Below are positions 1 to 64,000 of a DNA stretch of 64,000 bases, one piece after another; position 1 is the first letter of the stretch, and each line of letters starts with the position of its first letter. Below the pieces are notes generated by a model. That model had not been told where the DNA came from, ran no database searches, and saw only the letters and a list, made by a program, of their open reading frames with translations. The stretch covers positions 1-64,000 of the forward strand of contig JAUCBJ010002115.1 of assembly GCA_032718475.1 (NCBI GenBank), read 5' to 3'. The position numbers and the translations under genes are program-made. The stretch is from Nemertoderma westbladi (Eukaryota; Animalia; Xenacoelomorpha).

Positions 1-69
1 AAGAAATTAAACCCCAATGAAACCTAATCCGGCAAAACGAATGCAATGAGTACTACTCATTTATTTTGG

Positions 70-382
70 AGTCCGGACAATTGCGACCCGGACAATTGCG
101 ACCCGGACAATTTCGACCCGGTCAATTGCGACCCATGTTTTTAAATAAAAATTATGGGTCGCAATTGTCCGGGTCGCATTTGTCAATGATATACAATGAT
201 ATTTATCAATGAAATACATTACATATTTTTATCTGGATCCGGACAATTGCGATCCAGACAATTGCGACCCGGTCAATTGCGACCCGGACAATTGCGACCC
301 GGACAATTTCGACCCGGTCAATTGCGACCCGGTCAATTGCAACCAATGTTTTTAAATAAAAATTATGGGTCGCAATTGTCCG
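70..382. repeat. 15-bp tandem repeats (CCGGACAATTGCGAC) in two blocks, each followed by inverted copies; probably non-autonomous DNA transposon ends
   Basis: Direct units at 73-134 and 239-345; reverse-complement units GGGTCGCAATTGTCC at ~156-184 and ~367-382. Confidence 0.75.
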
Positions 383-439
383 AATGTCTAAATTGGTTAA
401 GTTGAAAATCCACGGCTTTTATGAGGATATAATTCTATA

Positions 440-850
440 CTCTGGATGGCACATTCACAAGAATGCTACGCCGGGTTCATTGTGTCAAGTACAATGCACA
501 CATCTCCAACCAGACACTATATAACATGGAAGGTGTCTCATTGGTTACCAAGCTTGACACTAGAACAAAATCGCCTCCGCTTTGCAGGACATTTCTTTCG
601 CCGTGAGGACCAGCCAGTGCATAATCTTGTACTTTGGCAGCCTCATGGAGTGAATAAGCATGGTGTACAGCCCATGACTTTCTTGAGACGCATCTTAAAG
701 GACAGTGGTCTTAAAGATGCGGATGATCTAGCAAATGTCATGGGTGATAGGGAGTTGTGGCGGTGCAATTTTGTTGACAAGCCGGCACAGCATTCTTAAA
801 AATGCAGCTGCAATGCAGCATGCCGATCCTAGTAGTAGTAGTAGTAGTAT
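440..850 (+). mobile_element. RTE-clade LINE 3' fragment with (TAG)n tail
   Basis: ORF 446-799 contains RLRFAGHFFR...LVLWQP, like the RTE C-terminus at 22908-23876; tagtagtag tail at ~830-850. Confidence 0.85.
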
Positions 851-1085
851 AGTTTTTAATTAGTTCAAGTGATTTGCTTTAATAAATGTGTCTTTAATTG
901 ATCTAAACGTAATTAAAGCGGCACAATTATTGAGTACAAATTTAATCCTGCCCATTATTGGTCAACATAGTCTCTGCGGGGGTGTAGAGCTGCTAGCTGG
1001 CTGGGAGATGTTGGCCTTACCAGAGGCGAATTGTACTGTAATAGGCAGCCAGTAGTATTGCTATAGCAACTCAGACATAACTCGA
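850..1085. repeat. Interspersed repeat; inverted copy at ~3165-3440
   Basis: tagtttttaattagttcaagtgatttgctttaataa is the reverse complement of ttattaaagcaaatcacttgaactaattaaaaacta (~3403-3440). Confidence 0.75.
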
Positions 1086-1132
1086 TCCATACCCTGCCTG
1101 TATTTCAATTCCTATTGACTTTATACTACAAA

Positions 1133-2189
1133 TGTGGGGCGAGACACGTAGTCGGCGAGCCTTGGCATACGATTCATATAGGCCCCAACGGAGCATGTCC
1201 GTCTGTCTGTCCGTCTGTCTGGTAAATTTTTGATCGCGAATTTCTCGGCATCGCTGGTTCGGAATTGAACCAAACTTAGTAGATAAGTAGAAGAGGGAAA
1301 GTTTAGAAAATTTGTGAAGTTTGGTGAAAAATCATGCAGTCTGACGTCAGCTACGACAGATTATGTGCTTTTTACAAAATGTTAAATTTCTCAGCAATGC
1401 CTCATTTTTCAGAGCTGAAATTTTGGTTACTCGTAGATAATCATGAAGTCTATCTTTTACGAAATTGAAAAGTTAAGACAGTTAATTGGGGATCCGCTAG
1501 AAACTCGGGAATAATTGCGTAGGCCTACACCGGTACCTACAGTTAATTGCTGCTGTAATGTTCATCAGTAGTGACTACGAAATTGCAGTATAAAATTGTA
1601 ATACCTTCATTGGCCAGCTCGTTACCTCGAGCGGTGTTGGCTGAATTGATAAGGCGTTGGACTAGCCATCCAATGGGATCTTCTCGCGCTGGTTCGAATC
1701 ATATCTGTGGCAAAGCTTATTTTGCACCATTTTGTATATTAATTCTTTAAAGCCAACAATATAAACCAACTTTGTTATTATGTATGCAGTCTATTAGAAG
1801 TTTAGAAATAATCTGAGTTTTTATCAAAACAAGACTGTCTGACACTCGCTACCGGTAGTTTCAGACTTTTTATAAAAACCGAAATAAGTCGTTCAATCAA
1901 ATGATGAATTAAACCAAACTTGTACGTATGCAGTCCATTAAAAGTTTGGAAAGTATCTGAAGTTTGGTCAAAAATAAGTCAGTCGGTACCGGTGGTTTCA
2001 GACTTTTTATAAAAACCGAAATAAGTCGGGCAATTGCAGTTCAGACTTTTTATAAAAACCGAAATAAGTCGGGCAATTGCAGTTCAGACTTTTTGTAAAA
2101 ACCGAAATAAGTCGGGCAATTGCAGATTAAATTAAACCAAAATTTGTATGTATGCACTCTCGTGCTGCGCGAAGTCCCCACGAACGTGT
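1133..2189 (+). mobile_element. Non-autonomous HINE/DINE-1-like element
   Basis: Starts TGTGGGGCGAGACACG, has a (GTCY)n tract at ~1196-1220 and internal tandem repeats at 1860-2125, ends CCCCACGAACGTGT; same family as 31685-32319. Confidence 0.7.
1631..1712 (+). pseudogene. Degenerate tRNA-Ser-like sequence (SINE head or pseudo-tRNA)
   Basis: A box TGGCTGAATTG, AAGGCGTTGGACTAG..ATCCAATGGG anticodon/variable arm and B box GGTTCGAATC; acceptor stem poor. Confidence 0.55.
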
Positions 2190-3589
2190 TGTATTACTTA
2201 CTATCTCAGGTGACACGTTCGTGGGGCCTTCGCGCATCACGAGGCCCAGTTATGAGATACAAATTAAAATTGAGCGACTGTATCACAAAATCCGGTTTTG
2301 ATAAATTTACCCACACCACCAATCAATCAAAGAAAGGGGGACAGTACGTGTTCACCCCTTTTAATCTCCCCCCCCCCCCCAGCCCTTCCCAACCACCAAT
2401 ACATAACCGCGACATCTACCACCCACGGAAGGGTAGCACGAACTTATTTCCAATCGCACGTTCAATATGCAAAGCCAGGTGGTGGTTTATAGGAATATAA
2501 TAAACGCAGTACTCGTTTTCATTATAAGCATCGTTGCGTTCGTCCTGTTTTGTATTTAAATATATTTCTTAAACGCAGGCTAGGACGATCTTTATAATAA
2601 TAATAACTAGGGATGCGATCAATATGTGAAGCCAGGTGGTTTATATAATAATTTAGTAAACGCAGTACTCGTCTTTATTATATGCCTCGTTGCGCTCGTT
2701 GCTTGTCCTGTTTTGTCATAAAATATTTTTCCTAAACGCAGACTGACGATCTTTATACAGTTATAACTATGCGAAGTTTCGAAACTGTGCGAGTAACTGT
2801 TGATACATCTATGTGGAGATGTGTGATATGTGGAGATGTGTGATACAACGCCAACGCATCTTATGCCGATGTAGTAATATGGGTATTGAAATAATATTAA
2901 ATCAATGTACACTCTTAAAGCTGCAGCGAAAAAATGTAGCTAATTTCCTAGGTTACATATAAAATAATAATATTATTTTTAAGAACATTAATTTTACTAC
3001 TTTGCAAAAATTCAATTAAAAAATAACCAGACATATACATTGTGGAATAAACTATTTCAGAAGCCTACAACAGCCATGCCATGGATGGTATTTATGTTAT
3101 TATATCTGTCATTTACCTGAGATAGCAATACAACATTTATAGTGGATTTAAAGAATGCTGTCTGGGCTGGAATAGCAATACTGGTTGCCTATTACAATTC
3201 CTCTCTGGTTAGTCTACAGCCACAACTCCCAGCTAGCTCCACACCAGCAGAGACTTGACCAATAATCATTCCCAGCAACTGGCTGCCTTACACAAACATC
3301 CTTCCATCTATATACCAGCATGTTGGCCAATAAATGAGCAGTATTTTAATGAGAATCAATTTTTTATGCCGTTTAATAACTTTAGATCAATTAAAGACAC
3401 AATTATTAAAGCAAATCACTTGAACTAATTAAAAACTATAATAGAATGGAGTATGTGGATTACATCTGTATATTTTTTAAGTATAATTATTGAAGTCTTA
3501 TACTGTAAAACAATTAATTTCCTTTAAAAGGCAGGTTGAAAATGGTGTTTTTACCGTAATCAACTTAATTAACTAATTAACTGCTATTA

Positions 3590-3950
3590 TCTTAGCTTCT
3601 CGAAGGCCACACGGAAATTATACTTGGAAAATTTCTAAACTTTTGCCAAACAACATGTGTACCAAGTTTGGATAGATTTCATCAAAGATTGGCCGAGTTA
3701 TTAACGTTTAAAATTGAACACGACAGAACGACAGAACGACTGAACGACAGGTTGATTAATGGTACCACTACGCTAAGGCTCACTCACTTCGTGGCTCGCC
3801 CCACAGAACGACAGAACGACAGGTTGATTAATGGTACCACTACGCTAAAGCTCACTCACTTCGTGGCTCGCCCCACAGAACGACAGAACGACAGGTTGAT
3901 TAATGGTACCACTACGCTAAGGCTCACTCACTTCGTGGCTCGCCCCCACA
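3590..3950 (-). mobile_element. HINE-like subfamily copy with three 72-bp tandem repeats of its terminus
   Basis: Ends ...GTGGCTCGCCCCCACA; related copies begin TGTGGGGCGAGCCACG at ~36746 and ~38626. Confidence 0.65.
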
Positions 3951-5554
3951 GAAGATATAATGACTGTTGTAGGCTTATATCTGAAATAGTTTATTCCGCA
4001 ATATATTTGTCTGGTTATTTTTTAATTGAGTTTTTGCAAAGTAGTAAAATTAATGTTCTTAAAAATAATATTATTATTTTATACGAAACCTAGAAAATTA
4101 TCTACATTTTTTCGCGGCAGCTTTAAGAGTGTACATTGATTTAATATTATTTTAATACCCATATTACTACATCGGCATACGATGTGTTGGCGTTGTATCA
4201 CACATCTCCACATAGATGTATTAGCAGTTACTCGCACAGTTTCGAAACTTCGCATAGTTATAACTGTATAAAGATCGTCAGTCTTGGTTTAGGAAAAATA
4301 TTTTAATGCAAAACAGGACGAGCGACGAGCGCAACGAGGCATATAATGAAGACGAGTTGTTTGCGGTATTTCAACTTCTCATAATGCAAGTTGAATATTT
4401 TATCAGTACTAGGTGCGGGAACATGGAATTTGGGTATATTCAATGGACTGGGGGTGATTCACGGGCGAATATTGGGGCGACTTACGGAGCACGGGACTCA
4501 TATCAGATATTGAAGGGCCAAGGGTGGGAGGCAAAATCAAGCAGTACTCAGGTTTACCTGATACTATTTAGGCCTAGCCAACTTCCTGCTGCCTGTAGAG
4601 GTGGATTTGGTAACTCGCTAGGCCTAGGGACAAGGACTGCCCTTAGCGGTTCCTGGCTAACAGCAGTTATTACGAGCCTGAATAAGGACTCGGAAAGTCT
4701 GCTGATTGCGTCAGGGATTTGCGACGGGAACCGACAGACAGATCCTTAGCGGTCCCTGGTCACCGGCAGTTATTACGAGCCTGAATAAGGACTCGGAAAG
4801 CTTGCCGACTGCACCGGGGACTTGCGATGGATCGACCGACTAAACGGAGAAAGGGTTCGACGAGGACTGCCTTCCTGGAGTGGGTTCCACGACCGGTGTT
4901 AGTACGAGCCTGAAAGGGACTCGGAAAACTACCGACAGTTGGGACTCACAACGGGCTGACAGACCCCTTGCCAAGCCGTATCGCTTTCCTAATGACCGAT
5001 CCCTTCGGGGTTCGCGAAGGGTGGGACGGACACGCAATGGGGTCAAAAGACAAAGGACCGGACTCTACTGGCCTACCGATTATTCAGAGAAGCTTCTCGG
5101 CTACCAAAGCGACTACGAGCCTGAAAGGGACTCGGAAATCTTAGGTGGTTGGGACCCTGCGATGAACCGACAGACCCCTAGCCAAGCCATACTGCTTTCC
5201 TGATGACCGATCCCTTCGGGGTTTGGGAAGGGTGGGATGGACACGCAACCCGGTCTACCGACTTGACCGACCCTTAGCCAAGCCGTACTGCTTTCCTGAT
5301 GACCGATCCCTTTGGGGTTCGGGAAGGGTGGGATGGACACGCAACAGGGTCGACCGACACCGACACTACGGTACTGGGACTAGGACCGAGGGAAAATGGG
5401 GATCATTGGTTAGGATAAAATCTAAAGCCAACAGTGGGTAATTAATTAGTGTACTGTAGGAATTTATATGTTCGTATATTATTGTGAATATTTGGTGTAT
5501 ATTGGTGTGGGGAAGCCCAACTTATTCTCAATCAGGGTTCAATCAGAGTTTAGT

Positions 5555-6221
5555 CCAAATGCATGTATTATTTCCCTAAATCGTGTAAAAACTCAAATGT
5601 AGGACAAGTATCTTTAAATAGTAATAAGTTAACAATAGTGCACGAGATTAAATATTTAGGTCATATACTTTGCGATAATACAGACGATAATTCGGATATT
5701 CATAATCAATTAAGATCATTTTATAAACGTGCTAATACCATTATTAGAAAATTTGCAAATTGTACTACAGCCGTAAAAGTTAAATTATTTCGATGTTTTT
5801 GTACTCAATTTTATTGTAACGCTTTGTGGTCTAGATTAAATTACTCTGCTTCTGTGCATAATAAAGTAGCATATAATACAGCGGCCAGACGCTTTTTCGG
5901 GTACCCTTATGGCTCCAGTGTTTCTTTTATGTTCGGTGTATTAAATATTCCTAAATTTATTCATATACGTGCTGCAGCAATTAATTCTCTATTTTTACGG
6001 GCAACAAATTCGTGTAATACAATGGTAATTGCAACGCTTCATGAGGTATACAAAACGAGTAGAATATTTTTAATGCGGGACCTATCATATATTGATGACT
6101 AAAATTAATTATATTTAGTTAGGCTTGATATCCTTGATTGTGCTAATAATATTTTATATATATATTTGTTTGTTTGTTTGTTTTTATGGGCAATCGTGCC
6201 TGAAATAAAGAATTATTATTA
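5555..6221 (+). mobile_element. 5'-truncated CR1/L2-clade LINE with TTTAGT TSD
   Basis: ORF 5563-6102 (KYLGHIL...VKVKLFRCFC) resembles the C-terminus of 30707-31723; AATAAA plus (ATT)n tail; TTTAGT at 5549-5554 and 6222-6227. Confidence 0.85.
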
Positions 6222-6409
6222 TTTAGTTACATTAAAGATTATTTCCAACCAATGCAACTTTTTTCTCGACTGCAACCTTGCATCTCAGAAAGGACTCCTT
6301 CTCCACTCCCAATATCCAGTAAGCAACCGAGGGTGGACTCTCTATAGCCGAGGGGCACTTGTATAATAACTAATAATCACAAACCCCGTCCTCTTATAAT
6401 ATATAACTC

Positions 6410-6436
6410 TGTAGTAGTCAGTAGTAGTAGTAGTAA

Positions 6437-6472
<36 letters not shown>

Positions 6473-6490
6473 AAGTAGTAAGTAATAGTA
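6410..6490. repeat. (AGT)n microsatellite
   Basis: Directly visible. Confidence 0.95.
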
Positions 6491-7189
6491 AAGGAGATCG
6501 GTTTAAACCAAAGTGATAAAGTAACATTATTATATAACATAATCATATAGACAAAGTAGAATAAGATACAGATTCATAATTATTTTATCAAACTCATGTA
6601 CTACTTACTTCAATGTGCCAATTGTAATAATAATTAAACATATTATTCCGATTAATCTGCGTTTGGCCCTATAAGATATTATACTGACGTATTTTATATT
6701 ATTATATCCATCCGAGTAAACAAGAAGTGAAGTAAATGTTTATTATTATAGTTTTAGAAATTGAATGATATACCCAAGATAGTGAAATAGATAATATACC
6801 AGAAATTGCCATTTGATCAGATATATCAAAGCGGCGTCTTTAGTATAATACCGTAATAGTATCAATTAACTCTGTTATACAATGTAAATATACTAAATCT
6901 ATTTATAAATATATTATGAGCCCTACATTGTATATTTATCCTACAGGTAGACAATGTAGTATGTTAAAACTTGATATAATTTGGTATAATGTATAACATA
7001 TTACAAATAAGACTGAGGCAGCTAAACTATATTGCAAAGAAATCAAATATCCTAAAGTAATATACTAGACCCTCCCTCCACCCTATAAATAGTGTTCACC
7101 ATCTACCCCACCCACCGCCCTTATTACTTCATAATAATGAAAGATAGTACCGGCGCTCCGGTCACTCCGTTCCCTCCGCTGGGGGGGTT

Positions 7190-9000
7190 AAGTTGTAGGT
7201 TTTGACACTATGCAAAATCCGAGCACAGAGTTAGAAGCGCATTGGATAGGCGAACATTTCTTGCAGTGAAAGTATTTCCATACTTATTATAGTTTTCGAG
7301 ATAGTCAGACATGAGTAGCAAAAATTTGAATTTTTTTGGTAAAGTCTGATTACACCGGTACCTGTCATCCGAAATATGGATTGTGATATATCGTTAGATG
7401 CGGGTCCACTAACTGTACATTCACATATTTTCAAGGAAAAAATTCGATCAAGGGTTTTCGAAATATTTTCGAATTACCGGAAGCAGACTTTGGACGACCA
7501 TATCTCCGGTACCGGTAGGCCTATTGAGTCAAAAAATTTTTTAATCTACTTAGAACACTCCAGTGAATGTTTTTTAGTTTGAAAGTTTTGCCCCAAAATG
7601 CTCAGAAGTAATTTCGAAAACACTGATCATTTTGCGATCATGATCTTTTGACCCCCTAGAATTGAACTTTTTTATGGTCAAATTTTGGCTACCCCCCCTA
7701 ATTCGAGGGTGAGGAATCTTTTTGTAATGTTAAGTTTTTTCATACGGTGAACTCACAGGACTTGGTCTTCGAAATAAAACCGAAAACATGATCTTTCCTG
7801 ATCATGGCCTGATCAAATCGCTTTTTGAAAATTTTGAAATGCTCAAAAGTTGCCCCTTCTTAATAGAAGTCGATTAGTAAAAAAAAAGTCGGGGGTCTCA
7901 AACAAAGTTTTCGAGAAAATCGGGAAAAACCGATAAACACGATCTTTTATGATCAGGAAGCTGATCTCGAGAACTGGTTGCCCGATCGAGCCAATTTTTT
8001 TTTAATCAACTCAGAATAGACCATTGCACATTTCTTACAATGAATGTTTATTAGAACAATGCTTAGATTCGATTTTAAATATACTGATCTTTTCGCGATC
8101 ATGATCTTGAGTTTTGACCCACTAGACTTGAACTTTTTTATGCCCAAATTTTGGCTACCCCCCATAATTCGAGGGTGAGGAATCTTTTTGTGATGTTAAG
8201 TTTTTCCATACGGTGAACTCCCAGGACTTGGTCTTTGAAATAAAACCAAAAACACGATCTTTTCTGATCGCGGCCTGATCAAATTGTTTTTTGAAAATTT
8301 CGAAATGCTCAAAAGTTGCCCCTTCACCATAGAAGTCGATTCGTAAAAAAAAATCGGGGGTCTCAAACAAAGTTTTCGAGAACATCCAAAAAAACTAAAA
8401 AATCTGATCTTTAATGATCAGGTATCAGATCTCGAGAACCAGTTGTCCGATCGAGCCAATTTTTTTTTAATCGACTCAGGGCGGTGTTCTGAACGTTTCC
8501 TACAGTAATTGTTTATATCCAAAATGCTTAGTTACGATTTTACGAAGTCCGATCTTTGCGCGATCATGATCTTGCGTTTTAACCGGGAAGAATTCACTTT
8601 TTTTAAAATCTTTTAACGGGAATCATGACTAATGTGGGGTCGCTGAATCTTTTTGTAATGTTAAGTTTTTCGAATGGAGCAAGCCTTGAGTGTCCGATTG
8701 CTGATCAAAACTGATCTTTGCTGATCATGGTCAAGATCATGATCTGACACCTCCAAAAAAAGCTCCTTGAATGTAAACCCATATGCTGCCTATCGATTGG
8801 CGCCGGTCCCAACTCCGTAGCATTAGCCGTTTTGGCTGTAGCTCCATAGCAACGTGGTTGCTAGGGAAGCGGACTTTTCGACTCAAATTGGCCCTAGCCG
8901 GAGAACCGTAGACTTTTTTAACACATTATGTATGGCGAAAAGTCTTCTGGATAAATTTTGGGGGGGGTCTAGGAACATCCTATTGTTCGTTTTCGCTTAG
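7190..9000. repeat. Unclassified non-autonomous repeat with ~460-bp internal tandem units
   Basis: GCGATCATGATCTT...GAATCTTTTTGTAATGTTAAGTTTTT recurs at ~7635, ~8095 and ~8560. Confidence 0.6.
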
Positions 9001-9858
9001 TTGCTGAGATCCTCTCATCCCACAAATCCCAGGATTCTATAAAGGCATTCTGCTGGACTAGTTCCGTGGCCGGAATAGTGTTCGGTGTTCTGCGAACAGA
9101 GAACCTAATCGGTTTAGGGCCCTGACCGTCCAGTGACTGGCCGGAATCCTGTGGTCTGAAAATTCCGCCTCCAGCATCCGCGTTTTCCTCATGGTGTCAG
9201 GAATAACGGCAACACGAGTACTATGTAGACTATATTCCTATTAACCATACCTGGCTTCACCTATTGAAGGCATCAGTAGTTATAAAGATCGTCCGTCAGT
9301 CTGCGTTTAGGAAAAATGTTTAAATACAAAACAGGACGAGCACAACGACGTTTATAACTGCCTACTGCGTTGATTATATTCCTATAAACCATACCTGGCC
9401 TCGCCTATTGAAGGTATCGGTAGTTATAAAGTACTGGTTGGTGGGAAGGGTGGTGGGGGGGGGGGGGGGGGGTGCAGATTAAAAGGGGTGAACACATACT
9501 GTCCCCCTTTCTTTGATTGATTGGTGGTGTGGGTTAATTTCTCAAAAGCTGATTTTGTGATACAGTCGCTCAATTTTAATCTGTATCACTGATAACTGAG
9601 CCTCGTCCTGCGCGATGGCCCCATGAACGTGTAAATACTGTATAAGGGTTGGATAGTGATTCAATATTGCTGGTGCCATCGGGGTTTCTTTAGATTCATT
9701 GATGGAAGCACATTAGTTATTATAAAAGAAGAATCTCCATCCACAATTTTAGTTTTGTTCATTGATTCAGACCAGCCATATTTTTACCAGTTTTCTAAAA
9801 AAAAGTGTCTCTTTTAGTGCGTGCCACAAAATAAAAGGTTTGAACAAATAAAACTAAC

Positions 9859-9965
9859 CTGATATAGTTCTGTTTCTACCCGGGTACGTGTAACATCGTC
9901 CACGCTCAACGGATAAAGTTAAATCGAAGTCGTCTTCTGCACATTTCCCATCCGCTCCTTTGCAA
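9859..9965 (-). CDS. DEG/ENaC channel exon 4
   Basis: aag|T CKGADGKCAEDDFDLTLSVERGRCYTYPGRNRTIS G|gttagt; GxCYT motif, in phase with exon 3; later exons not located. Confidence 0.85.
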
Positions 9966-10137
9966 CTTAATTAAAAATATCAATTCGATAAGTTATATAC
10001 ATAAAATATTTAATATATGTCTGATTCAGTGATTGATAATGGCTGCAATCTGCAGTTGAAATATATTTCTTTGCCTAGGCCCTACCGTACTGCCGTACCG
10101 ATTCGAATTGTATATATAGTACCTAAATTCCAGGGTT

Positions 10138-10940
10138 ATGATCGCAACATTTGATGGGAATCCCAAGACAACAGTTATATGTTGCTACAGTCCAACCAAT
10201 GCATCAGAGCCAGAACAAGCAGTCAAGTTTTATGAAGAACTGACTGGACTTATTAAGGACATCCCGAAACACAATGTTAAAGTCATTGCTGGTCACCTGA
10301 AAGCGCAAATTGGCCCAGAAGACATCAAGGGTTACACCTATAACACCAGTTCTAACAGAAATGGGTACTTACTCTTAGACCTAATGGAAGAATGTGAATT
10401 GATACCAACAAACAACACATTCGAAAAGAGTAAGGGGAAGCTATGGACCTTTCAATACCCTAATGGAACCAAAGCACAACTGGATTACATCCTTATAAAC
10501 AAAAAGTGGAGAAATAGCATGATCAACTGCGAGGCATACAGCTCGTTCAACCTAATTGGTTCGGACCACAGAATTGTGACTGCAGAGATCAGACTCAGTT
10601 TGAGAGCCAGCAAACCCAGGACAAGCAAGCAAATCAACTATGACTGGGAGAAACTCAGAACTGACAATGCTGTAAAGGATGCTTATACAGTAGAAGTTCA
10701 AAACCGCTTTGAAGCACTTCAGTCAATGGATGAAGACCAATCCACCGATTCAATATACCAGAATATAATAACAGCCCACAAGGAATCAGCTAAGAGGCAT
10801 ATCCCCCAGAAACCTAAACGAAAACAGTATGTGCCATGGCAAAACTCTGAGGTTACTTGTAAGAGAGAAGATCTTAAGATAGCCTACAAAGTTAAAACCA
10901 AACAACCAACAACCGAAAACATTAACAAGGTTGAGAAAGC
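10138..10940 (+). pseudogene. RTE APE-type endonuclease C-terminal part
   Basis: CYSPTN, QLDYILIN and SDHRIV motifs. Confidence 0.9.
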
Positions 10941-12204
10941 TGTACGCGCTTTTGAAGACCTTTAGCAGTTTAACCTGCCAAAATTTATATGTCTTTTGGG
11001 TTATAGATATACTTTAGAAGATGACAAATATTTAATACCAATAAACACAACATTAGCAGAAGCCAGCCTAGTGCGCGTCCATTCACCCGCTGGATAATCC
11101 CGGGAGACTGGATTCTGAGGGCTTAAATTATTATTGCAGTGAAGCTTACGGTATTGTATTATTCGATTGATCGTTAATAATTAATTTCTGACTAATATTA
11201 TTCACTTTCGGGAAATATTAACAGTTCCTTTAGGACGTGGCGCTCTATCTAAGTAAACAGAGATATGACTTATACTAATCACAACGGTAAGTCGGTAAGG
11301 CTTAAGATTCACGTATGAGGCGCATTCTTTAGGAAATGCTTAGTTATCAGTCACAATCATGCACACTACCGGTAACACACAATACTGCTCACTAATTTGC
11401 CGACCGTCAATGAATTTTATCATATATAAAGGGAATAGCAACGGACCAATGTAGTGCTTATCAAATAGCATTAAATTCACTACAAACCACAACAATATAA
11501 GTCGCAATCGCTATATATAACCCGTCTCTCTAACCTGTAGTGTATCAAGAAAATTGGGAAATTTGGGTTCTTTATATATGTTCTCCAAATGATATTCAAC
11601 CAAAACACAACAGTAAACAGCATTAAGACGGTAAGTTAAGATATGATATGAACTGATATGGACCGATATGTGATATGAGTTGTTAAGAACTGATAACAGT
11701 CATACGCTCTATAATTTTAGCCTACTAATGTTTCTTCTATAAGTATGAAACGAATTGATTCTAGAGCTGTTGTTCCTGGCCTAGACAGCAATAACAACAA
11801 AGTATCAGTAAAAAACAGTAAGACTGAACACTCTCCTTATGATCGGCTGAAAAGCTACACGTCGACAGGAAAAATCGCTCTGATTGGCTCAAGCCAAACA
11901 AAGAACCATGCGTCCAATGGCTGTTTCCATGTCAGCAACCAGCTGTTAGATGTCGTAATATGAATCATCACGGCTAAGCTGTGAAAGGTATTTGGTGCAT
12001 TGCAGGTTTTTTGCCTTACCATGTCCGCTAAAACACGTATATAGCAGAATGACTTTTATGTCCGTTAAAACACCTGTAACGGTACCTTGCGGGCGAGGGG
12101 AATATATGTACAGTTAGAGAGCCTTTTTAGAGTATTCCAGCGCCTGGGGGGAAACTGGATTGCGAAGCAAAAGGGGCCAGTTATATCCCACAGAAGCTTT
12201 TACA
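10941..12204 (-). repeat. 3' LTR of the BEL/Pao element
   Basis: TGTACGCG...TTTTACA; about five transitions relative to the other LTR, counted by eye. Confidence 0.95.
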
Positions 12205-12213
12205 CTGCTCCCA
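12205..12213 (-). other. Short polypurine-tract-like sequence (TGGGAGCAG) before the 3' LTR
   Basis: Position immediately upstream of the 3' LTR on the coding strand. Confidence 0.5.
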
Positions 12214-12282
12214 GAAAATGGGATTTGAGTCTATAAAATATACAAAATCACAGTTTCTAATATACGTAAATACTCTAAACAG

Positions 12283-13731
12283 TTAGTCTTTCTTGCGCGG
12301 ACGGCGTTTACGCAGTTTTTTAAAGCTAGCCAGAGTCCTTTTCTCTTTGGGGCGAGCCACTTTACAAGGAGGGCTATAACTCCTGGGTGAAGGGTGCAAT
12401 ATGATTGCATCAGAGGGTGTAGGATTATGGTCGGTGTATCCGCCAGTCGAAGTACCGGGTTGATTGACATCAACGTCCGGGGAGAGGGGTCTAACGGCTT
12501 TGAGAGCTCGTTTCAAGACAGCCGCTCTTACGGGTCCTTTACGAGTGGTCTGAACGAGGGCCGTGGGTGGACCATAGGCAGTTAGAAACCTCCGGGGTTT
12601 AATGGTCCTTTCCAACTCGCGTTCGCGGGCTCGGTATTCGTAAGGCCGTCGTTTTTCTTCCTGTAACTCGGGGTGTGAGTTAACAAACAAGTCTCCATAG
12701 TCCGGATCCTGACAGATATAATTGATTAAGTTATAGGAATGAAGGTCGCTAGGATTAACACTCCTGAGAAATTTGCGTACGAATTTAGTTGAAATACATT
12801 CTCCGACGCGCTTCAGTAGTTCGTAACTCGATATGCGTGATTTCTGTTCGACAGAAGCGAATAGATAAGGATGGAACGCATAAATTCCTTCGTAAGCGCG
12901 TCCAGGATAATAACGATGGCGCGAATCACAATGTAAATCAGCGTTCGCTTCCCAAGCTCTGATGTAACGTAGTGTGATCATTTCATCTACGCTTTTCAAA
13001 TCGTGATTAAAAGGGCAATCGAAACTGGCGCGTCCCTTTAGTTGACAATGGTGACATTGAGTCATAAATTGAGGGCAAACCGCAAAAATGTGCAAGTTAT
13101 TGAGTCTGCAATACGCACAATAAATTTCCATCACCGGTTGTTCGTGGAAATAGGAACAGCGGACGTTGGTGTCCATGGGCGTAACATGGTCTCTCGATGC
13201 GCATAACCGACAACGTTGCCGAGAAACATAGTTGGCATGGCGATAATTGTACGCAGTGAGACACTGTGGACCTTGATACCATTCTAGGATGTAATCGTTG
13301 TCGCTGTTCCGGGCGCGATAGGCTGAATCTCCTCAGATTCTAGGCATATTGGTTCGTCTTCCCAGTCTGTTACGAATAGAATTTTCGTGATCTATTCTCG
13401 GTTTATCGTTCCGACTCCGCTGGGTATGATTTTTAAATAGAACCATTTCCCTTTCGGTGTCTACATCGTCCGTATCATGTAAATCGATAGGATGGCCGGT
13501 AGTTAGGAAGTCCATATACGTACTATTACGATGCGTGTAGCGAGCGGTGGATTTTCGATAGTCCAATTCACGCGCAAGTTGCTCTTGGGACATCGGCGGT
13601 TCGATATAACGACCATCGTCCTCCGTAATGGTTGGATCGGCTTCACCGCGTATTAAGCTATCCACAAATGCTTGCAAAGGTAGAGTATATCGCTCCCTAA
13701 TACCAAGATCATCTTCTATCAACTCCGTCAT
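12283..13731 (-). CDS. Extra ORF of the BEL/Pao element, ~482 codons with one in-frame TGA at 13333-13335; Cys/His motifs and basic C-terminus
   Basis: ORFs 13333-13731 and 12283-13176 share a frame, and the 52 codons between them are open (GDSAYRARNSDNDYILEWYQGPQCLTAYNYRHANYVSRQRCRLCASRDHVTP). Confidence 0.75.
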
Positions 13732-15357
13732 ATCTGCTATCTGAGTTTATAAATATCAAATGAGTTTATATTTAGGCGAGCGGGCGTCGCTGCCTACTTC
13801 TCTTTGCCCCCGGACAGTGGGATTCTCAGCGCCGATGTACCGTCGTCGCGGTGTTTACACCAACATGTAGCAACATCACGACAACGATAACCGGTACAAG
13901 TCACTCCACTGTCCGTCCCAAAGGCTTGAATCCACTTTAGGTTCTTTCTATAGGAGAGTTGGGCTACTTTCACAATTGCGACTAGCTACTGTAAACACAC
14001 CTTAGCAGTAACATTCACCTATAAACGCACAAATTCCACACAACTGTCACCAATTGTACACATACAGGCCATTTGTCCGTTAGTCAGTGCCTTCCAGAAT
14101 GTCACGTTATTACTGTGTATCCTTGGATACTAGCAGTGTGCTATATTCTCTATGCTATGCAATGGGACAAGCTTTCTATTGTTCTTTTAACTTGCTTCTA
14201 ATTCTAGCGTGGGTGTTGCTATGGTGACATTATGGAATGCTAGCGGTAGAATTAGGGTAATTCTCATGCATACAGATCTGGGATGCTATTTAATAATAAT
14301 TCTTTAATTGTCAATATCCTCTTTATGCATGATTTTATTAATTTTATTGGCTATTGACTATATGTCGGAGATTCTCGCACTCTAATACACTCAATAGGAT
14401 GAATCTCCGCTCCCATGATCTATTAATTAATGGAATTTTGGGAATGTTATAAATTGTACAAAATGACAATTTATGAAATTCATTTAAAATATGAATTTAA
14501 ATTTATTCCCGTGAATTTTATTATTTGATGTTAAAATTGACACAATTTGATTCCAGAGCAGGTCTGGGGACATAGGATCCTTAATTCTATGAAATTTGTC
14601 TTTTAAGAGTATCGGTAAGTGCTACGATATCTTAATCGACTAGAATTGTTAACGGATCTGAATTTTACAGATTTTAATAAATATTAAATTAATATTTAAG
14701 ATGGGCACCGATTTATTCCAGAACTTGTCTGGGGACGTTAACCACTGATTCTAGAATTTGTCTTTCAAGTATATCGGTGGGTGCCGCGATATCTTAATCA
14801 ACTAGAATTACAGATGGTCAAAAGGTTTAACAGATTTATTTGCGTTTTACGCTACTGTTATAGGGACATCACACTACTATATGTATTATTTAATATAAGG
14901 TAGAAGAGCAATATCGCACAAAGCAATGTCAGTGTGAAGAGGCAAGTCGTTTCCAAGGTCTACCCAGAGCTTGGTTTAGCTGAGACACGAGGATCTGAAC
15001 TTTGCATTCCTAATACTCTGCCTACCAATAATACTTGAACATAGTAGTGGCTTTATTGTACTTTAATAAGTACGGACATTTCATCTTACTGTAGTCACGT
15101 ATTTATAATATGATACGGACAGTAAGGAAAGAGAAAAAATAATTATTTCTCGCCGTCGCACTAAATATATTATAAGTAATTACGTACGTAATAAACACTA
15201 ATATATTGCACTAATCTACCAAATAATCACTAAAATAACATTCTACTAAATAAAATTAAAGGAAACGATTATAATAAAATTACATAATAATACATACATA
15301 AATATAAAATAAAAACAAATATAAAATAATGTAGTCACACGCCCACTCCATATGTTA

Positions 15358-18300
15358 TTACGTTATGGAGTCCCTAGATATTTGTCGGATTAGGGAAGTG
15401 GTCGTAGGAAGAGTATCTTGCCTTCCATAGTTTCCGGACAGTTTTCGGTCTCTTTCCAGTAAACATAAACGACTAGCTGGGCGATTTAGTTGTTGTGTTA
15501 CTTTCTCCGCTCCCTTGGCCTGTCTAATCTTCACCGGGGTAAGATGAGGAGGCCATTCTCCTTCTTCTTTACTTAAGAAGTCGGATCCACCTAACCAGCC
15601 TGGAGTATCTATCAGTTCTTGAGGAGTTGCTCCTCTGGAAGCGATGTCGGCTGGATTAATCGTCCCAAGGCAATGTCTCCATTGATCTACATTGGAGTTA
15701 ATATCGTCATTATCTGAGGAGTATGGTGTTCCCTCAGTTGGATCGTCCACATCACTGCTCTCCACTTCCCATTCCTTTACTTGGTATACCTGTTGTTGAG
15801 GTAATCTCTCTTTGAGAGTTCTACGGGAAGGGCCAGTGAAGTACCAACCTACTCTAGTTCTTACCGCATAGGTTTGTAGTGGCTGTGGTTGAGCAGGCCG
15901 TTTCTCCAATGTCTCTAGCGCCTCATGCGCGTTTTGGCCGATGAGTATTTGCACTCCAGGATAATCTGTCTGGAATCGAGGTATCTTAAGATGTTGGATG
16001 CTCTCATCCTCGTCCCAATTATAAAGGTCTGCTTGGGTAGTAGCGAAGTTCTTTATAGCCACCATTTTTACTGACCTTATACTTTGTGCTCCTAATTTAT
16101 CCTGGGGGGTGGACAACGCACCTACATAGTAATCTGCCGTTATGGTAGATTTCCAAACCTGTATAATTCCGGACATATTCAACTTAGTTTGGAATTTGGG
16201 TTGTCCAGCAAAGATATCTTCGGCTAGTTCTTGCTCGATGAATGTTCCTGTGCTGCCGGAGTCAAGGAGGGCGTTCACTATGTAACTTTTGTTGGGACCG
16301 TGAACTCTTACCTGCACTACAGGAAATTCTCTGATTCCTACGTTGGAAGTTGGAGCTTTCCAAGATGGTTGTTTGGCAAAAGTAGTTGGGGGAAACTCAT
16401 TGTTGGTGTCCTTTTCATAAGTAAGTGCTCGATACACTGAGGTATTTATTAGGTAACAGGATTCGTTGGCGTCGGAGAATTCGTCAGTATAGAATCCTTC
16501 CATCTCAGACTCTTGATCAGTGTCATTTACATCACTGAATTGGACATGTAGTTCGGGCTCACTTACCTGACTCGGGTTGTCTCGTTCGAACTCACTGTGT
16601 AACAAGATGTGATGTTTCGCGCCACACTTTGCACACTTTACGTCGGAGTAACAGGTTCGCCGTTGGTGTCCTGATCTGAGGCAATTATAGCATAACCGCT
16701 TATTCCACAGGACTGTACGTCTGTCTACAGGGGATTTCTTTAGAAATTCAGCACACGCACTCAAACGGTGGGTCCCGTCGCACAGCGCACAGTTAGGTTT
16801 TATGTTACTCACTTTACCTTGGGTAACTTGATGCACTCTCGTTTTTTCTTCGGGTTCTCTTCGGTGCATTCTGTTAGGAGACTGAGGGGGGGTCTTGGCA
16901 ACCTGTTCTCTCCTATCGTTGTTTCGAGCCTTGTATTTACTTACATCTTTTGAGGTTTTGTCAACGTAGCAAGATCTCTCAGTGTCTTTCCAGCTGTCCT
17001 CTTCTTGAGAAGCTTGGCTTTCGCCGTCGTCAGTGTAACACACCGGTGTTACTCTTCTCCTAGAAGCGGGTTTCTCACTTACCTTATTTTCCGATGTTTT
17101 CTCTCTGGACTGCTTGATGAGTTGTAGTTTTACCTCACCATCTAAGAAGGACATGAGATCAGCCATGGTAGGACTTCGTCGTTGTTGTTCATTCATGTAC
17201 AACACTTTCTTGTCCCAGCGTGTACATACTCCACCCTTTGGTAAAGTAGAGACTACTGCTCCAATAACCATTGAACTCTGATATTCATGAGACTTACCTA
17301 ACCAGTCCAATTGTCTACAGATCTCCTGAATTTCATCGGAAAACTCTATAATCCCGCTACTAAGGAAGTGTCGGGGGGCTACTAATTTTGCATACAAATA
17401 CTTAGCTATGTTATCTTTGTTACCATACCTGATGTTTAATGTATCCCAAACTTGTCTTAATCCATCTGGATGTCCAATAAACTTTAACGCCATTAACCTG
17501 GGAGGTCCTTCCAAGCACTTGATGAGGAACCTAAGTTTCTCTCCGTTAGATAGTACAGAGTTTTGTATGTTATCTTTGTAATATTCGTTGAAAGGTAGCC
17601 ATTTCATCTCATCTCCATTGAATTTAACGATCTCTCCCACTTTGACCGCTTGGCGGGCTTCTGTTCTAGCCATCTGACGCGTAAAACTTTCTTGAGCCAT
17701 CGTATTATTGAATATAGAATTATCGGTATATAAATTTCTCGGATTATGATCAGGTCTATATGGAATATTATTATCAACAGGTTTATAATTACCCTGAATA
17801 GGGTTTACTATAGGAGTTTCTACTTCACTAGCAGTATAGATGCGTGTAGGCTCCACACCTTGCGCATGAAATACTTCAGACCTAACGGGTTGACACATTG
17901 TTACAGGGGGTGGTGTTATACCCCTTTGTATGTTCACTAATTTATCGCGTTCTAACGCGATACTTTGCTGCACCTTTTGCAACTCTAACCTACTTTCCCT
18001 GACTGTTCCCTTGAGCTGCTGAACAGTCTCTTCCATTTCCCGGACCTGCTGAGAGGAGCACAAACAGTGTTCCCTCAGCTGCTCGAGCAGGAGACCCATC
18101 TCCCGTCGTCCCTCAGCTACCCACTCAACCGCCGAAGCGGGAGTCGCCAACGTAGTAGCGGGCGAGCGAGAGACGACGGGCGATAAATTCTTGATATCTC
18201 GCTCGGCGTCCAGGACGGGTTCGGACTCGGGAACAGTCCTACTGGGCACAGGTAGTTTAGTACTGTACAAAGGGAATTTATAGGCAGGTTCTGGGAGTAC

Positions 18301-18555
18301 AGGTGTCTCTATCTTTCTTTCCGCTTCTACTGTTGCCATTGCCTCTGCCGCCTTTCTTTCCGCTTCTGCTGTTGCCATTGTCTCTGCCGCCTTTCTTTCC
18401 GCTTCTGCTGTTGCCATTGCCTCTGCCGCCTTTCTTTTCGCTTCTGCTGTTGCCATTGCCTCTGCCATCTTCCTTTCAAGACCCTGTCCAAGTCTAAGAC
18501 TCATTCTAACACCTTCCAAAAGACTATCTGACAGTACCCGTTTTGTGTCAGACAT
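15358..18555 (-). CDS. gag-pro: BEL/Pao Gag-aspartic protease polyprotein (1065 aa) ending in short Pol remnants
   Basis: DUF1759-like region (KFNGDEMKW...EKLRFLIKCLEG), triple Cys/His knuckles (CALCDGTH..C, CYNC....H....C, CAKCGAKHH.LLH), protease LLDSGS, then NPADIASRG and RPASRLCLLE; no YxDD and no integrase core. Confidence 0.92.
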   Translation of the reverse strand: MSDTKRVLSDSLLEGVRMSLRLGQGLERKMAEAMATAEAKRKAAEAMATAEAERKAAETMATAEAERKAAEAMATVEAERKIETPVLPEPAYKFPLYSTKLPVPSRTVPESEPVLDAERDIKNLSPVVSRSPATTLATPASAVEWVAEGRREMGLLLEQLREHCLCSSQQVREMEETVQQLKGTVRESRLELQKVQQSIALERDKLVNIQRGITPPPVTMCQPVRSEVFHAQGVEPTRIYTASEVETPIVNPIQGNYKPVDNNIPYRPDHNPRNLYTDNSIFNNTMAQESFTRQMARTEARQAVKVGEIVKFNGDEMKWLPFNEYYKDNIQNSVLSNGEKLRFLIKCLEGPPRLMALKFIGHPDGLRQVWDTLNIRYGNKDNIAKYLYAKLVAPRHFLSSGIIEFSDEIQEICRQLDWLGKSHEYQSSMVIGAVVSTLPKGGVCTRWDKKVLYMNEQQRRSPTMADLMSFLDGEVKLQLIKQSREKTSENKVSEKPASRRRVTPVCYTDDGESQASQEEDSWKDTERSCYVDKTSKDVSKYKARNNDRREQVAKTPPQSPNRMHRREPEEKTRVHQVTQGKVSNIKPNCALCDGTHRLSACAEFLKKSPVDRRTVLWNKRLCYNCLRSGHQRRTCYSDVKCAKCGAKHHILLHSEFERDNPSQVSEPELHVQFSDVNDTDQESEMEGFYTDEFSDANESCYLINTSVYRALTYEKDTNNEFPPTTFAKQPSWKAPTSNVGIREFPVVQVRVHGPNKSYIVNALLDSGSTGTFIEQELAEDIFAGQPKFQTKLNMSGIIQVWKSTITADYYVGALSTPQDKLGAQSIRSVKMVAIKNFATTQADLYNWDEDESIQHLKIPRFQTDYPGVQILIGQNAHEALETLEKRPAQPQPLQTYAVRTRVGWYFTGPSRRTLKERLPQQQVYQVKEWEVESSDVDDPTEGTPYSSDNDDINSNVDQWRHCLGTINPADIASRGATPQELIDTPGWLGGSDFLSKEEGEWPPHLTPVKIRQAKGAEKVTQQLNRPASRLCLLERDRKLSGNYGRQDTLPTTTSLIRQISRDSIT

Positions 18556-20807
18556 TTTTGTTTGTACAGTTGAATGCCTACTGCTATATTACAGTTAAAG
18601 CAAGTCTAGTAATTCAGTATCACTGCAAGCCTAGCGATTAATTACCGATACCGTTACTCGGTGTAACGTGATATATATACAATATATTAGAATACCGGTA
18701 TGCTTATAGTATATATATAAGTATTATTACAGACTAGATTTGTCACAGAGTACCGGTATATAATTTTAGCACAAATATATATAAATATATAATAGGCCTA
18801 TCGTGAATACCGGTATGCAGCTTACACTTATAGTATATAAGTATAATTCTGGACTAGAACTAATTACAGAATACCGGTATGATTTCAGCACAAATTTATA
18901 GAAATAAATATAATAAGCCTATGGTAAATACCGGTATGTCAATTATTTTAGAATAGTTGAATTTCTGAATATTTTAGGGTTACTTGGTTACTTTAACTTA
19001 CTTTATTACCGTTATTTAAGCAGTAGTCCAACTGATATTGAGACCTAGTTGTTGTATGGCAGGCCTACTATTTATAAATCGTTTGAGTTGATTTATAATA
19101 GATATATACCCGTTTAAAATGGGTTTTGTCAATATTTGAAATAAATGTTATTATTTCTGGGGGGTGTCACTACACAGAAGCTGTGCGCTCTCAGTGAAGT
19201 GCTATTTATTGGACACTAAAACAGATAATTCTACTTCCTAAGTTACTTATCTACGAATTACTTACGATACGGGTGAGATTAATTCTCTAACTAAACACAA
19301 CAAAAATATTACGTACGAAATTTTAGGGTAATTTTACAGGGAAACTACAAACCAGTCTAACAAAGGGTTAGAACTTCTGGTTATTACAACAGACAGGATA
19401 CTACGGTATTTGAGAATAATAAAGCAGTAGTCAATATACTGCGTTGTCCAGATAGGAAAAATACCACCGCCTGACGACCTATAGCCGTATCGCTATAGGT
19501 ACTACGTTATGTATCACGGAGTGTTCCTACCTAGAAGTTAATTACCGCGGACTACCAGATCCAACGTGCTTATTAACCACTTTACAACACAATACACTGC
19601 CCACACACTAATTACCTTCGGAAAGCACTGTACACTAAACCCTAAATTAGGTACAAGTACTGGTACAACAAATAATCAGTAGTTAAATATACTTGAACAG
19701 TTAAAAGAACCACGGCATCTGCTGGAGTGACCAGAGCACAAAGTCACCAGTCTTTACCTACGCCAAGCAGCCCGTGTAGTACCGGGGTTAATTTAACTAT
19801 AACGGTATGTGTAACAAGCACAATTACTGTAGGAATAAACTTGGGGACATGAATGTAGCGAATAATCGCATAAACTCTGAATAATAAATATTACGCTACC
19901 CGTACAGAATACTCAAACAAAATACAAACCAAAACGCTGGCAGACTACCACCAAGCCTAAATAAACTACCGTACGTGTAGATTCTGAAATGGTTAGTTAG
20001 TATGCGTTCTAACACGGTAGTACGACTTATTCTTTAAGAGGGGATTGACCTTACCGCTATGGCTGCCCCAACTTACTAACGGAGCTTTATCAGACAAACT
20101 CTACACACGCAGCAATCTCTTCAGACCTAATAATAGCTAGACAACAATCCAGCCTACAAAATATCTGAGTAATAACTATTACGGTACCTGAACAGACCAC
20201 ACAAACAAACACAGGCCAAAACACTGGCAGAATACTGTCAAGCCTAAATAAACTACAGTATGTGCAGATTCCAAAACGGTTAGTTAGTATGCGTTCTAAC
20301 ACGGTAGTACGACTTATTCTTTAAGAGGGGATTGACCTTACACTCAAGTTGCCCCAACTTACTAACTGGCACTTTATTGGACAAACTTTACACACGCCGT
20401 AATCTCTCCAAACCCAACAACAATCCGACAACAGTCCGGCCTACAATTATCTGAACAATCTGAGCAGACTTACACGTCTTCAGCTCAATATTAACTTACT
20501 AGGAAATAAAACTGACAGAAATAAGTAAACTATACAAAAGAATGAGGGGTGATCAATCCCTATTCCCCTGGCAGCCTACAATATACAATAGATCACAATC
20601 GAAATAATACTAATGTACTTGTACTGGAAGTACCGGTTAGGACAGTTGGGCCTACGGACCTACAGAAGTACCGGTTCTGGCAGTTGGACCTACGGACCTA
20701 CAGCAGTACCGGTTCTGGCAGTTGGGCCTACTGACCTACAGAAGTACCGGTTCAGGTTTACCGGTTGACCGGTACTTTCAACTTTATTGCTTACTGCAAT
20801 AAAGTCA

Positions 20808-20818
20808 ATGACTGTTAT
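20808..20818 (-). other. Putative self-priming site ATAACAGTCAT at the PBS position
   Basis: Abuts the 5' LTR; no TGG; complementary to the LTR-internal 11-mer at 21571-21581 (11693-11703 in the other LTR). Confidence 0.6.
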
Positions 20819-22082
20819 TGTACGCGCTTTTGAAGACCTTTAGCAGTTTAACCTGCCAAAATTTATATGTCTTTTGGGTTATAGATATACTTTAGAAGAT
20901 GACAAATATTTAATACCAATAAACACAACATTAGCAGAAGCCAGCCTAGTGCGCGTCCATTCACCCGCTGGATAATCCCGGGAGACTGGATTCTGAGGGC
21001 TTAAATTATTATTGCAGTGAAGCTTACGGTATTGTATTATTCGATTGATCGTTAATAATTAATTTCTGACTAATATTATTCACTTTCGGGAAATATTAAC
21101 AGTTCCTTTAGGACGTGGTGCTCTATCTAAGTAAACAGAGATATGACTTATACTAATCACAACGGTAAGTCGGTAAGGCTTAAGATTCACGTATGAGGCG
21201 TATTCTTTAGGAAATGCTTAGTTATCAGTCACAATCATGCACACTACCGGTAACACACAATACTGCTCACTAATTTGCCGACCGTCAATGAATTTTATCA
21301 TATATAAAGGGAATAGCAACGGACCAATGTAGTGCTTATCAAATAGCATTAAATTCACTACAAACCACAACAATATAAGTCGCAATCGCTATATATAACC
21401 CGTCTCTCTAACCTGTAGTGTATCAAGAAAATTGGGAAATTTGGGTTCTTTATATATGTTCTCCAAATGATATTCAACCAAAACACAACAGTAAACAGCA
21501 TTAAGACGGTAAGTTAAGATATGATATGAACTGATATGGACCGATATGTGATATGAGTTGTTAAGAACTGATAACAGTCATACGCTCTATAATTTTAGCC
21601 TACTAATGTTTCTTCTATAAGTATGAAACGAATTGATTCTAGAGCCGTTGTTCCTGGCCTAGACAGCAATAACAACAAAGTATCAGTAAAAAACAGTAAG
21701 ACTGAACACTCTCCTTATGATCGGCCGAAAAGCTACACGTCGACAGGAAAAATCGCTCTGATTGGCTCAAGCCAAACAAAGAACCATGCGTCCAATGGCT
21801 GTTTCCATGTCAGCAACCAGCTGTTAGATGTCGTAATATGAATCATCACGGCTAAGCTGTGAAAGGTATTTGGTGCATTGCAGGTTTTTTGCCTTACCAT
21901 GTCCGCTAAAACACGTATATAGCAGAATGACTTTTATGTCCGTTAAAACACCTGTAACGGTACCTTGCGGGCGAGGGGAATATATGTACAGTTAGAGAAC
22001 CTTTTTAGAGTATTCCAGCGCCTGGGGGGAAACTGGATTGCGAAGCAAAAGGGGCCAGTTATATCCCACAGAAGCTTTTACA
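20819..22082 (-). repeat. 5' LTR of the BEL/Pao element
   Basis: Direct repeat of 10941-12204, offset 9878. Confidence 0.95.
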
Positions 22083-23876
22083 AAAGCTAAGGACGATCTT
22101 AAATTGGCCTACAACATCAGCCAGGAAAAGTACATACAGGATAAAACTGAAGCAATTACAACTGCTCACATACAGCAACAATCAAGACTTACCTGGCAAA
22201 CTGTAAATGAGGTATCTGGTCGGAAAAGTTGTGCAAAGGGGCGCCTCAAAGCCGATAGTCCTGAAGAACGTGTTGGGAAGTGGAAAAATCACTTCAGCAA
22301 CTTGCTTGGGCAGCCACCAAACATCGAGGTCAGCCCTACAAGGAAAATATATGACAAGACACTACCTATAGAAACAGGGGACTTCACACCTGCCGAACTC
22401 CAAAGAAGCATTAAAAGCATGTCCAATAATAAAGCGAGTGGATTAGATGAAATCCCAGCGGAGGTATGGAAAACCGGAGTGCTAAATAGACCATTATTGA
22501 ATGTTTGCAACCGGATGTTAAAAGGGGAAAAGCCACCACCAATTTGGACTAAAGGTCAACTAAAGCCTCTCCCCAAGAAAGGAGACCTCGGCATACCAAC
22601 AAACTATCGTGGGATCTGTCTGCTTGTGGTAGCTGCCAAAATATACAATAAAATGATTCTATATAGGATTAGGTCTCACATAGAGAAACTACTGCGTAAG
22701 AGCCAAAACGAATTTCGACCAAGTAGATCAACAATAGCTCAGATAGTTGCGCTACGGAGACTGATTGAAGGAATTAAGTCAAAGAATCTCCCCGCAGTCA
22801 TGACTTTTGTGGACTTCAAGAAGGCATTCGACTCCATCCATAGAGGTAAAATGCTTGAAATCCTAAGAGCTTATGTAATACCATAAGTAATTGTTGCTGG
22901 CATTGGATTGCTAAATTGTGACACAGAAGCGCAGGTACTCTCACCAGATGGTGAAACTGAGTTTTTCTCAATCCTGGCTGGCGTACTGCAAGGTGACACA
23001 TTAGCACCATTACTATTTGTAATTGTGCTGGATTACGCAATGAGGACGGCCACAAAGGGTGAAGATCTGGGATTCACACTTCAAGAACGCAGAAGTAGTA
23101 GATATCCGGCAACTACAGTCACAGACACCGACTTTGCGGATGACATCGCCCTGCTCTCTAATACACTAGCAGATGCACAGATTCTACTAAATAAAGTGGA
23201 GAGGGCTGCTAAGGAGGTTGGATTGCATATAAATGCTACCAAGACCGAATTCATGACCTTTAATGTTGATGGAAACTTGACAACCATTGATAATAATCAA
23301 CTAAGGCAGGTCGATGACTTCCAGTACCTTGGATCATGGATAGAGAGTAGCAAAAAGGACATAGAAGTTAGGAAAGCAAAGGCTTGGGTAGCTCTATCAA
23401 AAATGGATACCATCTGGAAATCAGATCTCTCCAGGCACCTGAAGACTAAGTTCTTTCGAGCCACAGTGGAAAGTGTATTTTTATACGGGGGTGAGACCTG
23501 GACACTGACTAAATCACTTGAACAACGAATTGATGGTTGCTACATAAGACTACTAAGGGCAGCCCTAAACATCAGCTGGAGACAACACATGACAAACGCC
23601 GAGCTTTATGGTACAATACCACCTGTATCAAACACCCTCCGTGAACGCAGATTAAGATTCAGTGGGCACTGCTGGCGAAGTAAAGACGAGGTCATACCAG
23701 ATCTACTTCTCTGGCAACCAACTCATGGAAAGCGTAGTCATGGACGACCTGCCATAACATATATAGATCAACTTGAAAGGGATACTGAACTTGGGAGAAA
23801 CGAAATTGCGACAACTATGGAGAATCGGGAAGCCTGGAAGGATCTCATTTCCACTGTCCGAGTTCGCTCGACCTAG
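22083..23876 (+). pseudogene. RTE reverse transcriptase; one in-frame TAA at 22884-22886
   Basis: NYRGICLL, FVDFKKAFDSI, GVLQGDTLAP, FADDIAL and YLGS motifs; ORFs 22038-22886 and 22908-23876 share one frame. Confidence 0.93.
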
Positions 23877-24269
23877 TAGTAGTAGTAGTAGTACCTAATA
23901 TACTGCTTGACAATTATATTTTATACTCCGAATTAAACTTATTATTTTCTTACTTATTCTTACCCTTTCATCTGTTCAATATATGTCTTAAAAAAGAGAT
24001 TAACGATAGTACTGTTTCAAGCGAGTTATCGTAGAATCGTACAGCCTTGCAATAGATTGGGTTGTGCAGCACATCCAATCCAGGTAGTCATAATTCGCGT
24101 TATGTCGCATCGCCTCCGAGGATCGAAAGTTCAGGCTTCAGATTTGAAGCTGATGCGATACCGGCATATAAGACAACATACTCAGACTGTAACAAACTAA
24201 AGCCCATTGACTCCCCCAACCCATCAACTGAAGAATTTATACTTCCTAACTAGAAAGCCAGCAAGCTGG

Positions 24270-25504
24270 TGTTGCCGTTATTCCCGACACCATGGGGGGA
24301 AAACGCCGATACTGGAGGCGGAACTTTTAAACCACGGAGTTCTGGCCAGTCACCGGATATTGGGAGTGGAGAAGGAATACTTTCTTAAATGCAAGATTGC
24401 GGTTGAGAAAAAGTTGCATTGGTTGGATATAATCTTTAATGTAACTTTCCTACAGTTGAATCTTAATTGAGAATAAGTTGGGCTTCCCCACATCAATATA
24501 CACCAAATATTCACAATAATATACGACAATATAAATTCCTACAGTACATTATTTAATTACCCACTGTTCACTTTAGATTTGAACCTAACTAATGTTCCCC
24601 AATTTTCCCTCGGTCCGAGTCTCGGTACTGTACCCCGAAGGGATCAGTCATCAGGAAAGAGGTATGGCTTGGCTAAGGGTCAGTCAAGTCGGTAGACCCG
24701 GTTGCATGTCCGTCCCACCCTTCCCGAACCCCAAAGGGATCAGTCATCAGGAAAGCGGTACGGCTTGGCTAGGGGTCTGTCGAGTCGGTGGACCCGTTTG
24801 CGTGTCTGTCCCACCCTTCCCGAACCCCGAAGGGATCATTCATCAGGAAAGCGGTACGGTTTGGCAAGGGGTCTGTCAGCCCGTCGTGAGTCCCAACGGT
24901 TGGTAGTTTTCCGAGTCCTTATTCAGGCTCGTACTAACGCCGGTTGTGGAACCCACTCCAGGAAGGCAGTCCTCGTCAAACCCTTCCTCCGTTAGTCGGT
25001 CGACCCGTCGCAAGTCCCTGGCGTATGTCGGCAAGCTTTCCGAGTCCTTATTCAGGCTCGTAATAACTGCCGGCGACCAGGGACCGCTAAGGATCTGTCT
25101 GTCGCTTCTCGTCGCAAATCTCTGACACAAGCAGCAGACTTTCCGAGTCCTTATTCAGGCTCGTAATAACTACTGTTGGCCAGGGACCGCTAAGGGCAGT
25201 CCTTGTCCCTGGGCCAAAGTTACCAAATCCACCTCTACAGGCAGCAGGAAATTGGCTAGGCCTAATAGTATTCAGGTAAACCTGAGTACTGCTTAATTTT
25301 ATCTCCCACCCCGAGCCCTTAAATATCTGACATGAGTTCCGTACCCCGTAAGTCGCCCCAATATTCGCCCATAAATCGCCCCCAGTCCATTGAATGTGCC
25401 CAAATCCCATGTTCCCACACCCAGTAGTGATATTGGAATATTCATTTCAAATAAATCCAAAAAATATTCAACTCGCGTTAAGAAAAGTTAAAATACCGCG
25501 ATCA
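24270..25504 (-). mobile_element. Solo LTR (1235 bp) with 5-bp TSD GCTGG; same family as 4358-9214, opposite orientation
   Basis: TGTTGCCGTTATT...AATACCGCGATCA flanked by GCTGG at 24265-24269 and 25505-25509. Confidence 0.9.
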
Positions 25505-26530
25505 GCTGGCTTTAAACGAACCTGCCCCTCAAACCATTACCCTGAGTGCGCGAAAATGAAAACAAGAAAATTGCCATCAACTCAACGATAGAAACACCAG
25601 CTGCTGGTACTCATGTGGGCCTAGTAAGCTACTACTATTTATTGAATGGAAATAGGCCCAAACTGCACAGTAGTATATTACTTGCCAAATTTATTACTAT
25701 CTCACTCTAACCCAGACAGTTATCAAACATCAACTGTAAGTTTGTATAATGTATTACCCCACCAGATGAATAACTCTTCCCAGTGAATCCTATGGGAATA
25801 CCATTGTATGCACTGGGCCGTTCAAATGTTTTATAGGTTGATGATAATGAATGATGAGGGACCCAACTACACTACGTTTCAAAGTTTGTCTATATGGACG
25901 GTCTTTTCTAGTTGAATCATATTATTCTGCAACCAATAATTTACTCTTTTAGACGAATTAGTGCGTTTTTTGCCGGAATAACAAATTTTGGCGACGTTCT
26001 GTGCGAGATTGGCGATAATTTAAAAGATTCTGAGGCACAAATATGTTGCTCAGATGACTGAATATCTCAAATAAAAAAGTGGTGCATACTCGACGAGTTT
26101 AAATCAGTGAAATTCGACTTTAAATTTCAAAACCGCTATTTTTTAGTGGCCCCGTGAGCGAAACGCCACAAAAATATCCAGTCTTGTGCTCAACCAAAAT
26201 TTATGGAGAATTTGTTATTAAAATTTTTGCGTACCTGCTTGAGTTTTTGAGATATCGGATGGTTATACACACACACACACACATAACCACATCGTGTTTT
26301 TGAACGGCTCAACTCTGGACAAGAACTACCCTGGCCTATTAATAAGCAGGTTCGTTATAACTCCACTAGCTAATTGTTTGGTATCTCAAGCAATTGTTTT
26401 TGTTATTTATTATTGATAATAAGAATATTTAATAATTATAATATACTAATTTTTATTATAATTTACTTTAATATATGAAAGTTCTGAGCTCGTAATAGTA
26501 TTTTATTTAATTATAATTTTTTAAACCTAC

Positions 26531-26701
26531 CTAAGCAGAGATGTATTCAATTCATGTCCTGTCATATATATCCAGGCGGTCACTGGATTTGGTCCTTGGA
26601 GTGCAGGTACGTCCTCAAAGTCTTCTGGAGTCAGGGTATTGTTGTTAAGTCTAGCGATCATATCTGGGTGATCTTTGAACATTTGGGCTACAACCCCACC
26701 T
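26531..26701 (-). CDS. DEG/ENaC channel exon 3
   Basis: tag|A GGVVAQMFKDHPD...WIYMTGHELNTSLL AG|gtaggt; open, phase 2/2, GH motif before the conserved Cys. Confidence 0.85.
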
Positions 26702-26774
26702 CTACAAATTAATTTTATATATATTATTTACCGCCGGAGCTAAAACCAAAAATTAATTAATTAAATTTAGGAAC

Positions 26775-27285
26775 CTATGAATATCTATAATAGGCACGCT
26801 GCATTGCTGGTGCGGCATGATCCATTGCAGCATGCATTTTATCGACAAAATTGCGCCGCCACACCTCCCTTTCTTCACCCGTGACTTTCCCGAGATTATC
26901 TGTATCTTCAAGGCCAGTAGTAGAGTTCTTTAAAGCAATCGAAATCAACGAGATTCTACGTAAAGATCCAATGAGTGTTAGGTTGCCCTTCTTGGGAACT
27001 GTTACCAACTTATTTGGTCCCATATCTTATGGGGGCTCACTTTTTTATTTTGTACATGTCTATGAAGATGAATGATTTCTTAACACTCGACTCGTGCATT
27101 CTAAAAACATCAGGGATTCACGGTCTACACCACACGCACGATTGGTTTTATGATCATTGCAACAACTTTGACAAGACAGATCTCCCATGTGGGTTAATCT
27201 GGGAGTACAGATAGGGTTCTTGGTGACTGATGAGGATATCAGAATATGATATGGTTAGGACAGTGATTATGGAACCTTTTTGGAA
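26775..27285 (-). mobile_element. Decayed RTE LINE fragments in channel intron 2
   Basis: VPKKGNL...R.ISL RT piece joined to the WRRNFVDK C-terminus also seen at 446-799. Confidence 0.7.
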
Positions 27286-27294
27286 TTTACTTAC

Positions 27295-27468
27295 CTGAAC
27301 GGATTCTTGTTGCAAATTGTTATGCTTGGAAATGGAAAACCAGTGCCATTTGTAACTTTGGAGTTAACTAAAGACTTCTTTGCTTCGGTTTTGTATTTAA
27401 CTATAACATCATTACCTTGGTAACCACATAGACAACATGCGCCAATGAGAGAAGCCAACCACAAAATC
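27295..27468 (-). CDS. DEG/ENaC channel exon 2 (TM1 and FPxxTxCN motif)
   Basis: tag|G ILWLASLIGACCLCGYQ...FPFPSITICNKNPFR |gtaagt; phases match the flanking exons. Confidence 0.92.
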
Positions 27469-27649
27469 CTAAAATATTTATAATTATAATTAATGACATT
27501 AAAAAGCACATATCTCGGATCCACCTCTCCATGAGTAAACTAAGGATGAACTTCAATTGTGAATCACACAATGAAAACTAGTCTCGTACTTAAACAAGCT
27601 GGCAAGCCTGGCGGGTTCACGGTCCTACTTATATCAGAATTATACACAA

Positions 27650-27797
27650 CAGTACTGCAGTACAGCAATACTGTAGTACAGTACTGCAGTACAGCAATAC
27701 TGTAGTACAGTACTGCAGTACAGCAATACTGTAGTACAGTACTGCAGTACAGCAATACTGTAGTACAGTACTGCAGTGCAGCAATACTGTAGTGCAG
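27650..27797. repeat. 29-bp tandem repeat AGTACTGCAGTACAGCAATACTGTAGTAC
   Basis: About five copies. Confidence 0.9.
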
Positions 27798-28110
27798 TTT
27801 AGTATTGGAATTGGCCTACGAGCTGACAAGTAGACCGGTAACAACTGCTACAAAATGTAAATTTCCCGCTGTCTCATGCTACATTGTTACCCTAATAATA
27901 GCGCTCGCATCGCACAAATATCATCTCAAAACCTAATTGTCTGTATGAGCCGTCGTGATGCCAAATCCAAATTTCGTTTCGATTGATTCTTAAATAACAG
28001 AGATATCGCTCCGGATACCGGACATACAAACACAGTACGGCAATCATGGTCACTTATGTCAATAGGACCGTGAACCAATAATGCCCATAATGCAAACGTT
28101 CGTACTGCAC

Positions 28111-28430
28111 CTTAGGAATTTGGCCTTGTCGTTATTGGCAACAGTCCCTATGCCATGAAGAGTTGTCCCTTGCGCCCATTGCTTTACTGCCATCCTTTGA
28201 CGCAGGAATAATTCGTGCCATTTCCTTTTCTTATTGCGAGGTTGTGAGGGCAACATGTGGCTGTTCAAAACAGCCTCATGTTGAAGGAATTGTTCTTTTT
28301 TCTGGAAACTTTTAGAGAATTTAATTTCATCGCTTGTTGCCGGGCTAACTGCATTGGATCTGATATCGCGATTTTTCTGTTTCTTCGTTTTATTATTATT
28401 ATTAAGCGATGCATTTTGTTTTGTAGTCAT
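28111..28430 (-). CDS. DEG/ENaC/ASIC-family channel, coding exon 1
   Basis: ATG at 28430; ...KQWAQGTTLHGIG... contains the pre-TM1 HG motif; donor AG|gtgcag, phase 2. Confidence 0.85.
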
Positions 28431-28909
28431 TATAGTCCTGATCAATTAAATATCGAAATACAAACTTTCAATCAAAATTTAAAATCAGATATACCAAGCA
28501 CCGTTTCGAATAGTTGCATTCTTTGTGAAAAAAAACAAACGTGACATACACCATGTACTGAATATAGCGTCGCAATTCATTGAGACAGACCCTCCCTTCC
28601 CATCTCTCTCCCTCTAATTTTCAAGTAATCTTTAATGAGATTGTATGAAATTTTAAACTGCGATAGTTTGACACCCCTACCGGTTCCAGGACGGAGGTGA
28701 GAATATGTAGATTAAAGAGAAGGACCAGTTTACAGTAGCACGTTATTCTAACCAAAACAATAAACAAGACTCAATAGCACAAGTCACATTTATAATTTTG
28801 ACAATTCTAACGGCCGCCGTTGATGCACTTTTGGACTATATCTCATTCAGACTCCATACGCTTCTTGGGTGAATCCGAATTTTCGCTTTCAGTCCTTTTA
28901 GCTGCAAGA

Positions 28910-29210
28910 GTCGCCGTGTCCGAGAGGATACAGCGCCTCAACCGGTTTTACAATAGTGTTTGGCGGCGCAGGTTCCAACCCGACCAAAGGCAGTAAGAAT
29001 TTCCTACTGTTATATTCCTAAGCCGAGGACTTTAGACAACGCAAAGCACGTGGTACAATGGGAACCTGCTGGGGGAGTAAAGAAAGGGATCGATAGTTAT
29101 GGAGTGTTCAACCCTGGGAGTTAGTGAGGCGCTCTCTCTGCCTTACAGGTAACAGCCAAGAGAGAGGAGCCTTCGGGTTGCCTCCGGTGTTTCGTGTCAC
29201 AGATTACAAA
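28910..29210 (+). mobile_element. Probable tRNA-derived SINE upstream of the channel gene
   Basis: A-box-like GTGTCCGAGAGG and B-box-like GGTTCCAACCC, followed by a GC-richer body. Confidence 0.5.
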
Positions 29211-30706
29211 AAGCAGGAGGTGGTGAAATGTGGTAATGTTTTTATATTGAAACCGTACATGGTATATGTATGGTACTGGGACTGCTACATTTATTTATAT
29301 CTAATGAATATCAAAGAGTGCTTTGATTAATATACTTAGTATGTTTCTAAACAACTCAGTATTATTACTATTTTGAAATATCTTACATAATAATTATTTT
29401 ATTTGAAAAAGGCTTTTTTTCTCACTAATATTTTTATTATTGAATTAATTAATCTAACGTTTTTTCACCAATTTCCATAAAATTAGTTTTAAGAAGTCTT
29501 TTTTACTAATTTTGAGGAAAATTAGTTACAAAGTCTTTGTTTAACTAATTTAAACAGCATAAAAGAATGGCCTCACAAATGTGCACGGTGGACAAGAAAG
29601 AGAACCGCCATTCTCCAACTAAGAGGAGTGCATCAGCATCTGAGATCGAAGTACTGACGGAAAATGTGTCGCCAGATCTTCAGTCTTACTCGCGCAGTTA
29701 TGTCAGTTCAGACAGATTATCGAAAGACTTGATATAACTGCCGAGAAAGGGGCCGTTAAACTTTTTCTAAATAATAATTACGGCAATTCAAGAACAAATT
29801 ATTATATTTTTTATTTCAATTTCGGAAGATTTTTCAAGTTGCGTTGGTTATATTTATTTCAGATTCCGTTTTAAAATATAGTAATATTATACGTCGTAAA
29901 CAGTGATAACGCTGGTGATATTTGTTTGGTTCAAATGAAACAATATATTCCATAGAAATAATTTAGATACTCTGCCCTCGTGTGTTTGGAATTTTCGTAA
30001 ACACCTTCCAAATCGTGTAAAACTCAACCACTCGGATAGAATAGTTGAATTTCGCTTAATTGAAAATTAGTGAAAAAAGCGGTGTTTTTCGCTTACTTTT
30101 ATATATCGAATAATTATTCCTTTATTTATTTAAAATCAATGTTTTAGCGTAAAATAATATTATTTATTAACATTAATTACTTTCTGGTTAATAATAATCC
30201 GTTTGTTAAACATGCTCAGCGAAAATATAATGTATCTCTGCCGCATAATGCTCTAAATATATACTCTGAAAACCCACCCATAAATGCATAAAAAGTCCAT
30301 TTGATTGGCTACCTACCGGTATTCCATTTGATTGTATATCATGGCTGAGTGATTCAGTCAGTCACCTTTTGTAATAAAAGTTTTATGTTTCCATGGTCAA
30401 TTGGTTCAGTAGGTTATTAATTTGCTTTATTAATCTGAAAAAAAACATTTGAGTGTGCTGGGCTGTAACCTGAAAGGGAACAATATAAAACTTAAATCTA
30501 ATAACAATATCCGAGCTGCAGGAAGCGTTATATATTATTCTTTATTCCAGGCCGAGGCCCATAAAAACAGATTACATATATTATTTATTAAGCACAATTG
30601 TTTGGAGATATTAAAATATGTACAGTACAAATAGTAAGCCTACCCTACCAACTAATCCAAATGTTCTTACATAAAACATAAAACACGATATACATAATAT
30701 AGATTA

Positions 30707-33700
30707 CTATAAAATAATACGTGTGTACTGATGACACCAAATATTAGCAGTCGAAACAAGCAAATTGTTAGAAGAAGAGATTCTTCGTAATAAACTTTGC
30801 TTATTTTTATACAGAATGTGAATGAACATTGGAAGATTAAGCTGCCCGAACATTAAAGAGATACTCGTGGGCTCATCCTCAGTAAATCGAGGTATTTTAA
30901 ATAATAGTCGCAAGCAGTTATTATAAGCCACTCTAAGTTTATTGTAGGCACTTTGTGAATAATTACTTCTAGACCATAAGCTACAACAGTATATAGGTGT
31001 ACAAAAAGCACGAAATAATAGAATTTTAACATTTGTGGATGCATTACCAAATTTCCTAAGTAGAGTGTTTGCACGTGCATATAAAGAATGAGTTTGCTTA
31101 ATTATATCACAATCATCATCAGTATTAGAGCACAGGAGATGTCCTAAGTATGAAAATCTATCTACAATATCAATGTAAGAACCGTATAATTTAATTCTGG
31201 AATAGAGTGTAACTGTGTAGGACTTGGGAATGAAATAAATACATTTACTTTTTTTAGTGTTAAATATAATAGAATTATCGAGAGCATAAGCTACAGAAAT
31301 ATTAACTAGATTTTGTAAACCATGTATTGAGTTTGAAATGAGACATAGGTCGTCCGCATATATAATGTGGTTAATTCTTGTAGAGCCTAGACAGCAACCG
31401 GTTCCGCTACTAGTTAACGCTAAGCTTAAATCATCAACATAAACGTTGTAAAATAGAGGTGATAGGATGCCACCCTGACGAGTTCCATTAGTTACATTAA
31501 ATTCGGGTGACAATATGCCATTCCAACAGACACGCAACAGTTGGTTACGGTACCAGAAATGTATAACACGCACAATATAAATAGGGACACCTCTATTAAT
31601 TAGCTTATTAAAAAGTTTGTAATGGTTGACCCTATCAAAGGCTTTTGAGGCGTCCAACATACAAACATAGATACACGAATTGTTACACGTTCGTGGGGAC
31701 TTCGCGCAGCACGTAGTCGGCAAGCCTTGGCATACGGTTCATATAGAGCAAATGGGGCATGTCTAGTTTGGACCCCATATCCCATGCTATAAATGTATTC
31801 ATTCGATATACAATCATATGTTAATCCGCTAGGTGGTGTCAAATTGTTATTCTGCAATTTCGTACTTACCAGTGCACCACTGTACAGCAGTACCGTACCG
31901 GTAGGCCTATGTCATTACTTCTGAGTCTCTAGCGGATCCCCAATTAAATGTCTTAACTTTTCAATTTCGTAAAAGATAGACTTCATGATTCTCTACAGGC
32001 CATCAAAATTTCAGCTCAGGAAAATGAGGCCTTCCCGAGAAATTTAACATTTTCTAAAAACCACATAATCTGTCGTAGCTGACGTCAGACTGCATGATTT
32101 TTCACCAAACTTTACAAACTTTCTAAACTTTCTCTCTACTACTTACCTACTAAGTTTGGTTCAATTCCGAACGAGCGATGCCGAGAAATTCGCGTTCAAA
32201 CATTTACCAGACAGACAGACGGACGGACAGACAGACAGACGGACAGACAGACGGACATGCCCCATTTGCCCTATATGAACCGTATGCAAAGGCTCGCCGA
32301 CTACGTGTCTCGCCCCACATAGGTAATAATTAATTATTTCTTTAAGAGTATATATGCATAACTCAGTTCCTGATTTAGTTTTAAATCCGAATTGGTTGCT
32401 AGTGGTAATTAAATGATCTACACATCGTTCTAGAATTACCTTCTCGACCACCTTACTAAGGATAGTTGAAAGGGCAATTCCACGATAGTTATCCTTACTG
32501 TTTAAAGCAGCGGTCCTATCTTTTACAAGTGGTATAATGGTGGAAGCCATCATTTCAGCTGGCATATAGTTGTGTGTAAACATAGCATTAATTAAAATGC
32601 AAATTGCACGAATCAAATTATAGGAGAAACCGTTGATAAAGTGTTCAGCCGTTACCTCATCAGGGCCCGATGACTTGCCAGTAGGAAGACCAAGCACTGA
32701 ATCAACAGTTTCTTTAAACGTGACATGAGAGAAATTAATATCATTATTACTGACAGATGTATTAAAAATAGATTTACCGGTGTCATCATGTACACAGTTA
32801 AATAGGTTTTTAAAATGGTTACCCCACATGGTACTGATATCATTGGAACCAATTGAATCGCCTATTTTATTGGGCAGTTTTGGCTTACAATTAGAGTGAC
32901 TTCTAACCTGAGACCAGAAGTCCTTTGACGAATCATCAGTGAGTAGTGAATTGGCCATTTTATCGGTTCTAATGGTAGCTTCACTACGTTTACACTGACG
33001 CATAGCACGCTTAAAGCGAGCTTTAGTACTTAAATATTCCTTAAAAATTTCACCCTGCCGAGGGTTTCCGCAACTTCGCCATAACTTAAAAGCAGTTCTA
33101 GACTGTCTATAATATTCTTTCACGTTGTCATTCCAACCTGGGATGTGTTGGTCTGACAACGTAGCATTACTATGTGAGTTGTTTTTGATATATGATTTAC
33201 TAGAACTAAGTAAAGTACTATTAATATTCTGGTACAATGAATCAATTTCAGCCTGATGAGAGTTACAATGCACGTTATTGCAATTGATTAGATTATTATA
33301 ATAATTGCTACTATCAAGCATATTACCAAGTGCGATATTAACATTGTCCGCATAGCCGGCAATGTTACTGGAGCTATGCTGCCAGTCGAAACGAGGTGGC
33401 ACGGGCCGATTCTCATTACTGCCAGTAGAAACCGGTACAGGCGCGACTGTACACGGAAGAGTTAAGAATATCGGCATATGGTCTGAGATAGACAGATCAT
33501 AGACAATCTTAATATCATTTATTAGATATGCACTCGAATTAGAAATTGCAACATGATCTAACCAAGAAATGGTTCCATGAGCATCGCTCACAAACGTATA
33601 AGAATCCCTGGGTAGCAAATTAACATCCGCCACTGTAATATTTACTGAATCGCACCATTGTATTAATTCGTTAAAAATAGGACGTGTAGGGTCGGCATTA

Positions 33701-34170
33701 AAATCCCCAATTATAATACAGTTTGAATATTGCTCCGTTTCTAAAAGTGAGGCCAACTTCCCAAGACATTGTCTGTACAAGTCATGGTTATCTGGGCAAT
33801 CGTATGGTAAATATATATTTATTATTAATAATTTATCGTTATTTAAGAGGTTAATCTTTGCGCCTAAAATTCGCGAATCATTAAAATCAACAATCTCAAG
33901 TGAATGCGCCATAGATTTGCGCCATAAAAATCCAAGACCACCTGCAGGCCTACCGCGAAGCAGACCGTCAGAGTAGTCGGTGGAGGAAAAGCCGCGCCCT
34001 TCAAATTCCTTATGTAGATTGTTCATTATGCCAAGTTCCTGCTTTGGGAGTTGGAGCTCTTGCAGAAGCAAGAGATCCGCGTCCCTACACAGCTCATTGA
34101 TAACAGTCCTCGAGTGAGCGTTCCGGACTGAGTTGCAGTTAAATGAAGAAATTTTTATGTTATTCGCCAT
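30707..34170 (-). pseudogene. LINE ORF2 (APE endonuclease and RT), interrupted at 31685-32319
   Basis: SFNCNS, LLQE, GDFNAD, SDHMP, NYRGIAL, QFGFK, then LDASKAFD, GTRQGGILSP, YADDLCL; frame restored when the insertion is removed. Confidence 0.92.
31685..32319 (-). mobile_element. HINE-like non-autonomous element inserted in LINE ORF2
   Basis: ~60-bp subterminal inverted repeats, (GTCY)n tract, TGTGGGG and GAACGTGT ends as at 1133-2189. Confidence 0.8.
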
Positions 34171-34267
34171 TGTTCAGAGTAATATTAAAAAGAGATATAT
34201 ACAAATTTAAATTAGAAAAATAAAAACAAAAGAAAAAAAACAACAATACACAATAAATAATCACATT

Positions 34268-35659
34268 CTATCGGGACCCTGAGTCCTCTGAATTAGCCAG
34301 AACATCATAACTGTTAGCCGTATTAGTAGGCGCAGCCGGGACAGTATTTATACCCTTAGGGGAAACCGAGACTGCACCAGTACTGCTGGTACCATCGCCT
34401 CCTAGAGAGTGTTCGAGATCGGTAACATTTGGACTTTTCGTCCTTTCGGGGAGACTCCTCCTCGGTGGGAAGTACGTGTTGATCGTCGCATTAGTAGGCC
34501 ATGTATCCGGTTCCATCAGCTTCTCCCTCTCACTGGCCATACAGGTTATAACGAATGCTGACTGACGAGCTCTCGATATCGGAGCACGTTCGCAGGTAAT
34601 ATCGAAACCGCAGCTATCCTTGATGTGTTTCGTAATAGTACTAGGTTCGACACCCTCGCAACATCCTGCAAGGTAGAGTTTCCGAGTCGGTTGGATGGTG
34701 GGAAAGGCAGTGGAGGAACTGGATCCTCTTACACACTGACTACGTCGCAATGGGCGGCGCTGATGAGAAGTCGTACCAACAGCAGTAGCGGCCAAAGCCC
34801 GAACTTGGCCGCGGCGAGGACGAGCCGGACGATGGCGACCATCCGCTCCAACTGGAATGTAATCAGAGTCGGCAGATGAGTCTCGGTTGAGCCGCAACCG
34901 AGAAATGTGTGGTGGGGTGGCCGAAGCGGCAGCCAGTCGACTGGTACTGGCAGCGACTTCTGCCCAAGGCCTAGTTGAGGCGCTACTAGGCAGTCGGTTA
35001 TTGCCAGGTGGCGGAGCAGGATCCGTAGATGCCGGTACCTGTACAACTTCCCGTGCCTGTCTCGATTCAGACAGATTCTGACAGGACCTATTCCTAATCG
35101 TATTCGTATCAGGTAGAACACCAGTAGGCCTACCGGTAGTGGAATCACCAGAAGTAACTGTGGTTGTGGGTCTGTTGCTGTTCCTAACAACATTATCAGC
35201 ATTATTTTGGAGATTGACACAGACAGATTCAACTACTGCTAACCTGTCCTGTAGCATACTGACCGACCTGAGCAGTAGAGCGACGCCGGCATCGCACAGC
35301 GAGAAAGGAGGGAGAATAGTGAGATCCTTAGGAACAAATTCCTTGCAGGTTGAGGGTTCATTCTGAAGATCGATATAAGCAGGGTAGTCAAAGACATCCA
35401 ACATGTCTACGACTAAATTATGGCGCAGAGAATTACCATTGCACCGTTTAGTCCAGAACGACTGCTTATGAGCGTCCCTATCTGAGCTGGGAAGGAGACC
35501 CAGCAACAGCTGTTTGGATTCTCTTAACATGTCGTCCGTAAACTTAGGCCACGGTTGAACCGTTTCTACGATACCATCTCTGTGAAATCCCTTAATATGG
35601 GACGACCAAAGATAAGCCAATATATCATTCCTGATATGGCAGCAGTTGGATGCCGCCAT
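34268..35659 (-). CDS. LINE ORF1 (probable start MAASNC)
   Basis: Long ORF upstream of ORF2; RRM-like C-terminal region (RKLYLAG...SAFVI....LMEPDTWP). Confidence 0.8.
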   Translation of the reverse strand: MAASNCCHIRNDILAYLWSSHIKGFHRDGIVETVQPWPKFTDDMLRESKQLLLGLLPSSDRDAHKQSFWTKRCNGNSLRHNLVVDMLDVFDYPAYIDLQNEPSTCKEFVPKDLTILPPFSLCDAGVALLLRSVSMLQDRLAVVESVCVNLQNNADNVVRNSNRPTTTVTSGDSTTGRPTGVLPDTNTIRNRSCQNLSESRQAREVVQVPASTDPAPPPGNNRLPSSASTRPWAEVAASTSRLAAASATPPHISRLRLNRDSSADSDYIPVGADGRHRPARPRRGQVRALAATAVGTTSHQRRPLRRSQCVRGSSSSTAFPTIQPTRKLYLAGCCEGVEPSTITKHIKDSCGFDITCERAPISRARQSAFVITCMASEREKLMEPDTWPTNATINTYFPPRRSLPERTKSPNVTDLEHSLGGDGTSSTGAVSVSPKGINTVPAAPTNTANSYDVLANSEDSGSR

Positions 35660-36004
35660 CCTCCAAGATCCTCCAAGAGTTGTCAATCGTTGACGTATAT
35701 GCGTTACCACAAGCAATGGGCAGTAGAGTTCGGAGTTAGACCGGACCGGTAAGCCGGTCTGCCGGTTTTAGTGAGGAGTACAGTTCAGCAGTTCAGCAGT
35801 TAGTACAGATATATATAATCTCCAAAAACTATGTTCACTTTCAGGGTAGTATTGGCAGTTCCTTTCAGATGCTGCGCTTTAAATAAGTGCTCGATAATTC
35901 ATGCCACTGTTGTTACTGGGCTGAATATCATCAGACAAAGTGTTAAATCACCCTAATTTAAACATTCGCTGATCATGTTCTATCAATAACATTGTTATTG
36001 TTTC

Positions 36005-36305
36005 TATTATTGGTCAATGAGTAGATTAATATATTATTGGTCAATGAGTAGATTAATATATTATTGGTCAATGAGTAGATTAATATATTATTGGTCAATG
36101 AGTAGATTAATATATTATTGGTCAATGAGTAGATTAATATATTATTGGTCAATGAGTAGATTAATATATTATTGGTCAATGAGTAGATTAATATATTATT
36201 GGTCAATGAGTAGATTAATATATTATTGGTCAATGAGTAGATTAATACATTATTGGTCAGTGAGTAGATTAATATATTATTGGTCAATGAGTAGATTAAT
36301 ATATT
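36005..36305. repeat. 27-bp tandem repeat TTATTGGTCAATGAGTAGATTAATATA
   Basis: About 11 near-identical copies. Confidence 0.95.
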
Positions 36306-36504
36306 GTTTTCATTTTGTTTAGCACATTATATTTCAAACTAGGTATTGAGCATGTATCGAGCATGGATCGAATGGATGACCTCCAGGATGATGGAAGTCT
36401 GGAGCTCTAACAGTTCAGATCAAATCAAAAGCTCACAGAGAGCTTGTATATTTTTTCTATATAAGTTACACAAAAATCCTGCAATCTATATAATTTACAT
36501 TTTT

Positions 36505-39305
36505 TACATTGCACAACTTTTATTTAGTTAATTTTTAATTTTTTTAGTGCTAGAATAATGTTGTAGCTGTAATATAATGTGGCAAGAGAAAGCAGTCAGT
36601 AGCATTGCTAGTATTGTTATCTTTCGCCGTCGTGATGCGTAATTATAAATTACATAGCTGATGCTATCACACACTACTAAAGGTCCTAACGATCTCTGAC
36701 CATTCCCAACTCAGATAGCAGCTCAGAACTGGAAATGCTATATGTTGTGGGGCGAGCCACGAAGTGAGTGAGCCTTAGCGTAGGGGTACCATTAATCAAC
36801 CTGTCGTTCTGTCGCGTTTTTTTTCAGTATTTTATTTTAAACGTTAATAACTCGGCCAATCCTTGATGAAATCTATCCAAACTTGGTACACACGTTGTTT
36901 GGCAAAAGTTTGAATATTTTCCAAGTAGAATTTGCGTGGGGTCTTCGTGCAGCATCAGTGTAACTGTTATTGCAGTTATAATAAATTTATTTATCCAAAT
37001 TTAAAATGCGTTAAATTATTATTACTGTAGGGTAAATCAGCTGTGTTTCTGACAAATTTTGCAATACATTGGGGTTGTCTGCATGTACCATGTGTACCGG
37101 TACTATCAGGCTGTACTCAATCCCTGAATCGAGAATCCTGCAATCAGTCAATACTGCAATACTGGTCAGCCGGTACCATACACTGCAGACATGCCATACC
37201 ATGTAATCTAATTAACCCCGGCAACCCTTGGGGTGATTAAAGTTTAGGCCTAATTAGCCCAGTACCGGCACCGGTAATAATAATATAATAGTTTAGATAG
37301 TTACCGCTAATCATTCAGTCATTGCTGCATTGGCACGGTACACCGTATTGCTGTACTGCCATTGTCAGTTGTAGTGCGCACCGTAGGTGCCACCCATGGC
37401 CTACTATACACAGGCCATGACAAGGACTTTGCTGTGAAATTAGCGTAGGCTGACTGTGCTGATTATCAGATTATGGTACTGTGGTACAAGCTATATACTG
37501 TTAGGTATATACTGCTGTATTGGGGTGGGGTTAGGAATAATCCATTTGTTTTAGCATTTAATCCCCTTATTTATTATAAAACCATTGGAAATATTCGCAA
37601 ATGCCGCTCCATTCTGCCATTACTGTCTGAAACGCTCCCGACAGTCCGATGTATCTGGACCCGAGCAGCCGAGTTGCTTCAAGAGGTGATTAACGGGGGA
37701 ATACTACGCAGTGCTACGGAATTGCTTGTTTGTCAGTACGATTCTATTTGGGTATTTACTACACTCAGACACTGGGAATACGGCGGTCGGTCAGATCGTA
37801 ATGCGGGCCACTGCCAAGTTCCTCATGCCTCACTCCGGTCACCCACCTTGGAGTGCGGTGGGAAGAGTCCCACTTACTGACTTACGTCGACGACTGGACG
37901 AATCGACGAGGATTGCGATCTGGGTTTAGCAGCGGCCCGGATCCTGGTATCGCCTGGGGGAAATGGTTGAACGTCGGGCATACTTGTATCGCACTGGATT
38001 ACGTTCTCTGCGACGTGAAAGTGTGAAGCGAATTCGTTGTCGAATTGGGTCGAAAGCTGCGGGAATTCTACTGTTCTACGGGAGTAAACCGCAGCGGTCC
38101 GGTGACTACGGACGGATACTACTGGGATAAGCAGGTATTTCGATCGAGTTTCTCGTATTCCCGATGCTCGACAGCTCGAGGCGGATAGAGAGTTGGTTGT
38201 GTTGGACGGTGTTGTTCAATTATATCAAACGTATTAAATAATTGGTAAAATAATAAAAACACACCAGATAAAGATACTGAGCTTATGGTAAAGAGATAGG
38301 CCGAACTTACAATTTCCAAATAGATATATTCATATAATATATATGTTAGATATGATGATATGATATGATATGATATGTATATAATACATTGCACAACTTT
38401 TATTTAGTTAATTTTTAATTTTTTTAGTACTAGAATAATGTTGTAGCTGTAATATAATGTGGCAAGAGAAAGCAGTCAGTAGCATTGCTAGTATTGTTAT
38501 CTTTCGCCGTCGTGATGCGTAATTATAAATTACATAGCTGATGCTATCACACACTACTAAAGGTCCTAACGATCTCTGACCATTCCCAACTCAGATAGCA
38601 GCTCAGAACTGGAAATGCTATATGTTGTGGGGCGAGCCACGAAGTGAGTGAGCCTTAGCGTAGGGGTACCATTAATCAACCTGTCGTTCTGTCGCGTTTT
38701 TTTTCAGTATTTTATTTTAAACGTTAATAACTCGGCCAATCCTTGATGAAATCTATCCAAACTTGGTACACATGTTGTTTGGCAAAAGTTTGAAAATTTT
38801 CCAAGTAGAATTTGCGTGGGGTCTTCGTGCAGCATCAGTGTAACTGTTATTGCAGTTATAATAAATTTATTTATCCAAATTTAAAATGCGTTAAATTATT
38901 ATTACTGTAGGATAAATCAGCTGGTTTTTCTGACAAATTTTGCAATACATTGGGGTTGTCTGCATGTACCATGTGTACCGGTACTGTCAGGCTGTACTCA
39001 ATCCCTGAATCGAGAATCCTGCAATCAGTCAATACTGCAATACTGGTCAGCCGGTACCATACACTGCAGACATGCCATATCATGTAATCTAATTAACCCC
39101 GGCAACCCTTGCGGTGATTAAAGTTTAGGCCTAATTAGCCCAGTACCGGCACCGGTAATAATAATATAATAGTTTAGATAGTTACCGCTAATCATTCAGT
39201 CATTGCTGCATTGGCACGGTACTACCGTATTGCTGTACTGCCGTTGTCAGTTGTAGTGCGCACCGTAGGTGCCTAGTCCCATGGCCTGTGTGTAGTAGGC
39301 CATGG
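36505..39305. repeat. ~0.9-kb direct duplication (36505-37420 and 38385-39305) separated by a ~1-kb spacer
   Basis: Near-identical sequence at offset 1880; each copy contains a HINE-like terminus. Confidence 0.9.
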
Positions 39306-39537
39306 TACCACCCTACTACCGGTACCGGCTGACCGGTGGCAACTAGCACTTCAGCACTTGCACAGCAACAGCACTACCGGCGATACACAGGTTGGAATTT
39401 ATGTAGAGTTTGCTCAACAGTACAGATATAAAATAGTTATCTAAATTATATATATTACTATTGACAAGTATTGAAATATATACCGTTATTCGTGTTATCA
39501 GTATTTGCAACATCTGACATTGAAGAGGTGAGAGAAG

Positions 39538-39870
39538 ATGAATACCGGCACTCAACAAAACCAACGCTTATCACAGGTCGGTATGGTTACCTCGAAACCG
39601 GCGCGACTGTCCACTCGAATACAACTTCAAAACACAAACGCCAACAATAAACTGAAAGCGAATCGAACGTCTTCAGAAGAATCTGTCATTGGGACGAAGA
39701 AAAGGAAGCCGAAACCACGGGAATGGACCACAGCTAAGATTGAATGCTCCCATTGTCAGAGTTCCTGGACCGAAATTGAAACACCAATTGCCGATGGGCT
39801 TGATCTCTCAAACCAAAACTTCCTCTGCGGGGTTTGCGCGGCAGTAAAGATTGAAAGTCTGGAAGCTGGC
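39538..39870 (+). pseudogene. PHD-finger-like fragment, probably a LINE ORF1 remnant
   Basis: IECSHC..SW...FLCGVC; truncated by the repeat at 39870-40268. Confidence 0.5.
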
Positions 39871-40268
39871 ATCCCTAGGTATTATTATTATAAAGAGCGT
39901 CAGCCTGCGTTTAATAAATATATTTTAATACAAAACAGGTCGAACGCAAAGAGGCTTATAATGAAGACGAGTACTGCATTGATTATATTCCTATAAACCA
40001 CCTGGCTTTGCATATTGAACGTGCGTTTGGAAATAAGTTCGTGCTACCCTTCCGTGGGTGGTAGATGTCGCGGTTATGTATTGGTGGGTGGGAAGGGAGG
40101 GGGGGGGGGGTGCAGATTAAAAGGGGTGAACACGTACTGTCCCCCTTTCTTTGATTAATTGGTGGTGTGGGTTAATCTCTCATAACCTGATTTTGTGATA
40201 CAGTCGCACAATTTTAATTTGTATCTCATAACTGGGCCTCGTGCTGCGCGAAGGCCCCACGAACGTGT
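39870..40268. mobile_element. Copy of the foldback-arm family
   Basis: Reverse complement of ~2213-2615; ends CCCCACGAACGTGT. Confidence 0.8.
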
Positions 40269-40795
40269 AATGAATGTCTACAAATTTGGTGTAGTAGTAT
40301 ACATACATACTTACATCAGCCACACACTAGGATACAGTTGGCCGCCATCAGCTTTATATAACTTCTCGATTCATCTGCATCAGCGCATTCTGCAGTCACT
40401 ATACCGAGAATGTATGAAGCCTCGTTTGTAAAGCAATCATTATATTTTTGTCAGCAAAGATGAAATCTTGAAAATTTCATGAATTTCGCTTGGGATGGTT
40501 GCTATACACACAAGGCTTTCTTGAGCTGAAAGGCAAACCCAACAGGCATTGAAGTACGCAAGGGAAGCGTGTTGATCTACCCCATCAGCCCGCGCAATAA
40601 TCATCTACAACTTTAAACCATCAGTACTGGTGGGTTGAATAACACAATTAATATCGCCGTAGGAAATTCTTTCTTAGGAAACTTATTTTCTTATAATTAT
40701 TTTATAATTACTTATTTTATTAATTATTATCTTAGAAATTTGCTGTCTTTAATTTCTCTGTAATTTAAGCAGAGGTGGCAGACCGTACTGCCCAT

Positions 40796-41090
40796 CCAAT
40801 AATGTGTCCATGACACCCCCAATAATGTGTGTATGACACCCCCAATAATGTGTCCATGACACCACCAATAATGTGTCCATGACACCCCCAATAATGTGTC
40901 CATGACACCCCCAATAATGTGTCCATGACACCCCCAATAATGTGTCCATGACACCCCTAATACTGTGTCCATGACACCCCCATTAATGTGTCCATGACAC
41001 ACCCAATAATGTGTCCATGACACCCCCAATAATGTGTCCATGACACCCCCAATAATGTGTCCATGACACCCCCAATAATGTGTCCATAAT
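40796..41090. repeat. 23-bp tandem repeat AATAATGTGTCCATGACACCCCC
   Basis: About 13 copies; each unit contains the palindrome GTGTC-CAT-GACAC. Confidence 0.95.
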
Positions 41091-41174
41091 ACAAAGTTCA
41101 GTAATGAAATGTATGGCTGAAACCATAATACATTGATACGTTGTTTACTATCCGATTGCGATAAGGTCCTATAA

Positions 41175-44100
41175 GATAGAAGCAGCAGATATCCCGCTCA
41201 TACAATCACAGACACCGACTTAGCCAATGATATCGTCCTGCCTTGCTGCCTTCCAATAAGGTAGAAGCAGCAGATATCCCGCTCATACAATCACAGACAC
41301 CGACTTAGCCAAAGATATCGTCCTGCCTTGCTGCCTTCCAATAAGGTAGAAGCAGCAGATATCCCACTCATACAATCACAGACACCGACTTAGTCAACGA
41401 TATCGTCCTGACTTGCTGCCTTCCAATAAGGTAGAAGCAGCAGATATCCCGCTCATACAATCACAGACACCGACTTAGCCAACGATATCGTCCTGACTTG
41501 CTGCCTTCCAATAAGGTAGAAGCAGCAGATATCCCGTTCATACAATCACAGACACCGACTTAGCCAACGATATCGTCCTGCCTTGATGCCTTCCAATAAG
41601 GTAGAAGCAGCAGATATCCCGCTCATACAATCACAGACACCGACTTAGCCAACGATATCGTCCTGCCTTGCTGCCTTCCAATAAGGTAGAAGCAACAGAT
41701 ATCCCGCTCATACAATCACAAACACCGACTTAGCCGATGATATCGTCCTGCCTTGCTGCCTTCCAATAAGGTAGAAGCAGCAGATATCCCGCTCATACAA
41801 TCACAAACACCGACTTAGCCGATGATATCGTCCTGCCTTGCTGCCTTCCAATAAGGTAGAAGCAGCAGATATCCCGCTCATACAATCACAGACACCGACT
41901 TAGCCAATGATATCGTCCTGCCTTGCTGCCTTCCAATAAGGTAGAAGCAGCAGATATCCCGCTCATACAATCACAGACACCGACTTAGCCAATGATATCG
42001 TCCTGCCTTGCTGCCTTCCAATAAGGTAGAAGCAGCAGATATCCCGCTCATACAATCACAGACACCGACTTAGCCAATGATATCGTCCTGCCTTGCTGCC
42101 TTCCAATAAGGTAGAAGCAGCAGATATCCCGCTCTTACAATCACAGACACCCACTTAGCCAACGATATCATCCTGCCTTGCTGCCTTCCAATAAGGTAGA
42201 AGCAGCAGATATCCCGCTCATACAATCACAGACACCGACTTAGCCAACGATATCGTCCTGCCTTGCTGCCTTCCAATAAGGTAGAAGCAACAGATATCCC
42301 GCTCATACAATCACAGACACCGACTTAGCCAACGATATCGTCCTGCCTTGCTGCCTTCCAATAAGGTAGAAGCAACAGATATCCCGCTCATACAATCACA
42401 GACACCGACTTAGCCAACGATATCGTCCTGCCTTGCTGCCTTCCAATAAGGTAGAAGCAGCAGATATCCCGCTCATACAATCACAGACACCGACTTAGCC
42501 AACGATATCGTCCTGCCTTGCTGCCTTCCAATAAGGTAGAAGCAACAGATATCCCGCTCATACAATCACAGACACCGACTTAGCCAAAGATATCGTCCTG
42601 CCTTGCTGCCTTCCAATAAGGTAGAAGCAGCAGATATCCCGCTCATACAATCACAGACACCGACTTAGCCAACGATATCGTCCTGCCTTGCTGCCTTCCA
42701 ATAAGGTAGAAGCAACAGATATCCCGCTCATACAATCACAGACACCGACTTAGCCAACGATATCGTCCTGCCTTGCTGCCTTCCAATAAGGTAGAAGCAA
42801 CAGATATCCCGCTCATACAATCACAGACACCGACTTAGCCAAAGATATCGTCCTGCCTTGCTGCCTTCCAATAAGGTAGAAGCAGCAGATATCCCGCTCA
42901 TACAATCACAGACACCGACTTAGCCAACGATATCGTCCTGCCTTGCTGCCTTCCAATAAGGTAGAAGCAACAGATATCCCGCTCATACAATCACAGACAC
43001 CGACTTAGCCAACGATATCGTCCTGCCTTGCTGCCTTCCAATAAGGTAGAAGCAGCAGATATCCCGCTCATACAATCACAGACACCGACTTAGCCAAAGA
43101 TATCGTCCTGCCTTGCTGCCTTCCAATAAGGTAGAAGCAGCAGATATCCCGCTCATACAATCACAGACACCGACTTAGCCAACGATATCGTCCTGCCTTG
43201 CTGCCTTCCAATAAGGTAGAAGCAGCAGATATCCCGCTCATACAATCACAGACACCGACTTAGCCAACGATATCGTCCTGCCTTGCTGCCTTCCAATAAG
43301 GTAGAAGCAACAGATATCCCGCTCATACAATCACAAACACCGACTTAGCCGTCGATATCGTCCTGCCTTGCTGCCTTCCAATAAGGTAGAAGCAGCAGAT
43401 ATCCCGCTCATACAATCACAGACACCGACTTAGCCAATGATATCGTCCTGCCTTGCTGCCTTCCAATAAGGTAGAAGCAGCAGATATCCCGCTCATACAA
43501 TAACAAACACCGACTTAGCCAACGATATCGTCCTGCCTTGCTGCCTTCCAATAAGGTAGAAGCAGCAGATATCCCGCTCATACAATCACAGACACCAACT
43601 TAGCCAACGATATCGTCCTGCCTTGCTGCTTTCCAATAAGGTAGAAGCAGCAGATATCCCGCTCATACAATCACAGACACCGACTTAGCCAACGATATCG
43701 TCCTGCCTTGCTGCCTTCCAATAAGGTAGAAGCAGCAGATATCCCGCTCATACAATAACAAACACCGACTTAGCCAACGATATCGTCCTGCCTTGCTGCC
43801 TTCCAATAAGGTAGAAGCAACAGATATCCCGCTCATACAATCACAGACACCGACTTAGCCAACGATATCGTCCTGCCTTGCTGCTTTCCAATAAGGTAGA
43901 AGCAGCAGATATCCCGTTCATACAATCACAGACACCGACTTAGCCAACGATTATCGTCCTGCCTTGCTGCCTTCCAATAAGGAAGAAGCAACAGATATCC
44001 CGCTCATACAATCACAGACACCGACTTAGCCAACGATATCGTCCTGCCTTGCTGCCTTCCAATAAGGTAGAAGCAGCAGATATCCCGCTCAAACAATCAC

Positions 44101-47100
44101 AGACACCGACTTAGCCAAAGATATCGTCCTGCCTTGCTGCCTTCCAATAAGGTAGAAGCAGCAGATATCCCGCTCATACAATCACAGACACCGACTTAGC
44201 CAATGCTATCGTCCTGCCTTGCTGCCTTCCAATAAGGTAGAAGCAGCAGATATCCCGCTCATACAATAACAAACACCGACTTAGCCAATGATATCGTCCT
44301 GCCTTGCTGCTTTCCAATAAGGTAGAAGCAGCAGATATCCCGCTCATACAATAACAAACACCGACTTAGCCAACGATATCGTCCTGCCTTGCTGCCTTCC
44401 AATAAGGTAGAAGCAGCAGATATCCCGCTCATACAATAACAAACACCGACTTAGCCAACGATATCGTCCTGCCTTGCTGCCTTCCAATAAGGTAGAAGCA
44501 GCAGATATCCCGCTCATACAATCACACACACCGACTTAGCCAACGATATCGTCCTGCCTTGGTGCCTTCCAATAAGGTAGAAGCAGCAGATATCCCGCTC
44601 ATACAATCACAGACACCGACTTAGCCAACGATATCGTCCTGCCTTGCTGCCTTCCAATAAGGTAGAAGCAGCAGATATCCCGCTCATACAATCACAGACA
44701 CCGACTTAGCCGATGATATCGTCCTGCCTTGCTGCCTTCCAATAAGGTAGAAGCAGCAGATATCCCACTCATACAATCACAGACACCGACTTAGCCGATG
44801 ATATCGTCATGCCTTGCTGCCTTCCAATAAGGTAGAAGCAGCAGATATCCCGCTCATACAATCACAAACACCGACTTAGCCAACGATATCGTCCTGCCTT
44901 GCTGCCTTCCAATAAGGTAGAAGCAACAGATATCCCGCTCATACAATCACAGACACCGACTTAGCCAACGATATCGTCCTGCCTTGCTGCCTTCCAATAA
45001 GGTAGAAGCAGCAGATATCCCGCTCATACAATCACAGACACCGACTTAGCCAACGATATCGTCCTGCCTTGCTGCCTTCCAATAAGGTAGAATCATCAGA
45101 TATCCCGCTCATACAATCACAGACACCGACTTAGCCAACGATATCGCCCTGCCTTGCTGCCTTCCAATAAGGTATAAGCATCAGATATCCCGCTCATGCA
45201 ATCACAGACACCGACTTAGCCAACGATATCGTCCTGCCTTGCTGCCTTCCAATAAGGTAGAAGCATCAGATATCCCGCTCATACAATCACAGACACCGAC
45301 TTAGCCAACGATATCGCCCTGCCTTGCTGCCTTCCAATAAGGTAGAAGCATCAGATATCCCGCTCATACAATCACAGACACCGACTTAGCCAACGATATC
45401 GTCCTGCCTTGCTGCTTTCCAATAAGGTAGAAGCAACAGATATCCCGCTCATACAATCACAGACACCGACTTAGCCAACGATATCGTCCTGCCTTGCTGC
45501 TTTCCAATAAGGTAGAAGCAACAGATATCCCGCTCATACAATCTCAAACACCGACTTAGCCAACGATATCGTCCTGCCTTGCTGCCTTCCAATAAGGTAG
45601 AAGCAGCAGATATCCCGCTCATACAATCACAAACACCGACTTAGCCGACGATATCGTCCTGCCTTGTTGCCTTCCAATAAGGTAGAAGCAGCAGATATCC
45701 CGCTCACACAATCACAGACACCGACTTAGCCAACGATATCGTCCTGCCTTGCTGCCTTCCAATAAGGTAGAAGCATCAGATATCCCGCTCATACAATCAC
45801 AGACACCGACTTAGCCAACGATATCGCCCTGCCTTGCTGCCTTCCAATAAGGTAGAAGCATCAGATATCCCGCTCATACAATCACAGACACCGACTTAGC
45901 CAACGATATCGTCCTGCCTTGCTGCTTTCCAATAAGGTAGAAGCAACAGATATCCCGCTCATACAATCACAGACACCGACTTAGCCAACGATATCGTCCT
46001 GCCTTGCTGCTTTCCAATAAGGTAGAAGCAACAGATATCCCGCTCATACAATCTCAAACACCGACTTAGCCAACGATATCGTCCTGCCTTGCTGCCTTCC
46101 AATAAGGTAGAAGCAGCAGATATCCCGCTCATACAATCACAAACACCGACTTAGCCGACGATATCGTCCTGCCTTGTTGCCTTCCAATAAGGTAGAAGCA
46201 GCAGATATCCCGCTCACACAATCACAGACACCGACTTAGCCCACGATATCGCCCTGCCTTGCTGCCTTCCAATAAGGTAGAAGCAGCAGATATCCCGCTC
46301 ATACAATCACAGACACCCACTTAGCCAACGATATCGTCCTGCCTTGCTGCCTTCCAATAAGGTAGAAGTAGCAGATATCCCGCTCATACAATCACAGACA
46401 CCGACTTAGCCGATGATATCGTCCTGCCTTGCTGCCTTCCAATAAGGTAGAAGCAGCAGATATCCCGCTCATACAATCACAGACACCGACTTAGCCGATG
46501 ATATCGTCCTGCCTTGCTGCCTTCCAATAAGGTAGAAGCAGCAGATATCCCGCTCATACAATCACAGACACCGACTTAGCCAATGATATCATCCTGCCTT
46601 GCTGCCTTCCAATAAGGTAGAAGCAGCAGATATCCCGCTCATACAATCTCAAACACCGACTTAGCCAACGATATCGTCCTGCCTTGCTGCCTTCCAATAA
46701 GGTAGAAGCAGCAGATATCCCGCTCATACAATCACAGACACCGACTTAGCCAATGATATCATCCTGCCTTGCTGCCTTCCAATAAGGTAGAAGCAGCAGA
46801 TATCCCGCTCATACAATCACAAACACCGTCTTAGCCGACGATATCGTCCTGCCTTGTTGCCTTCCAATAAGGTAGAAGCAGCAGATATCCCGCTCACACA
46901 ATCACAGACACCGACTTAGCCGACGATATCGCCCTGCCTTGCTGCCTTCCAATAAGGTAGAAGCAGCAGATATCCCGCTCATACAATCACAGACACCCAC
47001 TTAGCCAACGATATCGTCCTGCCTTGCTGCCTTCCAATAAGGTAGAAGTAGCAGATATCCCGCTCATACAATCACAGACACCGACTTAGCCGATGATATC

Positions 47101-47486
47101 GTCCTGCCTTGCTGCCTTCCAATAAGGTAGAAGCAGCAGATATCCCGCTCATACAATCACAGACACCGACTTAGCCGATGATATCGTCCTGCCTTGCTGC
47201 CTTCCAATAAGGTAGAAGCAGCAGATATCCCGCTCATACAATCACAGACACCGACTTAGCCAATGATATCATCCTGCCTTGCTGCCTTCCAATAAGGTAG
47301 AAGCAGCAGATATCCCGCTCATACAATCACAGACACCGACTTAGCCGATGATATCGTCCTGCCTTGCTGCCTTCCAATAAGGTAGAAGCAGCAGATATCC
47401 CGCTCATACAATCACAGACACCGACTTAGCCAACGATATCGTCCTGCCTTGCTGCCTTCCAATAAGGTAGAAGCAGCAGATATCCC
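41175..47486. repeat. 85-bp satellite array, ~74 copies
   Basis: Unit AATAAGGTAGAAGCAGCAGATATCCCGCTCATACAATCACAGACACCGACTTAGCCAACGATATCGTCCTGCCTTGCTGCCTTCC; period confirmed at 44401/44486/44571. Confidence 0.98.
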
Positions 47487-48591
47487 TTTTAGTCCGCCAA
47501 CCCGGCCCTAGTAACCGTTTTAGCAACAGATTTATGAAATTTAAATTATTAATTTCTTTGTCTCACCTTTCCTTTTCCTGAGAAAATCAACAAACAGTTT
47601 TAAGAATTAAAAACCCATCACACAACTTAAATAACATCTCGGGAACATATCAAGGGCAATATAAAATCAAATAGAGTCTAATGTCGCAGAAACAGGCCCA
47701 TTATTTGGACCAGAGTAATTTACACAAGTAACAAAATATTAAGTTTAAGAAGTGGAGAATTCGTGTACCTTTACTCAACTATTTGTTCCAATATTTGTAA
47801 CTATTTTTAAAAATTATTATTTAATTAATTTAATTTAAGTAATTATTTAAAAATATCACTACAGCTCAGTAGCATGGTGATACTTCCCGTCATATTGTAC
47901 ACACTTGGGTGACATTTACAGTCCACGTTACCATAGCAACAGACCGCAACAATTAAATGTGACACACGTCGCATAGCTATAACCTTCGACTGTTAGTCAG
48001 CATCCTATCGTGATTTTGGGGTACCGGTATATTGTTTAATACAAATATGAATTTTAAAGAATCTCAGGCGTTTATCGAAACCTACAGTTAATAGTTAACT
48101 CACTCTAAATGCTGCTGAGATATTTGTTTTGCAGCAGGCAGGTACATCACACTATGCACCGTCGAGACAGGGGTTGGGCGGGGGGGGGGGGGGCAAATCC
48201 CATTTCGGCGAATTATTTTGTCTCAATGTTAAATTATCAATTTAGGGAAAGGAGCAGTTTACAGTGGCACGTTATTCCAACTAAAACAATAAACGAATCT
48301 CAACAGAACAGATTGAAATTTAATTTTTGAGAGTAAACAGGTGTTATTTGCGTCGATTTTCACCCTGGAGAGGGATCAATTTTGATTGCGTCGAAACTAT
48401 CACTTGCATTTGCCTATTATTATTATTATGACTTGATGGAAATGGATGGTGACGAACATATTCCTACTCTTAAAGGAAAACTTGCCCGAATGTGGTTTGT
48501 GAAGAGATATGCATATTTATTATGTGGAGCAAAGAAAGATGAGCCATTAAGAATTGCTTCAGTTGGCGGAAAGTTAAAATAAAAGGTGTCA

Positions 48592-48796
48592 GCACTACTA
48601 CTACTATTGGCATGCTACATTGCAGATGCATAATATATATTACACATATATTTAGATGCTGTGCCGTCTTGTCGACAAAATTGCGCTGCCACAACTCTCT
48701 GCCACCCATGACATTTGCTAGATCATCCGCATCTTCAAGGCCAATGTCCTTTAAGTTGCGTCTCAAGAAAGTCATGGGCTGTCCACCATGCTTATT
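48592..48796 (-). mobile_element. RTE 3' end fragment (family of 440-850)
   Basis: NKHGGQPMTFLRR...WQRNFVDK and a (TAG)n tail. Confidence 0.85.
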
Positions 48797-49524
48797 CAGT
48801 ACCAGTCCGGTACAGTACAGTACCAGTACCGGTCCGGTACAGTACCAGTACGGGTCCGGTACAGTACAGTACCAGTACAGGTCCGGTACAGTACAGTACC
48901 AGTACGGGTCCTGTACAGTACCAGTACGGGTCTGGTACAGTACAGTACCGGTCCGGTCCGGTACAGTACCAGTACCGGTCCTGTACAGTACAGTACAGTA
49001 CCAGTACGGGTCCGGTACAGTACCAGTACGGGTCCGGTACAGTACAGTACCGGTCCTGTCCGGTACAGTACCAGTACCGGTCCGGTACAGTACAGTACCA
49101 GTACCGGTCCGGTACAATGCCAGTACGGGTCCGGTACAGTACCAGTACGGGTCCAGTACAGTACCAGTACCGGTCTGGTACAGTACAGTACGGGTCCGGT
49201 ACAGTACCAGTACGGGTCCGGTACAGTACCAGTACGGGTCCGGTACAGTACAGTACCGGTCCGGTCCGGTACAGTACCGGTCCGGTACAGTACAGTACCA
49301 GTACGGGTCCGGTACAGTACCAGTACGGGTCCGGTACAGTACAGTACCGGTCCGGTCCGGTACAGTACCAGTACCGGTCCGGTACAGTACAGTACCTGTT
49401 TTGAATTTCCCCCTTACATCCGTATCACTGTACCTCATTGTATAAATCAGATTTGGTGATAGGGTGTAATAGTGCAATTTGAAATCCATTGTATCAACTA
49501 TGTTATTATACTATCATTCTCACC

Positions 49525-49559
<35 letters not shown>

Positions 49560-49680
49560 CAGTACCAGTCCGGTACAGTACAGTACCAGTACCGGTCCGG
49601 TACAGTTCAGTACCAGTACGGGTCCGGTACAGTACCAGTACGGGTCCGGTACAGTACCGGTCCGGTACAGTACCAGTAGG
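48797..49680. repeat. Complex CAGTA/CCGGT short-unit repeat in two blocks with an intervening poly(A)
   Basis: Directly visible; explains the QYQYGSGTV-type pseudo-ORFs. Confidence 0.95.
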
Positions 49681-49699
49681 CCTACGGGTCATTTATAGA

Positions 49700-49880
49700 A
49701 AGACATAGAAATTAGTAAAGCAAAGGCGTGGGTAGCTCTATCAAAAATGGTCAGATCTCTCCAGGCACCTGAAGAATAAGTTCTTTCGAACCACAGAGGA
49801 AAGTGTACTTTTAAACGGGGATGATACCTGGACACTACTGACAAACAAAGAATTGTTGGTGTTACGCAAAGCTACTAAGG
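49700..49880 (+). mobile_element. RTE RT fragment related to 23360-23560
   Basis: GACATAGAA..AGCAAAGGC.TGGGTAGCTCTATCAAAAATGG shared. Confidence 0.8.
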
Positions 49881-49894
49881 TTTCATATTTCAGC

Positions 49895-50420
49895 AAAAAT
49901 ACTGAAATATATCACCATAAAAAATAAACACTTTTCTTGAATAATGTAATAAGTTTGCTAAAACACTACAATATAAATATATCACAATAAATATAAATAA
50001 CTTTATTCATATGTGATTAGGTCTCAGAAATACTGAAATATATATCACAATAAATAATAAATATTTTCCTTTACATATATGTAATTGATCGCAAAAGTAC
50101 TGAAATATATAACACCATAAATTATAATTAGTTTCCTTCATATATATATTTAATTATGTCGCAAAAATACTTAAATATATATCACAATAAATAATAAATA
50201 TTTTATTTTAAATATATGTAATTGATCGCAAAAGTACTGAAATATATAACACCATAAATTATAATTATTTTCCTTCATATATATATTTAATTATGTCGCA
50301 AAAATACTTAAATATATATCACAATAAATAATAAATATTTTATTTTAAATATATGTAATTGATCGCAAAAGTACTGAAATATATCTCACCATAAATATTA
50401 AATATTTTCCTTCGTATATA
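49895..50420. repeat. AT-rich ~60/130-bp tandem repeats
   Basis: AAAATACTGAAATATATATCACAATAAAT recurs. Confidence 0.8.
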
Positions 50421-50479
50421 TATATAACTTATCGTCGTATATTCATTACACCTTCTTTATATCATGAGGTGCCATTTAT

Positions 50480-50617
50480 CTAATTGATTCGGCTAAATAT
50501 CTTTTTAGCGCGATTCTGGAAACTTTTAAGCTGAGCGGAATAGATAATTGGGTTGCAGAATATGTTGATGAGAACCATGATGCGAACGAACACATATATA
50601 GGAGTCCCCTTTGCATG
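50480..50617 (-). CDS. Class A GPCR last exon (TM7 NPxxY, helix 8)
   Basis: HAKGTPIYVFVRIMVLINIFCNPIIYSAQLKSFQNRAKKIFSRIN*. Confidence 0.92.
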   Translation of the reverse strand, partial: HAKGTPIYVFVRIMVLINIFCNPIIYSAQLKSFQNRAKKIFSRIN

Positions 50618-50799
50618 CTGAAACAATTACAATAGTAATAAACAAGACAGCTTTAAACTGCTTGAAAATATTATATAATATCATGACCTACTAAAGATAT
50701 CTTTAGTAAGTCAGTTAGTTATATTATCAATACTCCTAAAATATATAGAAATTTAGTTGTGTTACAAATAAATAACATCAACGTATGAATCGCTTAGAT

Positions 50800-51575
50800 G
50801 AATCACTTGTTGACTTCATTAAAGCCTTCTATTCCTTCTATTCCGTCCCCCGACCACCTATGGCGCCATACGTGTGTTTACCTGATGATGACTCAGGTCC
50901 ACTCTTAGTCCTATGGGGAGTTATTGTAGTTGACACACTTTCTTGCACATTTATTATTCATTATTGTGGTTGATTTTGTTCTACTGATGTCCTTAGATCA
51001 ACTTAATAAAGATGGGGTGATGGTAACACCCCCTACTGGCACAAATAGTAGAGGAAATCCAGCAAAGTATCATACTGATCTAGACTTTGATGATGAATTT
51101 GGGGTACTGTCAGACTCACTAGAGGGAACACAAAAGCCCCTCTGCTCATTGGAGCAGGTTGCTTCTAGTGTTGGTCTTTTTATAAACTCCAAGAAAACTA
51201 AAATTTTGACAGTGAACTTTAACTGCCCTCATGAAATTTCTGATCGTATGAGCACAACCTCCAGCGATGGCTTACCTGAGCACGTGGATGACTTCTGTTA
51301 CATGTGATCATGGATCCGGAAGTCCTTCAGATACGTAAGGGGGAGGCATACGCAGCGTTAAATAGTCTGTCCAGGATTTGGAAGTCCCATAGAATAAAAC
51401 AAAAACTTAAGGTCCGATTATTTAGTCCATGCTGGGCTCTAACTGCAGAGGATACCAAATCTCTGGATGACACTTTCACAAAAATGCTCCGCCGGGTTTG
51501 TTGTGTCAAGTACAAAGATCACTTCTCGAATCGAACTCTATACAACATCAGGCTGTTTCATCGGGGGATTCCAGG
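50800..51575 (+). mobile_element. Decayed RTE RT fragment in a GPCR intron
   Basis: VDFIKAF, LFIIVVDFVL, DLDFDDE and INSKKT motifs with frameshifts. Confidence 0.8.
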
Positions 51576-51772
51576 AAAAATATAGCAAAATATTAAATGT
51601 CCTATAGTTGTCCTGTAGGTCCTATAGTTTTCGGCTCACATATTTTTTTATAGAATAATAATATGAAAAACAATAATATAAAAAATATTATAAAAAATAA
51701 TGTCTAATAATAAAATAGATAGTCCCGTCTACACTATCTGTACTTGCTTTAATAGTACTGATGGTCACTTAC

Positions 51773-51888
51773 CACGTATCCTGTGACAAATCTTTGAATT
51801 TGGGTAATCGAATTTGGAATCCAACAAATACCAAAGAAAATTGAACAAATCAAAGCTGTGCGAATAATATTTGTAGACCTTTTATCTC
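51773..51888 (-). CDS. Class A GPCR exon (TM6, CWxP)
   Basis: DKRSTNIIRTALICSIFFGICWIPNSITQIQRFVTGYV. Confidence 0.92.
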
Positions 51889-52104
51889 CTGTAATTAACA
51901 AAATTCCTGTACAATATGCAGCAATCCCGGAAGGAAGAGTAATAATAAAAAGTTTTTTGAGATTACAGTGTCTGTGGCAATATCAAAATTTCCTGTCAGA
52001 TTTGTCCATTACCTATATTCACATTCGTAGATGAACTGATACATTACATAAGGTAATAAATATTTATCAGAAACCAGTGAACTCGGTTCTTACCATAAAC
52101 ACAC

Positions 52105-52262
52105 CTTTTATTGAAGAGGCCTTTCCAGAAGCAATAAGTTTCAGATATATTGCTGCATAACAGATTCCCATGTAAATAACTTGTGGAAATGGCCGTATAA
52201 CAACAAAATATAGCGGGAGCCAAGGCATTCTATATCTTATGCATTTATAATCATCATCAAAT
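52105..52262 (-). CDS. Class A GPCR exon (ECL2 Cys, TM5)
   Basis: FDDDYKCIRY...PFPQVIYMGICYAAIYLKL; phase 2 to phase 1. Confidence 0.88.
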
Positions 52263-52399
52263 CTAGAAGAAAAAAAATATATTGGCAGTTTGTTGTTCAA
52301 AGTTCCCTTAACATTAAGTTAGCAGCAGCATTTCATTACAGTATTAAAACCAAAACTTCTTGAATAACTGAATGAAACTAACCAGAAAGATCCCAAATT

Positions 52400-53815
52400 C
52401 AAAGATCTTTAAAAATTAACAATAAATCTTTAACAATGTCACCGTCGGTTAAGTACCTAGGAATTCAAATTGATCAAAAGTTATCGTGGAAAACCCATAT
52501 AACATATGTCTTATCAAAGTTATCTAAAACAGCTGGTATTTTTTATAAGTTGCGACACTTTTTTGGTCTACGTATCCTAAAACTTCATTATTTTTCACTC
52601 GTGCACCCGTATATAAACTATGGACTTATTATTTGGGGGAATGCTGGCTCCTCTCTGATAAAAAAAGTAAGACAAAAAATTAATAAAATCTTAAGATGCA
52701 TAACCTTTTCTGACCGTCTCGCGCATCCCTTTCCGTTATATCAAAGTTTTAAAATATTACCCGTTCAACATTTGCACTCACTTCAATATTCAGCCTAAAT
52801 ATTGATCCAGACAAATCAAATTGGATGGTAATCGCAGGAAAAAAGGGAGCAGCTACCGCAAAGTCTCTAAAAATAAACGGAACTGAAATGAAGCCATCGA
52901 ATCATATTAAATTTCTGGGGTTTAAAATCTCACCAACAGGTAAACATTTATCTGAGATCATCAAATCAATTGCAATGCATTCCGAGATATTCCACAACTT
53001 TAGATGGACTGCACAAAGATATAACGTTGAAATAGTAGCCAAGTTATGGAGATCTCTAGCATTACCATCAATTCTATACAAAACAACATATCACTTTGGC
53101 GCATTATCAAAATCGGAGCTACTGTCAGCAGACGCCTACCATAGAAAAGTGTTACGCGGTTTAATTAATGTAGGAAATTACGTGTCCAATGGTACACTGC
53201 TTAACCTATACCGCACCGATGACATATCAAACTCAGCTTACCGGCAATGCTTGGGAACCATGCTGCGTTCGATTAGATCTCCAAACACTCATATCCAGCA
53301 GTGCATAAGGATAGCGGTCCAACTCAACTCCATTGATCCTAAAGGTGCGCAATATTGTGGGATTGGTGGCACCTACAACAATGCCAGGCTACACTATAGT
53401 CTCCCAGAGGTTAGCTCTCTCATGAACTACATACACCTATAACCGCAATCAACTATTTGCAAGGCTGAACTCTGGACAACCGAACTATACAGACAAGGAC
53501 CATGCGGAGTTCATATCGAACTGTTATAATCTATCAAACACTAGCTTTACCATCAAACACAAACGAATAATAGACTACTACGGAATTTAGTTGAATACAT
53601 GGCTTGCCCCTAGGATCTCTGCTTATTTTATTGTTTGATTTGGTGAACTGATGCTATTAACGGTGTTATAATTAACGGCCTAGTTGTGATCTGTGATCAC
53701 AATTTTTACTTCCAATCATATTGTAGTGCAGTTGGATATATATTTTTATCTTTTAAACAGTTTTAATTAATATAAATGCCGGCTAGACTGGTGTACCCGA
53801 ATAATAATAATAATT
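52400..53815 (+). mobile_element. Two adjacent LINE RT C-terminal fragments with an (AAT)n tail
   Basis: VKYLGIQIDQKLSWKTHI...YFSLVHPYINYGLIIWG (CR1/L2-like); second ORF IKFLGFKI; tail at ~53800. Confidence 0.75.
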
Positions 53816-53895
53816 CAAGTATCAGCCTCCATGCACAGTGTATTTTACAACTACTGTATTAGAAAACTGAATATCAAATCAAGCAAGTAACCAAC

Positions 53896-54059
53896 CCGAT
53901 AGCATCCCAAGCAGGAATTTGAAAAGCAAAGCCAAGCAAAATCGCAATGAAAATAAAAAGAAAAGTAAATTTCGCCTTCATTTTCCTCTGATACATTATC
54001 GGGTGAACAATAAGAAGCAACCGATCTGTGGTAATCACACATAAACTGAATGCGGAAAC
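53896..54059 (-). CDS. Class A GPCR exon (TM3 DRY-like motif, TM4)
   Basis: VSAFSLCVITTDRLLLIVHPIMYQRKMKAKFTFLFIFIAILLGFAFQIPAWDAIG. Confidence 0.9.
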
Positions 54060-54354
54060 CTGGAAATAAAATAATTAAATATATAAATCTAGGTCTAAAT
54101 TTACAATTTGATGTAACGTTCCATTTAATGTTCCTGGGTGGAATGAATTTTTACGTGACAAATGTAATTTTTTCTCGCGGAGTGTTCAACTTGAGGAAAT
54201 GTGTGGTGATCTTTTTCTCAGAGAATAATTTTTTGGCTATATTTTGGTTGTCAATGGTTAGGTGATCCAACAACATCTGGCATGGCATGTATCATTCAGC
54301 TGTGCAAACCAAATCATAATAGAAAGCATGGTTAACAATAAACCTTTTAACTTC

Positions 54355-55180
54355 ACCTTCCCACCTTGACACCTTCCCCCATTCCCATCCACCTTCACCA
54401 TTCCCATCTTCTCACCTTCCCATCTTCCCACATTCCCATCCTCTTAACATTCCCAGCTTCACACATTTCCATCCACCTTCCCACGTTTCCATCTTCCCAC
54501 ATTCCCATCTTCCTACATTCCCACCCACTTTCCCGCCTTCCCAAAATTCAATCTTCCTACATTCCCACCGTCTTTCCCACATTCCCACCCACCTTCCCCA
54601 TTCCCATCTTCTCACCTTCCCATCTTCTCACATTCCCATCCTCCCACATTCCCAGCTTCCCACATTTCCATCCACCTTCCGACCTTCCCAAATTTCAATA
54701 TTCCTACATTCCCACCTTCTTTCCCACATTCACAAGAAACTTACCATATTCCCTCCTTCAAACATACCCATCTTCCTACATTCCCATCTTCCTACATTCC
54801 CATCTTCCTACATTCCCACCACCTTCCCACATTCCCACCCAATTCCGGCCTTCCCACATTCCCACCCACCTTCCCACATTCCCACCCACCTTCCCACATT
54901 CTCATCTTCCTACATTCCCACATTCCCATCCACCTTCCCACATTGCCAACTTCCTACATTTCCATCCACCTTCCCACATTTCCATCCACCTTCCCATGTT
55001 CCAAAATTTCAATCTTCCTACATTCCCAGATTCCCATCCACCTTCCCACATTCACATATTCCCATCTTCCCGCAATTCCGTCCACCTTCCCACATTCCCA
55101 TAGTCCTACATTCCCACCTTCCCATCTTCCCACATTCCCATCCATCCACCTTCCCACCCACCCACCCACCTTCTCACTCA
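54355..55180. repeat. Low-complexity (TTCCCACA/CCATC/CCACC) repeat
   Basis: Directly visible; C-rich plus strand. Confidence 0.9.
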
Positions 55181-55437
55181 CCAACCGACCTACTGATCAA
55201 CAGACTACCCCCTACTCTTCGCGCAGCACATGAATACCAAAATACCCCCACGTGAACTTTCCTCGATGGTGGACAATTCTAAAGTTGCCTAATGATAGTG
55301 AATGGGCCAAATTCCTTTCCCATGTGATTTTTTTTGCTGGGAATGGGAAACTTCACATGGGCGTATGTGTTAGTAGTAGAGTTGACATCGACATCCAGCT
55401 GATAAAATAGCTAGTCGGGAAAGGTTGATAAACTTAC

Positions 55438-55511
55438 CATATATGTCATCCATAATAACTGACTGTTCCAAATTAAACTGCAATATAATCTGCCAGCTAC
55501 ATAACTTGCAC
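55438..55511 (-). CDS. Class A GPCR exon (start of TM3)
   Basis: ASYVAGRLYCSLIWNSQLLWMTYM with the conserved TM3 Cys; ag/gt boundaries. Confidence 0.85.
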
Positions 55512-56042
55512 CTGAAATAATAGAATAGTAGTAACTATAAATAATATCCTCAGGTACCCTCAGTACCCTCAGGGGTGCAGCCTGGATTTGACTGGGCGAT
55601 GCGATGTGTCAAATGTGTAATGTTGTTATAATTCAGTGCCCCATCACCCCAAATGTTTAATAAAAATTCGTAATGAGATTGCATGAAATTTGAAACAGTG
55701 ATAACCTACTTCTTACTGGGTGACTGTAAAAATACGATTTTATTTATATGTATGTAATAAATTTCGCACTACCAAATCACCAGGGCGACATATTTTCCAA
55801 CTTTATATCGCAGTGCGACATTATTTCTCAGTATGTCCCTACGCGATGAATTTACTATGTATTTCCAGTATATCCAGTATGTCATCGCGTCATTATTAGG
55901 TTGATATAGAAAGTTAAGTGCCTAACTACAAATAATTATCCTCAAATAAATAAAATAATATTCGCCATTGTTCATAATTAGCACTTAAAGCTTTTACGGC
56001 ATGTTTGCATGTAATCATGTAAGTAATTGAGATGGCACTTAC

Positions 56043-56077
56043 TGTAGATGGCAGATAGAGACAAAGTGTTCCAAACG
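56043..56077 (-). CDS. Class A GPCR, small exon (end of TM2/ECL1)
   Basis: Pyrimidine tract and cag acceptor; VWNTLSLSAIY; gtaagt donor; phase fits the next exon. Confidence 0.6.
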
Positions 56078-56365
56078 CTGTAAGGAATAGAGAAAGTGGG
56101 TGAAATCATGTAAGGGTTATTATACCAACAGTATTAGAAGAGTAGGCTAGCAGCAGCAGGTGACATTAGCCTAGTCAGTAGGCCTATAATAGAACATTGT
56201 GTTATGGTTTATACAGGGTTGCATGCTTATGGTAAAACGATTGGAACATTGACTACTAGTGTCTAGGGATACATTCCTTTTTACACAGAGTTCAAGTGTT
56301 AGACTGTAGGTTTACTTAGGTCTGCTATTCGTGTGTAGCCAACTGAACTAGCGCGCCAACGAGTA

Positions 56366-57304
56366 GCTCGTACAATAGGAAGTAAATGGATGTCTGCTGG
56401 CCGACCTCATGGTACTTGATATGTCTCGACGCGCTCGTACAATAAGAAGTAAACGGATGCCTGCTGGCCGACCTCATGGTACTTGATATGTCTCGACGCG
56501 CTCGTACAATAGGAAGTAAACGGATGTCTGCTGGCCGACCTCATGGTACTTGATAGGAAGTAAACGGATGTCTGCTGGCCGACCTCATGGTACTTGATAT
56601 GTCTCGACGCGCTCGTACAATAGGAAGTAAATGGATGTCTGCTGGCCGACCTCATGGTACTTGATAGGAAGTAAACGGATGTCTGCTGGCCGACCTCATG
56701 GTACTTGATAGGAAGTAAACGGATGTCTGCTGGCCGACCTCATGGTACTTGATATGTCTCGACGCGCTCGTACAATAGGAAGTAAACGGATGTCTGCTGG
56801 CCGACCTCATCGTACTTGATTGTCTCGACGCGCTCGTACAATAGGAAGTAAACGGATGTCTGCTGGCCGACCTCATGGTACTTGATATGTCTCGACGCGC
56901 TCGTACAATAGGAAGTAAACGGATGTCTGCTGGCCGACCTCATGGTACTTGATATGTCTCGACGCGCTCGTACAATAGGAAGTAAATGGATGTCTGCTGG
57001 CCGACCTCATGGTACTTGATATGTCTCGACGCGCTCGTACAATAGGAAGTAAACGGATGTCTGCTGGCCGACCTCATGGTACTTGATATGTCTCGACACG
57101 CTCGTACAATAGGAAGTAAACGGATGTCTGCTGGCCGACCTCATGGTACTTGATATGTCTCGACGCGCTCGTACAATAGGAAGTAAACGGATGTCTGCTG
57201 GCCGACCTCATGGTACTTGATATGTCTCGACGCGCTCGTACAATAGGAAGTAAACGGATGTCTGCTGGCCGACCTCATGGTACTTGATATGTCTCGACGC
57301 GCTC
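56366..57304. repeat. 67-bp tandem repeat with 44-bp deletion variants
   Basis: Period 67 (56881/56948); period 44 at 56641/56685. Confidence 0.95.
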
Positions 57305-57519
57305 AAATGCGCCGTAGAAACCTGTCGATAAACATAAATGCAAATCGAGTAAATGTTAAACATCATTTGCAAAATTTAAGAGTTTATTGAGTGAGAGTTT
57401 ATTTCATTGGAGCATTTATGTTTACAAATTGTGAAATGCTTTTAAATATGAACATCAAATGAAAAAATATCAATATTAAATACTATCAATAAAGCTAGCT
57501 ACTATATTACTACAATTTT

Positions 57520-58575
57520 CTAATGTAATTGTTCAACTTCGGGGTATTTTGCAAGGGGATTCTTTGTCACCTTCTTCCTTCCTGATGTTTATTGCGGACC
57601 TGGCACAAGTTCTCCAACAAATTGCTTCTACCATAAGTTCATATTTATTGATGACGACCTAGTTATATACTCGCTAAAGAACAGTGATATCCAAAACGCA
57701 CTAAACGAACTCTACAAATGGTCCATTAAAAACTTGATGGAATTAAATATGGGGAAAACCAAAATAATTAAATTTAGGAAAGGCGGTCGAACATCCAGGG
57801 CAGATGTCTTCTACTACAACGGCGTCCAAGTACCGTTATGCAACGAATACGAGTACATAGGGGTCACCCTACAACCATCGTTATCATTCTCACGACACAT
57901 AAACCAGAAGAAAAGGAAAGCTTTCTCAGCAATAGGATGCCTAAAAGATCTTCACGATGTTTCTATTAACACTGGCCTAACTATCTTCCAAATGAAAATA
58001 GACCCTATGGTTAATTATGCCTTCACAGAGATCGCCAAATTCTTTACTCTCGCGGACCTTACACAAATTGATATCAAATCAACTTATGTGAAACATCTTC
58101 TTGGTTTGCCAAAAAATGCCTCTTCCACCGTGGCCCTGAAAATGATTCCAACGAACACATACATAGAAGATTTATCACTGCGTTATCCTTCAATGTTTGA
58201 ACCTACTGTTCTAGAACAATATCAACTACATCGCCAGACAAAAGAAAGCTTATTTGTTGCAGAAAATTATTCTGAAGGCCCTGCATTTACAACATCACAG
58301 TGGCGCTCTCCCGGCCAAAAGAATCGATACCTCATAACTCGAGTAACTGTCCATGGTTTCCATTGGAAAATATTCCGAAATAAAACCCCCTTTCACGAAC
58401 TTGGGGATGCCTGCACCTGTATTTATTGCGGGGGTCCTGCTTCCGACCGGCTCCATGCTATTAGATGTGCGAGTTTCCCTCACCTATCCCTTCTATGAAG
58501 CCTCTAGTTATGTCTTCGGATTATTCCCTTTCAGTATTATTTTTTACCTATTATATTTTAAATTATTTTAATTTC
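57520..58575 (+). mobile_element. LINE RT 3' fragment
   Basis: GILQGDSLSP, DDLV, LNMGKTKI, YEYIGV and C-terminal CIYC..H..C. Confidence 0.85.
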
Positions 58576-61500
58576 GTATTTTAAATTACACTGTATATAT
58601 CCTAGAAAGTGTGTTGAAATAATGCTTACAGGCAGAGGCAGTGGACAGAAAGAGACAAGCAGTATGATTCTACAGACTCTGAGCTTTCACAATCATATTT
58701 TGGGTTTTGAAAAACATTATTTTTTACAAAAATTGACTCATGTTGGCCACTTTTCCGTATATCGCCCCGATAGTTAGATAAGTATAGACATTATTACACA
58801 TTACATCATTACTTATTACAAGGCAATTGGTAGGCTATATTGTATAAAGTGTAATGGCACACGACAGGGTGTGTCATTATAATCACGTTATAATCACGTA
58901 TATTGTTAATATACCGTTGTTTTATCCATTATATTTCCTTATAAGGCCATACATAACGCTCCATTAGTTTTCCGTTGTTACGCATTTCTAGTACAGTTTC
59001 TCATTATATGCCTGGATGGGCAAAAATGTAATAGGAATAGGAACAGCAAGACATCATCATGTTACTTAGAAGTGGTGAAACAAATCATTTACTCAAGAAG
59101 ACATGTGCCACTGTCCCGCAGTGTATGAGGTCATTTCTCATCCCCAATGGCGGCCAGTTTGAGTGACGTTACTGTTAATTAATATGTAAAATGGGAGTAC
59201 TTCCTGATATCTACTGTGGCGCAAAAAGCTAATGACATCCGCAGATAGTTATAAGATTGCCGGGAATGTTTAATTTATTAGCTGTTTGTTTCCAAGGCAG
59301 CATTTATTCAAATAAACCCAATAAACGCCCCCGACTATCCAATTACACCATGTCCCAGAATATAGTGTCGTAATTCAGTGACACTCCCCCTCACCAATTT
59401 TTCTACAAATCTTAATGAGATTGCAAGGAATTTGGAACAGAGTTAGTTTCACCTCCCGACCACTACTGACTGGGTGAGCCAGATTTTTATTTTTGCTTTC
59501 AATCTTTAGCTACAAGCGTTTAAAAAAGTGTCTCTCAGCGATATTACACCAGTTACACCGCAGTTATTCTTCTACCTTATAGCTGTTTGTTGGTACCAAT
59601 GGAAAGCTGGTCATGCTAGGCTGAAGGTTTTCATTACAGATATTTCTAAAATGATTTTATACAAGCCCACTAGCGGTGGACATGAGAACTGCCGCGGGAT
59701 TACTGTCCCAACAAAGACGCAGCCTGTTGATGGTCTACAGAGAATGTTAGGGAAAGAGGACAGCGTTGCATGATACTTTATGTGGTGAAGACAGAAGCAA
59801 AGCAAAAAAGTGGGTTTTCATTATCGTGCATACACTGCTGTCGAACGGTGATCACAACCTGACCGTACAGTGTGGGGTACCTCGCCTGAAAGCGACCCTC
59901 CGGCAACCGTACAATACAGTCTATTGCCGTACGGCATTCCAAACATACCGTACGGGCGCCTGACGGCTGCTGTATAGACAAATATCACAACTTCTTACCG
60001 TACGGTCAACGTACGGCTGTCGTACGACCGAGTATAAACGGACCTTAAAGAACTGCAGATGCAGAATTGCAATACTACGGTCTAATACGATTCTTCCAAG
60101 TGTCGGCTTGAACTGATTAAAAGCAAAGAAATCTGAGGACAATTAATGTTTATTGTCTCTAGCGGTAGAATATTTAACTGTGGTGCCTGTCTCTAGAAAA
60201 TCTCCACTTTTGGTCTTATTGATCCCTAACCGACAGCATTAAATCCGACAAAGATATTAGCATGTCAAAATCGTAACAACAACAACGACAACAACTATTT
60301 GCAAAAATTGACCCACCCCCATAACAGTGTCACCGCCAACTTCGTGGCTAGCCCCACAGCTACAGTTATATTGTCGGTTGATTTTGACTACCGGGCTTTT
60401 CATAAAGTGAAAGAAAAATGGCAACCTGCCCATGTGTAGTATACCAGACTTTCTGCAGATATTTTTCACATTGCAGTTACCCCCATCCCATGTGAAGAAT
60501 ACCATGTCTCACTAAAACCCATGTCACAGAAGGGCTGAAACTAACCAAAACAAGTAAGTAAGAAAATTCTTCATATATAAAATTTGACCGAAAAGTGAAA
60601 ACCTGGTATTCTGCGCATGGACGGCTATTGCTATACCGGTACAATTCAAAACCCAGAACAATCCAAAATACAAAAGTTGCATAACTACCAGAAGAATTGT
60701 CAGTGAGTGTTTAATACCATTCATTCCCAATAAATAGCTAAAATAAAGACGCTATCCTCTGCAGAATTTAATGTTTTTTTTATTAACAATTAGGCCATTC
60801 AGTTTACAATAATCGGCAAAATGATCCAAAGCTTCACGAAAGGGGTCAATTAATTTCCATATAGTCTAATAAACTGTGTTCGTTGGTGTTTTACTCGGCC
60901 ACTACCGACGGCTGTGAATCGTTCTGCCGTCCAAATAACGACGACATTTCCTTATACTACATGACCAACCAAAGTCAGGGGTTCTATTTATTGCAAACTT
61001 TGCTGTGGTATCAACAACAAGGATAGTAGCTGTAGATAACCAGACAAATGCTACAGTGGCGACGCCTAGAACGGAATAAACGGAACGAATAAATTATACA
61101 TGTTTCCCAAATGTTGGAGATTTGGGACCTGAGATGGACATCACTCACTCCTACAGTTGCCATGCACTGGCTCACTTTTCATCTGGGTTAAATATACGTT
61201 AAACTTTATTCAATTTGTTCTACGTTTCTTCTATACGTTTCTTGTTGTCCATTTCTATACTCGCGTATTAAAAAATAATTTAGAACACTGGGAAGGAGCA
61301 GAGCAGGTTACAGATGATGTGTTTTGTAACCAAAACAATAAACTAAACTAAATTCCGCATGTGCCTAATTTGCACTAGACAACTTTTTTTCTCTTGCGAT
61401 CAACTTGCACCACAATCTAATAACGATTACCATGGGAACACCGCGAAAATGTAAATAAATTGAGAGGCACCAACACATAAATAGTGAGTCGAAACTATCT

Positions 61501-62416
61501 CTGGATTCAATTTTCCAACAATCTCAATTGCTCCTAAAAGCTCCCAAATTAGAATAATACTTTAATATTATATATATAATAATATAATATATTAATAATA
61601 ATATATTTAGGATAAACATTTAGTAGATACCACACAATCACATCCTATGTAAACCAAATAGATGTATGAGAGAACACGGTCCGGTCACGTAATCAAACTC
61701 TGACCGAGTGCCACTCTACCTCCCTAACTACCATCTTTATCCTTAAGGAAATAAACATTAAACTAGGATCCGCCCATCTCTAGCGGGACTCGTTTCGTTG
61801 TAGTGTCCCTATTAATTATTCCGACAGCAGGAAGCACTCACTCAATGCCACGCGTTGCTAACACAAAGGAGATCACGTTTTTATACCCCACCGGCCAATT
61901 AATATCGCAGTTGGTTGCGGAATACAAATGTTGAGAATGGAAGATTAAAGATGAAGGCGGACACGTACCTACGTTGTACCGGAAATAAAGCTATAAATAT
62001 AATAGATCGGGAAACCAATGACACAATAATTAACATTGAATATTTTATGGCCTATGTGTATCGGCAAATGAAATAAATAATTAAAGATTTTGATGTCGGA
62101 GATTGTTTCGTGCGCGCTTCGTATCTACGTCAGGGGCTTCTCGTATCCGACGAGGTACATTAGCTGAAATTATATGACGCTATTTGTCCCGAAAGGACAA
62201 TTTATACATTAATTTTCTTTTTAATATTAAGGACTTCTAATACGCCCTTAAAGCGTCAAACTAATACATCTATCTAATACACTAAAGCATCAACTCTGGA
62301 TTGCGGCTGCCAAATAACTGCGACACCATTATTGTAATTTTCATCTGGTATGCACAAATTATGTGCTTTAACTAACGTACTGCATATAAGTTTTACTTGG
62401 AAAAATGTTGTATTAA

Positions 62417-63640
62417 GGGGGGGGGGGGGGGGGGGGGGGGGCACATCCCCTGTCTTTTTTTCTTGTCTTCTTTACAGTTTGTTGGGTTTTCCGATGTAAC
62501 ATTTTATGGTGATTCCGAGTCAGAAATCAGTTTTTTGATAAGTTGTTTCGTTCTCGAGTTATGGCAACATTTGTAATTTTCACGCAAAATTTGAAAAGTT
62601 TTAATTTTAGTGCAGCACCACTTTTGACTCCAAAAAAAGACCATAAAGCACCCGAAATTTTCGGTTTAATTCCCTATTTTCGGAATCAGCGCCAAAAACT
62701 ACCGAATGGGTATCAAAACCATATAAGATCATTTTTTTTTAATTTGATTTTTTCACTTTTTGTGGATATTTGGTCGGTTGTGATCAGGGGAAAACTTTAA
62801 TGTCATTTTTCTCGCGTTGGCTTTTTTGGGACACTTAATCTGTCTACTTTTTAACTACTCAACAACCGATTTTCATTCTGTTTGCTGAATTATGTCCAGT
62901 AATATTCCGCGCAAAAACTATGTTGACAGAATTTTTAAATATTGTTTAAAAAAAGGTACGGCATTTTTCGTTTCAAAAGTACCCAAAAATAAAAAAAATC
63001 TAAATTTTCGCTATTTATTATTTAGAAAATTACATAACGTTTTTTGAAACAAAATTTAAAAATGTTGTCAACACAATTTTTGCACGGTATAATTCATAAT
63101 AGGAATATTACATAATTCTTCATTTCAATTTTCAAAACAGAAGGAAAATCGGTTGAGTAGGTAAAAAATAGACAGTGAAAGTGTCCCAAAAAAGGAAACG
63201 TGAGAAAAATTACATTAAAATTTTATCTTGATTACAAGTACAACAGACCAAACATGCACCAAATGTGAACATTTTTCAATTTTTTTCAAAAATTATCTTC
63301 TTAAATCATGGTTTTGATATTTATTGGCGCATATTCCGAAAATTGCAAAATATGACGACATTTATACTTTTTGGTCTCAAAGTGGTGCTGTGCTGCACCA
63401 AATTTACAAATTTTCCAATTTTGAGTGAAAATTACACATGTTTCCATAACTCGAGAACGAAAAAACTTATCGAAAAACAGATATCATATTAGTAATAACC
63501 ATAAAATTGTACAACGTAGTGCAGTTGCACCAAGAAAATTAAATGTTGTAAATTATTATTATATCGATGGTAACATTTTATCAAAGTTATTAAATATATT
63601 AATTAATACCAATCATTACATATCCTGACCCTACCGCCCC
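62417..63640. mobile_element. Foldback MITE flanked by TTAA (Kolobok-like GG...CC termini)
   Basis: TTAA|GGGG at 62413-62420 and CCCC|TTAA at 63637-63644; long internal inverted repeats (62530-62600 vs 63410-63480; 62800-62940 vs 63060-63215). Confidence 0.75.
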
Positions 63641-63738
63641 TTAACTCCTTCAACACAGTCACTTAAAAGAGATCGTCACAGGATCAAGTAATGTTCCACC
63701 ATGCAACTGTAATGGGAGAGAAAGGGTCAGAGGCAAGT

Positions 63739-63806
63739 GGCTGAACTGGTTAGCCCTACTGATGAGGCCTGATAGGCCGAAACGGACGCATAGCGCTGGT
63801 TCAACC
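63739..63806 (+). ncRNA. Degenerate type I minimal hammerhead ribozyme
   Basis: CTGATGA (63759), stem II GGCCT-GAT-AGGCC, GAAAC; stem I ...AGCCCTA/TAGCGCT...; cleavage triplet reads GCA instead of GUH. Confidence 0.7.
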
Positions 63807-64000
63807 CACGGTGACGTGGTCCCTCATTTTTTCTATTTCTGAACAAAACCGTAATATTACATATAATTTTGAATTGGATGTATGAATATATAATACGTGT
63901 GAAACACTAACAAGAACGGAGTAGATGATCCACATAGATGTTAATCATGCACTCTCTACAATTACACTATGTTTTGGTTGATAAATCTCTAAACTTGAAA

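Follow-up and report, generated by a model that had tools for sequence, protein, structure and literature searches.

Results

Architecture of the element

The window analysed here comprises 64,000 nucleotides of contig JAUCBJ010002115.1 from Nemertoderma westbladi, and positions 10941-22082 on its minus strand are occupied by an LTR element of 11,142 bp. The 5′ LTR (20819..22082, minus strand) and the 3′ LTR (10941..12204, minus strand) both measure 1264 bp, run from TG to CA and are 99.6% identical, with 5 differences between them, and the element is bordered by two copies of a 5-bp target-site duplication (22083..22087 and 10936-10940), which reads GCTTT on the element strand and AAAGC on the plus strand. 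Directly adjacent lies a LINE whose RT frame (Pfam RVT_1) carries on to the right of the element; by the duplication, the element would sit inside this LINE. LTR identity and intact duplication together imply that a copy with the primer site described below was reverse transcribed recently, and the insertion is judged from them to be young.

The coding part is an open frame at 15358..18555 (minus strand), containing gag (DUF1759, Cys-His boxes), an aspartic protease (LLDSGS) and an in-frame remnant of RNase H. The gag domain PF03564 is matched in this frame at E 3e-12, PF05380 or PF03564 is found in 19 of 20 homologues, the remaining one having no domain listed, and a BEL/Pao polyprotein profile matches the gag-protease part at E 9e-74. 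The membership in BEL/Pao that a first-pass annotation of this DNA had assigned is borne out by gag, protease and RNase H remnant, together with the paired LTRs and the 5-bp duplication. That annotation made no mention that integrase, RT and most of RNase H are lacking. When a profile built from 17 full polyproteins is aligned to the element, only positions 20-734 and 1285-1340 match, in agreement with tblastn; the second interval represents the final ~55 RNase H residues (E 2e-12), and profile positions 735-1284 and 1341-1860, with RT, most of RNase H and integrase, are unmatched in six frames. The complete PR-RT-RH-IN order of pol, the mark of autonomous BEL/Pao elements, is not found. The element is a BEL/Pao deletion derivative in which gag-protease is fused to an RNase H remnant; with RT and integrase absent it is non-autonomous, and with RT and RNase H lost it would by itself be unable to cut or extend a primer.

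A short purine-rich tract, GGGAGCAG (12205..12212, minus strand), lies directly before the 3′ LTR; many of the metagenome loci introduced below (L001-L078) share the tract GGGGCCGG at this place, where the element has only GGGAGCAG. Downstream of the pol remnant, an extra reading frame (12283..13746, minus strand) comprises 137 + 349 codons in one frame with one stop between them; it is rich in Cys and His, which form three knuckle-like clusters, and has a basic end, and neither a Pfam family nor a homologue was found for it in protein searches. In the leader, an ACCGGT-rich unit of 38 bp is repeated 3.3 times (20627-20753, minus strand), and none of 200 shuffles folds as well as the region 20700-20830 (z -3.7). 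Additional repeats are present at 19876-20459 (287 bp x2), at 18710-18938 (121 bp x1.9) and, within gag, at 18313-18477 (39 bp x4.2).

Elsewhere in the window, LINE-type pieces were observed at 21996-23876 (plus strand, RT split by a stop), at 30707-35767 (minus strand, RT and endonuclease frames preceded by a frame of 499 aa) and at 57524-58498 (plus strand, a further weak RT). An 85-bp unit repeated 74 times, with 96% matching, forms a satellite across 41167-47486, and complex arrays of CAGTAC and CCGGT units occupy 48797-49678.

Self-complementarity at the primer site

The 5′ LTR, read on the minus strand, ends in CGCGTACA and is followed directly by ATAACAGTCAT (20808..20818, minus strand), which takes the position of the primer-binding site, abuts the LTR and contains no TGG. 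As had been claimed in the first-pass annotation, TGG is missing after the 5′ LTR, none being present between 14 nt before and 236 nt after the junction, and an ordinary tRNA 3′ end is therefore excluded as the primer. The annotation had also reported an exact 11-nt complement inside the LTR, and we find the same: the candidate self-primer ATGACTGTTAT (21571..21581, minus strand) matches the site perfectly, ends in A-T followed by C, and is present once in the LTR, and its Watson-Crick pairing with the site halts at 11 nt. A second copy of the 11-mer lies in the 3′ LTR at 11703-11693 (minus strand), a position derived from the 9878-base offset.

A chance of 1 in 1000-3000 had been proposed for this match; its rarity stands, with the figure shifted to about 1 in 700-2100 here. 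A first-order Markov estimate gives 1 in 1298, whereas empirically an 11/11 match is met in 1 in 694-2151, since an LTR match was obtained for 4 of 8604 internal 11-mers, for 64 of 105696 outside 11-mers and, with the site start allowed 0-5 nt after the LTR, for 12 of 8327 windows. None of 400 internal control windows scored as well as the element's site, which reaches 11 against its own LTR and at most 8 against 12 other LTRs.

We also considered whether the LTR itself is tRNA-derived sequence, which was ruled out by ARAGORN and Rfam searches without match. A different explanation would be priming by a fragment from a host tRNA, cleaved within the anticodon arm, or by another small host RNA, with an incidental LTR match. 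The stretch CTGTTA of the candidate primer presumably resembles the anticodon loop of tRNA-Asn(GUU), which we count for such a fragment. Half-tRNA priming exists in copia, Ty5, Osser and Bianca and needs no TGG, but in the available text of a plant survey such primers are confined to Ty1/copia lineages (PMC6317226). No tRNA gene was returned for the LTR by ARAGORN, no hit by Rfam, and no tRNA was found in the 64-kb window; the self-match is exact as well as rare, and eight primers of relatives, described below, each track their own LTR. We regard priming by a tRNA fragment or another small host RNA as very improbable.

Around the two pairing partners, local structure is predicted as well. A 13-bp hairpin with a 5-nt loop (20778..20808, minus strand) begins at the site's final base, and folding of 20770-20830 yields z = -3.2 with 0 of 200 shuffles as good, while a weak local hairpin at 21583-21551 (z -1.5) overlaps the 11-mer. 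The only AATAAA/ATTAAA hexamer on the LTR coding strand is ATTAAA at 20909..20914 (minus strand), 96 nt before the LTR end; the 11-mer is 752 nt away from the LTR end and 656 nt upstream of this sole poly(A)-like hexamer.

Relatives and family coverage

Close relatives were sought by homologue searches and in representative proteins, viral contigs and prokaryote genomes, and none above about 37% protein identity was found, the identities being 23-37% among the 150 best representatives listed. Eight 16-mer matches in viral contigs were rejected as chance, reaching at most 20 bases on extension, with no BEL/Pao protein encoded. An alignment of 17 full polyproteins led to 78 metagenome loci (L001-L078), drawn from the best 80 of at least 522 confirmed stretches. 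From these, 12 families were counted in which the 5′ LTR end could be read where two repeats part, independent of pairing; loci without a repeat-defined LTR end were left out of this count. RT-RNase H identity among the 12 families is 48-68%, and gag-protease identity between metagenome families and the element is about 20-30%. In a quick ML tree of 64 rows and 1625 columns, of which the element fills 31%, all locus rows fall into a 42-row clade and the element stands outside it on a long branch in the best tree; constraining the element into this clade was not rejected (AU p 0.23).

For the element's own family, contigs of run X1 cover 30 of 30 bins of 12300-22200 with many diverged copies and 932 differences, which, judging from these matches, shows that the family exists and says nothing on the structure of its members. 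Over 21470-21700 there is a single contig, on 21643-21700, so that 21470-21642 is uncovered and no contig spans the 11-mer. It was additionally observed that X1 contigs skip 158 bases (20874-21033) and 267 bases (21109-21377) and that one leaves the LTR at 21643; the joints skipping 158 and 267 nt suggest an LTR that is mosaic or length-variable within the family.

Self-pairing in distant BEL/Pao families

Pairing of the primer site with the own LTR over 10-15 nt was found in 11 of 12 families (L003, L010, L020, L023, L026, L031, L035, L042, L051, L061, L065), being contiguous in two of them and formed only across a GT-AG exon-exon junction in the other nine. A first pass over 13 loci gave 10-15 nt, matched by none of 400 controls, for L003, L010, L026, L029 (the same family as L026), L031, L035, L051 and L061, and pairing with 1 of 400 controls as good for L042; it missed L062, L065, L023 and L018, whose LTR ends at the contig edge. 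L020, L023, with its LTR end moved by 10 nt, and L065, with one G-U pair allowed, were scored in a second pass only, at 11-12 nt and with 0 of 60 controls as good. L062 misses with the donor filter and reaches 10 nt with any GT (1 of 60 controls). The first-pass annotation had held that relatives with a TGG-type site would speak against self-priming: such a site is absent in 11 of 12 families and present in L062, which has TGG at +1. As an observation on this family (L062 53-76, L063 63-88), it is the only one with TGG after the LTR, and it also gives a 10-nt spliced self-match ending in AAC with a weak donor.

One primer is common to four families, leaving 8 different primers in total. Only 13 of 156 off-diagonal pairings in the cross table of primers reach 10, and 12 of these 13 occur among the four primer-sharing families. 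For the covariation proposed earlier as a check, distant families offer 8 different primers that each track their own LTR; the element's own family is uncovered at 21470-21642 in run X1. As far as such comparisons go, the relatives show the signature, whose end motif they define, to be common in BEL/Pao; covariation for the element's own family is not supplied by them.

Aligned from their 3′ ends, the primers of 12 elements, including this one, show C-G or T-A at position 1 and A-T at position 2 in 12 of 12, with L061 offset by one base, and pairing is kept at positions 3-10 although these vary. In the element and in 9 of 11 relatives, C follows the primer. Given this end motif, we weighed the possibility that the 11-mer match is due to chance and that the true primer site of a defective element has decayed. 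Very many windows were examined, so that a match of 1 in 1000 is expected somewhere, and the element is indeed defective and without a close relative among those found. However, the match begins exactly at the LTR end and carries the A-pyrimidine-C end of the relatives, which is found at only 2.5% of LTR positions as background; a TGG-free self-match is the rule among the examined BEL/Pao families (11 of 12), and the young insertion implies a site in working order recently. Coincidence is accordingly given very little weight.

The position of the pairing bears on a further alternative, namely a structural or regulatory role for it (in packaging, dimerisation or translational switching), with something else, for example the 13-bp hairpin, serving as primer. 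A strong hairpin does follow the site directly, the weak hairpin at 21583-21551 could hide the 11-mer, and for the fungal GalEa a hairpin has been proposed in place of a primer site in the accessible part of PMC6934838. Yet pairing begins 0-5 nt beyond the LTR end in 12 of the 13 elements tested, at the point where the 3′ end of a primer has to lie for the LTR to acquire its end, and the terminal bases of the paired stretch are conserved, making a purely structural role very unlikely in our estimation.

Several traits separate the relatives from the element. The spacer from LTR end to site is 0 nt in the element versus 2-5 nt in relatives; the primer lies 62-278 nt from the LTR end in 8 relatives and 11-128 nt from the poly(A) hexamer. 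The relatives also show a second helix on the 5′ side of the primer, with a combined p of 4e-6 over 11 families that are not independent. Nine families (L010, L023, L026, L031, L035, L042, L051, L061, L065) have a predicted LTR intron of 76-409 nt, with donors such as GTAAGT and pyrimidine-rich acceptors, the removal of which would create the 11-15 nt that pair with the site. When LTR ends were sought by complementarity itself, at least 11 nt were obtained in 23 of 46 loci; lacking a control, these are leads only and, apart from L020 and L023, where repeats define the ends, were kept out of the count of 11 in 12. The idea that relatives carry a second, decoy copy of their site in U5 was rejected (combined p 0.54 over 13 loci). 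L012 (1-15890) holds tandem BEL/Pao copies with a period of 6138 bp that apparently share LTRs, possibly an assembly effect.

RNA start

The promoter motifs named in the first-pass annotation are placed correctly, with TATAGAA at -38 (21619), CCAAT at -184 (21765) and ATTGG at -215 (21796) relative to 21581. The TATA-like TATAGAAG (21612..21619, minus strand) is non-canonical and putative, and its AG is also a possible splice acceptor. In an alternative promoter reading (21701..21796, minus strand), ATTGG at 21796 and CCAAT at 21765 would serve an initiator-like TCAGT with its A at 21703. By the usual spacing of TATA boxes, TATAGAAG at -38 is 7-10 nt too far and points further upstream than 21581, and by that of CCAAT boxes the distances of 62 and 93 nt to TCAGT at 21703 fit better than 21581.

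Pairing between site and 11-mer was predicted from equilibrium folds of 800-1100 nt, which are weak evidence and depend on the segment folded. For an RNA starting at 21581 the values are 0.83, 0.83, 0.10, 0.25 and 0.84 with five different 3′ cut-offs; they are 0-0.33 for a start at 21590 and 0 for a start at 21703. A second helix 5′ of the 11-mer is not significant in the element, 21% of LTR 14-mers being as good. The strongest pairing from 21581 and the missing second helix favour a start at 21581. Among relatives, a TATA-like box 25-40 nt upstream of the paired segment was found in 0 of 8, and TATATAG was located at -64 (L020), -49 (L059) and -55 (L072), the ends of the last two coming from the uncontrolled scan. 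In the relatives, the pairing segment appears, from these positions, to lie inside the RNA and not at its 5′ end. A start far from 21581, which the first-pass annotation took as refuting its proposal, would consequently be compatible with self-priming. Within the self-priming reading, we lean slightly towards the 11-mer as the 5′ terminus of the RNA, the Tf1 arrangement, and consider it nearly as probable that a longer fragment has the 11-mer at its 3′ end, the arrangement suggested by the relatives. For Tf2, the choice of start site determines whether the self-primer is present, according to the available text of PMC5341516, and several starts may therefore coexist.

Candidate splicing in the LTR

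A splice-built primer was also sought in the element and rejected: the sole candidate cut, 21575-21413, gives 10 nt, uses the donor GTTATC and is lost under donor filters. The acceptor at 21413 is good, the donor within the 11-mer is far from consensus, and the 11-mer is contiguous and not assembled at a junction. This cut is perhaps a relic of an intron-split primer, or chance. Donor-like sites on the minus strand of the LTR were noted at 21603, 21583, 21897, 21270 and 21027. Splicing of 21583 or 21603 to 21413 would remove the 11-mer, and a switch between priming-competent and other RNA is possible on this basis.

Discussion

Proposed mode of priming

In this study, we explored the primer site of a defective BEL/Pao element together with those of distant families. 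We propose, with fair confidence, that the element primes minus-strand DNA from its own RNA instead of a tRNA. RNA 21581-21571, from the 5′ or the 3′ LTR copy, would pair with 20818-20808 and would be cut just 3′ of the final AU, as in Tf1, with the RT/RNase H probably supplied by an autonomous partner family, whereupon the freed 3′ end of the primer would be extended into U5 and R by the RT of that partner. Since RT is absent in this copy, both cutting and extension would take place in trans. Self-priming in BEL/Pao, as first suggested from this single locus, is strengthened by self-pairing in 11 of 12 distant families and by the shared A-pyrimidine end; for the element itself we infer it.

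A wider proposal, which we advance tentatively and would rate somewhat below even, holds that much of BEL/Pao is tRNA-free and self-primed, with a conserved A-pyrimidine cut and mostly spliced primers, and that the element represents a deep intron-less branch which converged on Tf1 in its 11-nt 5′-end primer, its ATAAC site and its dependence on a trans partner.

Priming is the first committed step in the replication of LTR retroelements. If true, self-priming in a third superfamily would point to repeated origins of tRNA independence, would be expected to account for the many BEL/Pao elements that are given no primer site by annotation tools, and would let BEL/Pao escape silencing by 3′ tRNA fragments, while splice-assembled primers would tie replication to host splicing. 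The A-pyrimidine end shared by Tf1 and BEL/Pao primers constitutes a testable rule for the cutting enzyme. The single copy is a defective example, and the weight lies with the cross-family pattern, above all with the splice-built primers.

No self-priming BEL/Pao was found in the literature searched, a scope that leaves most subscription journals and Repbase reports outside, nor in the accessible parts of PMC13524379, PMC4600332, PMC8220671, PMC3601003, PMC554778, PMC4580426, PMC3286476, PMC9873768 and the other papers cited here. The available text of the BEL/Pao survey PMC3118150 holds no mention that we found of PBS, primer or tRNA, and that of the Sinbad paper none of PBS or tRNA. What is described here is likely, as judged from the sequence comparisons, a known mechanism in a superfamily where no description was found, and a prior mention is possible.

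Comparison with known systems

Tf1 and Tf2 of Schizosaccharomyces pombe, Tj1 and the Tf1/sushi elements likewise lack a tRNA site and have a site that pairs with RNA derived from their own LTR. To our knowledge, self-priming has been demonstrated for Tf1 only, the cases of Tf1/sushi, Tcn1 and TAR being predictions. The Tf1 self-primer is 11 nt long, equal to the length of the match in the element. The two further share the ATAAC start of the site, as given for Tf1 in the available text of PMC11042837. The proteins differ, being those of Ty3/gypsy chromoviruses in Tf1/sushi and a BEL/Pao gag with an RNase H remnant, without RT and integrase, in the element; the 5′-terminal primer is a feature of Tf1 and only a candidate position here. 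Tf1 RNA forms a three-duplex 'pretzel', and cleavage of its self-primer requires the RNase H of RT, as stated in the accessible portions of bioRxiv 10.1101/2022.12.06.519325 and, for the cleavage, also of PMC5341516. A corresponding 'pretzel' is not clearly present in the element, where the leader folds on itself: a 10-bp pairing with 21018-21009 or 21497-21488 is possible, but the local 13-bp hairpin is preferred, and none of the 25 best helices (at least 7 bp) includes the last U5 bases.

For Tcn1 chromoviruses and the plant TAR elements (Houba, Osr-1) of Ty1/copia, self-priming has been predicted from complementarity between LTR and site (PMC6317226, in the text available), in other superfamilies and hosts than here; with self-priming proposed in these two superfamilies, BEL/Pao would be the third. 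Achilles of the olive fly belongs to the same BEL/Pao superfamily as the element, but is tRNA-primed. A further comparison is with the undescribed metagenome BEL/Pao families, which, like the element, have a TGG-free self-pairing site and an A-pyrimidine primer end, mostly followed by C, and which, unlike the element, have an intron-built primer in 9 of 11, a spacer of 2-5 nt, a primer near the poly(A) hexamer and a second helix.
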